DNA from: Deltaproteobacteria bacterium
Lineage (GTDB): Bacteria; Bdellovibrionota_C; UBA2361; SZUA-149; JADLFC01
DNA length: 64,000 nt
NCBI GenBank assembly: GCA_020845775.1
Contig: JADLFC010000116.1
Coordinates: forward strand, 7,710 to 71,709
Direction: 5' to 3'
Below are positions 1 through 64,000 of this stretch, piece after piece. The notes beneath the pieces are model-generated. The model ran no database searches and was not told the origin of the DNA. It saw nothing but the letters and a program-made list of their open reading frames with translations. Numbering within the stretch: position 1 is the stretch's first letter; each line of letters starts with the position of its first letter. The translations under genes and the position numbers were made by a program.

Positions 1-2
1 CA

Positions 3-1529
3 GTGCGCGAAATCGATGGGGCTTCAAATAACAGCGTGGATAACGTGCGCGAGATTATAGAATCGCTGAGAACCATGCCTCCAAGTGGTTCTAATTACAA
101 AATCTATATTATTGACGAGGTTCACATGCTTTCTACGCAGGCATTCAACGCCTTGCTAAAAAGCTTAGAGGAGCCTCCACCAGATACAATTTTTATTTTT
201 GCAACCACTGAGCCTCATAAAATACCAGAAACGGTTATTTCCCGCTGCCAGCGGCACGACTTTCGGGCGATACCAGAGGATTTGATATTTAACGAGTTAA
301 AGCAAATTTTACTTAAAGAGGGCACTCACTTAGCTGATGAGATAACCGACCTTATTGCAAGGAAAGCCCATGGCAGCATGCGCGATGCTCAATCACTGCT
401 AGAGAGGTTACTTGCCTTTTCTTCAGATGATATAGACTTGCCAACCGCAAGACAGCTATTTGGCGCTATTGATGTCGAACTGTTCTTTCAAATCTCGGCG
501 TCTGTATTTGCACAAGACGCCTCAGGTTGCTTTGAACATTTGGATCAAGCTTTTTCTGAAAGTATCGACATCCGAGCTTTTGTAGCTGAATTTCTTTCCC
601 ATTGGCGAAATCTTTTGGTGCTTAAAAACGCTTCCCTCGGAAAGAAAAAAATGTCTAGCCGAACTCTATGCAAACTTCTCGGCACAAGCGAGGCAGAGCT
701 ACAAAGGCTACAGTTGCAAGTCGAGAACGTGTCTAATTTTGATTTGCAGCGCGTCTTTGATGTAGCAGAAGCTGCCGCAAATAGGGCTCTAAGTAGCGAC
801 TGTCCACGTTTCGCGCTCGAGTCTGCTTTAGCAAAGATGGCGAGTCTTCCATCGCTTAAACCTTTACCAGAGCTACTAGCTCGCCTAGAAGAACTGGAAA
901 AATTGTCGCTAGCGTCAGACCGCGTGCAAAATAGAAGCGTGGCACAAGCAAGAGCAATCGGCAAAGACAGCGAACCTCGAGGCATGACCTCTGCGTTGCA
1001 TCCTTCTGATATTGCTGAAGCCCACGAGCAAAGTGCGCCGCTTGAGGGCGACCATAACGAAACACCGATGGATTTGAAACCGAGTCGCGAATTTAGCCCC
1101 TCATGGGAAGCTTTTGTTGCCCATGTTCAAGCTCGTTCAGAAGTGGTATTAGCGGCGCACCTTAGGCGGGTATCAGCGGATGTTTTTCGCCAAGGCGAGC
1201 TATTGATTAGAGCTGGGAAATTTGACTTCGAGTCTCTAAACACAGCAGAATCTCGGGCTGCGATAACGAGATGCCTTCTAAGCTATTCGGGCTGCGAAAA
1301 ATGGAAAATTTCTTTTGAACAGCAGGCGTTGCCAACAAAAGCAAGTGCTGAAACTAAAGCTAAGCGCAGCAGTAATATAGTAGAGGGATCTATTGTTCAT
1401 AGGGATCTAGAAAAGCAGCAAGAGGAAATCACGAAAATTGACGCTGAGGCACGCGAGCACCCAATGGTAAAAGTGGCCCTTTCTACATTTACTGGCAGCA
1501 AAATCGACAAGGTATCTATATTAAAGTAA
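3..1529 (+). CDS. dnaX: DNA polymerase III subunit gamma/tau, 5'-truncated at the window edge
   Basis: AAA+ clamp-loader motifs IIDEVHMLS, FIFATTEPHKIP and SRCQ; followed by ybaB and recR, the conserved dnaX-ybaB-recR synteny. Confidence 0.9.
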   Translation: MREIDGASNNSVDNVREIIESLRTMPPSGSNYKIYIIDEVHMLSTQAFNALLKSLEEPPPDTIFIFATTEPHKIPETVISRCQRHDFRAIPEDLIFNELKQILLKEGTHLADEITDLIARKAHGSMRDAQSLLERLLAFSSDDIDLPTARQLFGAIDVELFFQISASVFAQDASGCFEHLDQAFSESIDIRAFVAEFLSHWRNLLVLKNASLGKKKMSSRTLCKLLGTSEAELQRLQLQVENVSNFDLQRVFDVAEAAANRALSSDCPRFALESALAKMASLPSLKPLPELLARLEELEKLSLASDRVQNRSVAQARAIGKDSEPRGMTSALHPSDIAEAHEQSAPLEGDHNETPMDLKPSREFSPSWEAFVAHVQARSEVVLAAHLRRVSADVFRQGELLIRAGKFDFESLNTAESRAAITRCLLSYSGCEKWKISFEQQALPTKASAETKAKRSSNIVEGSIVHRDLEKQQEEITKIDAEAREHPMVKVALSTFTGSKIDKVSILK

Positions 1530-1536
1530 TTAGGTT

Positions 1537-1661
1537 TATACCATTTGCAAAAAGGATTTTTGTAAATGGTATAAACAGCAAGTGCGTAAGCACTTGCCAA
1601 TAAACAACAAATACCGTTTCCAAAAAGTAAAATATTTAACTTACTTTTTGGAAACGGTATA
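1537..1661. repeat. Composite triple-hairpin intergenic repeat, copy 1. Hairpin A is a 37-nt palindrome TATACCATTTGCAAAAAGG/ATTTTTGTAAATGGTATA; the central hairpin is GCAAGTGCGTAAGCACTTGC; hairpin C is a 50-nt palindrome ATACCGTTTCCAAAAAGTAAAATATTTAACTTACTTTTTGGAAACGGTAT
   Basis: Read directly from the sequence. Near-identical copies sit at 4545-4668 and, inverted, at 24199-24323. The element termini TATACC...GGTATA are inverted repeats of each other. Confidence 0.85.
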
Positions 1662-1713
1662 AGCGTTATCAGGCTAAGGCGTTCGACATCTAAAATCAGG
1701 AGGCTAGAAAAAA

Positions 1714-2037
1714 ATGAATTTTCCAGGCAATTTGCAAGAGATGCTCCAAAAAGCACAACAGCTCCAGGGCGATATTGCAAAGATGCAAGAAGAAGCTGCT
1801 AAACAAGAGGTTGAAGCAAGCGCAGGTGGTGGCATGGTAACGGTTAAAGTTAACGGGAAACACGAAATTGTCTCGCTAAAAATCGACCCCTCGGTAGTTA
1901 ATCCAAATGACATTGAAATGCTTCAGGATTTAATAACTGCTGCAGTTAATTCAGCTTCCAGACAAGCAAAGGACATTTTAAAAAATCAGCTTTCTAAATT
2001 GACGGGCGGAATACCCATACCTGGATTTAATATGTAG
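1714..2037 (+). CDS. ybaB: Nucleoid-associated protein YbaB/EbfC
   Basis: 107 aa; motifs MLQKAQQLQ, VTVKVNGKHEIVSLKIDPSVV and DIEMLQDLI; conserved position between dnaX and recR. Confidence 0.85.
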   Translation: MNFPGNLQEMLQKAQQLQGDIAKMQEEAAKQEVEASAGGGMVTVKVNGKHEIVSLKIDPSVVNPNDIEMLQDLITAAVNSASRQAKDILKNQLSKLTGGIPIPGFNM

Positions 2038-2109
2038 CTTAAGACTCTCCGTTATTGCTTTGATATAAACTCTGAAGCCATGCATAGGCATCATTTTTAT
2101 CCACCGACA

Positions 2110-2715
2110 ATGAGAGCTCTCATCAATGAGTTTTCCAAACTGCCATCGATTGGCGAAAAAAGCGCAACGCGTTTAGCCTATCATCTGTTAACGAGCAGCG
2201 ATACTTCTGCCAAAAGCCTTGCGCTTGCTATCACTAAGGCAAAGGAACAAATTACTCTTTGTGAAATTTGCTTTGCTTTATCAGAATCCTCTACGTGTTC
2301 TATCTGTAGCGATTCGCAGCGCCATCAGCAAATAATCTGCGTGGTCGAAAAGCCAGCCGATATAATAGCCCTTGAGCGCAGTGGTAGATATGGAGGTCTG
2401 TACCATGTTCTTCACGGTCTTTGGTCTCCACTAAAAGGAGTTTCTCCAGAAAAAACAAAAATTGGGAATTTACTACAGCGCGTGCGCAACTCGTTTGACG
2501 ATTCAACAGCAAAGGTGACTGTTCAAGAAGTCATTTTAGCAACTAGCACCACCGTTGAAGGAGATGCTACAGCCCTTTACATTGCAAAATCGCTCTCTAG
2601 CTTTAATTTAAACATTACCCGCATAGCTCAAGGGCTACCAAAGGGCGGCGAATTAGAATACGCAGATGAGCTTACTCTAAGCCACGCCATCGATGGGCGA
2701 TCGAAGCTAAAATAA
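2110..2715 (+). CDS. recR: Recombination protein RecR. The ORF could begin at 2080; the start at 2110 (MRALINEF) is preferred
   Basis: N-terminal helix-hairpin-helix LPSIGEKSATRLAYHLL; C4 zinc finger CEICFALSESSTCSIC; Toprim-like core. Confidence 0.88.
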   Translation: MRALINEFSKLPSIGEKSATRLAYHLLTSSDTSAKSLALAITKAKEQITLCEICFALSESSTCSICSDSQRHQQIICVVEKPADIIALERSGRYGGLYHVLHGLWSPLKGVSPEKTKIGNLLQRVRNSFDDSTAKVTVQEVILATSTTVEGDATALYIAKSLSSFNLNITRIAQGLPKGGELEYADELTLSHAIDGRSKLK

Positions 2716-2719
2716 TACC

Positions 2720-3040
2720 TCAACGAGAAGTAATGAGCTCGACTATATTGCCTGTGGGATCGGACAAATAAGTGCCCATGCTTCCATCGCTGCGTTTGCG
2801 CAGTTCGCCAAATTCCGCAGCATTGCTGCGGATGAATGCTAAGTGATTGGGCTCTTGACTAGGTAGCGTTAATGCTACTTTAATGTTAGAAAATTCTAGC
2901 AACGCAAATGTTTTTGTCTGCAAGCACGGTTTGCAGGCAAAACTCGTGCAATACCATTGAACAGATTTTTCTATATCGGCAACTTGTATCGTTACGTGAT
3001 CTACTTGATCTAATTTTTCCGAGCAGTTTTCTTTAATCAT
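2720..3040 (-). CDS. VOC/glyoxalase-family small protein
   Basis: 106 aa; glyoxalase-like beta-alpha-beta start HVTIQVADIEKSVQWY; its start overlaps the upstream gene's stop by 4 nt. Confidence 0.45.
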   Translation of the reverse strand: MIKENCSEKLDQVDHVTIQVADIEKSVQWYCTSFACKPCLQTKTFALLEFSNIKVALTLPSQEPNHLAFIRSNAAEFGELRKRSDGSMGTYLSDPTGNIVELITSR

Positions 3041-3432
3041 CGCCCCACCTTTTCTACATCTCCCAACACCTCGTCTTCTGTACCAATAGCTGCGTTCTGC
3101 TCTATTCGCTTATTCCTTATCTCAAACCCCGCATCGATATTTTGCACCGCATCTAGTCCATGCTTAACATCACTAGAAGTGCGGCCATCCACTACTACAT
3201 CTAAAGTCCTATCAATAACCCTGCGAACTTCGTTGTCGCGAGGATTCCTGCTTCTCCTTCGTTGCCTAACTTCCTCATACCGAGATTTCCAGGGAGGCGG
3301 TGACATTTCACTGTCCAACTGCCCTTCAAAAAAGCCGCCCTTAACATCGAGATTCTCCTGCCCCAGCACCATAAACGGGAACGAGAAGAATGCGATAAAT
3401 GACAGAGACTTGATTAATATTCGCCTAATCAC
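3037..3432 (-). CDS. Secreted hypothetical protein with a signal peptide, rich in Arg/Asp
   Basis: N-terminal hydrophobic signal MIRRILIKSLSFIAFFSFPFMVLGQ; translationally coupled (ATGA) to the downstream VOC gene. Confidence 0.4.
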   Translation of the reverse strand: MIRRILIKSLSFIAFFSFPFMVLGQENLDVKGGFFEGQLDSEMSPPPWKSRYEEVRQRRRSRNPRDNEVRRVIDRTLDVVVDGRTSSDVKHGLDAVQNIDAGFEIRNKRIEQNAAIGTEDEVLGDVEKVGR

Positions 3433-3484
3433 AACATACTAATTGTTATTATACGACATGCCCCCAAGATGTATGAGGCACGCA

Positions 3485-4327
3485 TCAAGTAGTGGCCTCA
3501 TCGACTTCAGCAAAGATCCCGTGTTTTACTCGCTCGTAATGATTTCTCCATTTTAAGGATCTATGCAGCACTTTGCTAGCATATTGCCGCACCGAAGACG
3601 GAATACTATGGACATTTTTTCCCACTTTGTCGACATTGCCTGGACCCCAGTTATAAGCAGCCAGCGCCATATAGCGATTGCCACGATATTGTTCTTCAAG
3701 CTTCTTAACATACTCTATGCCGAGCGAGATATTGGTTTCAGGATCGGTTAAGACTGGATAACTTCTTTTACCGGTAATTTGCCTAGACACCTCATGCGCA
3801 GTGTTTGGTAAAAGCTGCATCAAGCCCATCGCACCGGCTTTTGAACGCACCCTGGGTAAAAAACTACTCTCTACTGAAATTATCGCTGCAACATAAAAGG
3901 GATCTACTCGCCGTAAAGTGCTCTGCTCAACTATATGTTTAGCAATATGTGGGCTTTGAGTTACTCTTCGACCATAGGAACTAATGAGATCCGAAATATA
4001 AGCTATCTTTTTTAAATGCTCCCGATCGTAGCCCCCAAAACGTTTAAAATCGCGCACATCGTACGATGCATAATAGCGCTCATTTCGCATGAAAAAATCT
4101 GGCCTGTTAACTCCATAAGCCTTAGCCAGGTTTAGCTCCGAGTAATAACTACTACCATTGCGAAAAAACTCGGACACAAGACTAAAACCAAACACGCCAA
4201 CGAACACAAACCCTAAAATGGGCTTTCTTAGCGAAAAAACTATCTGCCACACCGTAAGGAAAACCGGCGGCCTCAGTTGTCTTATAAGTTCTGTTGGTAA
4301 ATAATCACCAAAATTGCTTTTTCTCAT
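3485..4327 (-). CDS. Lytic transglycosylase (SLT domain), membrane-anchored
   Basis: SLT motifs GAMGLMQLLP...TA and AYNWGPGNV; N-terminal transmembrane helix. Confidence 0.8.
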   Translation of the reverse strand: MRKSNFGDYLPTELIRQLRPPVFLTVWQIVFSLRKPILGFVFVGVFGFSLVSEFFRNGSSYYSELNLAKAYGVNRPDFFMRNERYYASYDVRDFKRFGGYDREHLKKIAYISDLISSYGRRVTQSPHIAKHIVEQSTLRRVDPFYVAAIISVESSFLPRVRSKAGAMGLMQLLPNTAHEVSRQITGKRSYPVLTDPETNISLGIEYVKKLEEQYRGNRYMALAAYNWGPGNVDKVGKNVHSIPSSVRQYASKVLHRSLKWRNHYERVKHGIFAEVDEATT

Positions 4328-4544
4328 AGAAAATTCCGCATTAGGAGTATAACCAGCACATCTTCCGTTTTACGAAACACATCCACGATAAATAGCCTGC
4401 TGAAACTAGCTTCCTTCTGTCACTCTACAATCTACATTTGTATAGTATAGCACGAATCGCTTGCGATTTGTCACATTTGCCATTTTTTTTATCTCAGTTT
4501 ACACTTAGCCGAGTAATTTCATGAACGTAAGCAAGCATTTTAGT

Positions 4545-4668
4545 TATACCATTTAGAAAAAGGATTTTTGTAAATGGTATAAACAGCAAGTGCGTAAGCA
4601 CTTGCCAATAAACAACAAATACCGTTTCCAAAAAGTAAAATATTTAACTTACTTTTTGGAAACGGTAT
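4545..4668. repeat. Composite triple-hairpin intergenic repeat, copy 2, upstream of mnmG
   Basis: Matches copy 1 (1537-1661) over about 124 nt, with a G-to-A difference in the hairpin A loop region. Confidence 0.85.
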
Positions 4669-4699
4669 AATATTTTTTGCAGTAATTACAACTCATAAA

Positions 4700-6601
4700 G
4701 TGAGCATTCAATCGAAGGGATTTGATATTTTGGTTATTGGAGCGGGGCACGCTGGGATAGAGGCGTCGTTAATGTCTGCACGCTTAGGCGCGAACGTCGG
4801 ACTGATAACTTTTAGCAAACGAAATGTCGGTCAAATGTCCTGCAACCCGGCAATTGGAGGCATTGGGAAGGGGCATCTCGTTAAAGAGGTCGATGCGCTA
4901 TTTGGCGAGATGGGAAGATTGATTGATGCCGCTGGCATTCAGTTTAGAATTCTAAATAACTCAAAAGGCCCAGCTGTGCGCTCTTCCCGCGCCCAAGCAG
5001 ACAAGCTGCTCTATCATCAACGCGCGCTTGCGAGAATAGAAAGTGTTCCGAATATTACAATCATAGAAGCTGAGGCTTGCGACATTAAACTTCGGGGCGA
5101 TTCTGTCTGTGGCATAGTTACCGATGCTGGAACTTTTATTCCCGCTAGAGCGCTAATATTAACTACCGGAACTTTTCTGGGAGGCTTGATGCACGTCGGA
5201 GCTGAACAGTTTAGGGGCGGGCGGATTAATGAACCAGCAAGTGATCGACTTAGCCAAGCTATTAAAAGCCTTGGTCTAAAGATGAATCGCTTAAAAACTG
5301 GCACTCCTCCACGCCTGTCGGCTTCGAGTATTGACGTATCAATTCTTGCTGCGCAACCAGGGGACAGTCCGCCGAAACCTTTTTCTTATCGCACTCGTTC
5401 AATTGAGCAGCCACAAATATGTTGTTGGCTTACACAAACAAATGAGCGCACGCATGAAATCATATATGACAACATTGCGCACTCTCCGTTGTTTAATGGC
5501 CAAATAAATTCAATAGGGCCGCGTTACTGTCCTTCTATTGAGGACAAAGTTTATCGCTTTAGGGACAAGTCGTCCCATCACATTTTTGTTGAGCCAGAAG
5601 GTTATAAATCGGATTCCATCTACCCGAATGGAATTTCAACGAGTTTGCCGCGAATCGTTCAGGAGCAAATTGTTCGCTCGATTAAGGGATTCGAGAATGC
5701 GAAATTTTTGCGCTATGGCTATGCCGTAGAGTACGATCACGTCGATCCTCAACAGCTCGAGCGAACTTTAGCCCCCAAAGATTTAAAGGGCCTGTACTTG
5801 GCGGGACAGATAAATGGAACCACTGGATACGAAGAGGCTGCTGCACAGGGTTTGGTCGCGGGCATTAATGCCGCGATGTATGTGATGGGAAGAGAACCCT
5901 TAGTTCTTGGACGCGATCAGGCATATATAGGCGTAATGATTGACGATTTAGTGTCTCGTGGCGCACCCGAACCTTATCGCATGTTTACATCGCGCTCTGA
6001 ATATCGCTTGTCCCTTAGAGAAGACAATGCAGACTCTCGTTTAACCCCGATAGCTCGACGACTTGGCCTAGTAGGCGATAGCGATTGGAAGCGTTTTACT
6101 GAAAAACAAGAAAGAATTGAAAGGGAAAGAGGAAGACTGGAAACTACATTTGTTGCGCCGGACGAAAGGACTAATATGTGGTTAACAGAACTGGAGACTG
6201 CTACCTTGTTAGATCGGATTTCACTGGCTTCTCTTCTGCGTCGACCAGAAATAGGATACTTGGATGTAGTTAGCCAATTCAGCCCAAGCTTTGAACTGAG
6301 GGAAGATGAGTGGCGAAAACTCGAAACGGAAATAAAATTTGCGGGCTACTTAGCTAGGGAAGAAGCTGAGCGGGCAAAACTAAAAAAAATGGAGGCGGTA
6401 AAAATTCCAGCTCACTTTGATTATAAAAGCCTAACTACCTTGAGCACGGAAATTCGCGAGCGTTTGTCTACAGTCAAACCAGCTACGCTAGGACAAGCCT
6501 CACATGTCTACGGCGTTACTCCGGCGGCACTTTCCATCATTGCCGTTCATCTCAAGCGCAGCGAGAGACAGAGCTCTGCGGCAGCAACTTTAAACGGATA
6601 G
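4700..6601 (+). CDS. mnmG: tRNA uridine-5-carboxymethylaminomethyl modification enzyme MnmG (GidA)
   Basis: FAD-binding start [14 protein letters not shown]; motifs CNPAIGG and [11 protein letters not shown]; 633 aa is typical for MnmG. Confidence 0.93.
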
Positions 6602-6607
6602 TGGGCG

Positions 6608-7348
6608 ATGAGCTCTGATATTGCTAGTATCGTAGGCGATTTGTACGGCCGTTTGTGTTGCGAACTTAGAGAGGATGACTCATTTCTAGCCAAAGACTCT
6701 GATAGCAAACTGCCGGATCTCGTTATTTCAGACTTAGTGACTTATATTGAGCTACTCGAAGGGTGGAGTGCGAAAATGGACTTAATTTCGCCTTGCACTA
6801 CTACTCAGCTGATTGAGCGCCATGTAATTGATTCGCTCGCCATGTGCAAGATGTGGAGGATTATAGCTAGTGGGCTACAACTTGAGTCGGGTTTGTGCAT
6901 TGATATTGGTAGCGGAGCCGGACTTCCGGGAATTGTCTTTGCTATATTATATCGAAGTCAACGAGTGGTTCTATGCGAACCGCGCAAAAAACGCTCTCAC
7001 TTCCTGCTAGAAGTAAGGCGGAAGCTAAACCTCGAAAATGTAGAAATTGCAAATTATGAGATGCGGGCGCTTGTCGATTTTTTTCGTGGAAAAGCTAATC
7101 TAGTTACAAGCCGCGCACTAGGACAGGAGAAACTATTCCTAACAACTGCTGCCGCGCTTCTAACCGCAAACGGACATGTAATTCAGATGGTAGGGCCAAA
7201 TTGGAAGTGCGCTCACACAGCGAATGAACTACTATCATTAGGACTAAGTTTTAAAGCTACGGAGCATTACAGACTGCCCATTACCGGGGCAGCGCACGCG
7301 CTAGCAATTTGTACACGCTCCCAACCTACAATACTGGCTGGCTCTTAA
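6608..7348 (+). CDS. rsmG: 16S rRNA (guanine527-N7)-methyltransferase RsmG (GidB)
   Basis: SAM-binding motif IDIGSGAGLPGIVFAI; lies immediately downstream of mnmG. Confidence 0.85.
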   Translation: MSSDIASIVGDLYGRLCCELREDDSFLAKDSDSKLPDLVISDLVTYIELLEGWSAKMDLISPCTTTQLIERHVIDSLAMCKMWRIIASGLQLESGLCIDIGSGAGLPGIVFAILYRSQRVVLCEPRKKRSHFLLEVRRKLNLENVEIANYEMRALVDFFRGKANLVTSRALGQEKLFLTTAAALLTANGHVIQMVGPNWKCAHTANELLSLGLSFKATEHYRLPITGAAHALAICTRSQPTILAGS

Positions 7349-7814
7349 GCTCCTCCAATATAGCTTCTTGCAAACCCGATTTCTGCACTGTGATTAGTTC
7401 GTACATGTAATCTATCTCATCGACGCGCATATTAGCGGTATATATAGTAACGCTTAGTACTAAGTCGTAGTTTACTAAACTTATCTTTGCACCGATTAAA
7501 GTATCCGCAGCAATAAGAGCCGCCGCTAATACATTACAGCAGTCTCGAATGGGAACAGTCATGATATTGATTCCCATATATAGAGTAGTCTCTGGAGGCC
7601 GATTTATTCCCTCTAAACTAATTTCAAGTTCTTCATCGTCCCCTAGAGCAATTGACCAACTTGCTATTTCTGTAGTGCGCTGCTGCAAGCATTCGGCTGG
7701 ATCGAAGCCCCTGCGAATCATAAACTCTTCAACCAAACGGGCTGGATCTTTACCTCCTGTTATTTTTCGTATTCTCGCAGGAGTTATCCTCTTGACCTTT
7801 GTCATCGTCCTCAT
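7326..7814 (-). CDS. Hypothetical protein, 162 aa
   Basis: Clear long ORF convergent with rsmG; no motif recognised. Confidence 0.35.
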   Translation of the reverse strand: MRTMTKVKRITPARIRKITGGKDPARLVEEFMIRRGFDPAECLQQRTTEIASWSIALGDDEELEISLEGINRPPETTLYMGINIMTVPIRDCCNVLAAALIAADTLIGAKISLVNYDLVLSVTIYTANMRVDEIDYMYELITVQKSGLQEAILEELKSQPVL

Positions 7815-7927
7815 GTTGCCTTACCTCTGCTTCTCTCAGAAACTAACTCTAGCTAAACTAACTCTAAAGTATCAAGCACTATCACAAGATGCTCCAGATT
7901 AATATTGATAATTACCTATCGTATTAA

Positions 7928-9286
7928 TCAAGATAATTCTTTTTCGATCAAATCGATCACCTTATCCCCCCATTGAAAACTCAATGCCTTGGCTCGTTCG
8001 TGCGATAGCTCTTTTATTCGTTCCAGTTTGTATTTTCGGCCAGCTATAGAATCGAGCAGCTCGGCAAAATTCCCCACATGTTTCGCGTCGTAAAGTAACT
8101 CATCGTAGATGAGGATCTCGCGCATTTCGGGCGTATCGGGTGCAAGTATAGGCACCCCCGCACCTAGTGCCTCTAGCATCGCGTTAGAAGTCCCCTCATA
8201 TCTCGATGTGACAATAAAAACATCGCAACCAGCGATTATGTCTATTGGATCCTCCAACCAGCCAGTTAGAATAATTCTATCCAGTTGTCCATAGCCCGCA
8301 GCGATCGCTAATATTTTTGGCTTTTGATCCCCATCGCCGCAAATAATAAGCACCGGTTTTTCGCTGGCCGTAGCACCAAGAACTCTAATGATGTAATCGA
8401 TATTTTTTTGAACGTTAAGCTCCCCGCTAACTGCTAAAAATATGGATTTCTCTGGCAAGTGACACCTTCTCGCCAATTCTCGCTTGCGATTGCTAAAACC
8501 GCCTAGCCAGAGTTTCCAGCTCTTGTCGTCTACTCTCTCCTGCCAAACACTATAACCGCTAGCTGCTCGCGCATCTCGTTTCACAGGGCCTGGGGATATT
8601 TGTTGTTCAAATGCTTCTCGGGCAGATACTCCGATATCTGCCAAGTCACCATTTTTGCCAAAAGTATCGACATTGTTTGTTTTAGATATTGGTTTTGACG
8701 AACTGGCATTCTTCCTAGAATTTTCTATCAGAGCCTTGGGATAAACGATCGCATTCGGCAAAGTCACGACGCGCTCTGCTTTTATAAAAGGCTCATCTAT
8801 TAGCCTTTTTCTAATCAACTCAGAAACAACTACAACTTTTCTCGCACTAAGAACCCCAAAAAAATCCACCAAATTGCCGAGGCCGCGCAAAAATACCGAG
8901 CGATATGTAATCGATCGCAGTTCCCAAGGTACTGAGCGCAAAAAAAGCACTATTGGTGTTCTAGAGAAAAAACAACCCAGTTTTGCTAGCAAACTATAAA
9001 AGGCACTAAAAACCAGAACGGCAGTAAACTTCTCCGCTATCAGTATGCGCAATAGAGCTATAGGAAAAACAATGCTTACACAAAGCCAAAACCAAACCCC
9101 CTCAAACAGCTTCACAGGTAAATGAACGACATGAGGAACAAGCTTTTCATGCTTTTTCAATGCTAATGGTTGAGCAGATAAGTAATGAACCTCGTAGCCA
9201 TTCTCGAGCAAAGCCTCTACGAGTATAGATAGGCGTTTAAATATTCCTCCACGGACCTGGTGCGTAATAATAGTTATTACTTTCAT
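7928..9286 (-). CDS. Glycosyltransferase family 4 (GT-B fold)
   Basis: GT4/GT1 C-terminal signature EGTSNAMLEALGAGVPILAPD; N-terminal Rossmann half with embedded hydrophobic segments. Confidence 0.7.
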   Translation of the reverse strand: MKVITIITHQVRGGIFKRLSILVEALLENGYEVHYLSAQPLALKKHEKLVPHVVHLPVKLFEGVWFWLCVSIVFPIALLRILIAEKFTAVLVFSAFYSLLAKLGCFFSRTPIVLFLRSVPWELRSITYRSVFLRGLGNLVDFFGVLSARKVVVVSELIRKRLIDEPFIKAERVVTLPNAIVYPKALIENSRKNASSSKPISKTNNVDTFGKNGDLADIGVSAREAFEQQISPGPVKRDARAASGYSVWQERVDDKSWKLWLGGFSNRKRELARRCHLPEKSIFLAVSGELNVQKNIDYIIRVLGATASEKPVLIICGDGDQKPKILAIAAGYGQLDRIILTGWLEDPIDIIAGCDVFIVTSRYEGTSNAMLEALGAGVPILAPDTPEMREILIYDELLYDAKHVGNFAELLDSIAGRKYKLERIKELSHERAKALSFQWGDKVIDLIEKELS

Positions 9287-9406
9287 ATTTTATTAAGATA
9301 ACGGCGTGAGCTAAATTTGTTCCGATATTTCCTTTTGAGAATGTGCATTCCCACTTATAAACAAAAAGATTTAGACCATTTTTACCCAAAGTAGTATCTT
9401 AAAAAA

Positions 9407-10180
9407 GTGGACATAATATTCATAACCATTTTTGGACTTGCCATTGGTAGTTTCCTTAATGTTTGCATTTGGCGGGTTCCGCGCAAATTGTCGGTCGTCA
9501 GTCCAGCGCGCTCTTTTTGTCCCAAATGCAACCGCGCTATATCCTGGAAGGATAATATCCCCTTACTTGGGTGGTTATTGCTGCGCGGCAAGTGTCGCCA
9601 TTGCGAAAAGCCAATATCGAGCCGCTACCCATTGGTGGAAGTGATATCTGCTTTTCTGGCAGTGGCTAGCTATATTGTCTTTGGCGCAACACCAACTGCG
9701 ATTGTAATCTACGCACTCGGAGCCTCTTTGGTAGTAATTAGTTTTATAGATTTTGACTTTAAAATTATCCCTAATGTCATTAGCCTGCCTGGAATTGTTA
9801 TTGGCCTTGCGATAGGTGTCATTTCGCAATTCAGTGGCATATTTGACGCTCCTGTATCAACCGGTGCTTTGGACTCGTTAATCGGGATGTTAGCTGGTGG
9901 TGGATTTTTCTACATAGTGGGCGAGGTGTATTATTTAATAACTAAGCGCAATGGTTTAGGAGGCGGAGATATTAAGTTGCTGGGGATGACTGGTGCAATA
10001 CTAGGATGGAAATCAGTTGCTCCAACTATTTTTGTCGGGTCATTGCTTGGAGCCATTCTAGGCATTGGTCTAATGATATTTAGGGGCGGAGGTCGACAAC
10101 TAGAAATTCCCTTTGGCCCGTGGCTGTCTGCCGGAGTTTTAGTATATATATTTGGCGATTTGCCGTTTTTTAGAGTCTAA
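9407..10180 (+). CDS. pilD: Type IV prepilin peptidase (A24 family)
   Basis: Zinc-binding cysteine box CPKC...CRHC; catalytic region GGGDIKLLG; multiple transmembrane helices. Confidence 0.85.
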
Positions 10181-11601
10181 TGAAGTCTGCTGTACCTGCT
10201 CATTCCGATTTAAGTGTTAAAAAAAACATTCTCATTATTGAAGAAAGTTCCGACATTTTTTCGGCCATTAAACCGCTTGTTGCTACACAAGGCTACGCGG
10301 TTAGCAGAGCTAAGAACCCCGAATCTGCCATAAAGGCGCTGTCAGAAAACTCTTTTGACGCAATCGTATGGGATCTAAACCCTCAAGATACTGAAACATT
10401 AGCTTCGTTTGTGCGGTTAAAAAACGACTTAGAAACTTCTCCTATAATTTTAGTTTCGAGCAGTGACGATGAGCACTGTCACTTACAAGCCATTAGAAAT
10501 GGCGCCGATGATTGTATCGCAAAGCCATTAGACAACAGTAAACTTCTAACGACCATTGCGAAGTCGCTAGCAAGGCACGCACACAAAACTGCGCCGTCAA
10601 GCCTGGCGCAGGATGGGCAAGATTTCAATTTTCGGAATATCGTGGCAAAAAGCAAAATAATGCTCGATATCTTTGAGACTATAAGAAAGATCGCCGACTA
10701 TCGCACAACTATTATGATTTACGGCGAGTCTGGAACTGGCAAGGAGTTAATCGCAAAAGCAATCCACTACAACTCCTCGCGAAGGAACAAGCGATTTATC
10801 GCCATAAATTGCGGGGCGATTCCAGAAAATCTTTTGGAGTCGGAACTGTTTGGTCACAAGCGCGGCGCCTTTACGGACGCAACTAGGAATAAGAAGGGAT
10901 TGTTTGAGGAAGCTGATGGCGGAACAATTCTACTTGACGAAATCGGAGAGTTACCTCTCCACTTACAGGTCAAGTTATTGAGAGTGCTTCAAGAAAGCCA
11001 GATACGGAGAGTTGGCGATGAGGAGCTCATTTCAATAGATGTCAGAGTTATTGCAGCGACGTTAAGAGATTTAGAGCAAGATGTTTTGGAAGGGCGTTTT
11101 AGAGATGATTTGTATTATCGCTTGAACGTAATTTCCATACATGTTCCACCGCTTCGCGAACGGCGGGAGGACATAGCAGTGCTAGTAAATCATTTCATCA
11201 AGAAGCACAAGAACAAGCTGCATCTCTCGGTAAATGGAATTACCGCTGATGCGATGTCGGTGCTTATGAAGCACAGCTGGCCGGGCAATATTAGGGAACT
11301 AGAAAATTGCATTGAACGCGCGATGATTTTAACTAACTGCGAAGACATTACAGTCGATAGTCTTCCAAATTCTGTCAAGGAAGCCGATAGCGCTATTTTC
11401 CCATTGCAAGCCACAGACCCTGAGGAACTTTCTATCAAGGTTCATTCGCGAATTATTGAAGAATCGCTAATTAGAAAGGCTTTAAAAAAGACCAGAGGAA
11501 ATCGCACTCGAGCGGCCAAGCTGCTTGAGATTAGCCATCGCACCTTACTCTATAAACTCAAGGAATTTAACTTGGATGATTTAGAGGAGCAAAAATCCTA
11601 G
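10180..11601 (+). CDS. Sigma-54-dependent transcriptional activator, NtrC/PilR-like, with an N-terminal receiver-like domain
   Basis: AAA+ sigma-54 interaction domain GESGTGKELIAKAIH...ESELFGHKRGAFTDA; C-terminal Fis-type HTH RAAKLLEISHRTLLYKL; receiver-like N-terminus whose acidic pocket is EE...SD instead of DD. Confidence 0.85.
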   Translation: MKSAVPAHSDLSVKKNILIIEESSDIFSAIKPLVATQGYAVSRAKNPESAIKALSENSFDAIVWDLNPQDTETLASFVRLKNDLETSPIILVSSSDDEHCHLQAIRNGADDCIAKPLDNSKLLTTIAKSLARHAHKTAPSSLAQDGQDFNFRNIVAKSKIMLDIFETIRKIADYRTTIMIYGESGTGKELIAKAIHYNSSRRNKRFIAINCGAIPENLLESELFGHKRGAFTDATRNKKGLFEEADGGTILLDEIGELPLHLQVKLLRVLQESQIRRVGDEELISIDVRVIAATLRDLEQDVLEGRFRDDLYYRLNVISIHVPPLRERREDIAVLVNHFIKKHKNKLHLSVNGITADAMSVLMKHSWPGNIRELENCIERAMILTNCEDITVDSLPNSVKEADSAIFPLQATDPEELSIKVHSRIIEESLIRKALKKTRGNRTRAAKLLEISHRTLLYKLKEFNLDDLEEQKS

Positions 11602-11611
11602 TAACGATAAG

Positions 11612-12310
11612 ATGAACTGCCACGATTTAAAAGTTTTTAAGAAAACTTTTACTGCGACTATGCTTGCATTACTTTTGGTTTTCGGTCTTCTGCCGCGTTG
11701 TGCTTACGGAGATCCTATTTATACTTGGAAAGACGAAAACGGCAGAGTGGTATTTGGAACCAAGCCGCCTTCAGATGCAGCGACGGAAGCAAATCTTCCG
11801 GAAATAAATCGCGAAGATTTAGAGCTTAAAATCGAGAAATTGAAGAAAAACCTGCCTCCCAATTGCATAAAGCACGGTGGTGTGGACTGTTCTAAGGGTG
11901 CTGATGGCGATGGTAGCGTTATATGTTTAGATGGCTACAAAAACGCCATCTTGCCATTTCGCTTTAAGTGCAGGACTGCCAGTTTAGCAGTTAGCCGCAT
12001 CGAAATCGAAGTGCCGAATGCTGCGAGTCAATCGGAATCCATGAATAACCTACAGTTAGTTTTAAGAAACTTGGCTGATGTGGCCGCTGAAGATGTACAA
12101 GTTGAATTTATCATTTCAAAGCGCAGTAAAATTCGAGCCAATGGCCCTAGCAGAGTTGAACCTTTCGGCATTGCAGATTATATTCTCCCCTTGACTGATG
12201 GAGCTAAGCAGCTATCGCCTTTAACTATTGGCGACATCGAATTTAAAGCTCGCTGTGCTAATTGTTCTTCGACGATAAGAAAAAGGATTAAAGATGTTAA
12301 ATCAGATTAG
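11612..12310 (+). CDS. Secreted DUF4124-domain protein
   Basis: Signal peptide followed by the DUF4124 signature IYTWKDENGRVVFGTKPP. Confidence 0.55.
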   Translation: MNCHDLKVFKKTFTATMLALLLVFGLLPRCAYGDPIYTWKDENGRVVFGTKPPSDAATEANLPEINREDLELKIEKLKKNLPPNCIKHGGVDCSKGADGDGSVICLDGYKNAILPFRFKCRTASLAVSRIEIEVPNAASQSESMNNLQLVLRNLADVAAEDVQVEFIISKRSKIRANGPSRVEPFGIADYILPLTDGAKQLSPLTIGDIEFKARCANCSSTIRKRIKDVKSD

Positions 12311-12887
12311 AGATATACTTCTAGCCGAAGCAAAGGTAATTTCCTCGCTTCCGATTGACAAATCTGCGGTGAAGGCAGTGGAGGCGATGCTTAGTTGCAA
12401 GGGCAAGGTTTTTGTAACTGGCATAGGAAAAGCTGGCTATGTTGCACGAAAAACCGCATCGACGTTTTCGACTACCGGTACGCCATCGGTATATTTACAC
12501 CCGGGAGATGCTTCGCATGGCGACGTTGGAGTTATTACCAAGAATGACATTTTGCTAGCATTTTCAAACAGCGGGAAAACTCGTGAGATTTTAGAAACTG
12601 TTCATTTCAGTAGATACCTCGGAGTAGAAGCCGTAATAACAGTGACCTCTTCTAAAGACTCTCCGCTCGGCCAGGAAAGTGACATAGTAATTGAACTTGG
12701 TCACATCGAGGAGCCTTGCCCCTTGGGTCTCACGCCAACTGCGAGCACAACCGCTATGATAGCAATTGCCGATGCCCTAGCACTAACCGCCATGAAGCAC
12801 CGCGGATTCACAAAATCCGACTTTGCCGCCCGGCACCACGGTGGCTATTTAGGTAAGAAGCTAAGAGAAGAAAATGAAGATACCTAA
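12294..12887 (+). CDS. SIS-domain sugar-phosphate isomerase, KpsF/KdsD-like SIS module lacking the CBS pair
   Basis: VFVTGIGKAGYVARKTASTFSTTGTPSVYLHPGDASHGDVGVI matches the arabinose-5-phosphate isomerase SIS domain; only 197 aa. Confidence 0.65.
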   Translation: MLNQIRDILLAEAKVISSLPIDKSAVKAVEAMLSCKGKVFVTGIGKAGYVARKTASTFSTTGTPSVYLHPGDASHGDVGVITKNDILLAFSNSGKTREILETVHFSRYLGVEAVITVTSSKDSPLGQESDIVIELGHIEEPCPLGLTPTASTTAMIAIADALALTAMKHRGFTKSDFAARHHGGYLGKKLREENEDT

Positions 12888-13030
12888 CCCACGATTATTC
12901 ACAGTATTTTTGTCAAAACCGTGAAAAAACTCTCTTTTGACACAGTCGCTACCTTAAGTATTAAGCGAACGTGGTTTTTTCTGGCAAACTGTGGCAATCG
13001 TGATATACCGTTTCTAAAAAGTAGGGGAAT

Positions 13031-14143
13031 ATGTCGAAAAAAGTTTGGTTGATTCTATTGAGCGCCATGCTGCTAGGCGGCTGCGGTGGAGAGAAAAATA
13101 ATGTCGTCAAATTGGCCGTTGTCTCACCGCTAACTGGAGACGTGGCGGCAATGGGTCAGGGCATGAAGCGGGGCGTGGACATGGCGGTGGACGAGGCAAA
13201 TGCTGCTAAGGTGCTTGGGGATAAGACCATCGTAATGGAGGCGTTCGATGACCGGGCCGATCCAAAGGAAGCGGTCAATGCAGCCAACCGAATTATCTCG
13301 GATAGGCGAATCCTCGGCGTTATCGGCCATCTCAACAGCGGGTGCTCAATTCCAGCCAGTCAGATATACGCCAAACGCAATTTGGTGATGATCTCCCCGG
13401 CTTCTACCAACCCCAAGCTTACTTTGCAGGGTTTAAAAAACGTGTTTCGCGTCTGCACCACAGACGATGTGCAAGGCTCGCAGGCCGCGGATTTTGCAGT
13501 CCAGACGTTGAACGCCAAGCGGATGGCAGTAATCCACGATAAAACCGCCTATGGCCAGGGGCTCGCTGAGAATTTCCAAAAACGGGCTCAAGAATTGCAA
13601 GCCGAGGTCACAGGGTTTGACGGCATCGACATTGGAGACAAGGATTTTAAAGCTCTGCTAACCGCTATTAAGACCAAGCAACCTGAGCTTATCTATTTTG
13701 GCGGCATGTACACCGAGGGCGGCCTGCTTACTAAGCAGGCTAAGGAGCTCGGCCTAAACATGCCACTGCTTGCTGGAGACGGCAGCTACACGCCGGAATA
13801 TATAAAAATCGGCGGCAAGTCCTCGGAAGGCGATTACGTTACCACCATGGGCGTTAATCCGGAAGACCTCCCCCTGGCCAAGGGTTTTCTGGAGAGATTC
13901 AAGGTTCGCTATCCGGGAGTGGACATGCAGCCGTACGATCTCTATTCCTATGAAGCAGCGAATCTGCTAATCGCGGCCCTGGCTGAGGCTAAACTAGATC
14001 CCACTAAAATTCCAGCCACCGTCGCGGGCATAAATTATGCTGGAATTTTGGGCACCACCAAGTTTGACCAGAACGGCGATACCTTGAATAAGACCATTAG
14101 CATTTACCAAGTCAAGGACGGCAAATACGCGTTTGTAAAGTAA
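13031..14143 (+). CDS. livK: Branched-chain amino acid ABC transporter substrate-binding lipoprotein, LivK/LivJ family
   Basis: Lipoprotein signal LLGGCGG; type-I periplasmic binding fold; followed by livHMGF. Confidence 0.8.
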   Translation: MSKKVWLILLSAMLLGGCGGEKNNVVKLAVVSPLTGDVAAMGQGMKRGVDMAVDEANAAKVLGDKTIVMEAFDDRADPKEAVNAANRIISDRRILGVIGHLNSGCSIPASQIYAKRNLVMISPASTNPKLTLQGLKNVFRVCTTDDVQGSQAADFAVQTLNAKRMAVIHDKTAYGQGLAENFQKRAQELQAEVTGFDGIDIGDKDFKALLTAIKTKQPELIYFGGMYTEGGLLTKQAKELGLNMPLLAGDGSYTPEYIKIGGKSSEGDYVTTMGVNPEDLPLAKGFLERFKVRYPGVDMQPYDLYSYEAANLLIAALAEAKLDPTKIPATVAGINYAGILGTTKFDQNGDTLNKTISIYQVKDGKYAFVK

Positions 14144-14181
14144 GGGCGCGATTAGCGCACGGCAACTCCGGAGAAAAACCC

Positions 14182-15069
14182 ATGCTCCTACAGCAACTTG
14201 CCAATGGCCTGACTCTTGGCAGTATCTATGCGCTGTTCGCACTAGGGTATACAATGGTCTACGGCGTATTGCTGATGATAAACTTTGCCCATAGTGAAAT
14301 TTTCATGGTGGGCGCCTATTGCGGCCTCGGCATTTTAAGCCACCTCGCTCTGGGAAACTCAGCGTCCCTGCTGTTTGTTGTTATTTCGGCTGCACTCCTG
14401 GCCGCCGGCCTGCTCGCGGTGTTGGTCGAACGCGTGGCTTACCGACCACTGAGGCACGCGCCGCGGCTGGCCCCGCTAATCAGCGCCATCGGCATTTCAA
14501 TTTTCCTGCAAAATGCCGTCATGCTCGGCATCAGCGCCCAATCACTGCCGTATCCGGAAAAAATCACCGTCACCCAACTCCAACTCGGGGGAGCAACGGT
14601 CAATTCACTACAAATTCTTATCTTCTCCCTGGCCATCGGCCTGATGCTGCTGCTTAACCTGTTTCTGCGCAGAACCAAACTGGGTAAGGCCATGCAGGCG
14701 ATTGCCCAGAACCATACCGTCTCACAGTTGATGGGAATCAATGTCAATGCCATTATTGCTCTGACTTTTTTCATCGGCGGCGGTTTGGGCGGAGTGGCCG
14801 GCGCACTCAACGGATTTTATTACGGCAGCATCAAATACAACATGGGTTTTTTTCCGGGAATTAAAGCTTTCACGGCAGCAGTGCTGGGCGGGATCGGCAA
14901 TATCCATGGCGCTATGCTGGGCGGATTCATACTCGGCATTCTGGAGGTCTTTGCAGCTGGATACATATCCTCAGAATACAAGGACGCCATTGCCTTTCTG
15001 GTGCTAATCGTGGTGCTAATCTTCCGGCCGGGTGGCCTCCTCGGAGAACAGATAACGGAAAAAATATGA
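14182..15069 (+). CDS. livH: Branched-chain amino acid ABC transporter permease LivH
   Basis: Polytopic membrane protein in the LivH position; ends with the conserved FRPGGLLG tail. Confidence 0.8.
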   Translation: MLLQQLANGLTLGSIYALFALGYTMVYGVLLMINFAHSEIFMVGAYCGLGILSHLALGNSASLLFVVISAALLAAGLLAVLVERVAYRPLRHAPRLAPLISAIGISIFLQNAVMLGISAQSLPYPEKITVTQLQLGGATVNSLQILIFSLAIGLMLLLNLFLRRTKLGKAMQAIAQNHTVSQLMGINVNAIIALTFFIGGGLGGVAGALNGFYYGSIKYNMGFFPGIKAFTAAVLGGIGNIHGAMLGGFILGILEVFAAGYISSEYKDAIAFLVLIVVLIFRPGGLLGEQITEKI

Positions 15070-16046
15070 AGCCGATCCGCTGGCCCGTCGCGGCCATTAG
15101 CCTTGGTTTTTTTCTGCTGCTCATACTCCCGCTGCTGCTCGGTCCAGACAACTCTTACGTGCTCTATATAGCAAGCCTTATCGGCATTTACGCACTGCTC
15201 TGCCTGGGGCTCAACATCACCATCGGCTATATCGGCCTGTTGGATCTGGGTTTCATGGCGTTTTATGCCATCGGCGCCTACTTGGCAGCACTTCTTAGCA
15301 TACGCGGAGTCTCTTTCTGGCTAATCCTACCAATCTGCGCGCTGGCCGGCGGCCTGCTGCGCTACCTACTTGGACGACCCATTCTAAAACTGCGCGGCGA
15401 TTACCTAGCGATCGTAACACTCGCTTTCGGCGAGATCACTCGCCTCGTTGCCAATAATGCCGTAGCTATCACCAATGGCCCCAAGGGGCTGCCACGGGTC
15501 GGCGAGAAGATGAGCGAGGTTAGCCTGCTCGGCGTGGTTTTTAATGACACCATCCATTACTATTATTTAATTCTCGCCATGGTGGCGTTTACAGCGGTTA
15601 TCAGTTATCGTCTGGAGCACTCGCGTATGGGACGCGCCTTTGTCGCTATCCGCGAAGACGAGCTAGCGGCAGAACTATCCGGGATCAACGTGGCACGTGT
15701 AAAATCCGTAGCCTTTGTGATAAGCGGCATGTTCGGCGCACTGGCTGGAGCTATATATGTGCACTGGATCGGATTCGTCTCGCCCGAGATGTTCACCTTC
15801 TGGGAATCGGTCTTTTTGGTCGCAATGATAGTGGTGGGCGGTATGGGCAACCTGACGGGTGTGGGACTGGGAGTGGTGCTCCTGGTCGGAATGCCGGAAG
15901 TCCTGCGTTCTACCTTGGGAACGCAGTTCGTGGATTTCCGCATGCTGGTATTTGGCTTAGTGATGGTGGTGGTAATTATCTTCCGACCACAGGGATTAAT
16001 TCCGTCCAGGCGCCGCTTATTGGAGTTGCATACGCCTAAAAATTAA
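15066..16046 (+). CDS. livM: Branched-chain amino acid ABC transporter permease LivM
   Basis: Polytopic permease translationally coupled to livH; IFRPQGLI tail. Confidence 0.8.
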   Translation: MKPIRWPVAAISLGFFLLLILPLLLGPDNSYVLYIASLIGIYALLCLGLNITIGYIGLLDLGFMAFYAIGAYLAALLSIRGVSFWLILPICALAGGLLRYLLGRPILKLRGDYLAIVTLAFGEITRLVANNAVAITNGPKGLPRVGEKMSEVSLLGVVFNDTIHYYYLILAMVAFTAVISYRLEHSRMGRAFVAIREDELAAELSGINVARVKSVAFVISGMFGALAGAIYVHWIGFVSPEMFTFWESVFLVAMIVVGGMGNLTGVGLGVVLLVGMPEVLRSTLGTQFVDFRMLVFGLVMVVVIIFRPQGLIPSRRRLLELHTPKN

Positions 16047-16053
16047 TGAGGCC

Positions 16054-16812
16054 ATGGCAGAGCTGCTAAACATCGAGCAAGTCACCAAGCGCTTCGGCGG
16101 ACTGGAAGCCGTCTCAGGCGTCAGTCTGCAACTTGCGCTATGCGAAGTGCTTGGGCTCATAGGACCTAATGGCGCGGGAAAGTCAACGCTGTTTAACCTG
16201 ATTACAGGTGTCTATGCGCCGGACGAAGGCAGAATTGTTTTCCGCAACCGGATGCTCAATCATCTTCCGCCGCATAAGGTAGTGGGAATCGGGATCGCCC
16301 GCACATTCCAAAACATTCGGCTGTTTGCCAACATGACAGCACTTGAAAATGTAATGGTGGGACGACACTGTCGCACCCGCGCCGAGCTGGCGGGGGCACT
16401 GTTACGCACTCCTGGCTTTCGGCAAGAGGAACGCGAAATTCGCGAGCAGGCGCGCGCGCTGCTAGACCGTGTCGGACTGTTAGAGCATGGCAATGAGCTA
16501 GCTAAAAACCTCTCCTACGGCGACCAACGACGATTGGAGATAGCCCGAGCTCTAGCAACAGATCCGGCTTTGCTACTGCTAGACGAGCCGACGGCCGGCA
16601 TGAACCCCAGGGAAAGCGCAGGCTTGGTCTCGCTTATTCAGACCATCCGCCAACAGGAAGTGGCGATAATCATTATCGAACACCAGATGGAGGTTGTGAT
16701 GAACCTCTCGGATCGGGTAATAGTTCTGGATTACGGCAAAAAAATCTGCGAGGGCACGCCGGCAACGGTGCAAAAAGACCCACGGGTTATGGAGGCGTAC
16801 CTTGGCACCTGA
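16054..16812 (+). CDS. livG: Branched-chain amino acid ABC transporter ATP-binding protein LivG
   Basis: Walker A GPNGAGKST; ABC signature LSYGDQRRLEIARAL; Walker B LLLLDEP. Confidence 0.85.
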   Translation: MAELLNIEQVTKRFGGLEAVSGVSLQLALCEVLGLIGPNGAGKSTLFNLITGVYAPDEGRIVFRNRMLNHLPPHKVVGIGIARTFQNIRLFANMTALENVMVGRHCRTRAELAGALLRTPGFRQEEREIREQARALLDRVGLLEHGNELAKNLSYGDQRRLEIARALATDPALLLLDEPTAGMNPRESAGLVSLIQTIRQQEVAIIIIEHQMEVVMNLSDRVIVLDYGKKICEGTPATVQKDPRVMEAYLGT

Positions 16813-17521
16813 ATCTTTGCTGCAATTGGAAAATCTGTCGGTATCCTATGGACAGATCGTCGCTCTACATGGAGTGTCTCTGCATATAGACGCCGGCGAG
16901 ATCGTAGCTATTTTAGGAGCAAATGGCGCGGGAAAGTCAACGCTCATCAACGCAGTTTCCGGCGTTGTGCCAATCCGCGGCGGCCGGGTGCTTTTTCAGA
17001 ACCGAGAACTGCAACAACTGCCAGCATGGCAAATCGCACGCCAAGGAGTGATTCAGATTCCGGAAGGCCGAAAGGTGTTTCCGAAAATGACCGTGCTGGA
17101 AAATCTGGAGCTCGGAGCCTTTCCGACCAAGAACCGAACGGTAGTGCGAACTCGACTTGAGGAAATGTTTGACCGCTTTCCCTTATTGGCAGAACGACGT
17201 CAGCAGCTTGCCGGCACTCTCTCCGGCGGAGAGCAGCAGATGCTGGCTATAGGCCGCGGGCTAATGGCTAATCCGCAGTTGCTGCTGTTTGACGAGCCGT
17301 CAATGGGTCTCTCTCCGGTCATGGTAGAAAAGGTTTTTAAGATCATCAATGATATAAATCGACAAGGCATAACCGTGCTACTGGTAGAGCAAAACGCCAA
17401 CAAATCGCTCCGGATCGCAAATCGGGCTTATGTTTTGGAAACGGGGAAAATCGTGCTATCCGACACCAGCGCCAATCTACTCGAAAACGATGAGGTAAAA
17501 AAGGCCTACCTGGGAGTCTAG
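16802..17521 (+). CDS. livF: Branched-chain amino acid ABC transporter ATP-binding protein LivF
   Basis: Walker A GANGAGKST; ABC signature LSGGEQQMLAIGRGL; Walker B LLLFDEP. Confidence 0.85.
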   Translation: MAPESLLQLENLSVSYGQIVALHGVSLHIDAGEIVAILGANGAGKSTLINAVSGVVPIRGGRVLFQNRELQQLPAWQIARQGVIQIPEGRKVFPKMTVLENLELGAFPTKNRTVVRTRLEEMFDRFPLLAERRQQLAGTLSGGEQQMLAIGRGLMANPQLLLFDEPSMGLSPVMVEKVFKIINDINRQGITVLLVEQNANKSLRIANRAYVLETGKIVLSDTSANLLENDEVKKAYLGV

Positions 17522-17522
17522 C

Positions 17523-18026
17523 CTATCGCTGACCCATTGCCCCCATGGAGTTCATGTTTAACTTCATGCCGTTTGGCATAATAACATCCCCTGGTTTTTG
17601 ATCCGCCTCACACTCTCCTAACCAACGTGCCGACAACGTCATCTTTTGCTCAGACATTCCAGCCATGGGCGGCTCGAATTTGGTAACGATCTCGCCACTG
17701 TAATTTGACGAAAAGTCCCCTGAGAAAACTGTCTTTGAAATCATCCGAGTGCCATTTGCATTGCAATCCGATTCAGCGACAAAATTAGCCCCTCGCTTGC
17801 CAAATTCGTTCTTCGTACACCCCATCCCCTCGCTCATACTCTTTCCCGCATTCATCATAGCGGCATCCGTTGCAGCATCTATGCAATGCTTCATCTTATT
17901 ACCACCTCCAGGCATACCCGGCATGGAAGTCTCAATCTCCCACAATCCTGGCTTCCTGCTGGGATAGTCTTCAGCAACAGCACCAAGGGGCAAAACCAAA
18001 AACAATGCAAATGCAATTTTCCTCAT
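17523..18026 (-). CDS. Secreted DUF3617-like protein. The ORF extends to 18125; the start at 18026 (MRKIAF) is preferred
   Basis: Signal peptide MRKIAFALFLVLPLGAVA followed by the PGLWE motif typical of DUF3617; Gly/Met-rich. Confidence 0.45.
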   Translation of the reverse strand: MRKIAFALFLVLPLGAVAEDYPSRKPGLWEIETSMPGMPGGGNKMKHCIDAATDAAMMNAGKSMSEGMGCTKNEFGKRGANFVAESDCNANGTRMISKTVFSGDFSSNYSGEIVTKFEPPMAGMSEQKMTLSARWLGECEADQKPGDVIMPNGMKLNMNSMGAMGQR

Positions 18027-18121
18027 AAAAACTCTTAACTCTAAAACTGCGTTAATAAAAACGGTTAATAAAATAAACACAGTCACTATATAACATATAA
18101 GTTTGATCGAGACAGCCCAAT

Positions 18122-21100
18122 TCATACCAACTCAATGTCTACTATTACCGGCAAATGATCTGAGGCAATTCTCGTTAGCTCATTGTGCGGCACGAAACTA
18201 TCAATTACCTTAATGCCCTCACTCACAAAGATATGATCGATGCGGCAAACCGGCCACTGAACATGCCAGGTATTGGAACCATTGCCAACCGACAGCGGAT
18301 AGCGCTCTAACGAACTCGAGTCCTCTTCTCCACTGTGCGCATCCACAAGCACTTCCTTAAACATTCTACACACCTTCGACCGCGGCGTGGCATTAAAATC
18401 TCCACATACTACGATTGGCCCTATACATTTTGGGTTTTTTACCCATCCTTTCCCCAGTAAACTTTCCGCCTGCAACTCCCGTTCTTTGCGCTCCAACCCC
18501 ATATGGGTATTGATTACCTGCAACTTAACTCCATTTCCAACATCAACTTCAACCCACAAAGCACCCCTGGGTTCTACATCCGCTCTCTTCACCTGTCGCG
18601 GCAATACGCCTGCCTTCTGAAGACTCATTGCGTACCTGCTTAAAATCGCATCGCCATAGCGCTCCTCCTTAACATGCATAGCAGGAGAAAAGTGAAATAC
18701 CATCTCGAGCTCATTAGCTATTGCCCGAGCCTGATCTAGGTGTTCAGAACGAGCTCTCCCGACATCGATTTCCTGTAACGCTATAATATCCGGTGAAAAT
18801 CTCTCGATAACCTTAGCAATCCTAGCAGGCGAAAGCTTCCCATCCATGCCTACGCACGAATGAACGTTATAAGTCATTACTCGAATAACGCGATTATTTC
18901 TCTTGCGCACTCGCCACACATCGCTAGTCGCCTCATCGACTGGCACTCCATGTAAATACCTATAGGCCTCCTTATATAGATCGCTAAATTTTAAATGCGC
19001 TCGACCCTCCTCTCCAATGTCAATTCCTCGCGGGAATATCCCAAATGCGTGCGTCTCCTCCGGGCCTGGCCCAGCATGCGAACCACTCTCTATGGGAAAT
19101 GACACCGTCTTAGCACCTAATCTCCAGCCAGAAATAACTAAATCGCCCGCTTCGCGATGATTACAATATTCGACGATGTCCTCCAATACATCTGAAAGAA
19201 ACGGATGCTGCTCTCCGAACACTACACTGCCATCGCGCGGTAGTTCGTACTCGCCAGCCTGATTGATTGCTAACACTTTGTCGCCAACCACAAACATTAC
19301 CAAAGGAACATGTGCCTCTCGCACAAGCCTTTGCGACATCGCCTTCTTCTCGACGAGAGACAACCTCTGCTTGCAATATATATTGCCTAGTGGGCCAAGA
19401 GCGGTAACGACAACTTTCTCGCCTTCCACCGCGCTAAAATCCCACTTGGGCTTTCTCAACAGCTTCTGCAACCAGCGGCCACCTATCCAACTTGCGCGAC
19501 CAAACAAAACGCTGTCGCGATATCTGCCGACCGCATTACTCGAAGTCTCCTTTGACGATACAACATCTTCACACAACTTCTTAACCGCCTCCTCAATACT
19601 TCTACCTTCCTCCTCAAGATAAGACACGGTATCTTCCTGCCCATGGTCTGAATATATCCACACCTCGTAGTCTCTGCGCGGCGATAGGCGCGCGGCGCGC
19701 CAGATACGTTTTATCGATGCATCAATCCCCTTAAGCGTCCAATATGCAAATTGAGAACTCGGTCCACGCCGATGCGCCTGTTCGTCATACCCCAAAAAGT
19801 TAACATGGATAACAGGCAACCCTCGAAAAGCATCCATAACCGCACCTGCCGTCACCATCTCGCGAAGCAGGATGCAAATTGCAACCCTCGTCGGAACAAA
19901 AACAATCTCCTTAAATAAATCCCTGCCTGCTATAAGTCCATTAACGCAATCCACTACTGCCAATACCGCCTCTATAAACATAAGCGCCAGGCATCTAATC
20001 ACAGTAACGCCATGCCAAATAGCTACGCCCAACAATTTCCAGGGATTTACCAGCTCAAAAACACTTCCCCACCCAAAGGCTGCCGGACAAAAACGCGCTT
20101 CAGCCGCCCCACCAGAATATATGTTAGAGCTCGAACTCCCTCCCTTCAAAAGCCCATCCCCAGCTTCCCGCAGACGCTTTTCTACAATCTCGGCACTAAC
20201 TGGATCTGACATCTTAAAAATTCGACCCAACTCTCTATCGAAAAACTCAAAACCAACAACTCCCATCTTCTGATTATAAAACAACTCGCCCTGAACGGAC
20301 GGCGTGCTAGAAGGCAAGCCAGAATATATGCTACGCAACTCATAACCTTGCTTCCTTACAAGGCGTCGCAAAAATCTTAGCTTTCCAGCATCACAAGCCT
20401 TCTCAAAGTTCGGGCGCGATAAACCATCTATTTGAATCATTATTAGCCCTGGCTTCGAGTCCGCATTAGTAGCGCACCACAACCCTAGCAGTTTGACCAT
20501 CAACTCCCCGCGACTAAACAGTATTCGCAGTTTGCGAATTTGGCGAACGATCTTGCGCACCCATCTCAAGCGAGAAAGAGTTGCAAAAAAGAATGCGTGC
20601 CTAAAAGCTTTTAGCGTTGTCTCTAGTAGCTCATATTCAACTTCTATTCTTCTCTGAGCCTCCGACCACGCGCTGTTATCAATGTCCTCTATCTTAGGCC
20701 CCTCGGTTAATAACTTCTCATACACATCTAAAACCCTAGCGGCACACCGCTCAATAGATAGAGACTGCGCTGTAGCTCTGGCGCCCACACTTAACGACAA
20801 ACGATTATCCACGTTACTAGCGCCAATGCGCTCAATCGCCGAACAAAACGCCTGCCTGTCCTGCCCACCTAACAAGAACCCATTTTCCCCAGTTCTAACT
20901 ATCTCGCGTACTCCTGGCGCATCAAGAGCCACGACTGGCACACCCGCCGCCATCGCCTCTGTAATGACCATCCCCTGCGTTTCAGATAGGGACGAAAACA
21001 CAAACACATCCATCGCGTGATAACTGTCAACTAGATCCTGACCCTCCAAGGAGCCCACACTATACAACCTATCCCCAAGTCTTGCCCGATTAAATATAGC

Positions 21101-21844
21101 CTCAGCTTCCTTTTTGCTTGGCCCATCTCCAACTAGCAGAAACCGAGCATGTGAATTTGTAAGACAAAACTTCTTTAGCGCTTCAACCAAGAATACTAAA
21201 TTTTTTTCCGGCGCTAATCTTCCAACATGGCCGACAACAAACGCATCAAGCGGTATTAAACGCCCCGCACGAAATCTTTTGCCATCGCCAGCCGCAAATC
21301 TCTCCACATCAACCCCAGTCGGAACGACTGCGATCGGAACTATCACACCGCGACTCAACAAAATCGCTTTGATGCTCTCGCTAGGCACGATGACCTGGTT
21401 GCAGAGATTTGCATATCCAGTAGCTAACTGAATTACAAACTCCTTCATCTCCGGGGAGTCCCCTGGAATATAATGGGTGTAGTGCTCGTACATGGTGTGA
21501 TGAGTAAACACCACCGGCACCCTGTGAACGGCAGCTATCCGAAGAGCTGTGTCTCCCAAAAGAAAGGGATGATGCGAGTGAATAATGTCTGGCTCGAATT
21601 CACTCACTGCGGCATACAGCGATGCGGAAATGGGTAACTTTACTGAGAAATCACTTCCATTAAAATTCTGAATGGCAGGAATGCGAATTACATCCTTCTC
21701 CTCAGCTGGAAGATTTGGAAATTCGGGAGCTAATATCAGCACCCTATGGCCCAGGCGCCGGTAGGAGTCCGCAAATTGGCTCACCGATCTTGCCACCCCA
21801 CCGACGTGTGGCAAATAAGTATTTGTAAGCATCAATATATTCAT
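18122..21844 (-). CDS. 1240-aa tri-domain fusion: N-terminal GT4 glycosyltransferase, central alkaline-phosphatase-superfamily (nucleotide pyrophosphatase/phosphodiesterase-like) core, C-terminal endonuclease/exonuclease/phosphatase (EEP) domain
   Basis: GT4 motifs LTNTYLPHVGGVARSV and ETQGMVITEAMAAGVPVV; AlkP/NPP-like motifs IMIQIDGLSRPNF, YSGLPSSTPSVQGELFYN and VWIYSDHGQ; EEP motifs MTYNVHSC, IALQEIDVG, VVCGDFNATPRS and SDHLPV. Confidence 0.7.
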   Translation of the reverse strand: MNILMLTNTYLPHVGGVARSVSQFADSYRRLGHRVLILAPEFPNLPAEEKDVIRIPAIQNFNGSDFSVKLPISASLYAAVSEFEPDIIHSHHPFLLGDTALRIAAVHRVPVVFTHHTMYEHYTHYIPGDSPEMKEFVIQLATGYANLCNQVIVPSESIKAILLSRGVIVPIAVVPTGVDVERFAAGDGKRFRAGRLIPLDAFVVGHVGRLAPEKNLVFLVEALKKFCLTNSHARFLLVGDGPSKKEAEAIFNRARLGDRLYSVGSLEGQDLVDSYHAMDVFVFSSLSETQGMVITEAMAAGVPVVALDAPGVREIVRTGENGFLLGGQDRQAFCSAIERIGASNVDNRLSLSVGARATAQSLSIERCAARVLDVYEKLLTEGPKIEDIDNSAWSEAQRRIEVEYELLETTLKAFRHAFFFATLSRLRWVRKIVRQIRKLRILFSRGELMVKLLGLWCATNADSKPGLIMIQIDGLSRPNFEKACDAGKLRFLRRLVRKQGYELRSIYSGLPSSTPSVQGELFYNQKMGVVGFEFFDRELGRIFKMSDPVSAEIVEKRLREAGDGLLKGGSSSSNIYSGGAAEARFCPAAFGWGSVFELVNPWKLLGVAIWHGVTVIRCLALMFIEAVLAVVDCVNGLIAGRDLFKEIVFVPTRVAICILLREMVTAGAVMDAFRGLPVIHVNFLGYDEQAHRRGPSSQFAYWTLKGIDASIKRIWRAARLSPRRDYEVWIYSDHGQEDTVSYLEEEGRSIEEAVKKLCEDVVSSKETSSNAVGRYRDSVLFGRASWIGGRWLQKLLRKPKWDFSAVEGEKVVVTALGPLGNIYCKQRLSLVEKKAMSQRLVREAHVPLVMFVVGDKVLAINQAGEYELPRDGSVVFGEQHPFLSDVLEDIVEYCNHREAGDLVISGWRLGAKTVSFPIESGSHAGPGPEETHAFGIFPRGIDIGEEGRAHLKFSDLYKEAYRYLHGVPVDEATSDVWRVRKRNNRVIRVMTYNVHSCVGMDGKLSPARIAKVIERFSPDIIALQEIDVGRARSEHLDQARAIANELEMVFHFSPAMHVKEERYGDAILSRYAMSLQKAGVLPRQVKRADVEPRGALWVEVDVGNGVKLQVINTHMGLERKERELQAESLLGKGWVKNPKCIGPIVVCGDFNATPRSKVCRMFKEVLVDAHSGEEDSSSLERYPLSVGNGSNTWHVQWPVCRIDHIFVSEGIKVIDSFVPHNELTRIASDHLPVIVDIELV

Positions 21845-21847
21845 CTA

Positions 21848-24133
21848 TCAGTTGATGTTACTTACGCTTAACTCTACACCGTTTGAACTACCTAAAAGTG
21901 TTATTGGTTCCTCGCCAGCAATGCAAACAATTATCTCGTTCGGCTCAGTCTGCCACTTCGCTTTCCAGGACACTCTAAGAGACATGCCTGCATTTATCAC
22001 ACGAACCTCAATTGTTCCAAACTTAGTCTGCGTCGGACCAAAAAACAACTCTCCTTCGGATAGAAGCCACTTCCTTGGCAAACCGCTACATAGTATAAGG
22101 CGGTCGCCTTCCTCGCGCACAAAACAGTTTTTCAGCATCAGTATCCATTCCGCCGCCGCCCATGCATGCTGCCCATCACCCATACATCCGCCCAAAGTTC
22201 TCGGATGTATTGCCTCTGGCCATTGTCCCGTCGGTGACGCCAAACGCGCAACATTCTCGACTAGCTCAAAAAAGCGACTATCTCCGGCCCTCAGCAACAC
22301 TTGCGCCACGTGAAGTGTTAGATACGCATTTAGGCCAGAGTGAATCATGTCTTGAAAAAAAGCCCCTCGAACAAAGCTCCTTTCCATTAAGCTATTTGCC
22401 GTTGCGAGTAACCGACTATCTTTTGCTGGCCAAAGTTCCAGGGGGTATCCAACTACTATTGAACCTATAGCGCCAGCATCCATTCGCCTGTGTGGCGATG
22501 CTGGAATGCCACTCTGCTGAGGATCGACTTTAAGCCAGCGGAAGCTCTCTTCTATGGCCTCCATCAGCAAATCTGCCTCAGCTCTCGTAGCCATTGACAG
22601 CTTGTCCATACCAACACTTTCAAGCATCACAGACGAACGGCGCAAACCTGCAACTGACCAAAAATTATCCCAATAGTAATAATCATTGGGGCCCAAATGT
22701 TCCGCACTGAATCCAGCCGGCAACAGCCCTGCATGTGGCACATTTTTTAACCTCCTTAAGCGTTTTCGCTCGATCCAGCGTGCCCCCTGTGCAATCGAAT
22801 CGACCCAATTGCCATTCAATGGATGTTTGGACAGCTCCAAATATCTATGCATTATCCATAGCACCTGGCCATTTGAATCCCACTCACCCGCCTGCGATAC
22901 AAAATACCCATCCCTGCTCTGTCTGGCCGGAAACGAATCTATTACGCGCCGCGCTTCGTCCAGCAATCCTATTGCCATCATGGCGTTAAGAATGAAAACA
23001 GCATCTCGAAACCAAAACCTCCTATATGTATAGGGGCCAGGATATACATCCCCGGGGGCATGGAGAATAAGAGTCCTCACCGCGCAATCGTAGAGATAGT
23101 TAAACAACTCATCGGGAACACTCATTCCCGCACAGCGGTTTAATCTTTCCTCCCATAAGGCATCCTCAACTTTAGCAAGACCTCCATTGGCCTTTGACAA
23201 ACTCATTCTCGCGGGTTCAAGCGGAACCATTACATTCACGGTGCGTAACTTCGATTCCTCTAACGAAAATAGCGCCGCTCCAGTAGCCATACCAACCTCG
23301 CACTTAATGGAATCTTTAGTATCGCTACCTGAACGCTTATCATGCAGACGATAGTACACATCTCCGGCTAAATAATCGGACAATAGATAGCTATCCGGCC
23401 TAGTGTCAAAAACCACTTTTCCATCACCGTTAATGAGCCACTCCTGCAAATCTTCACGCAATAAAATATCGTGGACAAAACTTATTCCCTCGGGATTATA
23501 TGGACGCACCGAGATAACTAGATTAGCAGAAGTGTCGCTAAGTGCGCGAATCTCCATGACACAATGCGTAACTTCCTGGATGACCATTACATTTACAAGC
23601 ACATCCAACCTAAGCCCATCTAATGAACTAGAGGTAGTTACAGCAACACCTCCTGAAATAAGTAGCTTTTGATTGACCTGCTCAAGTCTCGAAGGGATTA
23701 GCTCCGAACCATTATCAGCAATTACCCATGCGTCAATCGTCCAACTATCCCAAAATGGCATGACTAAACCCCGCGGGTCTATGACCGGAAGTTCCAAACC
23801 ATTTGGCAAGCCAACGGCCGTCCAATTGCGATGGCTCAGATTTACATGTGTAATCGAAAAGGCTCTGGGTATAAACGACTCGTCATGCGGATCGAACTGT
23901 CGCTCCACCCAGTAGGGCCATACCCAATCGAGATTGTGCTGAATTACTTTGGTGTTTATTAAGCCGCGAGCATGAAACACAACTCCAGCTCGCAATAATT
24001 CGAGAGGTTCAGCAACCTCAGACGGCTGCTGAAACCTGTGCAATTGGCCTAATACTGCAATCGGATCGATAAAACCACGAGCACGAGCTATCCTCTTAAC
24101 CACATATCGCCATGGTAACCATTTTAGCCACAT
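21848..24133 (-). CDS. (alpha/alpha)6-barrel glycoside hydrolase, GH63/GH15-like (glucosidase or glycosylglycerate-hydrolase-like)
   Basis: 761 aa; an N-terminal beta-rich region precedes a C-terminal six-hairpin region with GYFVSQAGEWDSNGQVLW and DYYYWDNFWSVAGL; 3-bp gap to the fusion gene downstream. Confidence 0.5.
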   Translation of the reverse strand: MWLKWLPWRYVVKRIARARGFIDPIAVLGQLHRFQQPSEVAEPLELLRAGVVFHARGLINTKVIQHNLDWVWPYWVERQFDPHDESFIPRAFSITHVNLSHRNWTAVGLPNGLELPVIDPRGLVMPFWDSWTIDAWVIADNGSELIPSRLEQVNQKLLISGGVAVTTSSSLDGLRLDVLVNVMVIQEVTHCVMEIRALSDTSANLVISVRPYNPEGISFVHDILLREDLQEWLINGDGKVVFDTRPDSYLLSDYLAGDVYYRLHDKRSGSDTKDSIKCEVGMATGAALFSLEESKLRTVNVMVPLEPARMSLSKANGGLAKVEDALWEERLNRCAGMSVPDELFNYLYDCAVRTLILHAPGDVYPGPYTYRRFWFRDAVFILNAMMAIGLLDEARRVIDSFPARQSRDGYFVSQAGEWDSNGQVLWIMHRYLELSKHPLNGNWVDSIAQGARWIERKRLRRLKNVPHAGLLPAGFSAEHLGPNDYYYWDNFWSVAGLRRSSVMLESVGMDKLSMATRAEADLLMEAIEESFRWLKVDPQQSGIPASPHRRMDAGAIGSIVVGYPLELWPAKDSRLLATANSLMERSFVRGAFFQDMIHSGLNAYLTLHVAQVLLRAGDSRFFELVENVARLASPTGQWPEAIHPRTLGGCMGDGQHAWAAAEWILMLKNCFVREEGDRLILCSGLPRKWLLSEGELFFGPTQTKFGTIEVRVINAGMSLRVSWKAKWQTEPNEIIVCIAGEEPITLLGSSNGVELSVSNIN

Positions 24134-24198
24134 ATCTTTATAATAATTTTTTTAGACTAACGTTTGCCGAGCAAGAAAAACCACTTAGCGCCTAGGCA

Positions 24199-24323
24199 TA
24201 TACCGTTTCCAAAAAGTAAAATATTTAACTTACTTTTTGGAAACGGTATATGTTGTTTATTGGCAAGTGCTTACGCACTTGCTGTTTATACCATTTACAA
24301 AAATCCTTTTTGTAAATGGTATA
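24199..24323. repeat. Composite triple-hairpin intergenic repeat, copy 3, in inverted orientation relative to copies 1 and 2
   Basis: Reverse complement of the 1537-1661 element: hairpin C comes first (24199-24250), then the central GCAAGTGCTTACGCACTTGC hairpin, then hairpin A (24287-24323). Confidence 0.85.
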
Positions 24324-24559
24324 AATACTAAACAATATCAAAGACTTCGACCACTGCCAATATTGACCATTGCCCTCTGCGCTCCTCACGCAAACTGCAT
24401 ATATATCAAGTAAATAGTGCTCTATGTCGAAACAGAGATAAGGGATACGAGTTTTGCACAAAAATCCAAACTCTAAAACGCGAGGCAATAGAGTCGAACG
24501 CCAAAAGCAGATACCACTGAGTAGCACTGTATTTATAGAAGAAGATAATATTAAGTCAC

Positions 24560-26122
24560 ATGTTTCCGTTTGAGGAATATATAGGGAAAATAATAGGTCT
24601 GTCGCCTGACTGCATCATACTCGTCTCGCTAGACGGCGTCATATTATATGCAAATCCAGCTGCATACAAACTACTAGAATACGATGCAAACGAGCTACAA
24701 GGAAGACATTTTACAGATGTCGCTCCATTAGAGCTCTTCCAAGGAACAAGCCTTGCGCACCTAATAGAAAAGGGCTCGGTGAACGGCCTATTTACTAACT
24801 ATCTTTCAAATGCTGGCAAAAAAATACCGGTTTCCCTAACCGGCGCGCCCATTATTGATGAGACAGGCAGCCTTGTAGCTCTTATTCTATACGCTAGAAA
24901 TATTCGCGAAATACAAGACATTCTGACGGCATTAGATGTATCTCGCTCTCTTAATGACAGCGTTGTAAACTCAGTTCCAACATCGCTAGTTGCACTCGAT
25001 GACAAGATGCAGGTTCTCTTTCACAACCCGAGTTTCTTTAATCTCGTAAAAGGCGTAAATCTTAAAGGCAGGAGTTTTCAAAGCATATTTTCATCGCTTC
25101 AACTCCTCTACGCACTTACAAATAGTATTGCCGAATCCAAGGAAATTCGCAGCATTGAGCTTACACACCCGACGATTTGCGGAGAAGCCACCAACCTAAT
25201 CTTAAGCGTATCTATCGTGCCCTTTCGCATCGACAAGGAAAAACGACATGACCCATTGTCATCTATGGCACGGCTGGAAATGAACATTCAGACACTGGTA
25301 GTAATCGACGACATTACTGAACAAAAACGAGCCTCTGAGCTTGAAGATCAGAGAAAGACGCTACAAAAAACGCTTTCATCGCTAGAGAAAATATTCGGAG
25401 TAGTTGGCCACGAACTGCGCACGCCCTTGGCAGGCATACGTGCAGCGAGCGAATATTTGATAATGATTCAGGATCAATTTAGCTCGGAAGCCCTTCCCTT
25501 CGTAAGATCGATACACAAAGAGATTCTAAACATGGGGCAGGTAGTAAACGATCTGCTCGAAGTTGCTCGACTAAACAGCGGAACAGCAAAGTGGACTTGG
25601 GGCGAAGTTCGTTTAGCAGAAATTTGCGAGAAAGCCATATGCGCTATTGGCGCGTTAGTCGACGAAGACAAAGTGAAGTTGATACTCGATATTAAGGATC
25701 CTGCCCTAACAATGTCTGGCGATGAAAACGCCTTATACAGACTTTTGATTAATCTATTAAACAATGCCCACAAGCACACTTCCTCTGGATCTATTACTAT
25801 AAGCCTCAACAGCGCCTGCGAGGAGCGCGCCAGCTGGATAATTCTAAGGATCGCCGATACTGGATGTGGAATATCGCCTGTCATCGCAGACAAACTAGGA
25901 GAAGAGTTTGCGCTAAACTCCGGCGTAGTTGGAGACAACTACATTAGGGGAAGTGGACTTGGACTCTCAATCTGCAAGGGAATAGCCTCTACGCATGGTG
26001 GCAAGATATTTGCAAAATCCGCAGTCGGCGCAGGTACCGAGATAACTATTTACCTGCGACAGGACTTAGCTGAACCGCTGAGTAACAAAGAAAAGACGGA
26101 CAAGCTGGAGATGTCACTATAA
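24560..26122 (+). CDS. Cytoplasmic sensor histidine kinase with PAS domain(s)
   Basis: HisKA H-box VVGHELRTPLAGI; HATPase N/G boxes LLNNAHKHT, IADTGCGI and GSGLGLSICKGIASTHGG; no transmembrane segments. Confidence 0.85.
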   Translation: MFPFEEYIGKIIGLSPDCIILVSLDGVILYANPAAYKLLEYDANELQGRHFTDVAPLELFQGTSLAHLIEKGSVNGLFTNYLSNAGKKIPVSLTGAPIIDETGSLVALILYARNIREIQDILTALDVSRSLNDSVVNSVPTSLVALDDKMQVLFHNPSFFNLVKGVNLKGRSFQSIFSSLQLLYALTNSIAESKEIRSIELTHPTICGEATNLILSVSIVPFRIDKEKRHDPLSSMARLEMNIQTLVVIDDITEQKRASELEDQRKTLQKTLSSLEKIFGVVGHELRTPLAGIRAASEYLIMIQDQFSSEALPFVRSIHKEILNMGQVVNDLLEVARLNSGTAKWTWGEVRLAEICEKAICAIGALVDEDKVKLILDIKDPALTMSGDENALYRLLINLLNNAHKHTSSGSITISLNSACEERASWIILRIADTGCGISPVIADKLGEEFALNSGVVGDNYIRGSGLGLSICKGIASTHGGKIFAKSAVGAGTEITIYLRQDLAEPLSNKEKTDKLEMSL

Positions 26123-26493
26123 TGCATAAAATAATGGTCGTAGACGACATGGACATATTTTTAAAACCAATTGCGGCCACGCTCAAACGCGAGGGCTTTA
26201 GCGTATCCTGTGCAACAAATGGAAGGGTTGCGCTGGAACAAATGCTGCAAGATGTGCCTGATTTAATACTCCTAGACATTTCCATGCCAGAAATGGATGG
26301 ATTTACTTTCCTGGAAACAATTCGCGCTAACCCCACATACCAGCAAATTCCAGTAATCCTGCTAACTGCGATAAATGAAACTAACTACGTAAAAAGAGCC
26401 GAAGAATTAAACGCCCAAGAATACCTTGTAAAATCTTACTTCTCCCTCGACGAAATGCTAGAAAAAATCCACAAATATCTCTCGGCTCTCTAG
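26122..26493 (+). CDS. Single-domain CheY-like response regulator
   Basis: Motifs VVDDMD, ILLDISMPEMDG and LLTA...V..A; start overlaps the kinase stop (ATAATG). Confidence 0.85.
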   Translation: MHKIMVVDDMDIFLKPIAATLKREGFSVSCATNGRVALEQMLQDVPDLILLDISMPEMDGFTFLETIRANPTYQQIPVILLTAINETNYVKRAEELNAQEYLVKSYFSLDEMLEKIHKYLSAL

Positions 26494-26548
26494 CATCGAA
26501 CATCCCCAACCTCCAACTCAAAATGCATCTTGCCAAATGTCCCATGGA

Positions 26549-26836
26549 TTAAATAACTCTTTCTATGTCCCGGGCACCATGGATGACCCTAGCAATTTCA
26601 ACCGCGCCATCAGCATATCGATAAAAGACGACATAAGCGTTAACGGCAAAACTTCTTATGCCCGCAGCAATTTCCGGGCGCTCCCGCCCAATTAGCGGTT
26701 GAGATGCCAATAGTGTGAACTTATCAAGCAGTCGACTGATTACGCTATCAGCCGCATCGATACTGTCTTGTGCAATATAGAACCAGATTTCGTCAAGGTC
26801 GCTACGTGCGTGCTTAGCGATTACGAGCTTCGTCAT
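26549..26836 (-). CDS. parE: Type II toxin ParE (RelE/ParE superfamily)
   Basis: 95 aa; ParE-like pattern A..DL.EIW.YIA.DS...A; C-terminal VVFYRY...VEIARVIHGARD. Confidence 0.8.
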   Translation of the reverse strand: MTKLVIAKHARSDLDEIWFYIAQDSIDAADSVISRLLDKFTLLASQPLIGRERPEIAAGIRSFAVNAYVVFYRYADGAVEIARVIHGARDIERVI

Positions 26837-27126
26837 TTTGCTTGATTTTTTCTCAGCACCAATTGTTTACGGCCATCGGCCTTAATTTTTGCAAAAAGCT
26901 CCTTCAGCGACTCCTCGTCGTACTCTTCGCCCTCTCCATTGTCCAAAGACTCGAGACCAACTGCCACTTCATGACGAAGATCGCGCAAACGAATTTGTTT
27001 CAACTCGTCCTGCTCCTTTAGAAGGCGCAACCCCTCTCTGATTACCTCGCTAACGGAGTGGTACATGCCGCTCTCCAGCTTCTTGCTGATAAAGTCCCGT
27101 AGTTCAGGAGTTAGAGATATATTCAT
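26833..27126 (-). CDS. parD: Type II antitoxin ParD (ribbon-helix-helix)
   Basis: MNISLTPELRDFISKKLESGMYHSVSEVIREGLRLL matches the ParD RHH N-terminus; 4-nt ATGA overlap with parE. Confidence 0.8.
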   Translation of the reverse strand: MNISLTPELRDFISKKLESGMYHSVSEVIREGLRLLKEQDELKQIRLRDLRHEVAVGLESLDNGEGEEYDEESLKELFAKIKADGRKQLVLRKNQAK

Positions 27127-27182
27127 AGTAGCGCCCTCGTATTTGCACGTTACAATAGATAATATAGCATAAATTGCTAGAA

Positions 27183-27201
27183 AATAGCAATATTTGCTAT
27201 T
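27183..27201 (-). promoter_or_regulatory. Palindromic putative ParD operator AATAGCAA-TAT-TTGCTATT
   Basis: Perfect 8-bp inverted arms with a 3-nt spacer, 57-75 bp upstream of the parD start, within a region of -10-like TAnAAT motifs. Confidence 0.4.
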
Positions 27202-27366
27202 AGGCCTCCCAGGGCTTCCTTACTCAAAGTTCCACCAAGTTATAACTAGGATCCAGTTTTTTTTATCCGAATGCCGCAAAAGTAGTTTTTTTGTTTTTTG
27301 TGACCTCTGCTAGTAGTTGATTGTTGTTGGCAAGAGTGAACACGAATCGGATAACGACAAAAATAA

Positions 27367-28008
27367 TTATTCCCGATGTACGCTCTTTAGGCTTATTCTC
27401 GCCTCGTCGATGTGCCCAGTTATGAGTGACGCATAGTACTGCGGGTTTGCTAGGCCTTCTATCTTGATTTCCGAGTGATCGCGCACAGCTGTACCTATGC
27501 ACAAAGTTCCAATCTTAAGAATGCGCGCGAGCAAAGTCTGCTCGACAGAAACTCGCACCATATCCTCGTACGCGATGCGATATTCTATTTTTCTCAACGA
27601 ACATAGACCAGAAGCAACGCGCAGATGATGACAGGCAAGTTCGGCAAACTCGTCGTAAATTAGGAAAAACGGTCGTGCAAGCAATATGGGCGGCACAATG
27701 CCAAGTAACGGCATCTCAACTAAGTAAGCGTTGCCAAGAATGTCGATATCAAAAGCGAGATCTAACCCAGGCATGCTCTGCGATAAAACTATCGCGAAGA
27801 AACAACATATAAGGTACGCGACAATCCAAACTGTCTGAGACCTCCAGTGGCGATTCAAAAATACGTGCTTATGCGAATCCGGGCATTTATCAATGCGTTT
27901 ATCGCCCTCCGGCTCTTTAGGCTCAATTGGCCTACCCAGCTCATCAATACTGGCATGTTCACGAGAATAATCATCTTTAGCATTATTATCGCGATCTGAA
28001 GCTGACAT
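27367..28008 (-). CDS. Membrane protein with a bacterial PH domain (bPH_2/DUF304, YdbS/YdbT-like)
   Basis: Two transmembrane helices followed by a PH-like region LRKIEYRIAYEDMVRVSVEQTLLARILKIGTLCIGT. Confidence 0.5.
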   Translation of the reverse strand: MSASDRDNNAKDDYSREHASIDELGRPIEPKEPEGDKRIDKCPDSHKHVFLNRHWRSQTVWIVAYLICCFFAIVLSQSMPGLDLAFDIDILGNAYLVEMPLLGIVPPILLARPFFLIYDEFAELACHHLRVASGLCSLRKIEYRIAYEDMVRVSVEQTLLARILKIGTLCIGTAVRDHSEIKIEGLANPQYYASLITGHIDEARISLKSVHRE

Positions 28009-28020
28009 AATTTTTTATCC

Positions 28021-29736
28021 TTATGTGTCTTTCAATGCACTCAAGACTCTTCCGAACTGACTTTCTAAACTCGCCTCAGTATCAACCTCAACGACAACAA
28101 GCCCCTCATTCGAATCGAGTGGCTCAAACGACTCTATGTGTTTGTCCAATAACTCCACTCTACCATCTGACAACGAGCGACTGTCTGTTTCTCGCATTTT
28201 AAGCCTATCCCGTAATTTATCATAGTCAAGGGAACAATTGGCAATTAATCCGGGGACTTGGTATTTTCGCGCTAGTTCCCTAAGATCTTTTCGATATCGC
28301 TTTTGCGAAAAGGCCGCATCTAAAACCACAGGGTTGCCATAAAACAAACATCTCTCAGCGCACTTAAATATTGCTTTATATGTAGCCTCAGTGGCACTCT
28401 CACTATATTTGCCAGACCTAAAAGGCAGTGATTTATCGTCTAGCGCCGGTGGAAACAACTCCTTTCTTACTTTGTCGCTTGCAAGCACTTGCGCTCCAGA
28501 CATTGCGCCAATGTAATTAGCTAAAGTGGATTTACCTACACCCATTACCCCTGCAGTCGCTATCAGAAATGGCCTGCGAATCTCCAATACATACCTAGAT
28601 GCCAAAGCTAAATATCTCTCCGCTCTAGCCAGGCAGTTCTTAGCTTCAAAGGCAAGGCAATCTGATAGATTACTCGCTGCACCATTCACAACTTGAATGT
28701 ATTTTAAAATCTCGACTTTGGCGCGCACCATCGCTCTATAGACTGAATAAAAAGTAAAAAGCGATAATTCACAATCTCTTCCAAAATATCTCTTGTAACG
28801 ATTGAGAAATTCAACAGCCACATCCGAACGCTGCAAAAAATCCAGATCCATGCACAAGAAAGCTATATCGCTTAAAACATCCACCATCCTCAGCGATTCG
28901 CTAAACTCTATGCAATCTATTATATTAACACTACCAGCCCTAAACGATATGTGTTCAGTCCTCAAATCTCCATGGCCATCTACAACGTAACCAAGGCGAT
29001 CGCGCTTTGCAAACTTCTCCTCTGCACTCGAAGCTCCTAAAAAAGAATCAGCATAAGTCTTTACTCGCTCAAGCGCCCCTTTGGCGCCAGTAGATAATAA
29101 CTGTTTAGAGTTTTCTGCCTCCAATGATTTAATATTATCGCAAGACTCTTTCGATATTATATCTATAGTAGCTCTTCCAAAGACGCGAACGACTTCTCTT
29201 TTCTTGCTCATCTCTAAACGGTGAAACGATGCTAGCTTCTTTGCAAGTGGGTCTATATGCAAATCGATGGATAATCTATCGCCTCTGATAATCTCACTTA
29301 ACATAGAATCCATAGCGAGCGTACGCATGACTACGGCAACTTCCAACAAACCAGCGGGTGTCGAATCAGAAACGTCAGTCGTAACTACGTCCGTTTCGCT
29401 GAACTCTTTATTGATCGCTAAAATGGGCCAAAGCCCAAGATATACTCCATCGCTTAATCTGCGATTTAAAGCTACTTCGTTACATGCTGCTTGCCAGCGT
29501 TTTTTTAGTGTCGAATAATCGAGAAAATCTAGCAGTATGGGCTTTTTAAACTTGAGGACAAGCTCGCGACCGATAATAACCACCGAGATGTGAGTTTCAA
29601 CTATGCGATGGTCGCAAAAACTAGCCCCAAGAAAGTTCGGATAACCTATACCTCGCAAAAAGCTATCCGCTAGCCCTGACAAGTCAGTCTGTCGCATCTG
29701 GCAACGTATCCGGCATGACGAGTTCGGCTGCCCCAA
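28021..29736 (-). CDS. Bifunctional phosphotransferase (APH/kinase-like fold) and P-loop kinase (AAA_33-like) protein
   Basis: N-terminal ETHIS.V..G..V.KFKKP..LDFLDYSTL family signature; catalytic GHGDLRTEHISF; C-terminal Walker A IATAGVMGVGKSTLANYI. Confidence 0.65.
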   Translation of the reverse strand: MGQPNSSCRIRCQMRQTDLSGLADSFLRGIGYPNFLGASFCDHRIVETHISVVIIGRELVLKFKKPILLDFLDYSTLKKRWQAACNEVALNRRLSDGVYLGLWPILAINKEFSETDVVTTDVSDSTPAGLLEVAVVMRTLAMDSMLSEIIRGDRLSIDLHIDPLAKKLASFHRLEMSKKREVVRVFGRATIDIISKESCDNIKSLEAENSKQLLSTGAKGALERVKTYADSFLGASSAEEKFAKRDRLGYVVDGHGDLRTEHISFRAGSVNIIDCIEFSESLRMVDVLSDIAFLCMDLDFLQRSDVAVEFLNRYKRYFGRDCELSLFTFYSVYRAMVRAKVEILKYIQVVNGAASNLSDCLAFEAKNCLARAERYLALASRYVLEIRRPFLIATAGVMGVGKSTLANYIGAMSGAQVLASDKVRKELFPPALDDKSLPFRSGKYSESATEATYKAIFKCAERCLFYGNPVVLDAAFSQKRYRKDLRELARKYQVPGLIANCSLDYDKLRDRLKMRETDSRSLSDGRVELLDKHIESFEPLDSNEGLVVVEVDTEASLESQFGRVLSALKDT

Positions 29737-30895
29737 AAGCCTTGCGCCGTAGCAATTCTAGTTTCTTTTTCTCCTCCTCGTCCAAGTGCAAGCCGCCACT
29801 TCCGGTATTCATATTTATGACGCAATCCTCATAAAGCCCATAGGCAAGTCTTGCTTCCGGACTCTCTGGAAATTCGCGTATGGTTTGTTCCAAATATAAA
29901 CGCCCCATTGCATCAAAAGAAAATATCGGTATGTGCGAATATGCCAAGGCCAATAAATAGGTAGAGCGGCGACGTGCCTTCGGTGGGATATCGCCCTGCA
30001 AGTACTTGTGCAAAATAGAGCTAGCTTTAAGAGTAGAGACGAGATTTAGCTCATCTCTAATTAACGACGGATCGTCAATCTGCACCGATCTCAAAAGCTC
30101 GGCCGCTCTAGCAAGTTCATCAGTCTTAGGATGTTCGCGCCCAAAATGTTCATGCTTGGACAAGTCCATCAATGTTTTTACCCAAGAATTAATGACTTCC
30201 TTGCTCCTCTCCTCAACACGCGTGGACACTAAAAAGGATTTTAACTCTTTAGCTGCCTCATCCGGCCTGTTTTTAACCCTTACTTGGACTAAAATCCAAA
30301 GTTTTAACGCCGTAAGCATATCTTCCTCAATCGCAGTGGTCAGGCTTACTTCTTTTGCCAGAGCGAGCAAGTTCTCGCTAGCGCTGTCGAACTGCCTAGA
30401 CGCCAGCAAAAATTCGCCGTATGCGAGTTTTTCGCTAAAAGTATCCCCCTTCGACAGCGGAACCTTTCCAAAAAAATCTAAGGAAACTTCATAGCGCGAA
30501 TGACAGGCGGTGCAATTTGTAGTCAAGGCTCTGAGCTGCCAGGCTGCATAATCCTTTGCACCAGCGGCAAATCTCTTGCGAATATCCAGCAGCATTTCTT
30601 GCTGAATTTCCAAGCTTATGCGGAAACCCGGTTCGAACATTTCGACAGGAGTAACTCTTTCTGCGCGATGGAAATCTTCATCTAGCCGCTCTAGCAATCC
30701 TAGAATTGAGTCCCGATTTTCTTCCTTGCTAAACTCCTCCGGCGACCATACGTAACTATAAAGCCTCAACACAGCCTGATAAACATCTTGCATCTCCGAG
30801 CGCAAATTGGCTTGGCCAACTCTCTTGGCGCAGGCAACGCTAAAGAGCAACAACAGCAGGATAGCTAAATAGAAAACAAAGGCGAATCGTTGCAT
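29684..30895 (-). CDS. Helical (TPR-like) secreted or lipoprotein with a single CXXCH motif. The ORF extends to 30919; the start at 30895 (MQRF) is preferred
   Basis: Signal peptide with LFSVAC lipobox-like cysteine; NCTACHSRYE contains a heme-c binding CXXCH; lies between mlaC and the kinase gene. Confidence 0.45.
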   Translation of the reverse strand: MQRFAFVFYLAILLLLLFSVACAKRVGQANLRSEMQDVYQAVLRLYSYVWSPEEFSKEENRDSILGLLERLDEDFHRAERVTPVEMFEPGFRISLEIQQEMLLDIRKRFAAGAKDYAAWQLRALTTNCTACHSRYEVSLDFFGKVPLSKGDTFSEKLAYGEFLLASRQFDSASENLLALAKEVSLTTAIEEDMLTALKLWILVQVRVKNRPDEAAKELKSFLVSTRVEERSKEVINSWVKTLMDLSKHEHFGREHPKTDELARAAELLRSVQIDDPSLIRDELNLVSTLKASSILHKYLQGDIPPKARRRSTYLLALAYSHIPIFSFDAMGRLYLEQTIREFPESPEARLAYGLYEDCVINMNTGSGGLHLDEEEKKKLELLRRKAFGAAELVMPDTLPDATD

Positions 30896-30983
30896 AATAC
30901 AGCTTTTATTTCCGAGCATAGCTTACCCCTTTGTTGTGCAAACTAGCCATTTATAAATGGCCTTTCTTGTTAAACCATTAAAC

Positions 30984-31583
30984 CTATTCGGCACTTTTTT
31001 CTCGGAGTTTTGCAAGCAGGCCAGAAAATTGATCCTTTCGAATAACTCCTGAAAACTCGTTGCGATAATTGCTAACTAGACTAATATTCTCAATCACCAC
31101 GTCATATACACGCCAGACATCCTGGTTTCGACGCATTCTATAGTAAATTGGCACCTCGTTATCATCTATTCTCACCATTGTCTTTACTAATGCCTGTTTC
31201 CCATTGGTCTTTTCATCTAGATACTTAACTTCACTGCGGTCGACATCCTTAATCCTATTGAGATAAGTATTTGAAAGCAGCTCGCTAAACAAAGATACAA
31301 ACTCTCTCCTCTCTTCAACAGTGCCCTTTGCCCAGTGGCTCCCTATAGAACGTCGAGACATTTCCTCAAAATCAAATACTGGAAGTATTATCTCGCGCAG
31401 TTGTTTATCGAGTTCGCTATCAGAAACCTTGCCTTTAGTAGACAGTACTTCCGCACGTACTTTTTCAATAGTTTCGCGCACTATCTTCGTGGGCACCTCT
31501 GCAGCCAAAACTACAGACAGAGGCAGAAGTGCCAATACCCCAACAAGCAAAAATGCAGTTATCCAACGATTAAACACTCTCAC
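30984..31583 (-). CDS. mlaC: Phospholipid-binding protein MlaC (Tgt2/Ttg2D family)
   Basis: 199 aa with a signal peptide; positioned after mlaD in the Mla operon; Ttg2D-like helical/NTF2 pattern. Confidence 0.7.
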   Translation of the reverse strand: MRVFNRWITAFLLVGVLALLPLSVVLAAEVPTKIVRETIEKVRAEVLSTKGKVSDSELDKQLREIILPVFDFEEMSRRSIGSHWAKGTVEERREFVSLFSELLSNTYLNRIKDVDRSEVKYLDEKTNGKQALVKTMVRIDDNEVPIYYRMRRNQDVWRVYDVVIENISLVSNYRNEFSGVIRKDQFSGLLAKLREKSAE

Positions 31584-32056
31584 TCCAATTTGTGAATGAA
31601 CTTTCCAATTATGTCTTCCATTTCGACAACAGACTCTGTGTCGACTATCTGATCTCCTGGTCGAATAACTTCCTCCGAACCCCCAGCAGTAATTTTAACA
31701 TACTTCTCACCAATGATTCCCTTGGTGCGTATAGCCGCTATATCGTCATCGCGCAGCTTAACGCCTTCTTTAATGCGCATTTCCACAAGAGCAGACGTGT
31801 TTTTTAGCTCGATACTGCTCACTTGGCCTATAGGAACGCCAGCAATTTCTACCTGAGCACCTGGTTCCAGACCTGAAATGTTGTCGAATTCCGCACTTAC
31901 CAGATAGTGTCCTCGATCAAGAAACTCCATTCCAGCAATGTTAATTGCCAAGTAACCAAAACAGGCTAACCCCACTATTGCAAAAAGCCCAACATAAAGC
32001 TCAACAGTAAATGTGCGCTTTGGTACAATAAATTCGCTATCGCTCTTTTCGCTCAC
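31580..32056 (-). CDS. mlaD: MCE-domain protein MlaD
   Basis: N-terminal transmembrane helix followed by the MCE core YLVSAEFDNISGLEPGAQVEIAGVPIGQV. Confidence 0.8.
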   Translation of the reverse strand: MSEKSDSEFIVPKRTFTVELYVGLFAIVGLACFGYLAINIAGMEFLDRGHYLVSAEFDNISGLEPGAQVEIAGVPIGQVSSIELKNTSALVEMRIKEGVKLRDDDIAAIRTKGIIGEKYVKITAGGSEEVIRPGDQIVDTESVVEMEDIIGKFIHKLE

Positions 32057-32088
32057 GCTACCTCACTATTTTTCTCACTCGGCATAAA

Positions 32089-32838
32089 TCAAGAAATAGA
32101 GATCGGACCATTTACCTCACCTGCTCTAAACTGCATTGTCACAGGATTAGCAGATGATAAAAACTCCTCTACGCTACCCTTATCCGATATAACACCGCCA
32201 TACATCATAGCTACCCTAGAACACACTTGAAACACCTCCGGTATCTCATGGCTAATTACGATTCCCGTAAATCTGTTCCTCTTTTGCGTTTCTTTAATCA
32301 AGTCATAAATACCCTGACCAGTCTCTGGATCCAAACCAGTATTTGGCTCATCGAAAAGCAATATGTCTGGCTGCATACTTAAGGCCCGCGCAATTCCAAC
32401 GCGCTTTCTCATGCCAATAGACACCTCGCCAGGCAAAGCAAGCTCATGCCCTAACAATCCTACAGACTCCAGATGAGCTAGAACCCGCTGGCTAATCTCT
32501 CTCTCGCCATATTTTGTATGGTAGCGCAGTGGAAAAGCCACATTTTCATATAAATTCAGCGAATCAAACAACGCCGCATTCTGAAAAAGCACTCCCATTC
32601 TTTTTAGTATTTCTTGCCTCTCAGAACTAGTGCGAATTTTTGCAATATCCCTTCCATCAACTACTACTTCGCCTTTATCCGCCTGTAGGAATCCAGCGAT
32701 AATCTTTAAAAGAACGCTCTTCCCAGTTCCACTAGGGCCAACAATAGCAATTGTCTCACCAGTTGGGACTTCGAGATCTAAGCCACGCAAAACCTGGTTC
32801 GAGCCAAAACGCTTATGCAGTCCTCTAATTAGTATCAA
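32089..32838 (-). CDS. mlaF: ABC transporter ATP-binding protein MlaF
   Basis: Walker A GPSGTGKS; ABC signature SIGMRKRVGIARAL; Walker B ILLFDEP. Confidence 0.8.
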   Translation of the reverse strand: MILIRGLHKRFGSNQVLRGLDLEVPTGETIAIVGPSGTGKSVLLKIIAGFLQADKGEVVVDGRDIAKIRTSSERQEILKRMGVLFQNAALFDSLNLYENVAFPLRYHTKYGEREISQRVLAHLESVGLLGHELALPGEVSIGMRKRVGIARALSMQPDILLFDEPNTGLDPETGQGIYDLIKETQKRNRFTGIVISHEIPEVFQVCSRVAMMYGGVISDKGSVEEFLSSANPVTMQFRAGEVNGPISIS

Positions 32839-33626
32839 AGAAATACCTGCGTCATGATAGAAGTCAAGAAGTAATCCAGCACTAAAATCACTACTGAAGA
32901 AGTAACTACAGCACTAGTCGTAGCACGGTTTACCCCCACGGCACCAAAGCCACAAGTCCATCCTTTGTAGCACGATATCCAAGAAAAACAGAGGCCAAAA
33001 AAAATAGATTTGACTAAGCCAGATATAACATCTACATCCTTAACTGCGTGTGCCATTTCAGAGATAAAAGTTCCCGACGCTAAACCCAAATTGTGAACGC
33101 CGATAAAGTATCCACCGGCAATGCCGACGATATTAAAAATGGAAGTCAACAATGGAACCGAAATAACTCCTGCTATTATACGCGGCACCATTAGATAGCG
33201 CATTGGATCGACTGCCATCGATCGCAAAGCATCAACTTGCTCTGTAATCTTCATTATTCCAAGCTCAGCAGTCATAGCACTACCTGCTCGGCCGTTAACC
33301 ATTAGCGCTGTAAGAACTGGCCCTAGCTCCCTGATTAAACTCAAAGCAACTGCCGAGCCGGTATAGGCCGTAGCGCCAAACTTAGACAAGGTATACTCGC
33401 CCTGAACAGCTAAAACAGCCCCTGTAAAAATACCTACAAGAGATACTACCGCAATGGACTGAACGCCGATTGCATTAAGCTGCTGAAATATTAGATTGAG
33501 GTTAAAAGGAGGCGTAAATGCACGAGCAACTACTTGGGCTAAGAAAACCCAGGTAGCACCAAAGTCTCTTGTCCCATCTAAGACCCCCCTACCAACTCGC
33601 TGCACCCAAGAAATGAAATTATTCAT
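32835..33626 (-). CDS. mlaE: ABC transporter permease MlaE
   Basis: 263-aa polytopic MlaE/Ttg2B-type permease; 4-nt overlap with mlaF. Confidence 0.8.
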   Translation of the reverse strand: MNNFISWVQRVGRGVLDGTRDFGATWVFLAQVVARAFTPPFNLNLIFQQLNAIGVQSIAVVSLVGIFTGAVLAVQGEYTLSKFGATAYTGSAVALSLIRELGPVLTALMVNGRAGSAMTAELGIMKITEQVDALRSMAVDPMRYLMVPRIIAGVISVPLLTSIFNIVGIAGGYFIGVHNLGLASGTFISEMAHAVKDVDVISGLVKSIFFGLCFSWISCYKGWTCGFGAVGVNRATTSAVVTSSVVILVLDYFLTSIMTQVFL

Positions 33627-33711
33627 GCCTTCTCATACCTCGAGTCCGCTGCCTCTTCAAGCAATGCGCAATATCTAACAGACCTACTAAGTTTTTTATT
33701 GGAGCTCACGA

Positions 33712-34335
33712 TCATTTCCTAGCAATTAGATAAAACTCCTTAGACGTTTTCTTACTAGCTTTTAACTCTACTCGCCTAATATTGGGGAAGGATAGTTTTA
33801 ATTGCCTATACAATTCGTCACTTTCCTGTCCAGGGAAAATTTTCGCAACGACCGTCCCTCCAGCCTTGAGAAACTCGCTCGCTAGCTGAAACGTAGCTTC
33901 CACCAGTTTTACAGACATCATTACATCCCTATCTCGAATACCAGAAAGATTAGGACTCATGTCACTTAGAACTACATCCACTTTCCCGCCAAATTCTTGT
34001 ACTGCAGCGCCGCAAATTGCCGAGCTTAAAATATCTCCCACTATTACAACTGGTTTGGCAGAGATACACTCGTAAGATCCTGCGATCTCATTTGCTTTAA
34101 ACTCCGGCACGGGCTTTAGATCCACCCCTACGACCTTTCCCTTTGGCCCCACTCTGCTGGCTGCCACTTGCAACCATCCACCAGGCGAGCATCCTAGATC
34201 TAAAACCAAACCTCCGAGCTTTAAGAAATGATACTTGTCATCGAGCTCCTCTAACTTATAAGCAGCGCGAGAACGGTAACCCTCTTGTTTAGCCTTGTGA
34301 AACAGATGATCTTTTACGCGGTATTTTCCTGACAT
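33712..34335 (-). CDS. rlmE: 23S rRNA (uridine2552-2'-O)-methyltransferase RlmE (FtsJ)
   Basis: SRAAYKLEEL...VLDLGCSPGGWLQVA; K-D-K-E catalytic-type motifs DVVLSDMSPN. Confidence 0.85.
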   Translation of the reverse strand: MSGKYRVKDHLFHKAKQEGYRSRAAYKLEELDDKYHFLKLGGLVLDLGCSPGGWLQVAASRVGPKGKVVGVDLKPVPEFKANEIAGSYECISAKPVVIVGDILSSAICGAAVQEFGGKVDVVLSDMSPNLSGIRDRDVMMSVKLVEATFQLASEFLKAGGTVVAKIFPGQESDELYRQLKLSFPNIRRVELKASKKTSKEFYLIARK

Positions 34336-34864
34336 ATTGTTGCCAAATAATTTCCTTGACGCGTTTCTATAATTTTTCTATACAACAACAATAGAAACAC
34401 TGCTTTTGTCTATCGAAAAAACCCTGACAAACGACAAAGGCAAACATAGTAAACAATAAACAGAGGAAACAAATAGAGGAAACATGAGCTTATTACAAAC
34501 AGTACAAGGAGACCCCATAATTACGCTTGAGTTGCTGATGCTAGTTCTCTCGCTTTGCTACCTTTGGAAGATAACCTTTAGCAAGGATGTAAGCAATCGT
34601 GCTAGCAGGACAGCAACGAGCCATATACAAACAGATGGACATACAGCTTCTTTAGAATTTTCCACTAACCACTACAGATCAATCCATGAGCCAATAGCAG
34701 TGCTGTTTGAAGTCGGTAGCTTAATTTCTCTTCCTAAAAGATCTCTAAAAAAACAAGCAGCCAGGACAATTGCATTGCGCGCTCGAGCAAGCTAATAGTA
34801 GTGACATAAGAGCTACTGGCCAAAAGACTGTGAGCTCTAGGTGTAACATAATTAGCGCGGCGCG

Positions 34865-36913
34865 ATGGAGCAAAAACAGCACTTACAGGATCTAAATCCT
34901 CAACAACTAGAAGCGGTGAGCCACGGAGAAGGCCCATTGCTAATCTTTGCGGGAGCTGGGAGTGGCAAAACTAGAGTCCTGACTAGACGCATTGCCAATC
35001 TAGTAATAGAGCATGGAGTATCACCAGGTGAAATATTTGCCGTAACATTTACCAACAAGGCTGCTAACGAGATGAAGCACAGGGTTTGCTCGTTATTTAG
35101 CACGTCTGGCAATAATTTGTGGGTTTCAACTTTTCACTCTAGTTGTGCAAGACTGCTGCGTTCCCACGCAGAGTTGCTCGACTTTACGCCAAATTTTGCT
35201 ATTTACGATGCTAGCGACGCACTCTCACTCTTAAAACGCGTCTATAAGAAGTTAAACATAGATCCAAAAATCGTCGATCCGAGACAGGTAGCTCACCGCA
35301 TTGATAGAGCAAAAAACCAATACATGTTTCCAGACGATCTCATCTCAGACAAGTATACGCCTAGGCCTATCGCGGAGTTAACCGCAACTATATATCGGCA
35401 ATATCAAAAGGAATTACTTAGCGCTAATGCCATGGATTTTGGCGATTTAATCTGCAATGTCGTAACGCTGTTTAAGTTAGAGCCGACATTGTTGCAGCAG
35501 TATCAGAATAAATTTCGCCATATACTGATAGACGAGTATCAAGACACAAATAAAGTTCAATACCTCCTAATAAGAATGCTCGCAGAAAAGCATCAAAATA
35601 TCTGCGTAGTAGGCGACGACGATCAATCGATTTACGCATTTCGCGGAGCCACGATAGAAAACATTTTAAACTTTAGAAAAGATTTTCCTAACGCCAAAGT
35701 AGTTACACTAGAAAACAATTATCGCTCTACGCAAAATATCCTAAAAGCTGCCAACGCAGTAATTGCGCGAAACAGGACTCGACAAAAAAAAACTCTGAGA
35801 ACCACCAACCCTGCTGGCAAAGCTGTTTCCTTTAGCACTTCATACGACGAGGTCGAAGAAGCCAATTTTGTAACTCGTGAAATCCTGACTTTGCGCAGAC
35901 AGGGCTTGCCCATTTCAGAAATCGCCATTTTCTATAGAACCAATGCTCAGTCTCGCGCAGTAGAAGAGATGCTCATAGCAAACAATATCCCATACGAAAT
36001 TTATGGAGGCCACAAGTTTTACGACCGAAAGGAAATTAAAGACATAATGGCTTACTTTCGCCTCACTCTTAACCCAAACGACAACGAGGCTTTTCTGCGA
36101 ATAGTAAACACTCCTACGCGCGGACTAGGCGCAACTTCGGTTAGCGCCCTAATTTTATTTGCCAATAATTTAAATCTTTCGCTCTATAATGCATTAGAAA
36201 AGGCAATAACCGATGGGGCTCCATTTTTAAACAATTCGAGCCGAATAAAGTTCAGTGCTTTTTTTGAACTTTTAGCAGAATTAAAGGAGGATAGCATTCG
36301 CACTGACAAAATTCTCTCGACGACAAGTAACTCTCACTCGCACGATTCAAAAATACAGGCCATGGCGAAGTTCCTGCACGACATAGCCATAAAAACTTCT
36401 TACATTCAAAGTTTAAAAAACGAAGATACTCCTGAGGCAGAAGCACGCCTAGAAAATATCTCCGAGCTATGCAACGTAGGAGCTGAGTTTGTAAAAACTG
36501 CGTTAATGGAGAACGTCGATGTGCGGTTAAATCATTTTATCGACAGAACTAGTCTCGCCTCTGATCTCGACAAGGAAAACACCAAAGCACAGCAAATCCG
36601 CGGCCAAGAAAAGCCCAAAGAACACGTCTCGCTCATGACATTGCACCTGGCTAAGGGCCTTGAATTTGACGTTGTGTTTATGCTTGGCATGGAAGAGGGT
36701 TTACTGCCACATATTCGCTCTTTAGCGAGCGACCATGAGGTAGAAGAAGAGCGGCGGCTATGTTATGTCGGAATGACGCGCGCTCGCAAACAGCTCTACA
36801 TGACGCGCGCAAAATCTAGGCAAACCTTTGGCCGCGGAAACTGGGGCTACACTGACGTATCGCGCTTTGTCGAAGATTTGCCAACTGATGTAGTAAGGGG
36901 ATCGATTTATTAA
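34865..36913 (+). CDS. uvrD: ATP-dependent DNA helicase, UvrD/PcrA family
   Basis: LNPQQLEAV...LLIFAGAGSGKTRVLTRRIANL; helicase motifs II ILIDEYQDTN, and V/VI VGMTRARK. Confidence 0.88.
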   Translation: MEQKQHLQDLNPQQLEAVSHGEGPLLIFAGAGSGKTRVLTRRIANLVIEHGVSPGEIFAVTFTNKAANEMKHRVCSLFSTSGNNLWVSTFHSSCARLLRSHAELLDFTPNFAIYDASDALSLLKRVYKKLNIDPKIVDPRQVAHRIDRAKNQYMFPDDLISDKYTPRPIAELTATIYRQYQKELLSANAMDFGDLICNVVTLFKLEPTLLQQYQNKFRHILIDEYQDTNKVQYLLIRMLAEKHQNICVVGDDDQSIYAFRGATIENILNFRKDFPNAKVVTLENNYRSTQNILKAANAVIARNRTRQKKTLRTTNPAGKAVSFSTSYDEVEEANFVTREILTLRRQGLPISEIAIFYRTNAQSRAVEEMLIANNIPYEIYGGHKFYDRKEIKDIMAYFRLTLNPNDNEAFLRIVNTPTRGLGATSVSALILFANNLNLSLYNALEKAITDGAPFLNNSSRIKFSAFFELLAELKEDSIRTDKILSTTSNSHSHDSKIQAMAKFLHDIAIKTSYIQSLKNEDTPEAEARLENISELCNVGAEFVKTALMENVDVRLNHFIDRTSLASDLDKENTKAQQIRGQEKPKEHVSLMTLHLAKGLEFDVVFMLGMEEGLLPHIRSLASDHEVEEERRLCYVGMTRARKQLYMTRAKSRQTFGRGNWGYTDVSRFVEDLPTDVVRGSIY

Positions 36914-36928
36914 AGAAAACTTCTTAGC

Positions 36929-38188
36929 TCAATTAGCAAAAACCTCCTCATACACATCTAAATATCTTCGAATCAAATTGCGAGGGGAGTATTTTGTTTC
37001 GACTAGCTTGCGAGCATTGTCGCGTATAGTCGATGACAGCGACGCATCACAGCATAGCTCTACTGCCCTTTCTGCCATCTTCTCCCATGCGCCTACAGGA
37101 AACAGAAATCCACTTTCCCCATCAACAATCAGCTCAGGTATTCCACCGACTTCTGTTGCGAGACAAACAGCTCCGGACGCCATTCCCTCTAACAAGACCA
37201 AAGGGAACGCTTCCATCTCGGACGGCAAAAAAAGCATATCGGCAATGCCCAATATGCGCTCTACGGCTGCAACTGGCTCAATATCTATAATCCACGGCGA
37301 AACTCCCAAGTTGTGAGCTAATTCTAAGCAACCATCTTTTTCGGGACCTTCCCCCACTAATATTAACCGCGCTTGAGTTTTTTCGAGCAGCTTCGCGAAT
37401 ACACGGATCACATCTGGCGAGCGCTTAACAGCTCTAAAATTTGAAACATGCACGCAAATAGTTTCATAGGGATGGGCATATTTCAGTCGTTCGTCGGGAT
37501 CTGCAATTCTCACAAAACGCGTCGGATCAACCCAGTTTGGTATTACAGATATTGGCCTAGTTATCGAAAAATTATTTTGTGCCTCGCGAACAAGAAATTG
37601 ACATACAGCAGTTACTCCATCTGAAGCCTCAATTGCGTGCTTTGTTGTAAAGAAAAAAGCAGCGTCAGGACCGACCTTTGTAATATCAGTGCCATGCAAA
37701 GTAGTTACAACACGACAATTAATGCCGCTATCGCGCGCTAAAAGGGCAGATGTCGCATGTGGAATAACATAATGAGCATTTACCAATTCGATACCATATT
37801 CAGCAATTAGCTTAGCTAGAGTATTCGCCGCTCTAAGAGTTGGAAAAGAACATTTATCAAAGAGCGGATAATCGAAGCTCAACAGCTCATGAAAATGGAG
37901 TTGCAACTTCCTATCTACGTGTGAGTAAGAAGCAAATAACCTCGAAAAGCTACTGTGGACGATTTCAAACAATTGTCCCCAAAACGATTGTTCGGGCGGC
38001 GCCTCACCGAGATCGCAGTATATAGCATTCTCGTCCACCTCCTCCATGCGAAAAGGCTTGCGATCTCCAATAATATGCACTTCATGCCCTAGCTGACTTA
38101 GTCCGAAGGCAAGTTCAGTAGCAAGAACTCCTGAGCCACCAGGCGAAGAGTGACAAAGAATTGCTATCTTCACACCCTTCTCTCCCAA
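36929..38188 (-). CDS. GT4 glycosyltransferase, BshA/MshA-like (N-acetylglucosaminyl-malate-synthase-like)
   Basis: N-terminus KIAILCHSSPGGSGVLATELAFGLSQLGHEVHIIG resembles BshA; EX7E-type C-terminal half; overlaps the PIG-L deacetylase gene upstream. Confidence 0.55.
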   Translation of the reverse strand: MGEKGVKIAILCHSSPGGSGVLATELAFGLSQLGHEVHIIGDRKPFRMEEVDENAIYCDLGEAPPEQSFWGQLFEIVHSSFSRLFASYSHVDRKLQLHFHELLSFDYPLFDKCSFPTLRAANTLAKLIAEYGIELVNAHYVIPHATSALLARDSGINCRVVTTLHGTDITKVGPDAAFFFTTKHAIEASDGVTAVCQFLVREAQNNFSITRPISVIPNWVDPTRFVRIADPDERLKYAHPYETICVHVSNFRAVKRSPDVIRVFAKLLEKTQARLILVGEGPEKDGCLELAHNLGVSPWIIDIEPVAAVERILGIADMLFLPSEMEAFPLVLLEGMASGAVCLATEVGGIPELIVDGESGFLFPVGAWEKMAERAVELCCDASLSSTIRDNARKLVETKYSPRNLIRRYLDVYEEVFAN

Positions 38189-38967
38189 TTGAAGAGCGCC
38201 ACGTCAGTGGAGTTCGAACGCGAATGCGCAATAATATCGTCAATTCGTAGCATAGTTCTCGACAGATATCCCTCTCCATATTCAACACCGATAAGAGCCC
38301 CTAAATGGGCGTCTCGTGCTCGAAACGCAGTAAGCGAAGTTTGCGACGATAAAAGCGTAGTTGCACCACCTTGGGGATATATTTGGCTGGCATAGCACTT
38401 AACAGCATCATATTTTTGCTCTATAAAGTCTGAAATGTCGACCACAAAGGAAGGAACAAACTCGGAGCGAAATTGGTACTGAAGTACTAGCTTTGGGCTA
38501 AATGGCGGAAGTGTCACGGCCTGATACTTAATGAGCCCTGCCATAAACAAGGCTCGATTAGTGATGTGACCTGCTTGAACGTGGTCTGGATGCCTATCGA
38601 CCGGATATGGAGTTACAATAACTTCAGGTCGAGTAGCGCGCAATACCTCAACCATCAAACTAACAGCCGAACCTTGATCCGTTCCGCTATGCTCAGAACA
38701 GGAATACTCATAAAAACTACAATTTGGCAAACTTAGGTTATACCTCCAATACAAATTGAGCACACTACTTGCATTTGCCGTCTCCTGCTGACGTTGCGCT
38801 ACTGTTCCGAAGGTACTTAGCTCGGCCTGACTTAAATCAAGTATTCCAACTCTATAGCCACAACTCGTCATCTTCAATATGAGACCACCACAAAATATCT
38901 CTGCATCATCTGGGTGTGGCGCAATGACCAGCATCTCAAGCGTCGAATCAGGCAATGTAAGCATCAC
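38170..38967 (-). CDS. PIG-L/LmbE-family N-acetylglucosaminyl deacetylase (BshB-like)
   Basis: Zinc-binding signature LVIAPHPDDAEIFCGG; HPDH motif further in. Confidence 0.65.
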   Translation of the reverse strand: MMLTLPDSTLEMLVIAPHPDDAEIFCGGLILKMTSCGYRVGILDLSQAELSTFGTVAQRQQETANASSVLNLYWRYNLSLPNCSFYEYSCSEHSGTDQGSAVSLMVEVLRATRPEVIVTPYPVDRHPDHVQAGHITNRALFMAGLIKYQAVTLPPFSPKLVLQYQFRSEFVPSFVVDISDFIEQKYDAVKCYASQIYPQGGATTLLSSQTSLTAFRARDAHLGALIGVEYGEGYLSRTMLRIDDIIAHSRSNSTDVALFNWERRV

Positions 38968-39034
38968 AAGGCACTCCTACATATTTTTTTGGCATATCTA
39001 TCGCACAATCAAAGGCTTGCCGTGAATCAATAAT

Positions 39035-39673
39035 TCACCGTTGCAAACGTTCCTTAGGTTTTTCATTCCACTTGTCAATCACCCAACCGTTAACAGAACT
39101 GTAAGTGAGTATTCCAATTGCACCAGTCGCTAGTTTTATAGCGTTTCTCGCCGCAAAAGCAGTAAAATTCCCAGCAATATGAGGCGCAAAGCGCCCTACC
39201 CCATTAGACGTTATGACTAAGACATTTCCCTTGGAGTAGTCTCTTAAAATTCGACTAGCGAAGTCACCCCAGTCATGAATTATCTTTTGTGGATCGACCT
39301 TCCAGCCCAGCGGCACTATTGCCCGCTCATCCCAATCAATTATCGCCTTCTTACCGATACGAGCGACTAGCTCTTCCTCTGTTTTATTTTCATCCGGCCC
39401 ATAATCAATTTCATTAAACATTTCATGCCTGATTATGGGAGCTGTCAACTCTGCCTCGGCCAAGGCGATTTCAGCCGTTTGAATTGTGCGCTTTAAATGA
39501 GAAGTGTAAACTACATCCGGCAATAAAGCGTTTTCTCTCAAATATGTTCCGATAGTTCGTGCTTGCTCAACACCTTTTTCTACCAAAGGCAAATCGGTGC
39601 TTACACCTATGCGCCGAGGAACTTCGCCTGGTCTAAATGTATTGCCATGACGTGCTATTGCAAGCGTTGTCAC
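39035..39673 (-). CDS. Histidine phosphatase family protein (phosphoglycerate-mutase-like)
   Basis: N-terminal catalytic RHG motif LAIARHGNT; branch-1 histidine phosphatase size of 212 aa. Confidence 0.6.
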   Translation of the reverse strand: MTTLAIARHGNTFRPGEVPRRIGVSTDLPLVEKGVEQARTIGTYLRENALLPDVVYTSHLKRTIQTAEIALAEAELTAPIIRHEMFNEIDYGPDENKTEEELVARIGKKAIIDWDERAIVPLGWKVDPQKIIHDWGDFASRILRDYSKGNVLVITSNGVGRFAPHIAGNFTAFAARNAIKLATGAIGILTYSSVNGWVIDKWNEKPKERLQR

Positions 39674-40485
39674 TAAAACGATTCCCCCCCCTCGCGCAAG
39701 CTCTTTTCCACCCGTTCTAAATCTTCTGGGGTATCGATGCCAGACTGAAATGCACTGCCCGCGAGATTAACCCTTACTGCCTGAATTCGCATACCCGCCT
39801 CTAATATTCTAAGTTGCTCTAACCCCTCCAAGAGCTCGTAATGACTCAGTGGCGCATTGCAGAACGTCTCCAAAGAGTCTACGCGAAATCCATACACTCC
39901 CAAATGCTGATACACGGGCGACAGCTCATTTCCGCCTTCGCGCAAACGACTTTCATTGCGAATCGCTGGAATAATATTTTTTGAAAACCAAATTGCTGCA
40001 TCGTCGCTACTAACTATTACGGTAGTGCCACTAAAAGGTGTTACCTTCTTAGCTTCTCTCAAAAGGTCTAAGGCATCCCATGTTAGTTGATGAACAGGTG
40101 TAAATACATCTATACTACTGTTTGCACGAAACGCTGTTATTAAGGCAATAATCACCTCTGGCGGAGTAAATGGAGCATCCCCCTGCAGATTAATTACGAA
40201 ATCTGGCTTCTCATCTAACTGAGTGACCGCAGCTAAAACGCGATCCGAACCACTCCGGCAATTCTCCGGCGTAATATAACAAGGCGCTCCTATTCCCCTC
40301 ACATGTTCTTCAATGCGCTTATCATCAGTTGCTACAAAATAAGCAACATCTCTAACTTCACTAGCAACTCTCCTTGCAACTGACAAAACGCGCTCTATCA
40401 TGCTCTGACCGCCTATTTTTGCCAACGGTTTGCCAACAAAACGGGTCGATCCATAGCGCGCTGGAATGCCAATTACAATTTTCAT
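39673..40485 (-). CDS. kdsB: 3-deoxy-manno-octulosonate cytidylyltransferase (CMP-KDO synthetase)
   Basis: IVIGIPARYGSTRFVGKPLAKIGGQSMIERV is the canonical KdsB N-terminus. Confidence 0.85.
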   Translation of the reverse strand: MKIVIGIPARYGSTRFVGKPLAKIGGQSMIERVLSVARRVASEVRDVAYFVATDDKRIEEHVRGIGAPCYITPENCRSGSDRVLAAVTQLDEKPDFVINLQGDAPFTPPEVIIALITAFRANSSIDVFTPVHQLTWDALDLLREAKKVTPFSGTTVIVSSDDAAIWFSKNIIPAIRNESRLREGGNELSPVYQHLGVYGFRVDSLETFCNAPLSHYELLEGLEQLRILEAGMRIQAVRVNLAGSAFQSGIDTPEDLERVEKSLREGGESF

Positions 40486-40503
40486 ACAACTTCTAACCCC
40501 GTC

Positions 40504-41490
40504 CTAACTGAGTCTGAGATTATCAATATAGAAACTCCTCCTAGGTTCATTTTTTCCAGTAAATAATATCAAGCGATCTATCATTCTGGTGTTAAGCTTT
40601 CGCCTTCGCGGCCCGTTCTCAATCTCATCCATCCCAATTTCAATCTTGTTTAACCCACTCGAAAGCGGATAGGCCTTCTCAAATCTCATTCCGTACTTAC
40701 TTACATCTCCATCGTCATCAATCCTAACATGAAGAACAAACGGCTCGGCTGGATTATTCACATCCAGCGATAGCTTGCTAAATTGATGCCAATCTAAATT
40801 GCTAGCTCTATACGCAATGCCAGCCCAAGAACCGCCACCAGTATGCACGGCTAACGAAAGATTAGCATGTGTAGCATTATCTCTAGTCAGGGAAATCCTC
40901 GTTGGCTCGCCTTTTCCACCGGCTTGAGTTCTCCACAGCGAGAGCTCAATTTCGTCTTCAAAATCTGCCAACACTGGAAAATTCGCATCGCGCCACGAAA
41001 TCACTTTCCACTCATGCCAGGCTGGACGAAGTGCATTTACGACTATCAATACACTTACGAGAAAATAAAACAATTTTAGCGTTCTCGTATCTTGCTGATT
41101 CCAAAGCCATAAACCACTAAGCGCAATAAGGATCCCAAAACCGCCGTTTATGAAGTCCTCCAAACTAGCAGTTCGACCCACGAATGGTTGAACCTCTTCT
41201 ACCAGAAGCGCCAACAACATACTCACAACGAGCGCCGATACATATCGCCGCGAAGCCATTCCCTCTACGGCTAAAAAAATATTATAAAATACCAACGCTA
41301 CGAAGCCAAATAGCAATAAGTGCCCAGCATCGAGCAACTCCTTCCAAAAAACCTCATTGTAGCTAATGCTAAATGGATAAAACGCAAGAAAAAACACTAC
41401 TAAAAACGCGAGAATACTTGCGCCCATTCCGAGTGACCTACGATTTAAACTTTGATCCATTCCACTCATCTGCACAGGGGCGTCACACAT
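40504..41490 (-). CDS. VanZ-family membrane protein with a C-terminal soluble extension
   Basis: VanZ-like motif EEVQPFVGRTASLEDFINGGFGILIA after about four transmembrane helices; C-terminal roughly 170-aa beta-rich domain. Confidence 0.5.
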   Translation of the reverse strand: MCDAPVQMSGMDQSLNRRSLGMGASILAFLVVFFLAFYPFSISYNEVFWKELLDAGHLLLFGFVALVFYNIFLAVEGMASRRYVSALVVSMLLALLVEEVQPFVGRTASLEDFINGGFGILIALSGLWLWNQQDTRTLKLFYFLVSVLIVVNALRPAWHEWKVISWRDANFPVLADFEDEIELSLWRTQAGGKGEPTRISLTRDNATHANLSLAVHTGGGSWAGIAYRASNLDWHQFSKLSLDVNNPAEPFVLHVRIDDDGDVSKYGMRFEKAYPLSSGLNKIEIGMDEIENGPRRRKLNTRMIDRLILFTGKNEPRRSFYIDNLRLS

Positions 41491-41495
41491 TCAAT

Positions 41496-43190
41496 CTATC
41501 CTGGAATCTCTACTAACAATAGCTTGTCTCTACCGTCCGCAGCAGCAGTATCGCTACGCGCTAACACTCGAATGCCAGCATATTTCTCTCGAAGGTTATC
41601 CAAATAATTCTCAGCTGTTATGAGATAGGTTACTCGATCTGTGCTACCTCTGCGAGATATGTCAGGCACGCTTTTGCCATAGTAATATATGGCTGAATAA
41701 TAATCAGCGCCATATTTATAGAGAATTTCATCTTTTGGCACAAATCGGCGAGCGTTACTCATGAAATCCTTTGGCGATCTAGCTTCGGAAAAGACTGGAA
41801 AGAAGTAGCCATTTACCGCAGTTATTAAGACCAACATTGCAAACCCCAAATACGAGGCACTTTGAATTAATTTTCTCTTCCAACAAGTTCTCGCACTACA
41901 AAAAAAAGACACCGCTGCAATAGACGATATACCGGCTAACAAAGGCTTAGCTAAAATCATCGCTACGACTTCTCGGACATCTTCATTAATATCAGCACGG
42001 AGATTAAGATACACAGATAACGGAGCCACTGCCAGCAGGAGAACAAACAAAACAAAAAACAGAGTAGAAGCAATTCTACGCGATATTTTATAATCCGCCT
42101 GCTCGCCCATCACCGAAAGCAGAACATGCGCTAACAAATACGCCGCTGCTGGGAACGCCGGCAATAAATAAACCTCTCGCTTGCTTATACTAAGAGTAAC
42201 TACAAGCAAGAAAACTAAAACGATAACCAAGGAGTACAAAACTCCGTCTGGACACACAGCACGCAAATTCCTAATATTTTTCCAACACCAGCATACTACG
42301 AGAGGGAAAAAGACACTCCAGGGGAAAAAACTTATAAAAAAATAAATACCGCTAAAATAAAAAGGCTTCTCATGTCCTCTATCGGCCCCCTCAACTGAAA
42401 CTACTCTAGCTACATTTTCTTTTAGGAGCTGAAGATTAATAAACTCCATTCCAGCTTCGCAATACGCTAAATAATACCACACACCCGCAAGCAGCGTTGA
42501 TGACACAATCATCAGTGCTGCTTGAGAAAGGAAACGAAGGCGAAAGAAATCGGCAATCGGCCTTTTATTAGTAGCGGCCATATACAATACTGCCACTGTC
42601 CATGGCAATATTAGGCCTGCGGGGCCTTTAGATAGCACTGCAAAGGCAATTGTTATTATACTCGCACTCACGGCAAAAAACGATTGCTTCGCACCTCTTT
42701 GCCAGTTTTTTATATTTGCAAACAGCGATATAGACGCCGCCAAAAACCAAAAAGCAAAGCACATATCCACCCTGGCATGACTGGCACTTCGGCTCCACTC
42801 AAAGGAAGTGGCGAGAATTAGCGACGACAAAAGCGCCGCCTTAAAATTGTCAACACGAGATATAAAACCAAAAAACAACCCTAACCCTACAGCCGCACAC
42901 AATGCTGATGGAAAGCGTATGGCGAACTCATTTAGGGTGCCGCCTTGCAGAATACGAGACGAGAGAACGGCCATCCAGTGAAACATTGGGGGTTTAGACG
43001 GGATATCTAAGCCATTTCGCAATGGCAACACATAATTGCGCTGCTCAAGCATCGCACTTACAACTAACGCTTCTCTACCCTCTCCCCTGGTATAAAAAGG
43101 GCGTCTATCCAAAGTGCTCGAGTAAAATATGATGAACGTAAGAAAAACAAGAAAGGAGCCAATTGCAATTTTAATATTTTTATTCTTCAC
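41496..43190 (-). CDS. GT39/PMT-family glycosyltransferase (ArnT-like undecaprenyl-phosphate sugar transferase)
   Basis: N-terminal ArnT/PMT signature YTRGEGREALVVSAMLEQRNYVLP...KPPMFHW; more than 10 transmembrane helices. Confidence 0.7.
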   Translation of the reverse strand: MKNKNIKIAIGSFLVFLTFIIFYSSTLDRRPFYTRGEGREALVVSAMLEQRNYVLPLRNGLDIPSKPPMFHWMAVLSSRILQGGTLNEFAIRFPSALCAAVGLGLFFGFISRVDNFKAALLSSLILATSFEWSRSASHARVDMCFAFWFLAASISLFANIKNWQRGAKQSFFAVSASIITIAFAVLSKGPAGLILPWTVAVLYMAATNKRPIADFFRLRFLSQAALMIVSSTLLAGVWYYLAYCEAGMEFINLQLLKENVARVVSVEGADRGHEKPFYFSGIYFFISFFPWSVFFPLVVCWCWKNIRNLRAVCPDGVLYSLVIVLVFLLVVTLSISKREVYLLPAFPAAAYLLAHVLLSVMGEQADYKISRRIASTLFFVLFVLLLAVAPLSVYLNLRADINEDVREVVAMILAKPLLAGISSIAAVSFFCSARTCWKRKLIQSASYLGFAMLVLITAVNGYFFPVFSEARSPKDFMSNARRFVPKDEILYKYGADYYSAIYYYGKSVPDISRRGSTDRVTYLITAENYLDNLREKYAGIRVLARSDTAAADGRDKLLLVEIPG

Positions 43191-43746
43191 TACTCAAATT
43201 TAGTTTTTCCAGTTCCTGTCTTTTTTTTGCAAGATATTGCAGCTTATATAGCTCCTTAAAACGCCTATCGGGGCCAGAAGCCATTTTTGCAATAGCTCTG
43301 AAATACTCATCAGCCTCATCCGCCTCCGCTTCGCGTGCGCCCGCCCCTATTAACATGGACGCAATGCTTGTATGCCCACAAACTCGCGCTATCGAAAGAA
43401 CTGGCAAATCAATTACCTCCTCCTCATAGGGAAAACCGTAATTCTCAAAAATTCTTTCTTGCCATTTTTTTGATAGTTTGGATATATCTACCGCCAAATT
43501 AGGATTCATCCCTGCCGTCAAAAACAAATTAACGCTTAACTCATCCCCTTTAATAATTTGAGTAACAAAATCGCTCTCGACAAACTCCAAACCTATCTCA
43601 CTTAACTTGCGCCTTGCTTCAAAAACAGAATCTTCCTGCTTGCAGGCGGCAAAAACTATCGACATAACCAAGCATAAAACAAATTGGAAGCGAATGCGCC
43701 TCATAAATCCCCTACTCATCGAAAACACCTGCCAGAAACGGCTCAA
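43180..43746 (-). CDS. Lipoprotein with ankyrin-like repeats. The start is possibly at 43704
   Basis: Signal peptide with lipobox VFAAC; ankyrin-like segments LFLTAGMNPN and LSIARVCGHTSIASMLIGAGA. Confidence 0.4.
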   Translation of the reverse strand: MSRFWQVFSMSRGFMRRIRFQFVLCLVMSIVFAACKQEDSVFEARRKLSEIGLEFVESDFVTQIIKGDELSVNLFLTAGMNPNLAVDISKLSKKWQERIFENYGFPYEEEVIDLPVLSIARVCGHTSIASMLIGAGAREAEADEADEYFRAIAKMASGPDRRFKELYKLQYLAKKRQELEKLNLSSEE

Positions 43747-44758
43747 GTTTCTCGGCCATATATTTCATATCCGCACCACTTACAGCAGACTTGCCATAGT
43801 TAAGCGACTTGCCGACGACTCCACCTAATGCCTTATCCACACTTGTTTCAGCTTGGCTTAGCAAAGGTTCGAACTTAATAAATAGTTCAGCAGTTTCCGC
43901 AGCAGACTTATCTCTAAGTTCCGTTACTGAAACACTATCCCCTATTCCAGTAACAGGATTCTTGTAAGATATCGGCGAACTAAACAACTTTAAATCACAT
44001 TGGCGATTAAAGGAGAATAAGACATCGACGTCTTTTATTCTTCCCGTCAGCCTACTAAACAATCTAACAAGTGCTCCCAAAGGATGATTATAAAAAGCAC
44101 GCTGGCAAAATGCTAAACATTTAATACTTTTCTGCCACGCGCTCTCTCTGCTGGCCTTTGTCTTGTATTCATCGGGATTCAAGTCGTTGCCGCTTAAATC
44201 CTCTATACTTATCTCTGCAAGCAATGCACAAATGGGTTCTAAATCAACTCCAATTTGTCTAATAAGACTCCCTACAAACAAGTCCCCTGTTACGCCAGCT
44301 CTTCGGCGAAACCAAGCATCCATATAAACTTCGAACAAACGATGCAGCGTTTGCGCTCGCGCCCTCTTTTTTATATCCTCATCATTATAGTTTCCCGTAA
44401 AATAATAGACAACGGGATGGAAATTAACATCGGCCACATAATGACTAACCATCCCTAGAAGAAGCGCCCAACAAACAAACCTCTGGCGGGCGTCCTTCAT
44501 CTCAACAATGCTCATCGCAAGTTTCTTTAGCGGCAAAAATGTGTCTTCTGAATGCAGTCCATGCAAGTATTCCGCATAAGCGGTAAAGTGCAGATCTTTC
44601 CCCCAATCCGCATAATAGGGAGCATCGTGCACAACTGCTCCAAGACGCGCAACGGCGTTAAACTTATGCAGACAAATATCAACCACCTCTGCGTTGCGCC
44701 CAGCAAGCTGAGCCATAGCTGAATGAAGAACATCCCAATGAACGATTTCGCGTGGCAT
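43712..44758 (-). CDS. Hypothetical His-rich protein, possibly a zinc-dependent phospholipase C / S1-P1 nuclease-like fold
   Basis: His/Asp clusters HWDVLHSAMAQL, VVHDAPYY, HGLHSED and SHYVADVNFHP; 348 aa; co-directional with the alpha/beta-hydrolase gene. Confidence 0.3.
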   Translation of the reverse strand: MPREIVHWDVLHSAMAQLAGRNAEVVDICLHKFNAVARLGAVVHDAPYYADWGKDLHFTAYAEYLHGLHSEDTFLPLKKLAMSIVEMKDARQRFVCWALLLGMVSHYVADVNFHPVVYYFTGNYNDEDIKKRARAQTLHRLFEVYMDAWFRRRAGVTGDLFVGSLIRQIGVDLEPICALLAEISIEDLSGNDLNPDEYKTKASRESAWQKSIKCLAFCQRAFYNHPLGALVRLFSRLTGRIKDVDVLFSFNRQCDLKLFSSPISYKNPVTGIGDSVSVTELRDKSAAETAELFIKFEPLLSQAETSVDKALGGVVGKSLNYGKSAVSGADMKYMAEKLEPFLAGVFDE

Positions 44759-44781
44759 TTTCTCTCCACCATCTCACAATA

Positions 44782-45621
44782 CTACCGATTGCCAGAGGCA
44801 ATTTCAAGAAACTCACAAATTACCTCAAATGCAACCGCATGGCTATGACCAATCGGCAACTCGTGCTGACCATGGGGGAAAAAATGAATTCTTGCCACCT
44901 CACTAGAGACACTTTGGGCGATAATTTGAGACGAAAACAACGACAGATGATGGTCAAAGGGATCCTGCAATAACAGTATGGGACAACTCAAACTCCCCAA
45001 TTTGCTCGACACCATGCGTCTAATCTTGCCCAAATATCCCAGCGCAGTCAGAGAATGTTCTGGGAAGGCGTTATGATGATATGCCAGGTAATTCTGTGGA
45101 CGTCTCGATTTTTTTATTACTCCCAAAACTTGCAAGAACATATCCGGCATATACGACACTGCATGAAGCAAGCAGTCTTTTACTGGAGATTCTAATTTAT
45201 AAGGCGTCGATATCGCACATACGCCCTTGAGTTGCTGAACAGAAAAATGAGTAGCTAGATAAAGTGCTAAAAGCGACCCAAGAGAAAGACCTATGACATA
45301 AAGGTTTTTGCTTGATGATGTCTCTAACAATTTATAAGCTTCGAGAAGTGCTCTCTCTACATCAGAGAGCCAAAGGCTGTAATGCGTTTGTTTTAGTTGA
45401 GAGACATCCTTGCCGTGTCCACTTAGGCGCGGAACAATAAGGCTATAATTTCTAGCGTGCAGGAACTCAGCCAAAACTCGCATTTCGGAAGGAGTAGCGG
45501 TAATGCCATGAAAAAGAATTACCACCCCTTTTGTTAATTGGGCATGTTTTTGAGGGAGCAAAAAACCTTCCGAGCTATCGATGATACTCGGCAAGGGAGC
45601 ATAGTGAACTGGTTCAAACAT
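44782..45621 (-). CDS. Alpha/beta-hydrolase (esterase/lipase-like)
   Basis: Nucleophile elbow GLSLG (GXSXG); LFHGITATP...RLSGHG lipase/carboxylesterase-type N-terminus. Confidence 0.65.
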   Translation of the reverse strand: MFEPVHYAPLPSIIDSSEGFLLPQKHAQLTKGVVILFHGITATPSEMRVLAEFLHARNYSLIVPRLSGHGKDVSQLKQTHYSLWLSDVERALLEAYKLLETSSSKNLYVIGLSLGSLLALYLATHFSVQQLKGVCAISTPYKLESPVKDCLLHAVSYMPDMFLQVLGVIKKSRRPQNYLAYHHNAFPEHSLTALGYLGKIRRMVSSKLGSLSCPILLLQDPFDHHLSLFSSQIIAQSVSSEVARIHFFPHGQHELPIGHSHAVAFEVICEFLEIASGNR

Positions 45622-45635
45622 GAATAGTAGACCAA

Positions 45636-46373
45636 ATGGGCATATTTAAGCGCAGAAAAACTTTCGCGGATTCATATAAGCTCCCTAAAGTGGACCTATC
45701 AAAAAAAATAGGCAGTATGGCTTTTTTCTTAGCTATACCTAGCATTTTTATTCTGCTCATCCTTTCATTATCAGCTCTTTATACGATGCTATCAAATATC
45801 GGGATAGACAAAAAAAACGGCTCATTGTTTTGCCTTGGGTTTTTCGCTGGCTTAATTCTTCTTAGTCAAAGTTCGAAATGGCTTAGGACACTCTTACACG
45901 AAGTCAAACACGCAGCGATGATAGTTATTAGCGGAAACATACTAACCGATCTTCAAGTGCACGAACAAGGAGGCCATGTGATGCATAAGACCTACAAGGA
46001 CAAGAAACATTTCGGTCCGTTTATCTCACTTGCCCCTTATTTTTTCCCGTTTTTCTCCCTACCTACTCTAGTTGCCGGTCTTGTTCTTGACACTTATGCT
46101 AATACCTTGTTTGCATCATTACTTGGCGCAGCGGTAGCTATCGACATAGTTTCTGCTTATCGCACGCTAAGCCCGCGACAAAGCGACATACAGCGCATAT
46201 TCGGCGGAGTAATTTTTTCATACTTCTTTATCTTTGGATTCAACATTCTATGGATCCTACAGTGCTTGATATGGATTCAAGGCGGCCGAGATGGGTTTGT
46301 CATACTAGGATACAAGTTACTCGACGTATCCGAATTATTATCCCAATACGTAAGGGAATTTCTCTCAGATTAA
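45636..46373 (+). CDS. Membrane-embedded putative zinc metallopeptidase (M50B-like / DUF3267-like, HExxH)
   Basis: HEVKH (HExxH) motif between transmembrane helices; about six transmembrane segments; 245 aa. Confidence 0.45.
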   Translation: MGIFKRRKTFADSYKLPKVDLSKKIGSMAFFLAIPSIFILLILSLSALYTMLSNIGIDKKNGSLFCLGFFAGLILLSQSSKWLRTLLHEVKHAAMIVISGNILTDLQVHEQGGHVMHKTYKDKKHFGPFISLAPYFFPFFSLPTLVAGLVLDTYANTLFASLLGAAVAIDIVSAYRTLSPRQSDIQRIFGGVIFSYFFIFGFNILWILQCLIWIQGGRDGFVILGYKLLDVSELLSQYVREFLSD

Positions 46374-46380
46374 GAAATGT

Positions 46381-46608
46381 TTATTCCTCTTGAGCCTTAT
46401 TCCAATAACCCTCTAGAGTCTCTGCTATTTTGCTTAATCGCTGGAAATACTCATTCTGCCAGCGAGGACCCAAGTACTCCCAACCCATGCACGAAAAAGT
46501 ATATATGAGCCAAATCACAAAAAACCACATAATCCATGAAAAAAAGTCAACAACGATATATGATCTGTCGTGGTCGACTTTTTTGACTCCCACTTTCTCT
46601 TTATCCAT
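46381..46608 (-). CDS. Small single-pass membrane protein (hypothetical)
   Basis: 75-aa ORF with a Trp-rich transmembrane segment FFSWIMWFFVIWLIYTF; fills the gap between two + strand genes. Confidence 0.25.
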   Translation of the reverse strand: MDKEKVGVKKVDHDRSYIVVDFFSWIMWFFVIWLIYTFSCMGWEYLGPRWQNEYFQRLSKIAETLEGYWNKAQEE

Positions 46609-46667
46609 ACTTTTGTTATTACAATACGCGTCACTAAGGCGATACAGTAAAGTATTTTAACACAAAT

Positions 46668-47681
46668 ATGCCATCCTCTAGTTCCATACCCGTTTCACAA
46701 TCTTCGGACCCTGCCATCGAATTGGCCGGTGCTGCGCCCCGCCTTCTCGCTGCCATAGTTGATTATTTGGTATTAAGCGCATTTCTGTCATTGATAAGCC
46801 GCGTGGCCAATATTTTTGACTGGGGTTTTGTTTTGACACTTCTCATTACTGGCCTGTATTTTACCTTGGGACATTCCAGATTGGTAAGCGGCCAAACTTT
46901 AGGCAAGAGGTGTTTTGGCCTTAGAGTAGTAAATGCGAATACTGATTCTCGAGAAGCTATCTTCCTTAGCGCGGGACAAGCCCTTATAAGATTTTTTTTG
47001 ACATACGGTGCATTAATACTAGTTGCAGAAGTTCCGCCGATAGCGTTTAGGAAACTTGAGATAGTTGCACCTCCAGCATTACTCGAGCTTCACGTATTAG
47101 TGGTGTTGTCGTATCTCTTCTCCAATATTGCATGCGCGCTATTTAGCAAAACTCATCAGGGAATTCACGACGAGTTGGTTGATAGTTTGGTTTTAAGAAC
47201 AAAATCCGAAACGACGGATGAAAATATCCGAGAATTTACGAAATCGCTTTTAAATAACGACTGTTTGCGACAGACTTCGCTCAATAGACTATTGGCAATA
47301 CTCGGGGGTTGTTTCGTCGCCATATTACTTTGGCTTGCTGGAACTATCTTGCCAGCCGATCTCCGCTCGTTTTATAGCCGCAGATATGAATTTGAAAACA
47401 ACTTTCCGATTCGGACTATGAACATCTTATCATCAGGTAATAATACCCTTCACGTTTCGGCTATAATATTGCCACAAAACTCTGTCGTTGGCTCACCTAG
47501 CGAAAGCGCCTCAGAACTACTAGTAAGAGCCACTAAATTCTTAGTAGAGCGAGAAGCTATAGATGTTAAGTCTTTTGAGGCTGTTAACTATAGCGTAACT
47601 ACCTTTAACTCGAACTCTGAAGTATCCGAGGAAAAAGTAAGAGTAACGACGGACACATATAGCACTAGCTCTTTTAATTAG
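46668..47681 (+). CDS. RDD-family membrane protein with a long C-terminal extension
   Basis: RDD motifs PRLLAAIVDYLVL and GQTLGKRCFGLRVV. Confidence 0.55.
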   Translation: MPSSSSIPVSQSSDPAIELAGAAPRLLAAIVDYLVLSAFLSLISRVANIFDWGFVLTLLITGLYFTLGHSRLVSGQTLGKRCFGLRVVNANTDSREAIFLSAGQALIRFFLTYGALILVAEVPPIAFRKLEIVAPPALLELHVLVVLSYLFSNIACALFSKTHQGIHDELVDSLVLRTKSETTDENIREFTKSLLNNDCLRQTSLNRLLAILGGCFVAILLWLAGTILPADLRSFYSRRYEFENNFPIRTMNILSSGNNTLHVSAIILPQNSVVGSPSESASELLVRATKFLVEREAIDVKSFEAVNYSVTTFNSNSEVSEEKVRVTTDTYSTSSFN

Positions 47682-47695
47682 CCTGCCCAAACATT

Positions 47696-47747
47696 TATAC
47701 CATTTACAAAAAGTAAAATATTTAACTTACTTTTTGGAAACGGTATA
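47696..47747. repeat. Deletion derivative of the composite repeat: left half of hairpin A fused to right half of hairpin C, forming a 52-nt imperfect palindrome
   Basis: TATACCATTTACAAAAAG joined directly to TAAAATATTTAACTTACTTTTTGGAAACGGTATA; directly downstream of the RDD gene stop. Confidence 0.75.
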
Positions 47748-47768
47748 GTCTTGTAGTAAAATAGGCCT

Positions 47769-48599
47769 ATGTTATCTGCTTTAGTTTTTAGCTCAAACCA
47801 AGTCGCCAGCGCATTGCTTGAAAAAACGGCTCGCAAGGAAGGGATAAATTGTCAAATCGCCTCTACAGCTGATGAGGCTTTAGAGGCTCTATCCACTGAG
47901 ACCTTTAATATCGCACTTATTGACTACGCGTCGGCAAATATAGCTGAGTCATTAAAACTATTTACCGCTGGATGGGCGTTTAATCCTCTCATGGTAGCTT
48001 GTATCTTTAGCCAAACGGAGGAGATTCCACAGAAGTGGGACGCTGTGCTAGCTGGCGTAAAGGTATTTTCTGGGAAAGAAGCTTTTACGGAGATCCAGCA
48101 GGCGCTTAGAGAATTAGCAAATCATACGCCAACAGTGGGAGACTTCGGCATTTTACTAGTGGAGGATCTTGATTCTCCTCGAGATATAATTTCAGCGTAC
48201 ATAGAAAGTATGGGCTTTCCTCACCTCACTGGCGTAAGTGGAGCTACAGATGCCTTAAGAGTACTCGAAAACTCGCCGGGATCGTATTATTGCATTATTA
48301 CGGACATCAATATGCCGGGGATAAGTGGGATTGAATTAATGAAAGCAGTTCGTTCAGATGACCGCTTTCGCCATCTGCCGATTATAGTCCTCACAGCTTA
48401 CGGCACTCCGGCGAATTTAATAAATTGCATAAAAGCCGGCGCTACTGGTTTCTTAGTAAAGCCATTTAAGAAAAAAGCGATGCGAGAGGAGCTCGAAAAA
48501 GCAAAGCGAATTTTTACCAATAGACAAAGCCCACGCCTGTGCAGCCCAGACGAAGCCCATATGCTAGAAGAAGCCCTTCATCGCAAGGGACTTCTGTAG
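47769..48599 (+). CDS. Response regulator with two receiver domains (degenerate N-terminal REC plus canonical C-terminal REC)
   Basis: C-terminal REC motifs LLVEDLD, IITDINMPGISG and IVLTAYG; N-terminal IALIDY...LMVAC receiver-like region lacking the canonical acidic pocket. Confidence 0.7.
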   Translation: MLSALVFSSNQVASALLEKTARKEGINCQIASTADEALEALSTETFNIALIDYASANIAESLKLFTAGWAFNPLMVACIFSQTEEIPQKWDAVLAGVKVFSGKEAFTEIQQALRELANHTPTVGDFGILLVEDLDSPRDIISAYIESMGFPHLTGVSGATDALRVLENSPGSYYCIITDINMPGISGIELMKAVRSDDRFRHLPIIVLTAYGTPANLINCIKAGATGFLVKPFKKKAMREELEKAKRIFTNRQSPRLCSPDEAHMLEEALHRKGLL

Positions 48600-48858
48600 G
48601 TTGTCCATAACACATTGCAATCATTGCGCTTTTTGTCTCCGCGCCTCCTTCTAAAAAAGTCGCCCAGACATGTTCCACTTAATTAAGCATCGTCACAGAT
48701 ACAAGTATAAAGCGGGTTGGCATTTTAACCGATAGAAATATTATATGTTATAAAAACTCAATAAAAAGAGTCGAGCAATAAACATAGCGAGTTAAGCAGC
48801 GGTAACTAATTGATATAATAGCATATTTCAATAACTAACCAGTGGCATAAAAAGGATC

Positions 48859-49677
48859 ATGGGCTTATTAAAACTTCGCCCCACTGAGGCAGGCAGGACA
48901 AAAGAGCCGCAGCAGATGACTGCGACTCGAAAAAGTAACGGTATCGTCCAACCTGGCCATAGCGACCACGGAGAATTAGATCCTAACTCTATATTGCCAA
49001 ACACCGATTTGAGCGCGACGGTTGGTGCCTTTGAAACGCGCATGCAGCGAAAAAAGAAGCAGCTCGAGCAAGCTAACGATCTAGCTGGCATAGCTGCTAA
49101 ACAAAGACAAGCGCTCATGCTAGAAACAATGATGAATATACGCAAATCCCTCGTCAAGGTTTCTCGAATAGATCTAGGGCCTCGTTTTTATTTCTCTATG
49201 GATTTTGATGACTGGCAAGGGTGGCCCCGGCTCATTGTTCGCCTGAATGATTCCTTGCTACAAGAAGACGATTATCCATTCTTTCAAGTACTCGCCTACG
49301 ACAGAAATTCAAAGGCCACCATAGAGGTTAACCCAGGCAATACTGCGAAACCCGAAAAAATTTTTTTAGATAAAGAAATCGATCTAAAAAGAATGCCTGT
49401 GTTGTTAAAAAAATGTGTTCGGCTCTTCTTGGACGAAATTGAGAATATTATACTAGCAACAGAAAAAGAACTGGAGGAACTAGAATCTACTGAACTAAAA
49501 GCAAAGGATCTGGCTCAGTTTCATGAAAATCAGCCTGAAGCCCCAAACAACGATATTTCTGGCGATCTCTTTGCAGATGACGAAGAGCACAATAACTTCC
49601 TAGAGCAACTTCCACAGCTCGATTGCGTGGAAATGTTAAGCGAAAACATACTCAATCCAGAGTTGGACGGCGAGTAG
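48859..49677 (+). CDS. Hypothetical protein with an acidic C-terminal tail
   Basis: 272-aa ORF preceded by a 260-bp AT-rich leader; no motif recognised. Confidence 0.4.
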   Translation: MGLLKLRPTEAGRTKEPQQMTATRKSNGIVQPGHSDHGELDPNSILPNTDLSATVGAFETRMQRKKKQLEQANDLAGIAAKQRQALMLETMMNIRKSLVKVSRIDLGPRFYFSMDFDDWQGWPRLIVRLNDSLLQEDDYPFFQVLAYDRNSKATIEVNPGNTAKPEKIFLDKEIDLKRMPVLLKKCVRLFLDEIENIILATEKELEELESTELKAKDLAQFHENQPEAPNNDISGDLFADDEEHNNFLEQLPQLDCVEMLSENILNPELDGE

Positions 49678-49702
49678 CAGCGATACTACTCTACAACAAT
49701 TC

Positions 49703-51199
49703 TCATCTGGCTCCCACGGGTTTCTGTAAAAGTTGCCCTAACGTTAAGAGCAATCCCATAAAAAACAGAGCTATCATGCAGACTTCTCCATCGCCAAAGT
49801 TATATTCTGCAAGCCCTGCCACTTGCCAACCCACAAGACCGCAAGACAAAAATAATCCCAGCAACGCGCCTTCTCGCACGTTAAGATCCACTGCACCTTT
49901 GTTTGTTTGCCAGATAACAAATCCCATTTTAATTGCCACAAACATCCACCATATATATACCATCATTCCTAGCCATCCATTTTCTACGGCCACATTGAGT
50001 AAATTATTGTGCATGTGCCTATGGAGCTCTGGCAAAGACGGATCGAGATTTCGCATGACTTGTGCATTGTCAAGGCCAAGACCAACTGGAAAGCGTTGAG
50101 CTAGTTCACTACCTATCTCCCACATATATTGCCTGCCGCCACTGATAACAAAATCATCGACTAACTGCATCAGACGGGTTCGCGCTGGCGCTAACGCGAC
50201 AAGTGTTGCCATTATAAAAAAAACTGTAAAAAAAATTAAACGCCTAGACAATAACACTCCCACTATCAGTAGCTCCAAACACACACCAAGCCAGGGGCCA
50301 CGCTTCAAATTTATTAGGAACACCGCAAACAGCGTAGCAATTCCAAATAATAGAAAACGCCTAACATGCACGCCGTTTAGCCGACCCATTGTGAGTTCCT
50401 TACCGACGCAATGCCTAGAAAAGTTAAAAACAAACATCGGCAATAGCATTCCCATTATGCCGAGTGCTAGGAAAATTCGAACAACTGGGCTAAACCACAA
50501 AACTCGATTTAGACCAAACACGTCCGGCCACGCAATTATTAACACGCCTAGAAAAACACTTACTGCCATAGCTGCTTCGCTAGCTTTCTTATGAGATAAG
50601 GCGCTCGGTTTTGCGGCTGAAGTACGGCCCAATGCAGAAATGAACCAAAGTCCAATAACCCCCGCAATTACTAAGACCAATTGGCCCGATTCAGTCACAG
50701 CGCCCGGCGGCTTAAGCGAATGGACCAAAACATCATTAAAGCCAACATTAATAGTCCTATAAACCCCGGCGATAATTTGGCTAAGCAATAGACAAAATAA
50801 GTAACACTTCATTCTGCCCAAACGAACCTCAGCATTAAGCCGAAAACTGCTAAGTGACGTGAATACACAAAATGGCAACAATAAATAGATACTCATTTTA
50901 AAAGCCTCTTCTAGCGCCCGGCCGGAATTCATTCCTACTAAAGCAGATACAAAAGAGATTGTTACCCAATACATTATAGGAGCGGTTAGCTGGTGGGCAT
51001 ATATTGCTTGCAGCTCGCTAGATTGGTCATTGAACCTATTACCAAGAGAAATCTGCTTTACCAGATATGCGATCCAATAAAGCAACGTCACCACTATTAT
51101 GGTTTGAGAAAGACCTATAGAAAGACCAGAGGCAAGACAATAACCCGCTAACGCAAAGTGAGAATATTTAGAGAATCTCGAGTTTGTAAGGAGCTCCAC
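49703..51199 (-). CDS. O-antigen ligase / Wzy_C-family polytopic membrane protein
   Basis: Wzy_C signature HMHNNLLNVAVENGWLGMMVY in a periplasmic loop; about 12 transmembrane helices. Confidence 0.7.
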   Translation of the reverse strand: MELLTNSRFSKYSHFALAGYCLASGLSIGLSQTIIVVTLLYWIAYLVKQISLGNRFNDQSSELQAIYAHQLTAPIMYWVTISFVSALVGMNSGRALEEAFKMSIYLLLPFCVFTSLSSFRLNAEVRLGRMKCYLFCLLLSQIIAGVYRTINVGFNDVLVHSLKPPGAVTESGQLVLVIAGVIGLWFISALGRTSAAKPSALSHKKASEAAMAVSVFLGVLIIAWPDVFGLNRVLWFSPVVRIFLALGIMGMLLPMFVFNFSRHCVGKELTMGRLNGVHVRRFLLFGIATLFAVFLINLKRGPWLGVCLELLIVGVLLSRRLIFFTVFFIMATLVALAPARTRLMQLVDDFVISGGRQYMWEIGSELAQRFPVGLGLDNAQVMRNLDPSLPELHRHMHNNLLNVAVENGWLGMMVYIWWMFVAIKMGFVIWQTNKGAVDLNVREGALLGLFLSCGLVGWQVAGLAEYNFGDGEVCMIALFFMGLLLTLGQLLQKPVGAR

Positions 51200-51215
51200 C
51201 TAATTCTAGCCCGAA

Positions 51216-52325
51216 CTAACGCGCAATGACTTTAGTAGACGTCCTGCGGCCTTCTACTAGTCTTGTCAAAAGCAATATATCCTGGCTTACAACATCCTTA
51301 ATCTGCTCAAGGCCACCTGCTATTTGTCGAAGTTCGTCTCGATCCCGAGATACCTTAAACTGTCCTCTTAAAACATCTAGCGAAACACCGGACTTTGTCT
51401 TTAAACTAGCAATTTTAATACTAATATCTCTCCGACTAGCTTTAGCGCTGTCGAGTAAATCTTTGCGTTTACCAATAAGGCGCTGAACTACAGAAAATGC
51501 CTCGCCTAGCTCTTTCTTAGCAACGGACACGTCCTCCACTTTTGGTAGCTCGCGTCTTACTTCAGGTTTCTTGGCCAATGATGGTTCGACATCGCCAATC
51601 AAATTAGCCCTAGCTTGGGAATCGGAAAATAGTGGCGATGGCACAGTTTCTTGCGCTTCTGACATAGATTGTTTCTCGATCTGTTTCTCAATCTTTGCAT
51701 TTGCCAGCTCTAGATTCCCTTCTAAACCTTTGATGGACTGCTGAGCAGTTTCTACCGCGCTTATTGCCTCAGCTAATTGCTGCTGGAGCGTTGCAACAGC
51801 CTCGTCTTTCGCTTTCACTGAAGCTCTTAGCTGAATATTTTCTTCTTCAGCGGAGGACAAATTTTTCTGACCGTTCTTATCTATTACCAGGCGCTCGGCA
51901 ATCTGTTTCTCCAACTGCGCTATTTTTATCTGAAGAGGAGAAATAGCCGAAATACAGTCCACTGACATTCTCGCCGGCAACTCAGTGTTAGACACTTTAG
52001 TAGTTCTCGGAGGTTTTAGCTCTCTCTCTTCGAGCTCAACACTCCTCACCTTTCCTCCGCTAGCCTTTAGCGAACTAATAATTTGGCGCTTTTCTTCTAG
52101 TTCATCTTCCAATGACATTACCTGTCGCTTGAGATCGTCAACTGTAACTTCTAGTTCGGCCAAGTGATCTGTAATCCTATACCCATCCTTATCGATGCGG
52201 TAAGCTTTACCAGTTCTAAGCCTACCGAAATTCTTGCTCACCGACTCATCTTCTGCAAAAACAGAGAGAGGTAAAAAAATAACGATGTTCAATACAGCCA
52301 ATAATTTAGCAACTCTCAAATTCAT
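51216..52325 (-). CDS. Secreted coiled-coil protein
   Basis: Signal peptide LPLSVFAED, then long heptad-rich Glu/Lys/Gln segments. Confidence 0.5.
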   Translation of the reverse strand: MNLRVAKLLAVLNIVIFLPLSVFAEDESVSKNFGRLRTGKAYRIDKDGYRITDHLAELEVTVDDLKRQVMSLEDELEEKRQIISSLKASGGKVRSVELEERELKPPRTTKVSNTELPARMSVDCISAISPLQIKIAQLEKQIAERLVIDKNGQKNLSSAEEENIQLRASVKAKDEAVATLQQQLAEAISAVETAQQSIKGLEGNLELANAKIEKQIEKQSMSEAQETVPSPLFSDSQARANLIGDVEPSLAKKPEVRRELPKVEDVSVAKKELGEAFSVVQRLIGKRKDLLDSAKASRRDISIKIASLKTKSGVSLDVLRGQFKVSRDRDELRQIAGGLEQIKDVVSQDILLLTRLVEGRRTSTKVIAR

Positions 52326-52427
52326 ATCTCAGTTACCCAGCTAAACTTTTGATTATTTCCACGAATCAAGCTATATAATTCGCGATTGGATATATACCAT
52401 TCGTAGGAAGCTACATTATTACCCAGT

Positions 52428-52466
52428 GTCGATATTACACGTCGATATTACACGTCGATATCAAAC
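52428..52466. repeat. Three tandem 13-mers GTCGATATTACAC, GTCGATATTACAC, GTCGATATCAAAC in a divergent promoter region
   Basis: Read directly from the sequence; lies between the divergent genes at 51216-52325 (-) and 52586-53980 (+). Confidence 0.8.
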
Positions 52467-52585
52467 ATGGGGAAGGCTTTTCCACTCGGTAAATATTAAC
52501 AAAAAAACAGTATTTTCCTGTTTCCGTATAACAGTAAATTAGCTCTAAAGCAATCAAAAATCTTAAACCTTAATGAGCAGGCTAT

Positions 52586-53980
52586 TTGAAAATTACTTTA
52601 AGGCCATATGAGGTAACGATGACTATACGAGATGCTAATACCTCTTTTGATTACAGCACCGAGGGCGAAATCAGTAATTCCACCACTACAAGAGATAGCC
52701 TGCCTGGCGAATTAATATACTCAGATGAGCTAAAATATCTAAACAAAAACCATTCCTTTCCACTGGAGATAACTGCTGACGGTCAAGGGTTATCTAGAAA
52801 GTCTTTGTTTAATGGCATAACGACTAAACTAAAACACACACTTACACTGGCTCCTCTTCAGAACTACCTAGCGAGGCAACAGCAGTTTTACGCTAACCTG
52901 ATTCGATTTTTAAACCACCTAAGCACATATATCGATAGCCGCGATTGGCAAATAATAAAGAAAATAGACAAAGACGTTCGCCAAACCAACGAGCGGCTAG
53001 AAAGAGCTAACGACGACGCAATTGCTACCATTAGATCGTCCGAGCGAAGTACTATTGAAGCTCTCAATAACGGCATGCATGAGTTAAATCTATATATCGC
53101 GACGCTACAGGAAAAAAGTGCTGAACATCAATTTAAGCTAGACACGCTCGATTCGATAACTAAGGGACTGGAAAAAATAGTCGTTCAAATAAATAGCAAT
53201 CTAAACAACATAATAGATGCAAAACGGCATATCTCTGCTAAAGCACCTCCTTTGGATGAGACCTACAAGCCGGCTCTATGCGATCTGGACTATTCGTACT
53301 TATTGCTGGAAAACCGCTTCAGAGGAAGTGAAGATGAGATACGAAAGCGACTTTCAATTTACCCTCCGATCTTTCAAGGCAGCAGTAAACCCATACTAGA
53401 AATCGGCTCAGGGCGCGGCGAACTGCAATCTCTATTTAAGGTTAAGAATATTCCGAGCTACGGCCTAGATTTAGACAAGGCAATGGTAGAACATTGCAGA
53501 TCCATGGACTTAGACGTTAGATTTGAAAATGGCATGACGCACCTTGCAAGCCTGGCTAACCACAGCCTAGGTGGCGTAATAGCCATACAGGTAATTGAAC
53601 ATCTTTCGCAGAAGCAGATTACAGAGTTAATTGGCCTTTGTAAGGACAAAGTGGAAAAAGGTGGAAAAGTTGTCTTTGAAACAATTAACTCCGACTCAAT
53701 GATAGCACTTACGCGAAATTACTTTAGAGACCCCACGCACGTGTGGCCACTTCATCCAGACACAATGAGCTTTCTAATAAACTTGCAAGGCTTAAAAGTC
53801 GTAGAAGTGAGGAAGCTCTCTCCTTTCCCACAAAATGCCGAACTCTGCGAAATCCCCCATGAAGATTACATGACACCGAAATGGATTCATAGCGTTAACT
53901 TGCTCAATCGAAATTTCAAGCTATTAAACGAGCTGCTTTTTGGCTATCAGGATTATTGCGTTATTGCAGAAGTGGAGTAG
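52586..53980 (+). CDS. Coiled-coil protein with a C-terminal class I SAM-dependent methyltransferase domain
   Basis: Motif I ILEIGSGRGEL; acidic motif II GLDLD; about 230 aa of N-terminal coiled coil. Confidence 0.65.
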   Translation: MKITLRPYEVTMTIRDANTSFDYSTEGEISNSTTTRDSLPGELIYSDELKYLNKNHSFPLEITADGQGLSRKSLFNGITTKLKHTLTLAPLQNYLARQQQFYANLIRFLNHLSTYIDSRDWQIIKKIDKDVRQTNERLERANDDAIATIRSSERSTIEALNNGMHELNLYIATLQEKSAEHQFKLDTLDSITKGLEKIVVQINSNLNNIIDAKRHISAKAPPLDETYKPALCDLDYSYLLLENRFRGSEDEIRKRLSIYPPIFQGSSKPILEIGSGRGELQSLFKVKNIPSYGLDLDKAMVEHCRSMDLDVRFENGMTHLASLANHSLGGVIAIQVIEHLSQKQITELIGLCKDKVEKGGKVVFETINSDSMIALTRNYFRDPTHVWPLHPDTMSFLINLQGLKVVEVRKLSPFPQNAELCEIPHEDYMTPKWIHSVNLLNRNFKLLNELLFGYQDYCVIAEVE

Positions 53981-53989
53981 CATCCGTTT

Positions 53990-55063
53990 GTGTCAACAAT
54001 CGCAATTCTCAATGTAAAGTTTTCCCACACCAGCGGCGGAGCGGAGATTCTCGGCCAAGCACTTGTGCGAGAGTTGGAGAAACGAAATCATGAAGTACAT
54101 CTGCTAGAGTTGCCTTTAGTCTTTCATCCCAAAGAAAGCTTATTAAATCAAGTAGCGTTTTGGCGTTCGTTCTCTGTAGAGCGAGCCTTAGGCAAACGAG
54201 TAGATCTAATAATCGCAACTAAATTCCCAACTTATTACATTCGCCACTCGCTAAAAAGCATTTGGTTAATTCATCAGCATCGGCAAATTTACGATCTCTT
54301 TGGCACTCGCTATAGTGATTTTTCTGACGATCCGCGCGATGAACAATTGAGGCACATGCTAACCGATGGCGACATTAAAGTTATTGGAGAAGCAGATTAC
54401 GTATCGGCTATTTCTGCCACAGTAGCCAATAGGCTACACCATTATTGCGACATTGACGCCTCTGTTCTATATCCCCCGCTACCTCTTGGCAGTCGTTACT
54501 ACAACTCGCCTGCCGATAACTACATATTGTCCGTAGGACGCCTAGTTGGCATCAAACGAGTTGATCTCGCCATAAAAGCCCTATCCATAGTGCATCCATT
54601 TGTAAAACTTAGGATTGTAGGAATTGCCGAGGATCCACTTATAATGGATTATTATCGCGCTGAAATTAATAGGCTGGGACTCAGCACGCGGGTTGAGTTC
54701 CTTGGCCGCGTGAGCGACGAGGAGCTTTTGGAACTTTATAGTCGCTGTCTAGCGGTATACTATGCGCCTTACGATGAGGATTACGGTTTTGTAACATTAG
54801 AGGCTTTTGCATCTGCAAAGCCCGTAATAACAGCTAGCGATAGCGGTGGGACATTGGAATTCGTTAGACATATGCAGAACGGACTAGTGCTATCTCCGGA
54901 TCCGGATACCATAGGCCATGCAATCAATTCGCTTATCGCCAATCCGGATCTGAACAACGAAATGGGACGAGCAGGTCGGCAGTTTATCTGCGACTCGGGC
55001 CTGCTTGGCAGTTCCTGGGATGCGGTGATTAACTCTTTATTGTCCCCTATAGGTAGGAGATAA
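53990..55063 (+). CDS. GT4 glycosyltransferase
   Basis: EDYGFVTLEAFASAKPVITASDSGGTLEFV is the GT4 EX7E region. Confidence 0.75.
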   Translation: MSTIAILNVKFSHTSGGAEILGQALVRELEKRNHEVHLLELPLVFHPKESLLNQVAFWRSFSVERALGKRVDLIIATKFPTYYIRHSLKSIWLIHQHRQIYDLFGTRYSDFSDDPRDEQLRHMLTDGDIKVIGEADYVSAISATVANRLHHYCDIDASVLYPPLPLGSRYYNSPADNYILSVGRLVGIKRVDLAIKALSIVHPFVKLRIVGIAEDPLIMDYYRAEINRLGLSTRVEFLGRVSDEELLELYSRCLAVYYAPYDEDYGFVTLEAFASAKPVITASDSGGTLEFVRHMQNGLVLSPDPDTIGHAINSLIANPDLNNEMGRAGRQFICDSGLLGSSWDAVINSLLSPIGRR

Positions 55064-55065
55064 CA

Positions 55066-56382
55066 ATGAGAACTAGAATAGCTTGGTTTTCTCCGCTAAA
55101 CACCAATCCTGCACGTCCGACTAACAGCGTAAGTGCTTATGTTAGCGATGAGTTATTGGACTATTTAAGCAGCTCATTTGACATAGATTTGTTTCACGAT
55201 TCATTTGAAAAGTACAAGAATTATTCAACGCATCACTATTTGACAGCTTATCGTAGGCACCGAACTAACCCCTATGACATTTTCTTTTACCAAGTAGAGG
55301 ATCATCCCGCTTCAGATTTTACTAGGTTCCACGTTGGCCTTGCGCCTGGTATTACCTGGTTCCACGACACCTTTTTCTTGCGCGATTTACCAACCCCTCT
55401 TCACAATAGCCCCTGGCGACAAATCATAGAAAAGTTTAACAATTCTTCTCTGAACTGGCCTGAGCGAGATAGTCATTATCCGCGGAGCCTGCCATTTGCG
55501 ATTAGGGAGTGTTGCCAAAGCTTTGTAAACATTTTTTCTAGCGAGCGATATTTAGATACCTATAGAATAGAAAGGGGAAATACTCTCAAAGATGTTCCAC
55601 ACGCATTGGCCTATTACTTGCCCATCCCCGTGGATGGCAGTTCGTTATACTCCACAAGGCGGCAGCAATACTTTATGACAAAGATAGCTTACTGCGGGCT
55701 TCCAAACCTAGAGCACAGGGCTCACAAATTGCTGTCTGCCCTCTCGCAGCTAGACAACCAATGTCAGCTTGTTTGGCTGCTGGAGGAAAGTGAGTTAAGC
55801 CAGGCAAGGGATTTACTTAAGGAATTTGAAATCTCAGATGTTACTTTTAAAACCCCTAGGACACCTGCTCACTGGAAGGAAATTGTAGAAACCGCTGAGA
55901 TAGCGATTCATACTCTTTTTTCTGTTTATGGCCATACCGAACCATATCTTTCTATTAGCCTAATGGCTGGCGTGCCATCGATAGTAACTAACTTTGCTAA
56001 TAATGAGCTATTGCCGAGCGGCGTTGTGCAAAAGATTTATGCCGGTTACGGCGAAGCCGAAGAAATAGCAAACGCTATTCGGAAAATCCTGGACGAGCCA
56101 GAAAAATTTCGAGCCGTCGCCAAAAACTACGCCCGGGAAAAGTCTTCTAGCTACTGTATTGCCGGGGAATTAAATGATATTTTCGAGAGCACTCTTTTTC
56201 ATATACGCAAACAAAGACAGCGCTGGACCGAGTTTGAACATCGTGCCGGCGAATCCTTGATACAAGAGTGCCGCTCTAATTACCAGCATCTACTCGACGC
56301 CTGCCGAACTTTCGCCAATTATTCTTCGCCTGATTGGCAGCTAGACTGCCAGTCAGGGTATTCCGATCTTGGGTGGACATGA
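55066..56382 (+). CDS. Hypothetical protein, possibly a GT4-like glycosyltransferase
   Basis: N-terminus RIAWFSPLNTNPARPTNSVSAYVSDEL resembles the GT4 KIAFFSPLPP...SGIADY start; 3-bp gap to the upstream GT4 gene. Confidence 0.35.
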   Translation: MRTRIAWFSPLNTNPARPTNSVSAYVSDELLDYLSSSFDIDLFHDSFEKYKNYSTHHYLTAYRRHRTNPYDIFFYQVEDHPASDFTRFHVGLAPGITWFHDTFFLRDLPTPLHNSPWRQIIEKFNNSSLNWPERDSHYPRSLPFAIRECCQSFVNIFSSERYLDTYRIERGNTLKDVPHALAYYLPIPVDGSSLYSTRRQQYFMTKIAYCGLPNLEHRAHKLLSALSQLDNQCQLVWLLEESELSQARDLLKEFEISDVTFKTPRTPAHWKEIVETAEIAIHTLFSVYGHTEPYLSISLMAGVPSIVTNFANNELLPSGVVQKIYAGYGEAEEIANAIRKILDEPEKFRAVAKNYAREKSSSYCIAGELNDIFESTLFHIRKQRQRWTEFEHRAGESLIQECRSNYQHLLDACRTFANYSSPDWQLDCQSGYSDLGWT

Positions 56383-56413
56383 AGTGCCTGTCGAAAAACG
56401 TGCTAATACATGC

Positions 56414-58342
56414 TTAGGAAAACATATAAGTAATATCGTCCCAGGGATGGCGATACAAAGTCTGTCTAAGGCGTTTTTGATCCATTACATGACCCACGAT
56501 ACCAATGGCTCTACCCACTACAAATAGGCCATTTAAAAATCCCAAGGCTACTATATCTGCTATCTCTTTTGCATCAAAAAGACCAGTTGATTCCAACATG
56601 TCTATGAAACTAACACCAACTGCTCCATCGACGTTCAATATTAATGTACCTTTTTTCTTTGTAGTAAATTTTTCAACTTCAATGGCATAATCGAGATACT
56701 TCGTGCTTGTGAAGTTTGCTCGCGCGAATTGCTTAATTAACTCGACGCGCTTATCAGGATTTTGTATTGACTTAACGCGATGCCCGATACCAGGAATCAC
56801 TTGCTCCTTCGCTTTCATCTCTTTGGCAAATTCCTCCGGAGATAGCCCTCGATCGCATGCATCTTTGAATGACTGGGCCGCCCCATCGATAGCACCTCCA
56901 AATAATGGGCCAATTGTGAGCATACCTGACGCCACTGCCGATACCAAATCCTTGCCAGCCCGCGCCGCAACAATTGCATTATGCGCACCAGAAACTGCTG
57001 GGCCATGATCTGCTACGACGACCAGCAACATGTCGATAAACCTCTTGGCGTAATCTGGCAGGTGCTTTTTAAACCATAATAATCCAATAGTTCCACCAAC
57101 CCCATATCCCTCCTCGATAACACGAGAGATTTCGCAACCACTATAAGTAAGTTCCTCGCCGCGATCGTCGGAAATTGTAGAAATAAAGCTCGTCGGCTTC
57201 CTTACTAATCCCTTTTGTTGCGCAACTTTAAGGTCTATAGGAACGGTAACAGGCGGTGGAACGGAAATTTCTTTAACCTCTCCTCTTGCAACTAGCTCCC
57301 GATAAACATCGTGAATTAACTCCCCAAATTCATCATAAGACCGAGGAACAATAGCTCCTGCCTTAGCTAGCGCTTTGTTTTTTTCTGATGCATTTTCTTT
57401 TTGCCTATCTGCCCGTGCGCCGGCATGGCCAAACTGAACCTCGCCTGGGAAAAGCCGAGAACAGGTTCCTACCACCCATGCCACGAGTGGCTTAGTAATT
57501 GCGTTCGCTCGAAGCGCTTCGGCTATTTCATATTCTCCCTCGCCACCAACTTCTCCGAGAAGCACCAACATCTTTATGTCGGGATTAGCCTCAAATCGCA
57601 GCAAATGGTCGACAAGCCTGGAGCCGGGATATCTATCTCCACCAATGGAAATACCCTCGTTTAGGGCTGGGAAAAACTGCCCATCAGCATTTTTGGGCCC
57701 GCACGCCAATGCCATGGCATTGTACATTTCATTGGACATCCCACCAGATTTAGAAACAAAGCCGACAAAACCAGGAACATGTAAATGAGTCTGTATGATA
57801 TTTTCTATAGATCCAGCCGTATTTCCGATCTTAAAACAGCCTGGCTTTATGCCACCAACTGTGGCGGGGCCGATGATCCATTTCTTCCTCGAATCTGCTA
57901 CGACTATGAGCTCCTTAGTCCTCCTCTCGGATATCCCCTCAGCAACGATAGCCACGGTGCGAATAGAAGGCTGTTCCAACGCCTCGCGCGAAGGCTGGTA
58001 CGCCGATCGAAATGATGCAAAGTTAATAAACACATCCGCACTGCGGTGGCGCTGAACGGCATCCTCGATAGAACGATAAATTGGTATAAAGATTTCCTTA
58101 CTGCCCCAAAAGCAGGTATGAATACCTGGCCTCGATGGATACACTATGGCTGCAACAGATGGGGTTTTTCGTCTACAGGCAAAATCGAAATCTAACATAC
58201 GCTGAATCGCAGCGGTTTGATAATTGTAAATGATTGCTTGCGTATCGCTAGTAAAAAGTTGATAGTCCGCAGTTGCAGAACTATCTTCTTCAGAAAATCC
58301 AGATGCCTCCGCTAAATTGCCAGCCATGTGCGACATAACCAT
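56414..58342 (-). CDS. aclA: ATP-citrate lyase alpha subunit (CoA-binding and CoA-ligase domains plus citrate-synthase-like domain)
   Basis: Near-collinear with the eukaryotic ACLY C-terminal region: IIGPATVGGIKPGCFKIGNT, SKSGGMSNE, GGDRYPGS, catalytic QFGHAGA, TVADHGPAVSGAHN, GIGHRVKS and LYRHPWDDI. Confidence 0.9.
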   Translation of the reverse strand: MVMSHMAGNLAEASGFSEEDSSATADYQLFTSDTQAIIYNYQTAAIQRMLDFDFACRRKTPSVAAIVYPSRPGIHTCFWGSKEIFIPIYRSIEDAVQRHRSADVFINFASFRSAYQPSREALEQPSIRTVAIVAEGISERRTKELIVVADSRKKWIIGPATVGGIKPGCFKIGNTAGSIENIIQTHLHVPGFVGFVSKSGGMSNEMYNAMALACGPKNADGQFFPALNEGISIGGDRYPGSRLVDHLLRFEANPDIKMLVLLGEVGGEGEYEIAEALRANAITKPLVAWVVGTCSRLFPGEVQFGHAGARADRQKENASEKNKALAKAGAIVPRSYDEFGELIHDVYRELVARGEVKEISVPPPVTVPIDLKVAQQKGLVRKPTSFISTISDDRGEELTYSGCEISRVIEEGYGVGGTIGLLWFKKHLPDYAKRFIDMLLVVVADHGPAVSGAHNAIVAARAGKDLVSAVASGMLTIGPLFGGAIDGAAQSFKDACDRGLSPEEFAKEMKAKEQVIPGIGHRVKSIQNPDKRVELIKQFARANFTSTKYLDYAIEVEKFTTKKKGTLILNVDGAVGVSFIDMLESTGLFDAKEIADIVALGFLNGLFVVGRAIGIVGHVMDQKRLRQTLYRHPWDDITYMFS

Positions 58343-58386
58343 TCTAGTGTTTCTCCGTCATAATAAATAACACAAGTGATGTTCAG

Positions 58387-59664
58387 CTAAACTGTCAAAG
58401 CCTTACTAACTATTTTTGTCATATGCAATTCCGGCCCGTAAACCTCCATCGGCAACCCTAGCTCAAGCCCAAGTTGCTGCATCTTTGAAAGACCCTCAAC
58501 ATAGTTTGGTCCTCCACGCCTGACATATATTTTGGCCTTAACTCGTTTCAGCGCTTCCGAATACTCCTTAATAGCTCGACAAATGCCATTAAATGTTTTC
58601 GCCACATCTGTGAAGTTCGCAATTCCACCGCCAATTAGCAGAATTTTTTCTCTACCCTTCGGATCTAACTCTTGCGTCATCAATCCAATAACAGTCCTCG
58701 CGTAATCATAAGTTTCTTCATCAGTTGGATTGCCGGAATATTCTCCGTAATTAGCGAGCTCCTCTCCATAGCCAAGGTCAACAACAGTATCGGCAAAGAT
58801 TACTGACGCGCCACCCCCGGCTACCATTGTCCAAACTCGCCCTTGTGGGTTTAACACCGTAAACTTTAGCGATGCGCCACTCTGAGCGTCTAGATGATTT
58901 ATATGGCGCTCCTCGTTAGTACTCAACCTACCAAACGGAGGAGGAAATGTAAGCCCAGCCCAAAGCTTTCCTCCTTCGAACTCTGCCGTGTCATCTAGTT
59001 TCGCTGCGAAATCCAAAACGACGATCCGACCATCTACAAACGCCAATGGGTTTATTTCAGCATAAGAGAATCCCGCAGCAACGTAGAGTTTATAAAGGGA
59101 TTTGATAAAGGACGCGATTACAGGCCTTCTTTCGACACCGATGTCTTTTAGTAGCTTTGAGTCTAAGTCAAGCGCATCTATATCATCAAAAACTTTCACC
59201 ACGATTTTTTCAGATATGCTATCCACATCGCCGATTTCAACCCCTCCTTGTCGAAAAAATAAAATCTCATCGCCTTCTCTGACAGAACGAATCGCCAAAT
59301 AATATTCGTACTTCACCTCATGTGGAACAAAACACTCTACGATAAAAGTATCCAATATACCTGTTATGCCATCAACCGCCACAGATTTATTCATATGTTC
59401 AAAAACCCATCGCACCACCTCGTCCCAACCTGCATTGAGCAATACTAAATTACTATTGCCTCGCCTTTTTATTAGTTGATCCGGTTTTGCAACCAGTTTG
59501 GAATTCAAAAGCCATGGATGCTCAGCTACGACAGCGTCGAGATCAGTCGCTGCGCTTAGCTGCACACAAGGATTAGCGACGAAACAATCAGTCGTTGAAA
59601 ATTCCCTAAAGTGCAAATCCAAAATCTTCTTCCCATCATATTCGCGAATTGATCGACTAGCCAT
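58387..59664 (-). CDS. aclB: ATP-citrate lyase beta subunit (ATP-grasp). The ORF extends to 59691; the start at MASRSIREY is preferred
   Basis: Matches the ACLY N-terminus: SIREYDGKKIL, VAKPDQLIKRRG, LNPQGRVWTMVAGGGASV, ELANYGEYSGNP and IGGGIANFT. Confidence 0.9.
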   Translation of the reverse strand: MASRSIREYDGKKILDLHFREFSTTDCFVANPCVQLSAATDLDAVVAEHPWLLNSKLVAKPDQLIKRRGNSNLVLLNAGWDEVVRWVFEHMNKSVAVDGITGILDTFIVECFVPHEVKYEYYLAIRSVREGDEILFFRQGGVEIGDVDSISEKIVVKVFDDIDALDLDSKLLKDIGVERRPVIASFIKSLYKLYVAAGFSYAEINPLAFVDGRIVVLDFAAKLDDTAEFEGGKLWAGLTFPPPFGRLSTNEERHINHLDAQSGASLKFTVLNPQGRVWTMVAGGGASVIFADTVVDLGYGEELANYGEYSGNPTDEETYDYARTVIGLMTQELDPKGREKILLIGGGIANFTDVAKTFNGICRAIKEYSEALKRVKAKIYVRRGGPNYVEGLSKMQQLGLELGLPMEVYGPELHMTKIVSKALTV

Positions 59665-59752
59665 TTGAGATCTACCTATAAAGATTTCCAAAAAAATAAA
59701 TACGCTAGCATGGATTTGCTAGGAAATCAAGAATTGTGGATAGGCTGGAAAA

Positions 59753-59789
59753 TATACCATTTACAAAAATCCTTTTTGCAAATGGTATA
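59753..59789 (-). terminator. Solo copy of hairpin A of the repeat family, positioned as a stem-loop 11 nt downstream of the cyclophilin stop
   Basis: TATACCATTTGCAAAAAGG/ATTTTTGTAAATGGTATA read on the minus strand, followed by TTTTCC; AT-rich stem, so terminator activity is uncertain. Confidence 0.45.
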
Positions 59790-59799
59790 ACTGCGCCTT

Positions 59800-60435
59800 T
59801 TATTGAGCTTGTGTGCCTTTAGCGTCTGCTACGCGTGACAGCTTAGGGAAATTAGCATCCAATACGGTGTTCCATTTCGCTACATTGGCCTTTTCCTTTT
59901 CCAATAACGCTGAAACATTGCCTTCGACAACAATGCGAACGATTTTATCGCCCTGAGCAATGCCATTTACCACATCCTGACCACTAGTTACCTTGCCAAA
60001 TACCGAATGCTTTCCATCAAGCCAATCCGTAGCAACATGCGTAATAAAAAACTGACTTCCATTAGTGGCTGGCCCTCTGTTCGCCATAGAAAAAACTCCT
60101 GGACCAGAATGCTTTAAAGTTGGATCAAACTCGTCCTCAAAGGAATATCCTGGACCACCAGTGCCATCGCCTTTAGGATCCCCAGTCTGAATCATAAAAT
60201 TGGGGATAACGCGATGAAAAGTTATTTCGTCATAATAGCCGCGCTGCGCCAAATTGACGAAATTTGCAACAGTGCGAGGGACTTTGTCGCCAAACAACTC
60301 TCCCTTTATCGCTCCCTTTGTCGTCTCAATAGTTACCTGAATATTTGAATCCGCAAATGCCGCCATCTTTGTTACCCCTATAGCTATTACAAAAAACAAT
60401 ATCAAACTCGCCTTTCTCATATCATCTCCTAACAA
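59800..60435 (-). CDS. ppiA: Cyclophilin-type peptidyl-prolyl cis-trans isomerase, secreted
   Basis: [26 protein letters not shown] and [10 protein letters not shown]...NGSQFFI; N-terminal signal peptide. Confidence 0.88.
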
Positions 60436-60489
60436 TTTTCCATAATTTCACTTAAACACTATCAACTCACAACTCCTTCTCAACCGTAA

Positions 60490-61488
60490 CTAAAAGTCCG
60501 CTTGCGCAGCGTCACCATCTCTACCTAAACGCTTTTCTAACTGTCTCCTTACTTGCCGCAAGCGAGCAACCTCCTTTGTTAAAGGAACGGGATTCTCATC
60601 GCCAAATTTCTTGGCTAAAGCTATCTTATAATTTAACTTAGCCCTTGCCGCCTTGCGCTTCCTAACGCTTAGCCTATCAGCCATAGCGGTTGTCTTAGCT
60701 GCCTCTTGCAGGTGAACAGATAACTCTTGCATATAAAAAGAAAGTTCCGGCACATCCGCTAAACCCCTACCAATTGCCAGCAAGCGCTCTAACCTTGCCC
60801 TTTCGGCTTGCTTGCTAACCTCATCGCTCTCGAGCTCGGCCAATCTAGTCTTAAGCATTATGATGTTATCTACGCCCGCTATGCGCGAAGCATCTTCTCG
60901 CACTTCATTCAAACTCTCCTCTAACTCAGACATCTGATATTGAGCAAGGTTTAGCAATGAATTAAGATCTGCTACTGCCGCCTCTACTGCCTCAATTCCC
61001 TTATAATTAGACAGTAGTTCGGCCATGCTCCACTCGACAACTGGGGTGGCTGCAAACTGAGACTGCTCCCCTACAAAGAAAAAGGTAAAGCGAAGTATAG
61101 CTCCCATCTTATTTGCTATTACCGATGGCAAAATGGCTCCCACTTGAAAATACTTCCTCCCAAGCTTAGAACCTTTGCCAAGATCCTTTTCAATAAAAAC
61201 GGCCGGAAAATGCTTAACCTCTCCGCCTTCAATTAACAGAAAAGCTTTAATCGGAACAAATGACAAAAACACGTCCTGATCTACGACATAGTTAGATGGC
61301 TCAGATTTTATCTGAGCTACAGTAACAGCACTTTTATCGCCTTGTTCCTGAGCCGCGACAAAAAACCCTTGCAGGCAAACTACATGCACGACAAAAAAAA
61401 GCCTCACTAATGCTAAGGCATACCTAGTCCAAGCGTTTGCGTTCCCAATTAGCGTTAGTAGCTTCACAAAAAAAATATGCCTCATCAC
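60490..61488 (-). CDS. Membrane-anchored coiled-coil protein (hypothetical), translationally coupled downstream of the type-III ATPase operon
   Basis: N-terminal hydrophobic segment, about 150-aa globular region, then a C-terminal heptad-rich region LEESLNEVREDASR...LERLL; ATGA overlap with the upstream gene. Confidence 0.45.
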   Translation of the reverse strand: MMRHIFFVKLLTLIGNANAWTRYALALVRLFFVVHVVCLQGFFVAAQEQGDKSAVTVAQIKSEPSNYVVDQDVFLSFVPIKAFLLIEGGEVKHFPAVFIEKDLGKGSKLGRKYFQVGAILPSVIANKMGAILRFTFFFVGEQSQFAATPVVEWSMAELLSNYKGIEAVEAAVADLNSLLNLAQYQMSELEESLNEVREDASRIAGVDNIIMLKTRLAELESDEVSKQAERARLERLLAIGRGLADVPELSFYMQELSVHLQEAAKTTAMADRLSVRKRKAARAKLNYKIALAKKFGDENPVPLTKEVARLRQVRRQLEKRLGRDGDAAQADF

Positions 61489-62597
61489 CCTCCCAACAGC
61501 TTATTCCAAAATGATTTTTTCTCCTCTGCCGGACCGGTTTCTCCTGGCGCCTCCGGCTTAGCAGATTCCTCGCTCTGATGCTCAAGTTCTTTTTCTAGTT
61601 CCTCTATTTTTCTCTTCTCGGCTGCAATTTCGCCATAGAGAACTTGAATGTTCGCTGCAATTCTATATCGCTTTTCCAGCGCGCTGAGATCAATGGAGGA
61701 GCCTGCACCACTTGCCCCGAGCTCGCCAAAGCCACTAGCCTCATCATCTGTTTGCCAGTTAGCCATATACCATCTCTGCTCCCGCTCGGCGACGCGACGG
61801 GCCAAGGCAATTGATTTTCCTCGCTTTGTAATTCTCTCAAGCAAACTCAGTTCACTTATTAAGCCGTTAATCTGCTTGTCGAGCTCGTCCCGGCGGGAAG
61901 ACACGTCGCGAACTTCTGTCTCCAACTTAGCAACTTGTTCACTTGCCTTTGCGCGAAGAGTATCCTCATCGGTGACTACTCGAGTTAATTTTTCCTTTTT
62001 TCTCTTTATCCTTTCTATAACATTTGCTGTTTTGGTAGCTCTACGCCTCAACCAACTAAGTTGCACCTTGCTCTCTAACCATTTACGAAACTCCTCCTCG
62101 GAAACACTTAATCCGCTAGGTTCATTTACAACGCCACTCTGAGTAATTGGCCTGATTCGCCAGCTACCGATGCGTTTTCCTGCGAAATCTACATTTCCGG
62201 TATATCCGCCCTCCTCTAGCGCGCCAGTTAATAGGAACTTTCTTCCTTCGCTCATTAACGCAACTGGCTTATAATGGTCGGTGCTACCCTGAACGTCCTT
62301 GCCGTTAATTCGATCAGTGCCCACTTCAAAAGGAACTAGCTGCGGAACCCAACCAGGATTGAAAATAACCATTAGTAAGGCTGAGGCATTAAAAGCTTTC
62401 TCAACGTAAAATGTTTGAAACTTATTTTTTGCAGTCGTAATCCCAGATATCTCGCCGGCATAAGTGCCATCGGGTAAGGCCGGAAACGTTCGCTCCCCAC
62501 TGCCAATAACTAGGTACAGAAATATGCCGACGACTAGCGTAACAACGATTGAATAGAACGCCAAAGATTTCTTATTGGGAGCAGCAATTTTAGGCAT
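61485..62597 (-). CDS. Membrane-anchored coiled-coil protein (hypothetical; FliJ-like role possible)
   Basis: N-terminal transmembrane helix FYSIVVTLVVGIFLYLVIG, a globular domain, then a long charged coiled coil and an acidic tail; 7-bp gap after the ATPase gene. Confidence 0.45.
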   Translation of the reverse strand: MPKIAAPNKKSLAFYSIVVTLVVGIFLYLVIGSGERTFPALPDGTYAGEISGITTAKNKFQTFYVEKAFNASALLMVIFNPGWVPQLVPFEVGTDRINGKDVQGSTDHYKPVALMSEGRKFLLTGALEEGGYTGNVDFAGKRIGSWRIRPITQSGVVNEPSGLSVSEEEFRKWLESKVQLSWLRRRATKTANVIERIKRKKEKLTRVVTDEDTLRAKASEQVAKLETEVRDVSSRRDELDKQINGLISELSLLERITKRGKSIALARRVAEREQRWYMANWQTDDEASGFGELGASGAGSSIDLSALEKRYRIAANIQVLYGEIAAEKRKIEELEKELEHQSEESAKPEAPGETGPAEEKKSFWNKLLGG

Positions 62598-62604
62598 TTG
62601 AAGC

Positions 62605-63978
62605 TCAAGATATTAACGAACGCGCTCGTCGCAGTGTATCACCAAACTCTGCGCCTTCAGTTTGTCTTTGAATTAGGAATTTTGCAATACTATCTCGTTT
62701 AGCTATAGCTTCGTCTATGAGTGGGTCACTACCACTCTTGTATGCACCAATAGAAATTAGATCTCTATTGTCTTCATAAGCCGCCCAAAGTCGTCGAATC
62801 TCCTCTGCCATTCGATAGTGCTCCGGCGACACCAAATTCAGCATCAATCTACTATTGCTACGAAGCAAATCAATTGCCGGATAATGTTGCATATGACTAA
62901 GGCGCGAACTCAGATACAAATGTCCATCCAAAATAGCGCGAATCTCCTCGCCGAGTGGATCCTCGATGGTTTCTGAGGATAGTAAAATGGTATAAAATGC
63001 CGTAATGCTGCCTTTGGCCGTCTTACCAGCTCGTTCCAGCAATTCTGGGAGCGTAGCAAAAACAGACGGCGGATAACCTTGTCGTACTGGGGGCTCGCCT
63101 ACACTAAGAGCTATTTCGCGCAAAGCCCTAGCAAATCTCGTAACCGAATCCATCAATAACATCACTCTGTTGCCCTGGTCGCGAAAATACTCAGCTATAG
63201 CGGTAGCCGTATAAGCTGCCATTATTCTCCTAAGCGGTGGTTCATCGCTAGTCGACACAACGACTATAGATCTACTAAGCCCTTCCTTACCCAGATTGTC
63301 CTCTAAGAAATCTATAACCTCTCTTCCCCGTTCACCCACTAAAGCTACAACATTCACATCAGCCGTACTGTTTCGTGCAATCATCCCCAAAAGACTTGAC
63401 TTGCCAACACCTGCACTTGAGAAAACACCAACGCGTTGCCCCTCTCCGGTAGTCAACATCATATCTATAGCACGAACGCCCACATACATAGGCTCAGTAA
63501 TTCGTCTACGCATCATGGCTGCCGGGGCCGTCTGTCTGACAGGATAAGCCAGGGAAGTATCGATAGACCCCAAATTGTCTATCTCCTTGCCCAATGAATT
63601 TAGAACCCTGCCCAAAAGAGCCGGCCCAACATTAACCTGTAGTGACTCCCCTCTATTAACCACGGGAGTTTTTGGACCCACCTCGTGCAATGGATCTAGA
63701 GGAGTGAGAAAGATATCTTCATCATCAAATCCTATAACCTGCGCATAAACCGGCGGTCGTCCATGAGGCTCGATTGTGCACAACTCTCCAATGCGTGCGT
63801 TGGGTAGACGAGCCTTGATGACCATACCAGTTATTCTTTGCACCCTTCCACGCAATACTACTGGCAGTGGTCCTTCGGCATGTAGGCGCCTATGAAGATT
63901 ATCCAGGCTAATATCATTAGCAAAACTAAACCTTGGCTTAGCTAGCCATTCCTTCAGAAGCGCCGAGTCATCAGGCAT
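62605..63978 (-). CDS. fliI: Type III secretion / flagellar export ATPase, FliI/SctN family
   Basis: Walker A GVFSSAGVGKSSLLGMIAR; Walker B VMLLMDSVTRFARALREI; GYPPSVF motif; N-terminal oligomerisation beta-barrel. Confidence 0.85.
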   Translation of the reverse strand: MPDDSALLKEWLAKPRFSFANDISLDNLHRRLHAEGPLPVVLRGRVQRITGMVIKARLPNARIGELCTIEPHGRPPVYAQVIGFDDEDIFLTPLDPLHEVGPKTPVVNRGESLQVNVGPALLGRVLNSLGKEIDNLGSIDTSLAYPVRQTAPAAMMRRRITEPMYVGVRAIDMMLTTGEGQRVGVFSSAGVGKSSLLGMIARNSTADVNVVALVGERGREVIDFLEDNLGKEGLSRSIVVVSTSDEPPLRRIMAAYTATAIAEYFRDQGNRVMLLMDSVTRFARALREIALSVGEPPVRQGYPPSVFATLPELLERAGKTAKGSITAFYTILLSSETIEDPLGEEIRAILDGHLYLSSRLSHMQHYPAIDLLRSNSRLMLNLVSPEHYRMAEEIRRLWAAYEDNRDLISIGAYKSGSDPLIDEAIAKRDSIAKFLIQRQTEGAEFGDTLRRARSLIS

Positions 63979-64000
63979 ATTGTTACTCTGAACGAGCCGC

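Follow-up and report, generated by a model that had tools for sequence, protein, structure and literature searches.

A TA-bounded composite triple-hairpin repeat in a Bdellovibrionota-like MAG, probably a family of non-autonomous inverted-repeat transposons

The window, by which we mean the whole 64-kb stretch of DNA analysed here, carries dnaX and ybaB near its start, mnmG a little further on and, towards its middle, a gene for a PAS histidine kinase. Beside these genes lie three composite copies of a 125-nt repeat, each made of three hairpin-forming modules that we call A, B and C (Table 1). The first two copies share 98% identity, and the inverted third is complementary to each of them at 93%. 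With three partial members, the window therefore holds three copies at 93–98% identity plus three incomplete ones, where the chance expectation is 0. The G+C content is 45%, and the MnmG of the window is 100% identical to MCC6221018.1, which is encoded on a 72.5-kb contig of a MAG that bears the label ‘Deltaproteobacteria bacterium’. Identity falls to 61–62% for the next-best MnmG proteins, several of which carry the labels Bdellovibrionota, Bdellovibrionales or Oligoflexia; judged by this one protein, the host MAG appears to be nearest to Bdellovibrionota/Oligoflexia.

Table 1 Copies, modules and short forms of the repeat, with positions in the window unless a contig is named.
Feature	Position	Strand	Description
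Composite copy 1	1537-1661	+	TA, 121-bp core (1539-1659), TA; dnaX (3-1529) on one side, ybaB (1714-2037) on the other
Module A of copy 1	1537-1573	+	37-nt hairpin of two inverted terminal-repeat copies; 17-bp stem, 3-nt loop
Module B of copy 1	1578-1597	+	GC-rich 8-bp stem, GTAA loop (GCAAGTGC-GTAA-GCACTTGC)
Module C of copy 1	1611-1660	+	perfect 20-bp stem, asymmetric 10-nt loop
Composite copy 2	4545-4669	+	between an SLT-domain gene (3485-4327, -) and mnmG (4700-6601, +)
Composite copy 3	24199-24323	-	between a 761-aa ORF (21848-24133, -) and the PAS histidine kinase gene (24560-26122, +)
52-nt hybrid (putative deletion derivative)	47696-47747	+	A-type left arm joined to C loop and C right arm at a common CAAAAAG core
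Solo module A	59753-59789	-	identical to module A of copy 1; between an ATP-citrate-lyase subunit gene and a cyclophilin gene
Half-arm remnant	13004-13023	+	single decayed C-type arm (TATACCGTTTCTAAAAAGTA), directly upstream of a periplasmic-binding-protein gene starting at 13031
Loci of the T preceding TATACC	1534-1537, 4542-4545, 24323-24326, 47693-47696, 59789-59792; contig L001 7826-7829		[G/T]TTA-TACC

An earlier note, made from the letters of this DNA, had described the three full copies. All of them are present at the sites given there, with the small correction that copy 2 ends at 4669 rather than 4668 and is hence also 125 nt long; the 52-nt hybrid, the solo module A and the half arm had been overlooked. 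The neighbours named in the note likewise hold for dnaX, mnmG and the histidine kinase, while the label ‘glycoside hydrolase’ for the 761-aa ORF beside copy 3 finds no backing, as this ORF has no Pfam match.

When single strands of each copy are folded as DNA, three hairpins form every time (-41 to -49 kcal/mol, z -12.8 to -15.9), which bears out the triple-hairpin description; folded as RNA, the element reaches -63.5 kcal/mol (z -12.8). Module A had been taken for a perfect 37-nt palindrome, and in copy 3 it is one; its arms differ by one G/A in copy 1 and at two positions in copy 2. Module B, correctly recognised as a central GC-rich 20-nt hairpin, is unchanged in sequence across all three full copies. 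Module C was said to be a perfect 50-nt palindrome, which is true of its stem but not of its non-palindromic 10-nt loop, and its arms are a variant of those of module A (TACCGTTTCCAAAAAG vs TACCATTTGCAAAAAG). Copy 3 does lie on the minus strand, although it is not a simple inversion of the other two: relative to copies 1 and 2, its C loop is exactly reverse-complemented (AATATTTAAC vs GTTAAATATT), with the orientation of modules A and B kept. The termini TATACC...GGTATA are inverted repeats as proposed, the outer 18 nt matching at 16 of 18 positions (TATACCATTTGCAAAAAG / TATACCGTTTCCAAAAAG; TATACCATTTGCAAAAAG vs the reverse complement of CTTTTTGGAAACGGTATA). Each module was also searched separately, allowing up to 3 mismatches and using dinucleotide-preserving shuffles as control, and every one recurs well above the shuffle expectation of 0.00–0.04 matches.

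The 125-nt element is non-coding. It has no start-to-stop ORF of its own and is crossed by read-through ORFs only, among them the two minus-strand ORFs pointed out before, both of which exist; one minus-strand frame is open across its full length. The intergenic position first claimed for the full copies extends to all six loci in the window, even though ORFs of at least 100 aa cover about 94% of it, a distribution that fits selection against insertions into genes. At window positions 4644-4671, the right terminus of copy 2, together with the hairpin C loop and two bases of the flank, spells a near-consensus promoter, TTAACT-16-TATAAT.

Among the shorter forms, the 52-nt hybrid keeps both outer termini and both flanking TA dinucleotides and is what would remain if a composite lost the DNA between its two CAAAAAG cores. 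A second hybrid occurs in a related strain (contig L001, 7829-7868), where an A left arm and A loop are joined to a C right arm; it corresponds to the product expected of a deletion between two CTTTTTG cores, again with the outermost repeats and the flanking TA preserved. This L001 region (7829-8076) lies just upstream of the position at which the window starts and contains, upstream of dnaX, a small SRP RNA gene (RF00169, 45.6 bits, 7913-8008), flanked by the hybrid hairpin and, on the other side, by a decayed fragment of the repeat (8040-8076). The fragment, 92% identical to the element, covers the right-hand half of hairpin B and continues into the left arm of C; old, decayed copies thus coexist with young, identical ones.

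Several other genes of the window deserve mention in their own right. Two adjacent genes on the minus strand (56414-59691) encode ATP-citrate lyase subunit domains (Citrate_synt + Ligase_CoA; ATP-grasp_2 + Citrate_bind), a pair that is unexpected in a Bdellovibrionota-like MAG. A 1240-aa ORF (18122-21844, -), next to the 761-aa ORF mentioned above, fuses a GT4 glycosyltransferase, a type I phosphodiesterase and an Exo_endo_phos domain. At about 26500-27100 on the minus strand, between a response regulator and the next operon, lies a ParE toxin / ParD antitoxin pair (95 and 97 aa; matching contig L105).

To compare strains, we used public assemblies of other sequencing runs, retrieved via the YbaB protein of the window; the retrieved contigs are 99.1–99.7% identical to it. 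Two of them, L001 and L002, represent strains that are about 99% identical and encode an identical YbaB, and in both the dnaX-ybaB spacer lacks copy 1. The empty site reads ...TAGGGT-TA-AGCG..., the filled site of the window ...TAGGTT-TA-[TACC...GGTA]-TA-AGCG.... In the BLAST alignment, the one TA at L001 9947-9948 aligns with window positions 1537-1538 and also with 1660-1661, which makes the net insertion 123 bp, that is, the 121-bp core plus one TA. A single TA in the empty site against a TA on either side of the core fits a TA target duplication, although this lone empty site is equally compatible with insertion 3' of TTA without any duplication. An empty site of the kind that the earlier note suggested looking for in related genomes thus exists for copy 1, and the family appears from these alignments to be recently active, with mobility between near-identical strains.

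Contig ends illustrate how frequent the repeat is. Contig L003, which is 100% identical to the window, starts within hairpin C of copy 1 and ends within hairpin A of copy 2. Short-read contigs of other samples or strains end within copies 1, 2 and 3, the hybrid and the solo module A, with contigs from four other samples breaking inside copy 3. Yet another C hairpin, in which one contig begins, lies about 100 nt upstream of fliH, some 690 nt after the last base of the window. So many contigs ending in the repeat indicate that it is common enough to fragment short-read assemblies of this organism and that it is genuine and no product of misassembly in the MAG contig.

Further copies emerged when the minus-strand translation of the element was used as a protein query. 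Three proteins, MCC6220726, MCC6220975 and MCC6221548, carry this translation at 88–100% identity between unrelated flanks, and in each of them the C loop is oriented as in copies 1 and 2. Because their accessions bracket that of the MnmG protein (MCC6221018) and two of the three are tagged IT291_, we assign them to this MAG, on contigs other than that of the window. When the 42-aa translation was run exhaustively with HMMER against 1.84 billion representative proteins, these three MAG proteins were the only matches; by that route, the composite is undetectable elsewhere. Whether copies extend beyond the window had been raised in the earlier note as bearing on mobility, and they do: with the one just past the window end and the three on other contigs, the MAG has at least 7 loci in about 65 kb plus 3 copies elsewhere. 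In one of the three proteins (P0003, MCC6220975.1), an ORF for a DUF2723 membrane protein reads directly into a copy of the element at the contig end; the element here either interrupts the DUF2723 gene or marks a misjoin in the contig.

The part of the repeat that reaches beyond this MAG is its end. Other MAGs and cyanobacteria have repeats whose interiors are unrelated but whose ends are formed by the same terminus of about 20 nt (TATACCRTTTNCAAAAAGTA). Scanning one genome per species (596 Gb) with the pattern TATACCRTTTNCAAAAAGKA gave 86 loci, about 58 of which are inside ORFs and represent chance or conserved coding matches (e.g. a Bacillaceae gene and SusC-like genes), while many of the 28 intergenic loci are genuine repeats. 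A partner terminus (up to 3 mismatches, within a few hundred bases) is far commoner than expected by chance, and the far end, which was no part of the search pattern, is then followed by TA in 8 of 9 such elements. The MAG SJ607 (‘Deltaproteobacteria bacterium’, JADZAE01, 44% G+C) has seven loci in which the terminus opens mosaic arrays of modules, each module either bounded by TATACC...GGTATA or forming a hairpin of its own, which suggests repeated nested insertion at TA borders. These arrays (L007, L020, L021, L035, L042, L072 and L082) are long, and whole modules are present or absent between copies. A second MAG, OZ241737, has three loci with elements of 163–175 nt that have plain 21-nt terminal inverted repeats and a hairpin at neither end. 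Its chromosome (OZ241737.1; L037, L039, L058) is labelled Paracoccaceae; at 44–46%, its G+C content is far below that usual for Paracoccaceae, and the label may be wrong. Elements with the shared terminus also occur in the cyanobacteria Dactylococcopsis, Symploca and Trichodesmium (cyanobacterial loci with the terminus include L009, L015 and L077), and a Leptospirales MAG (L033) carries two in tandem with one TA in common. Since the repeats of OZ241737 and the cyanobacteria are plain terminal repeats, the conserved part is a sequence and not a hairpin; across the families, what seems to be conserved is the end sequence of about 20 nt, and neither the interior nor a terminal hairpin.

Other collections gave no further members of the family. 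A metagenome scan with the 19-nt C arm produced 15 matches, all of them chance or coding, a scan of viral contigs yielded conserved phage coding matches only, and BLASTN of the whole element against plasmids gave nothing better than E of about 1. Two cyanobacterial plasmid matches were inspected and turned out to be due to chance. A literature search with exact strings from the termini retrieved no papers.

A transposase was sought in several places. None was found in the window, either by Pfam on its ORFs (among which there is also no Y1_Tnp domain) or in the precomputed Pfam matches of corresponding contigs. The regions around terminus matches in other genomes, about 0.9 Mb of retrieved loci and the plasmid and viral collections likewise yielded none. 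Clustering the ORFs within 2.5 kb of terminus matches gave housekeeping clusters only, and Pfam on 10 candidate neighbours of such matches detected no transposase. A 4.1-kb interval between two opposed termini in Symploca (L011) was considered as a candidate and rejected, as it is not an insertion sequence. For comparison we turned to ISY100, an IS630-family element for which about 24–30 bp per end suffice and TA is always duplicated (PMC2170065). By eye, the termini of the repeat resemble the ends of ISY100 (TA..GTTTC.AAA.AAAG). In an anchored alignment with its IRL and IRR (taken from PMC2170065 and plasmid pSYSG), however, they score like shuffles (P 0.06–0.3), ISY100 being the sole IS630 member compared, and its DDE domain has no tblastn match in the DNA retrieved for this analysis. 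With both comparisons negative, an IS630 attribution draws on the TA target alone. Of the Tc1/IS630-type TA duplication proposed earlier, the TA target thus agrees with the empty site, while the link to IS630/Tc1 is tentative and the resemblance to ISY100 ends does not exceed chance.

Taken together, we consider it probable (roughly 0.65) that the repeat represents non-autonomous inverted-repeat transposons, a MITE family mobilised in trans by a transposase that targets TA; an IS630/Tc1-like enzyme is the leading guess for the latter. This reading brings together the inverted repeats, the precise insertion at strain level, the dispersed copies, the deletions that keep the ends, the tandem and nested TA arrangements and the occurrence of the same ends on unrelated interiors. 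It also agrees with the earlier note, in which a MITE was among the options, and the empty site in near-identical strains and the terminus shared with classical MITEs elsewhere now speak for it. Among bacteria, MITEs shorter than 200 bp whose termini carry TA form an established class (PMC2229807). On this reading, the present repeat is a new family within a well-known kind of element, with an unusual composite build, and no new type of system.

The mobile unit would be the 121-bp core TACC...GGTA between two TA dinucleotides, of which the empty site has one. In this cut-and-paste route, a transposase encoded elsewhere in the genome would bind the double-stranded terminal repeats, excise the element and paste it into a TA, which would then be duplicated. 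Modules A and C can each be seen as little beyond two back-to-back terminal repeats, flanking a 37-nt spacer with hairpin B, and it is the outermost pair of terminal repeats that would define the moving unit. The triple-hairpin appearance follows from this back-to-back construction. The short forms (the 52-nt hybrid, the L001 hybrid and perhaps the solo module A) would have arisen by internal deletions at the repeated CAAAAAG/CTTTTTG cores, and the flipped C loop of copy 3 by inversion between the 20-bp arms. Two observations sit less well with a MITE. A solo element of 37 nt would be hard to move physically if the transposase must pair both ends, which counts against this reading. In addition, the base preceding TATACC is T at all six family loci ([G/T]TTA-TACC), with no conservation at the mirror position after GGTATA, an asymmetry that is unexpected under a symmetric TA target and slightly favours movement as single-stranded DNA.

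In that alternative, which we regard as unlikely, a Y1/HUH transposase (of the IS200/IS605 type, yielding PATE-like elements, or a RAYT acting on REPIN-like doublets) recognises hairpins A and C and inserts the element 3' of TTA without duplication. A conserved left and a variable right flank are what insertion 3' of a fixed target predicts, both ends are strong hairpins with related stems, and the sole empty site fits equally well; the SJ607 repeats form mosaic, BIME-like arrays, and a DDE transposase was found neither in the window nor in the neighbourhoods of terminus matches. The arms are non-palindromic, however, and the stems perfect and AT-rich, so that the short, bulged, imperfect hairpin that confers strand specificity is missing. 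The families of OZ241737 and the cyanobacteria moreover use the 20-nt sequence as a plain inverted repeat with no end hairpins, the far-end flank is TA in 8/9 elements, the C loop flips without any other change, and the window ORFs lack a Y1_Tnp domain. A broader variant of the MITE reading, possible but doubtful in our view, is that the TATACCRTTTNCAAAAAGTA terminus defines an ‘orphan’ superfamily of TA-associated miniature elements across phyla, with a transposase that either belongs to a type so far unconnected with these ends or acts from a distant locus, much as for the Correia elements, which have no assigned enzyme. Such a superfamily may span the Bdellovibrionota-like MAG, SJ607, OZ241737, filamentous cyanobacteria and the Leptospirales MAG; in the Bdellovibrionota-like lineage, it may have given rise to near-pure terminal-repeat units, the palindromes of 37 and 50 nt being almost wholly terminal repeat and combined into a composite.

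Less probable still is that the repeat is mainly a functional structured element (a terminator or insulator, a mobile promoter or a small RNA) kept by selection, with its spread being secondary. The very stable RNA fold given above, the GNRA-type loop GTAA of hairpin B and the purely intergenic placement would suit such a role, yet the last is equally explained by selection against insertions into genes, and the copies are too alike for any covariation that could support an RNA structure. Copies 1 and 2 receive an intrinsic-terminator call on the C-to-A (minus) strand, made up of hairpin C and the TTTGTTGTTT that follows it; the motif is absent in copy 3 and in no copy lies downstream of a co-oriented gene. 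The promoter-like string formed by the right end and flank of copy 2 is located 29 nt upstream of mnmG. Against function stand Rfam 15, which has 0 matches in the window at gathering score and only generic (miRNA-like) hairpins below threshold, and the dispensability of copy 1, which is missing from the ~99%-identical strains. Effects at the RNA level or on promoters may possibly be by-products, as in the Correia elements of Neisseria, which may contain promoter elements directed outwards. That the repeat stems from misassembly or from a chimeric MAG contig, finally, is hardly credible: misjoins at repeats do occur in MAG contigs, and P0003 runs from the DUF2723 gene into the element at a contig end, but independent Logan assemblies from at least 6 sequencing runs show identical ends of the element at identical sites, one Logan contig being 100% identical to the window over 2.9 kb.

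Known systems close in kind to the MITE that we favour include the Correia/NEMIS elements, which are about 100–155 bp long, non-coding, mostly intergenic and present in many copies, with terminal inverted repeats of about 24 bp, TA at the termini and target, a long hairpin fold and length variants that differ by an internal segment (PMC2229807). Compared by description and not by sequence, the triple-hairpin repeat is like them in size, in being non-coding, intergenic and multicopy, and in its TA ends. Correia elements are restricted to Neisseria, however, and are not built of two back-to-back terminal-repeat palindromes around a GC hairpin. To our knowledge, no transposase has been identified for them. 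RUP of Streptococcus pneumoniae, by contrast, has a matching insertion sequence and is mobilised by IS630-Spn1, whereas the search for such a partner of the present repeat was negative, and its termini show no significant similarity to ISY100 ends. Non-coding and 107 bp long, RUP itself uses TA as its insertion site, and its terminal repeats point to a TA-duplicating transposase (PMC2229807).

Two further classes share the look of the repeat more than its construction. REP, BIME and REPIN sequences are likewise abundant intergenic palindromic repeats that form mosaics and inverted doublets with long hairpins, and a REP/BIME-like repeat had been one of the earlier suggestions. A REP unit, however, is an imperfect palindrome with a conserved 5' GTAG and is species-specific, whereas the 18-nt arm TATACCRTTTNCAAAAAG of the triple-hairpin repeat is not self-complementary, starts with TATACC and has no GTAG, and its terminus recurs across phyla as a plain terminal inverted repeat; we therefore do not follow that suggestion. 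PATEs, miniature derivatives of IS200/IS605, are similar in that they are small, code for no protein, have hairpins close to both ends and insert beside a short conserved target. The ends of IS200/IS605 have no inverted repeats, though, and their hairpins are short, imperfect and strand-specific, while the outer 18 nt of the present element are inverted repeats and related families do without end hairpins.

The density of the repeat (about 7 loci per 65 kb) means that short-read assemblies of the host break every few kilobases. As it differs between strains that are about 99% identical, the repeat is useful for telling strains apart and has recently been a source of change in regulatory regions, examples being the spacer within the dnaX-ybaB-recR cluster and the region upstream of mnmG. 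The TATACC...CAAAAAGTA terminus, found on unrelated miniature elements in distant phyla, offers a sequence handle for finding the transposase; otherwise, the finding adds one family to the known class of bacterial MITEs.

What the first reader, a model, noticed from the sequence alone, without database searches (positions are those of the whole stretch)
18122..21844. 1240-aa GT4 / alkaline-phosphatase-like / EEP tri-domain fusion protein
One uninterrupted ORF combines three domains. The N-terminal GT4 glycosyltransferase is retaining and nucleotide-sugar dependent. The central alkaline-phosphatase-superfamily core carries NPP-like motifs (IDGLS, GLPSSTPSV, YSDHG). The C-terminal domain is an endonuclease/exonuclease/phosphatase domain (NVHSC, LQEIDVG, GDFNATP, SDHLPV). 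Two hydrophobic segments separate the domains. The combination suggests an assembly line that builds and then processes a phospho-glycoside, such as a sugar-phosphate-linked glycolipid or a compatible-solute phosphate. I do not recognise this architecture as a described enzyme. It is co-transcribed with a GH63/GH15-like hydrolase, so the pair may make and turn over the same glycoside.
Basis: partly seen in the sequence, partly recalled or inferred. Interest (0 to 1): 0.65.

Follow-up and report, generated by a model that had tools for sequence, protein, structure and literature searches.

The report
Fused glycosyltransferase–double phosphoesterase gene, conserved operon
The 1240-residue three-enzyme protein is real, but it is the fused version of two neighbouring genes from a widespread, unstudied bacterial operon that most likely remodels membrane lipids by cutting phosphate head groups and adding sugars.

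Summary
Window 18122-21844 (-) is one intact 1240-aa ORF with three domains: GT4 glycosyltransferase, NPP-type alkaline-phosphatase-fold domain and EEP phosphoesterase. All catalytic residues are invariant across 38 homologues. Two independent assemblies carry the same ORF, so it is not a chimera.

The architecture is not rare. At least 120 protein clusters are fused. More often the same unit is two adjacent genes: GT4 (~425 aa) and NPP-EEP (~810 aa). Relatives occur in at least 593 species genomes from 11 or more phyla.

My best reading, at about 0.4 confidence, is a membrane-associated module. The NPP-EEP pair would strip phosphate head groups from a phospholipid. GT4 would glycosylate the resulting lipid. 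The GH15-like enzyme would trim or recycle the sugar. This resembles PlcP-Agt lipid renovation but uses different enzyme families. A soluble phospho-glycoside pathway is not excluded. I found no paper describing the system.

The parts
21848..24133 (-). Partner gene, 761 aa. It has a conserved basic N-terminal ~100 aa, then a beta-sandwich, an (alpha/alpha)6 barrel and a C-terminal beta-sandwich. The fold is GH15-like and no Pfam family matches.
18122..21844 (-). The fused 1240-aa ORF (GT4 + NPP-like + EEP), stop codon included.
   Evidence: The ORF is intact in independent assemblies.
20690..21844 (-). GT4 glycosyltransferase domain, residues 1-385. It is a GT-B fold with the EX7E motif E288...E296 and the invariant residues G15, G16, R209 and K214.
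   Evidence: Pfam. The best NCBIfam match is alpha-monoglucosyl-diacylglycerol synthase Mgs at 147 bits, against a cut-off of 400. PDB sequence hits are MshA, SPS and PimA.
20459..20689 (-). Basic amphipathic linker, residues 386-462. The fusion junction lies at about residues 419-430 (window 20555-20590).
   Evidence: Split GT4 proteins align to fusion residues 1-418. Split NPP-EEP proteins align to residues 431-1239. The linker has pI about 10 across the family. The model shows helices of low confidence here.
18920..20458 (-). NPP-type alkaline-phosphatase-superfamily domain, residues 463-975. Proposed metal ligands and nucleophile: D473, T514, D687, H691, D733, H734 and H923.
19817..20059 (-). 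Hydrophobic two-helix hairpin inserted in the NPP domain, residues 596-676. It contains the invariant charged residues E625, E646, R653, R661 and R674.
   Evidence: Hydropathy analysis. The AF2 model has helices at 612-638 and 643-674 with pLDDT 80-92.
18125..18892 (-). EEP (endonuclease/exonuclease/phosphatase) domain, residues 985-1240. Catalytic residues: N993, E1025, D1149, N1151, D1203, D1229 and H1230.
17523..18125 (-). DUF3617 gene, 200 aa, overlapping the fusion's stop by 4 nt. It is specific to this lineage and is not part of the conserved cassette.
   Evidence: Pfam. The overlap is shown. No homologue occurs in the 86 related loci. The gene is present in the Logan contigs of the same organism.
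24134..24559 (.). Upstream intergenic region shared with a divergent PAS-histidine kinase gene. It holds two perfect hairpins that belong to a dispersed REP-like repeat family.

Best explanation
The ORF is an end-to-end fusion of two adjacent genes of a widespread, uncharacterised operon. The operon order is [VTT/DedA membrane protein] - [GH15-like glycosidase-fold protein] - [GT4 glycosyltransferase] - [NPP-like + EEP double phosphoesterase].

Proposed mechanism, acting at the cytoplasmic face of the inner membrane:
1. The NPP-like domain (Thr nucleophile, two-metal site) and the EEP domain (Mg-dependent) act one after the other on a phospholipid head group. One makes a phospholipase-C/D-type phosphodiester cut. 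The other removes the remaining phosphate. The product is a phosphate-free lipid such as diacylglycerol.
2. The GT4 domain transfers a sugar from a nucleotide sugar to that lipid, giving an alpha-glycosyl lipid.
3. The GH15-like partner trims, extends or recycles the alpha-glycosidic head group.
4. Where present, the VTT protein redistributes the lipid between leaflets and the ACP-PlsC protein re-acylates lyso forms.

Shown here: domain identities, intact catalytic residues, the fused versus split relationship, conserved gene linkage, and the absence of a signal peptide-like N-terminus.

Inferred: every substrate, the order of the steps, membrane association and the physiological trigger.
For: Fusion of two genes:
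- Split GT4 covers fusion residues 1-418 and split NPP-EEP covers 431-1239.
- In Microbulbifer yueqingensis the genes are VTT 7039-7761, partner 7761-10004, GT4 10001-11275 and NPP-EEP 11294-13759.
- Species-genome loci: 16 fused, 65 split. Partner-centred metagenome loci: 4 fused, 23 split.
- About 16 of the best 150 NPP-EEP representatives are fused.

All three catalytic centres are invariant.

Indications of a lipid substrate:
- The best curated family for the GT4 domain is alpha-monoglucosyl-DAG synthase, with a full-length alignment. GlcN-phosphatidylglycerol synthase, the IagA/BgsA glycolipid transferase and a DAG glucosyltransferase are also in the list, and PimA is among the PDB hits.
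- VTT_dom PF09335 is confirmed and present in 72 of 167 loci, usually overlapping the partner's start.
- A PP-binding + PlsC acyltransferase sits between partner and GT4 in 24 of 167 loci.
- The NPP domain is structurally closest to single-domain NPPs. These include ENPP6 (lysophospholipase C / glycerophosphodiesterase) and ENPP7 (alkaline sphingomyelinase). Among characterised enzymes the EEP domain scores highest with neutral sphingomyelinase.
- The EEP domain also passes the PGAP2IP/CWH43 lipid-remodelling model.
- There is a hydrophobic hairpin, and there are basic amphipathic segments in the linker and at the partner's N-terminus.

Precedent: operons pairing a phospholipase C with a glycolipid glycosyltransferase supply DAG for glycolipid synthesis (PlcP-Agt, PMC4796936).
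Against: - No substrate was tested.
- The GT4 score for Mgs (147 bits) is far below the equivalog cut-off of 400, and MshA and exopolysaccharide GT4s score nearly as well.
- The GT4 N-domain is not basic (family median pI 6.5), unlike monotopic lipid glycosyltransferases as I recall them.
- The hairpin helices carry invariant charged residues, so they may be a lid rather than a membrane anchor.
- EEP fold matches to nocturnin, TDP2 and CCR4 are as good as those to sphingomyelinases.
- GH15 enzymes are known for soluble alpha-glucans and trehalose, not for lipids.
- Many loci have partner + GT4 without NPP-EEP (14 of 81), and some have the partner without GT4 (about 9 of 81). The phosphoesterases are therefore accessory.
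- No Pho-box or sigma-32 signal is enriched upstream.
- The window itself has no VTT, PlsC or HSP20 gene.
Confidence: 0.4

Rival explanations
1. Soluble phospho-glycoside or compatible-solute pathway, which is the core of the first reader's idea. GT4 would glycosylate a phosphorylated small acceptor, as sucrose-phosphate synthase, MshA or GlgM do. One phosphoesterase domain would remove the phosphate. The GH15-like enzyme would degrade the solute when stress ends.
For: - GT4 PDB sequence hits are led by MshA (3c4q, E 1e-17) and a cyanobacterial sucrose-phosphate synthase (6kih). Maltose-1-phosphate synthase also appears.
- HSP20 genes lie near the cassette in 10 of 167 loci, including both sides of it in L004 and next to it in Nitrosococcus halophilus.
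- An S6PP-like gene and a GH57 gene occur in the N. halophilus locus.
- GH15 includes trehalases and glucoamylases (established knowledge), and the fold match is.
- The GT4 N-domain is not basic.
Against: - It does not explain two different phosphoesterase domains that are always fused to each other.
- It does not explain the hydrophobic hairpin.
- It does not explain the frequent VTT/DedA gene (72 of 167) or the ACP-PlsC acyltransferase (24 of 167).
- The score for the sucrose-phosphate synthase model is 37.8 bits against a cut-off of 576.
- Known pathways of this type use HAD-type phosphatases, not NPP or EEP domains (established knowledge).
Confidence: 0.2
2. Intracellular alpha-glucan or oligosaccharide metabolism. 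GT4 would be an alpha-glucosyltransferase of the Rv3032 or glycogen-synthase type. The GH15-like protein would be a glucoamylase or transglucosidase. The phosphoesterases would remove phosphate from a phosphorylated primer or glucan.
For: - There are faint starch-synthase N-terminal (Glyco_transf_5) hits and a glgA_Coryne hit.
- The top structural match of the partner is the GH15 transglucosidase dextran dextrinase, followed by glucoamylases.
- GH13 genes are adjacent in L002/L003, and GH57 plus a methyltransferase are nearby in L087.
Against: - Alpha-glucan genes are rare near the cassette: GH13 in 3 of 167 loci and GH57 in 1 of 167.
- The partner does not match the GH15 Pfam model, and an invariant Asp sits where the GH15 acid Glu aligns.
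- This reading does not explain the VTT and PlsC genes.
Confidence: 0.12
3. Synthesis of a phosphodiester-decorated glycolipid. The NPP-like domain would act as a transferase rather than a hydrolase, as LtaS, EptA, OpgB and PIG-N do. It would move a phospho-alcohol head group from a phospholipid onto the sugar made by GT4 and release DAG, which GT4 would re-use. The EEP domain would remodel or release the product.
For: - A Thr nucleophile is typical of AP-superfamily diesterases and phospho-alcohol transferases (established knowledge), and T514 is invariant.
- PF01663 also covers the GPI ethanolamine-phosphate transferases (my recollection).
- The EEP domain passes the PGAP2IP/CWH43 model.
- GT4 is the family of PIG-A and PimA, and PimA is a PDB hit.
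- The lipid-related neighbours are as described in the best explanation.
Against: - The closest structures are hydrolytic single-domain NPPs. No EptA, LtaS or MCR-type structure appears among the top 60.
- There is no N-terminal multi-span membrane domain such as known transferases have.
- All domains appear to be cytoplasmic.
Confidence: 0.1
4. The long ORF is an assembly chimera or a sequencing-error read-through of two genes.
For: The commoner arrangement elsewhere is two genes separated by 18-68 nt.
Against: - The same 3723-nt ORF occurs in at least two independent read sets, with 7 substitutions of which only one changes an amino acid.
- At least 120 other clusters are full-length fusions.
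- Fused forms make coherent clades.
Confidence: 0.01

Closest known systems
PlcP-Agt lipid-renovation operons (phospholipase C + glycolipid glycosyltransferase; Sebastian et al. 2016, PMC4796936)
   Same: A phosphodiester-cleaving enzyme is genetically coupled to a GT4-type glycosyltransferase. The logic is that the phospholipid head group is removed to give DAG, which is then glycosylated. Both systems are widely distributed across phyla.
   Different: - As I recall, PlcP belongs to a different fold family from NPP and EEP. I did not check this here.
- This cassette has two phosphoesterase domains plus a GH15-like protein and often a VTT protein.
- No Pho box is enriched upstream.
- The GT4 was not shown to be an Agt orthologue.
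Alpha-monoglucosyl-diacylglycerol synthase Mgs (NCBIfam NF049988) and other lipid-directed GT4s (PimA, GlcN-PG synthase, IagA/BgsA)
   Same: Mgs is the best-scoring curated family, and the alignment runs the full length (residues 1-381 against profile 1-390 of 398). The EX7E motif and the diphosphate-binding R/K residues are conserved.
   Different: The score is 147 bits against an equivalog cut-off of 400. The N-domain is not basic. The domain is fused or coupled to phosphoesterases.
Single-domain NPPs: Xanthomonas NPP, ENPP6 (choline glycerophosphodiesterase / lysophospholipase C), ENPP7 (alkaline sphingomyelinase)
   Different: Sequence similarity is marginal (E 2e-4 with a profile). There is an ~80-residue hydrophobic helical hairpin and a further low-confidence insertion. 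The domain is cytoplasmic, not secreted. It is always fused to an EEP domain.
EEP phosphoesterases: Beutenbergia 4ruw, neutral sphingomyelinases, nocturnin, TDP2
   Different: No subfamily is singled out, so the substrate cannot be read from the fold.
GH15 glucoamylase / glucodextranase / dextran dextrinase (for the partner protein)
   Different: No Pfam GH15 hit is found. The profile E-value against the PDB is only 0.04-0.08. An invariant Asp (YYYWD) aligns with the GH15 general-acid Glu. The partner also has an extra, highly conserved basic N-terminal ~100 residues and a C-terminal beta-sandwich.
Sucrose-phosphate synthase with a fused SPP-like domain
   Different: The phosphatase there is HAD-type. 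The SPS model score here is 37.8 against 576. The operon context also differs.

Membership tests
CAZy GT4 (retaining GT-B glycosyltransferases) | Two Rossmann-like halves recognised by the Glyco_transf_4 and Glycos_transf_1 models above their cut-offs | tested here: met
   117.9 bits against a cut-off of 28.5, and 109.6 bits against 26.4.
CAZy GT4 (retaining GT-B glycosyltransferases) | EX7E motif and basic residues that bind the nucleotide diphosphate | tested here: met
   E288 and E296 are invariant, as are R209 and K214, in 38 sequences.
CAZy GT4 (retaining GT-B glycosyltransferases) | Retention of anomeric configuration and use of a nucleotide-sugar donor | not testable with these tools
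   This needs an enzyme assay.
Alpha-monoglucosyl-DAG synthase Mgs (NF049988 equivalog) | Score at or above the curated equivalog cut-off of 400 bits | tested here: not met
   The score is 147.2 bits. It is the best hit but far below the cut-off.
NPP / alkaline-phosphatase superfamily | PF01663 above its gathering score, and an AP-core fold | tested here: met
NPP / alkaline-phosphatase superfamily | Bimetal ligands (D, D-H, D-H, H) and a Thr nucleophile | tested here: met
   D473, T514, D687, H691, D733, H734 and H923 are invariant. The IDGL, DExxH and SDHG motifs align with Xac NPP. The assignments of T514 and H923 rest on motif position and invariance.
NPP / alkaline-phosphatase superfamily | Extracytoplasmic location, as in typical NPPs | tested here: not met
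   There is no N-terminal signal-like hydrophobic segment. In split proteins the first ~20 residues are basic.
EEP superfamily (PF03372) | Model above its cut-off and a complete catalytic set | tested here: met
Neutral sphingomyelinase / PLC-type EEP subfamily | Specific resemblance beyond the generic EEP fold | tested here: inconclusive
GH15 (for the partner gene) | Beta-sandwich + (alpha/alpha)6 fold | tested here: met
GH15 (for the partner gene) | Sequence membership (Pfam Glyco_hydro_15) and the Glu general acid | tested here: not met
   No Pfam hit is found. The profile against the PDB gives E 0.04. An invariant D489 aligns with the acid Glu of dextran dextrinase.
PlcP-Agt Pho-regulated lipid renovation | Pho box upstream, indicating induction by phosphate starvation | tested here: not met
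   The best-match distribution in 126 upstream regions equals that of shuffled controls. Expression was not tested.
PlcP-Agt Pho-regulated lipid renovation | Production of glycosyl-DAG from phospholipid-derived DAG | not testable with these tools
   This needs lipidomics or enzyme assays.
Sucrose-phosphate synthase / SPP fusion | SPS glycosyltransferase model at cut-off, plus a HAD phosphatase domain | tested here: not met
   TIGR02472 scores 37.8 bits against 576. No HAD domain is present.
Anti-phage defence systems ('GT4-conflict') | Match to a defence-system model | tested here: not met
   PF20706 scores 23.2 bits, below its cut-off of 26. PADLOC gives no hits for any of the three proteins.

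The most novel reading that the evidence does not exclude
The cassette would be a bacterial counterpart of the core logic of eukaryotic GPI-anchor assembly, compressed into one polypeptide.
- A PIG-A/PimA-like GT4 would put a sugar on a phosphatidyl lipid.
- The PF01663 domain would act like the PIG-N/O/G enzymes, as a phospho-alcohol transferase rather than a hydrolase.
- A CWH43/PGAP2IP-like EEP domain would exchange or remodel the lipid moiety.
- The GH15-like protein, which would found a new glycoside hydrolase family, would edit the glycan.

The product would be a previously unseen class of phosphodiester-decorated glycolipid in at least 11 bacterial phyla.
Probability: 0.08. Interest if true: 0.85.

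Novelty: new variant of a known kind. Interest (0 to 1): 0.55.

Why it matters
The operon occurs in hundreds of species, from Planctomycetota and Omnitrophota to cultivable Gammaproteobacteria such as Microbulbifer, Saccharospirillum, Rheinheimera, Bowmanella and Nitrosococcus. Even so, none of its genes has an assigned function, and the most conserved member has no Pfam family at all.

If the lipid reading is right, it describes a second, Pho-independent route from phospholipid to glycolipid, built from different enzyme families than PlcP-Agt. That would bear on membrane adaptation and on phosphorus budgets in marine and sediment bacteria.

Whatever the substrate turns out to be:
- The partner is a candidate new glycoside-hydrolase family.
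- The obligatory NPP-EEP didomain is an undescribed pairing of two phosphoesterase folds.
- The fused and split variants give a ready Rosetta-stone argument and convenient constructs for biochemistry.

Tried and rejected
- Mis-assembly. Rejected by independent Logan contigs and by the many full-length homologues.
- Transmembrane separators between domains. Rejected. There is only one strongly hydrophobic region, it lies inside the NPP domain, and it carries invariant charges.
- GH63 identity of the neighbour. GH15-type proteins are clearly the better structural matches.
- Defence system, suggested by the weak 'GT4-conflict' Pfam hit. That hit is below its cut-off and PADLOC finds nothing.
- Heat-shock or phosphate regulon. 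HSP20 genes are near the cassette in only 10 of 167 loci. Sigma-32 and Pho-box consensus scans of 126 upstream regions were no better than shuffled sequence.
- RNA thermometer or operator. The two hairpins upstream of the partner gene looked like candidates, but they are copies of a dispersed repeat.
- Alpha-glucan linkage, suggested by L002 and L087. These genes are rare in the wider sample.
- Single-sequence and profile searches of the partner against the PDB. They gave no significant hit.
- Six literature searches found no description of the architecture or the operon.
- Host organism. It was not identified. The nearest fusion homologue is only 52% identical.

Full report

Window 18122-21844 on the minus strand is a single 1240-codon ORF with an ATG start.

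Pfam finds a complete GT4 glycosyltransferase: Glyco_transf_4 at residues 14-182 and Glycos_transf_1 at 191-341. It also finds a Phosphodiest/NPP domain at 467-755, scoring 36.4 bits against a cut-off of 23. Finally it finds an Exo_endo_phos domain at 990-1230, scoring 90.7 bits.

The upstream 761-aa gene (21848-24133, minus strand) stops 3 nt before the ATG. A 200-aa DUF3617 gene overlaps the stop codon by 4 nt. No terminator-like site above chance lies between these genes.

Contigs assembled independently from two sequencing runs carry the same gene order. They hold the same intact ORF with 7 nucleotide differences and 1 amino-acid difference. A chimera is therefore excluded for practical purposes.

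**2. Corrections to the anatomy**

The hydrophobic segments do not lie between the domains. The GT4-NPP linker (residues 386-462) is basic and amphipathic. Its family median pI is about 10, and the model shows helices of low confidence there.

The only strongly hydrophobic stretch covers residues ~600-672. Its Kyte-Doolittle 19-residue maximum is 2.38 in this protein and 1.81 for the family average. It is a two-helix hairpin inserted within the NPP domain, between the nucleophile T514 and the D687/H691 metal ligands. It carries invariant charged residues: E625, E646, R653, R661 and R674. It could be a re-entrant membrane anchor or a substrate lid, and I could not decide which.

**3. Are the three domains functional?**

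I aligned 38 full-length homologues of 43-52% identity. The invariant positions include:
- GT4: G15, G16, R209, K214 and the EX7E pair E288/E296.
- NPP set: D473, T514, D687, H691, D733, H734 and H923.
- EEP set: N993, D1149, N1151, D1203, D1229 and H1230. E1025 is at least 90% conserved.

A profile of the NPP region aligns its IDGL, DExxH and SDHG motifs with the corresponding motifs of Xanthomonas NPP.

All three domains therefore look like working enzymes under purifying selection.

**4. How common is the architecture?**

The protein search returned 360 proteins at E <= 1e-10. The best 120 clusters are all about 1190-1290 aa with 97-100% coverage, and where they are named at all they are called simply 'glycosyltransferase'.

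The carriers include:
- Planctomycetota, Omnitrophota, Verrucomicrobiota, Desulfobacterota, Nitrospirota, Nitrospinota and Bdellovibrionota.
- Sumerlaeota, Riflebacteria, Hydrogenedentota, and Alpha- and Gammaproteobacteria.
- Cultured Microbulbifer, Saccharospirillum, Rheinheimera and Bowmanella.

Inspection of the loci showed that the commoner form is two adjacent genes. In Microbulbifer yueqingensis, GT4 is 10001-11275 (424 aa) and NPP-EEP is 11294-13759 (821 aa). L107 has the same arrangement.

Counts of fused against split forms:

| Sample | Fused | Split | Source |
|---|---|---|---|
| Species-genome loci | 16 | 65 | |
| Partner-centred metagenome loci | 4 | 23 | |
| Best 150 NPP-EEP representatives (all-against-library HMMER) | about 16 | rest are 780-850-aa stand-alone NPP-EEP proteins | |

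Split GT4 aligns to fusion residues 1-418 and split NPP-EEP to residues 431-1239. The window protein is therefore a simple end-to-end fusion with a junction at about residues 419-430.

Fused forms cluster in a few clades. About eight state changes are needed on a neighbour-joining tree. The window protein groups with fused proteins from Desulfobacterota-type MAGs. NPP and EEP were joined in one ORF in all 95 loci where both could be scored.

**5. The operon**

The 761-aa upstream gene is the most constant companion. It is present in 69 of 86 fusion-centred loci, mostly directly upstream on the same strand and often overlapping.

Its family is large, with at least 4595 clusters. It has no Pfam or NCBIfam model and is annotated only as 'hypothetical'.

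At the sequence level the relation to GH15 is marginal, with E 0.04. The W-x-R-D motif is shared, but an invariant Asp (YYYWD, D489) aligns with the general-acid Glu of the GH15 'WED' motif.

The first ~100 residues are basic (pI about 9.9) and packed with invariant residues, yet they are modelled with low confidence.

Sampling around partner homologues shows that the core pair is partner + GT4:
- 14 of 81 loci have GT4 but no NPP-EEP within 3 kb or more downstream. Nitrosococcus halophilus Nc4 is one example.
- About 9 loci have the partner without a nearby GT4.
- In two loci the NPP-EEP gene is separated from GT4 by other genes (L116, L147).

Two further genes recur:
- A ~240-aa VTT/DedA-family membrane protein (PF09335, E 1e-22 to 1e-24) lies immediately upstream of the partner in 72 of 167 loci.
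- A 486-aa protein with a phosphopantetheine-binding domain and a PlsC-type acyltransferase domain lies between partner and GT4 in 24 of 167 loci.

HSP20 genes lie nearby in 10 of 167 loci. Alpha-glucan genes are rare: GH13 in 3 loci and GH57 in 1. The window itself has only partner + fusion + a lineage-specific DUF3617 gene.

**6. Most likely mechanism**

The conserved neighbours (a VTT/DedA membrane protein and a PlsC acyltransferase with its own carrier domain) point to a lipid substrate. So do several other observations.
- The best curated GT4 family is alpha-monoglucosyl-diacylglycerol synthase, with a full-length alignment at 147 bits.
- Other glycerolipid-directed GT4s are in the same list, and PimA is among the solved structures matched.
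- Both phosphoesterase domains have close structural relatives that cut lipid phosphodiesters: ENPP6, ENPP7 and neutral sphingomyelinases.
- The EEP domain passes the PGAP2IP/CWH43 model.
- There is a hydrophobic hairpin and there are basic amphipathic segments.

I therefore propose that the NPP-EEP unit converts a phospholipid to a phosphate-free lipid in two steps: a diester cut followed by removal of the remaining phosphate. GT4 then glycosylates that lipid. The GH15-like protein edits or recycles the alpha-glycosidic head group.

The known PlcP-Agt operons use the same logic with a single phospholipase C and an Agt glycosyltransferase (PMC4796936).

Only the domain identities, catalytic integrity and gene linkage are shown here. 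Substrates, step order, membrane association and the trigger are inferred. I put this at about 0.4.

**7. Evidence against, and rivals**

- The Mgs score is far below the equivalog cut-off of 400. MshA (106 bits) and exopolysaccharide GT4s score nearly as well.
- The GT4 N-domain is not basic.
- EEP fold matches do not discriminate sphingomyelinases from nocturnin or TDP2.
- GH15 enzymes are known for soluble substrates.
- The NPP-EEP unit is dispensable in many operons.
- Scans of 126 upstream regions found no enrichment of Pho-box or sigma-32 consensus.

The rivals and my estimates for them are:
It is supported by the MshA/SPS-like hits and the HSP20 neighbours. About 0.2.
- An alpha-glucan role. 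About 0.12.
- Synthesis of a phosphodiester-decorated glycolipid, with the NPP domain acting as a transferase. About 0.1.

A defence-system role is rejected.

**8. Known or new?**

Six full-text searches found no paper on this architecture, the NPP-EEP didomain or the partner family. The library is incomplete, so this is absence of evidence only.

Every domain belongs to a known superfamily, and thousands of copies sit unnamed in databases. The sequence itself is therefore not new.

What is undescribed is the operon as a functional unit, the obligatory pairing of an NPP fold with an EEP fold, and a GH15-like family without any model.

I rate it a new variant of a known kind: phosphoesterase-coupled GT4 pathways. 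Interest is 0.55. It is a well-defined, widespread and experimentally tractable unknown, rather than a surprising anomaly.

Noticed in passing
window 24197-24325; also ~1537-1661, 4545-4669, 13004-13021, 47696-47747, 59753-59789: A dispersed family of perfect palindromic hairpins with the arm motif TATACCRTTTMCAAAAAG. It has 17 matches in the window against 0.02 expected. The copies lie in or beside intergenic gaps between the listed ORFs and come as paired inverted copies, except a single copy at 13004-13021. The family looks REP- or MITE-like. Two copies (23-nt and 19-nt stems) sit upstream of the partner gene. The Logan contigs of the same organism end about 124 nt upstream of the partner gene, which is near these repeats.
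   Followed up: partly
window 12000-24000: GC content is raised here: 0.49-0.53 over the branched-chain amino-acid ABC transporter (13031-17521) and 0.48 over the cassette, against about 0.43-0.44 elsewhere. Copies of the palindromic repeat lie at both ends (13004 and 24199-24323). The nearest homologues of the fusion are only 52% identical and come from other phyla. This suggests an old horizontal acquisition.
   Followed up: partly
window 21848-24133 (-), residues 1-100 of the partner protein: The N-terminal ~100 residues are among the most conserved parts of the protein, with dozens of invariant residues and a family pI of about 9.9. AlphaFold nevertheless models them at pLDDT about 50-60. 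This pattern would fit a segment that folds only against a partner protein or a membrane.
   Followed up: no
L004 (8.78-Mb planctomycete-like contig), 4072-5562 and 14229-15402; 16618-19128: The fused gene is flanked on both sides by near-duplicate arrays of three HSP20 genes. DnaJ- and HtrA-like genes lie upstream. A PLD/cardiolipin-synthase-like gene and a stand-alone EEP gene, homologous to the fusion's EEP domain, lie downstream. No partner gene is present in this locus.
   Followed up: partly
L011 and L069 (MAGs labelled Halobacteria archaeon); P0132 (Methanococcoides sp. SA1): The cassette or the partner occurs in genomes labelled archaeal. In the NPP-EEP tree L011 and L069 sit among Pseudomonadota sequences (L009, L048). 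Mis-binning or transfer from bacteria is therefore likely. True archaeal carriers would argue against a diacylglycerol substrate.
   Followed up: no
L087 (Nitrosococcus halophilus Nc4, CP001798) 3461-14698: In this complete genome the partner is followed by a stand-alone 427-aa GT4 with no NPP-EEP gene. Two HSP20 genes are adjacent, and a GH57 gene and a 395-aa methyltransferase lie upstream. The GT4/GH57/methyltransferase set recalls the mycobacterial methylglucose-lipopolysaccharide cluster.
   Followed up: no
window 56414-59691 (-): A 642-aa protein combines succinyl-CoA-ligase-alpha-like and citryl-CoA-lyase-like regions, with a 434-aa ORF next to it. The pair resembles the two subunits of ATP-citrate lyase and hints at a reverse TCA cycle in the host. 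The host also has dnaX, mnmG, pcrA, an ArnT-like gene and a FliI/SctN ATPase. I did not identify the organism.
   Followed up: no
L116 and L147: These operons are rearranged. In L147 the order is GT4 - (gap) - partner - NPP-EEP. In L116 the NPP-EEP gene lies upstream of the partner and GT4 lies downstream, with a PlsC-like gene in the locus. The linkage survives the gene shuffling, which strengthens the functional association.
   Followed up: partly

Follow-up and report, generated by a model that had tools for sequence, protein, structure and literature searches.

The genes aclA and aclB routinely serve as markers of carbon fixation by the reductive TCA (rTCA) cycle in metagenome surveys. An adjacent pair of them in the 64,000-nucleotide stretch of DNA analysed here (the window) raises the question of whether the ATP-citrate lyase (ACL) that they would encode is a sign of autotrophy in its host, as an earlier note on this DNA had suggested, or serves another role. 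Our preferred reading, to which sequence comparisons lead us to assign a probability of about 0.5, is that aclBA would encode a functional ACL carrying out ATP-driven citrate cleavage, supplying acetyl-CoA and oxaloacetate in a heterotroph.

Gene structure and catalytic residues of the aclBA pair

The ORF listing of the window contained two ORFs on the reverse strand, one of 642 aa and, upstream of it, one of 434 aa (58387-59691). The start of aclB was placed at the ATG at position 59664, giving a protein of 425 aa that begins MASRSIREYDGKK, because this methionine aligns with residue 1 of the ACLYs of Methanosaeta (Methanothrix) concilii and human; the limits first proposed for the pair, 56414-59664, were therefore exact (Table 1). 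In GenBank the AclA protein is already annotated as 'ATP citrate synthase' (MCC6221066.1), with a start five codons further in (637 aa). From their co-orientation and tight spacing, aclB and aclA would form one transcript. The hairpin and T-run preceding aclB are likely, on slight evidence, to terminate transcription of the gene before it, in which case aclBA would be a unit of its own; a promoter and terminator scan returned no more sites than in shuffled sequence. According to Pfam, the neighbours of the pair encode a periplasmic cyclophilin and glycosyltransferases. A search of the full 64 kb for Rfam families (at gathering thresholds) and for tRNAs gave no matches, so that there is no known riboswitch before aclB and no rRNA or tRNA with which to place the organism.

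Table 1. Positions of the aclBA genes and associated sequence features in the window.
Feature	Position	Strand	Basis
aclB: ACL small (beta) subunit, 425 aa; ATP-grasp and citrate-binding domains	58387..59664	-	Pfam, structure alignments
aclA: ACL large (alpha) subunit, 642 aa; CoA-binding/CoA-ligase module fused to citryl-CoA-lyase (citrate-synthase-like) module	56414..58342	-	Pfam, alignments
QFGHAGA phosphohistidine loop, H306	57416..57436	-	translation; alignment to human H760
LNVDGA, catalytic aspartate D572 of the citryl-CoA lyase module	56621..56638	-	translation; alignment to human D1026
10-residue insertion ACGPKNADGQ in the CoA-ligase module, clade-specific	57677..57706	-	present in the 21 subclade sequences, absent from 84 others
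aclB-aclA spacer, 44 nt; GGAG 10 nt before the first aclA ATG	58343..58386	-	sequence reading
Hairpin then T-run, between the upstream cyclophilin gene and aclB (putative terminator)	59705..59722	-	consensus scan and sequence reading

Pfam identified in AclB the ATP-grasp domain PF24948 Citrate_synth_N (E about 2e-76, with a score of 257 against a cutoff of 83 bits) and PF16114 Citrate_bind (1e-81), and in AclA PF00549 Ligase_CoA (1.7e-14) followed by a C-terminal PF00285 Citrate_synt (6e-24, residues 432-631), which bears out the citrate-synthase-like C-terminal domain claimed in the earlier note. Both subunits aligned over their full length with the structurally solved ACLYs at 58-60% identity, and all the catalytic and citrate-binding residues checked against human ACLY were conserved. 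In AclB, G311, N350, T352 and R383 correspond to the citrate-binding G309, N346, T348 and R379 of the human enzyme, and the citrate-binding motifs GEYSG, GGGIANFT and RRGGPNY are kept. In AclA, E135 corresponds to human E599, H446 to H900, H521/R522 to H975/R976, R611 to R1065 and R631 to R1085; the catalytic histidine lies in the QFGHAGA loop, as had been noticed from the translation, and D572 aligns with the aspartate mutated to alanine in the M. concilii mutant structure 6znw. Judged by its sequence, the pair is an intact heteromeric ATP-citrate lyase (EC 2.3.3.8) of the ACLY / M. concilii type. It is an ordinary new addition to a known family, readily recognised and already annotated. The NCBIfam library, which contributed no ACL-named model, gave only succinyl-CoA ligase, citryl-CoA lyase and citrate synthase models, far below their cutoffs.

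If the reaction runs as in the solved homologues, the ATP-grasp domain of AclB would bind MgATP and phosphorylate H306 of AclA, from which the phosphoryl group would pass to citrate held in the citrate-binding domain of AclB to give citryl phosphate. CoA bound on the N-terminal module of AclA would then attack this intermediate, forming citryl-CoA, and the citrate-synthase-like C-terminal module, predicted to be the core of the tetramer as well, would cleave it to acetyl-CoA and oxaloacetate by means of D572, H446, H521 and R522.

Two other layouts were considered and rejected. The citryl-CoA synthetase and lyase of Hydrogenobacter thermophilus (6hxq, 6hxp) are built from homologous modules and divide the same chemistry into two steps, but there the lyase is a separate protein, whereas the 642-aa AclA carries it joined to the CoA-ligase module, the hallmark of ACL. 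The scores agree, at 60 bits to 6hxq_A, 60 to 6hxp_A and 47 to 6hxq_B, against 750-795 bits to ACLY, so an assignment to the synthetase/lyase type, which the earlier note had named as an outcome that would undo its proposal, does not apply. The single-chain layout of eukaryotic ACLY does not fit either, as the two ORFs are split by a stop codon and 44 nt.

Relationship to known ATP-citrate lyases

Among the structures of the PDB, the highest scores were those of the M. concilii enzyme, with an end-to-end alignment of AclA to ACLY-B (6hxi_B, 795 bits) and of AclB to ACLY-A (6hxi_A, 438 bits). This system (6hxi, 6znw) shares with the window its two subunits, its gene order and all the catalytic residues; it differs in being archaeal and in lacking the 10-residue ACGP...PAL insertion, and in Methanothrix genomes an aconitase gene directly follows aclBA, whereas the window pair stands alone. 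Human ACLY is collinear with AclA over residues 491-1094 (e.g. 6poe, 3mwd; 751 bits) and with AclB over residues 1-419 (413-417 bits), but in human and other animals both halves form a single polypeptide, joined by a regulatory linker (about residues 420-490) that is absent from the window, and it does not have the insertion. With complete domains, conserved catalytic residues and full-length matches to both enzymes, the description of the pair as a two-subunit, eukaryote-like ACL holds. The classical rTCA enzyme, AclBA of Chlorobium limicola and other Chlorobiaceae (6hxj), has the same reaction, two-subunit layout and domain order and is part of an experimentally established autotrophic cycle, but it is far more distant (370 bits for AclA and 139 for AclB).

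A similar picture was obtained from an NJ tree, in which the distance from the window enzyme was 0.62 to M. concilii, 0.68 to human ACLY and 1.20 to Chlorobiaceae ACL (P0296). Being about twice as far from the Chlorobiaceae enzyme as from that of human, the window ACL does not support the earlier use of the pair as an rTCA marker. As the deep nodes of the tree had poor support (10-48%), leaving the branching order of eukaryotic, archaeal and bacterial ACLs unfixed, the closeness to eukaryotic ACLY rests on the distances and bit scores.

The position of the enzyme at a shallower level was clear, since it fell in a subclade of 21 members with 100% bootstrap support. This group is marked by an insertion of 10-12 residues, present in exactly its 21 sequences and absent from the 84 others, including those of human, M. 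concilii, Chlorobiaceae and other Bdellovibrionota. Its named members are Vicinamibacterales, Bacillota and Bdellovibrionales MAGs, and the well-supported subclade of this locus is common to lineages known as heterotrophs. Its mixture of unrelated phyla (Acidobacteriota, Bacillota, Bdellovibrionota) supports ancient horizontal transfer. A recent transfer was rejected: aclBA, whose GC3 is 0.40-0.41 and whose codon-usage distance is smaller than the window mean, matches the rest of the window in composition and is not a recent arrival.

Such a history, together with the clade-specific insertion in the CoA-ligase module, would also be compatible with aclBA being a horizontally acquired remnant of little or no role, or an enzyme for a substrate other than citrate. 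We regard this as highly improbable, given that both ORFs are intact, that the catalytic and citrate-binding residues are all conserved, that the composition is fully ameliorated and that the sequence is identical in independent samples. The same 642-aa protein was found in two read-set assemblies that are independent of each other (SRR30202054 and SRR11294019), its gene being preceded in both by the same aclB and followed by the same glycosyltransferase genes; this recurrence implies that the locus is no assembly or binning artefact.

The distribution of related enzymes bears on how far an ACL of this kind informs about metabolism. The earlier note confined the two-subunit ACL of bacteria to a few autotrophic lineages, a view not supported by the best 80 species-representative genomes, which comprised 52 archaea and 28 bacteria, the latter including Elusimicrobiota, Syntrophaceae/Syntrophus, Anaerolineae, Bdellovibrionales, Oligoflexia, Vicinamibacterales, Bacillota and Desulfuromonadaceae. 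Neither Chlorobiota, Nitrospirota, Nitrospinota, Aquificota nor Campylobacterota appeared among these 80, and Chlorobiaceae ACL was the more distant reference in bit scores and in the tree; the window ACL thus did not group with the ACLs of demonstrated rTCA autotrophs. The human/archaeal type of ACL is widespread in non-autotrophic microbes, and its presence alone is therefore no proof of CO2 fixation here. In line with this, published work holds that autotrophy cannot be diagnosed from ACL by itself (PMC9560492) and that a complete rTCA cycle is missing in many ACL-bearing taxa (bioRxiv 10.1101/2022.10.25.513756).

Gene neighbourhood and the direction of the reaction

The window and each of the 80 related genomes have the same arrangement, with aclB immediately preceding aclA on one strand. 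In 63 of these 80 the pair is in one operon with aconitase, in 34 also with isocitrate dehydrogenase (IDH); the aconitase-linked genomes are mostly those of anaerobic archaea, Elusimicrobiota and Syntrophia. This linkage points to a conserved citrate / 2-oxoglutarate module in the clade, through which flow could run in either direction.

An alternative is that ACL might operate in reverse, forming citrate and conserving ATP in place of a citrate synthase, and so feed an oxidative TCA cycle or its oxidative branch towards 2-oxoglutarate in an anaerobe. With a delta-rG'm of about -8 kJ/mol (PMC13147460) the reaction lies close to equilibrium, and full reversibility has been ascribed to it (PMC12137691); for Desulfobacter postgatei an acetate oxidation cycle in which ACL makes ATP is attributed to Moller et al. 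1987 in later accounts (PMC9768450, PMC12137691). The operons with aconitase and IDH would themselves amount to a module leading from acetyl-CoA and oxaloacetate to 2-oxoglutarate. For the window enzyme we nevertheless consider this direction quite unlikely. Neither aconitase or IDH linkage nor clustering with other TCA-cycle genes was found beside its aclBA, which stands alone, as it does in four of the five nearest relatives whose flanking genes had been annotated. Furthermore, no feature of the window points to an anaerobic lifestyle, and the subclade relatives have aerobic-type neighbours, in which case an ordinary citrate synthase would be expected.

The surroundings of these relatives are informative in this respect, as the stand-alone aclBA of the four sits amid genes typical of aerobic heterotrophs. 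On a Vicinamibacterales chromosome, PQQ, cbb3-type cytochrome and glucose dehydrogenase domains were encoded near the pair; in one close relative a gene for 2-oxoglutarate dehydrogenase E1 lies 5 kb upstream of it, and in two others the neighbours were unrelated. When all window proteins were compared by tblastn with the 80 related loci, shared synteny was limited to aclBA.

Host affiliation and the metabolic role of the enzyme

The host is a MAG labelled "Deltaproteobacteria". Its MnmG protein shared 60-62% identity with its nearest matches, which came from MAGs of Bdellovibrionales, Bdellovibrionota and Oligoflexia. The best reading of this one marker, at about 60% identity, is that the host would be a Bdellovibrionota-like uncultured bacterium. 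Bdellovibrionota are known mainly as predators and heterotrophs. From such distant relatives, and from the genes that neighbour aclBA in other genomes, we infer a heterotrophic and aerobic character for the host.

These data allow the autotrophic role to be weighed, namely that the enzyme is the citrate-cleaving step of an rTCA cycle in this organism. ACL is the classical key enzyme of that cycle (PMC13147460, PMC9560492), an rTCA-based autotrophy has been proposed, from genomes alone, for some uncultured ACL-bearing lineages (PMC8542988), and residue conservation suggests that the window enzyme would be catalytically intact. Among the approximately 50 ORFs of the 64-kb window, Pfam revealed no 2-oxoglutarate:ferredoxin oxidoreductase (OGOR), pyruvate:ferredoxin oxidoreductase (PFOR), fumarate reductase, PEP carboxylase or other TCA genes, although partner enzymes could sit elsewhere in the genome. 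Autotrophy by this route appears unlikely to us all the same: the enzyme belongs to the ACLY / M. concilii type and is remote from that of Chlorobiaceae; no classical rTCA phylum is represented in the nearest 80 genomes; the closest relatives occur in genomes with aerobic-heterotroph features, among them the 2-oxoglutarate dehydrogenase E1; and the named nearest relatives of MnmG belong to this group of mainly known predators and heterotrophs, the Bdellovibrionota.

Citrate cleavage for the supply of acetyl-CoA and oxaloacetate is therefore, in our view, more likely than an autotrophic rTCA step, and aclBA could act as such a supplier by analogy with the role of ACLY in the eukaryotic cytosol. 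If citrate synthase is active in the same cell, cleavage by ACL would be a futile cycle unless regulated, and no regulator was identified.

A broader and more tentative proposal is that the stand-alone subclade with the insertion might represent a horizontally spreading ACL, freed from its ancestral operon with aconitase and IDH, by which aerobic or predatory heterotrophs would make acetyl-CoA for lipid and envelope synthesis, as eukaryotes do with ACLY. If this were true, the subclade would be a bacterial counterpart of the lipogenic ACLY and a reason against scoring aclAB as a carbon-fixation marker. The locus itself is a candidate counter-example to that practice, in that an apparently intact ACL of the human/archaeal type is found in a Bdellovibrionota-like genome with no TCA-gene context; carbon-fixation potential would be overestimated if enzymes of this kind were counted as evidence of autotrophy.

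The earlier note had also regarded the combination of liv and LPS genes in the same window as informative for placing the organism. Both sets are indeed present, but the liv-type ABC operon (13031-17521), with a GC3 of 0.55-0.64 where the window has 0.44, is compositionally foreign and hence a poor guide to affiliation; the LPS-related genes belong to a large number of envelope genes that the window contains.

Identity of the aclBA gene pair

The gene calls and Pfam assignments (see table) bear out the coordinates and names, aclB-aclA, proposed in the earlier note. The aclB start was set at the ATG that corresponds in the alignments to residue 1 of Methanosaeta (Methanothrix) concilii ACLY-A and of human ACLY alike. 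A spacer of 44 nt separates the genes, with a GGAG 10 nt ahead of the aclA ATG. The aclB leader, for which an Rfam search returned no match, contains a hairpin followed by a T-run, a structure that would either terminate the cyclophilin gene or act as an aclBA leader element.

Features of the aclBA locus and its surroundings (window positions; residue equivalences from the alignment with full-length human ACLY)
Feature	Position	Strand	Description	Basis
aclB ORF	59691-58387	-	chosen start ATG at 59664, MASRSIREYDGKK, 425 aa	ORF listing
aclA ORF	58342-56414	-	642 aa, co-oriented with aclB	ORF listing
AclB domains			PF24948 ACL-specific ATP-grasp; PF16114 ACL citrate-binding	Pfam
AclA domains			PF00549 CoA-ligase; PF00285 C-terminal citrate-synthase	Pfam
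AclA E135			human E599, conserved	alignment
AclA H306 (QFGHAGA loop)	57416-57436		human H760, phosphohistidine in QFGHAGA	alignment
AclA H446			human H900, conserved	alignment
AclA H521/R522			human H975/R976, conserved	alignment
AclA D572 (LNVDG motif)	56621-56638		human D1026, catalytic Asp in LNVDG	alignment
AclA R611			human R1065, conserved	alignment
AclA R631			human R1085, conserved	alignment
Insertion in AclA	57677-57706		ACGPKNADGQ	alignment
aclB leader	59665-59800	-	135 nt	
Leader hairpin	59722-59705	-	6 bp, then T-run; ~40 nt 5' of start codon	
livKHMGF-like operon	13031-17521	+		
GT4 fusion protein	18122-21844	-	1240 aa	
ATPase and coiled-coil set	60490-63978	-		
FliI/SctN-family ATPase	62605-63978	-		

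When both proteins were compared with all PDB sequences, AclA gave full-length alignments with M. concilii ACLY-B (6hxi_B, 795 bits) and human ACLY 491-1094 (751 bits), and AclB aligned with 6hxi_A (438 bits) and human ACLY 1-419 (413-417 bits). The citrate-binding residues G309, N346, T348 and R379 of human ACLY correspond to G311, N350, T352 and R383 in AclB. These scores, the conserved residues and the Pfam domains confirm the enzyme as a eukaryote-like ACL with the QFGHAGA loop and a citrate-synthase-like C-terminal domain, as had been recognized from the sequence. A citryl-CoA synthetase/citryl-CoA lyase system was rejected in favour of ACL, since the H. thermophilus enzymes scored only ~47-60 bits against the window proteins and the lyase module is fused in the window protein. 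The pair adds one member to a known family, and its AclA is already annotated in GenBank (MCC6221066.1, 'ATP citrate synthase [Deltaproteobacteria bacterium]', on a 72.5-kb MAG contig). Independent assemblies of two sequencing runs both contain this AclA, identical in sequence and with the same neighbouring genes.

By homology with the solved enzymes, H306 of AclA would be phosphorylated by ATP and citryl phosphate would then form on AclB; attack by CoA would yield citryl-CoA, which the C-terminal module carrying D572 is predicted to split into acetyl-CoA and oxaloacetate.

ACL type and distribution

The Chlorobium limicola enzyme (6hxj) is the archetype of the reductive-TCA (rTCA) ACL, and its scores were far lower, 370 bits to AclA and 139 bits to AclB. 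When 1.84 billion cluster representatives were searched exhaustively with HMMER, only 324 clusters were retrieved at E <= 1e-30. A neighbour-joining tree of full-length representatives, related genomes and PDB references (86 sequences, 597 columns, 200 bootstraps) grouped AclA with 20 other sequences in a clade of 21 (100% support), at corrected distances of 0.62 from M. concilii, 0.68 from human and 1.20 from a Chlorobiaceae representative (P0296); deeper nodes were poorly supported (10-48%). This subclade is marked by an insertion of 10-12 residues after the helix on the C-terminal side of SKSGG, found in 21/21 members and 0/84 other sequences. Its named members are MAGs of Vicinamibacterales (71% identity), Bacillota (68%) and Bdellovibrionales (67%), a taxonomic mixture that points to horizontal spread. 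A separate clade, also with 100% support, is formed by two further ACLs from Bdellovibrionota (L024, L059).

The HMMER search also yielded many fused ACLs of ~1000 aa, rich in Lys, Asn and Ile (P0255, P0260, P0262, P0263, P0269, P0274, P0278-P0285, P0305), which have only 36-45% identity to the window AclA and cluster in the tree with some two-subunit forms.

The assumption in the earlier note that, among bacteria, only a few autotrophic lineages possess ACL proved outdated. Scanning one genome per GTDB species gave 521 confirmed relatives, and the best 80 (56-71% identity) comprised 52 archaea (Thermoplasmata, Bathyarchaeia, Methanothrix, Hod- and Promethearchaeota, Altiarchaeota, Micrarchaeia) and 28 bacteria (Elusimicrobiota, Syntrophaceae/Syntrophus, Anaerolineae, Bdellovibrionales, Oligoflexia, Vicinamibacterales, Bacillota, Desulfuromonadaceae, and records labelled just 'delta' or Pseudomonadota). 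Chlorobiota, Nitrospirota, Nitrospinota, Aquificota and Campylobacterota were absent from these best 80 of 521. This distribution agrees with the view that ACL by itself is not diagnostic for autotrophy (PMC9560492).

AclA-like proteins of ~1000-1040 aa (P0002-P0013, P0021) carry an internal duplication: behind a complete AclA come another, partial CoA-ligase module and another citrate-synthase-like module. Of the two lyase copies, the first has degenerate catalytic motifs (ADRDP for ADHGP; GIGHC/GIGY for GIGHR) and the second is intact. To our knowledge, this layout matches no known ACL form. In a Thermoplasmatota MAG (L040, JAQUQK010000054, 4725-7970), aclB and aclA appear as one continuous ORF of ~1080 aa, which could be a eukaryote-like fused archaeal ACL or else stem from a sequencing artefact in the stop codon.

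Genomic context and physiological role

In the 80 related species-level genomes of the ACLY/M. concilii-type clade (L002-L081) aclB always lies directly 5' of aclA; a same-strand aconitase gene adjoins the pair in 63, and an isocitrate dehydrogenase (IDH) gene as well in 34, arranged as acn-aclB-aclA-icd or acn-icd-aclB-aclA. Such linked loci, which occur in anaerobic archaea, Elusimicrobiota and Syntrophia, are a conserved module joining acetyl-CoA and oxaloacetate with 2-oxoglutarate. The window aclBA shows no aconitase/IDH linkage, and neither do four of the five subclade members with annotated flanks (L003 is linked) nor, by BLAST only, L004. Near the unlinked aclBA of a Vicinamibacterales chromosome lie PQQ, FMN-dehydrogenase, cbb3-type cytochrome and glucose-dehydrogenase genes; in one metagenomic relative a gene for 2-oxoglutarate dehydrogenase E1 lies 5 kb upstream, and two others have unrelated neighbours.

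We favour, at a probability of about 0.5, citrate cleavage supplying acetyl-CoA and oxaloacetate in a heterotroph, as in eukaryotes, because the pair stands alone, the subclade genomes have a heterotrophic and aerobic flavour and the enzyme is distant from rTCA-type ACLs. Operation within an rTCA cycle, for which aclBA had been taken as a marker in the earlier note, is unlikely: beside that distance in score and tree, Pfam annotation of ~50 window ORFs revealed no TCA enzyme, and neither 2-oxoglutarate:ferredoxin or pyruvate:ferredoxin oxidoreductase nor fumarate reductase or PEP carboxylase. The ACL reaction is near equilibrium, at about -8 kJ/mol (PMC13147460), and Desulfobacter postgatei is described as using ACL as an ATP-conserving citrate synthase (Moller et al. 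1987, as cited in PMC9768450 and PMC12137691). Such reverse operation seems more improbable still for the window enzyme, as it is a better match for most of the wider clade, which is anaerobic and has the aconitase/IDH linkage, than for this locus. The main value of the locus is the caution it offers against taking aclAB by itself as a marker of carbon fixation.

Window content and host

The window carries ordinary chromosomal genes: dnaX, recR, mnmG, rsmG, a prepilin peptidase, a sigma-54 activator, a liv-type ABC transporter, MlaCDFE, uvrD, numerous genes for glycosyltransferases and O-antigen, a periplasmic cyclophilin and a FliI/SctN-family ATPase. The aclBA genes are typical of the window in GC (0.44-0.46), GC3 (0.40-0.41) and codon usage (distance smaller than the mean), so that any transfer would be old. 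The liv and LPS genes reported earlier are indeed present, but liv is a poor guide to placement: the operon (GC 0.52-0.555, GC3 0.55-0.64 vs window means of 0.454 and 0.435) is a compositional island, probably a fairly recent horizontal acquisition. The window contains no rRNA or tRNA. For MnmG, identity to the closest relatives does not exceed 62%; the nearest named ones are Bdellovibrionales, Bdellovibrionota and Oligoflexia MAGs, and we tentatively call the host Bdellovibrionota-like.

The FliI/SctN-family ATPase falls slightly short of the equivalog cutoff in the injectisome SctN model and in the flagellar FliI model alike. Next to it come two coiled-coil ORFs, of 370 and 332 aa, belonging to no Pfam family; the set may serve either flagellar or non-flagellar type III export. 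Elsewhere, a single protein combines GT4 glycosyltransferase, type I phosphodiesterase/nucleotide pyrophosphatase and endonuclease/exonuclease/phosphatase domains, and after it comes a 761-aa ORF without a Pfam match.
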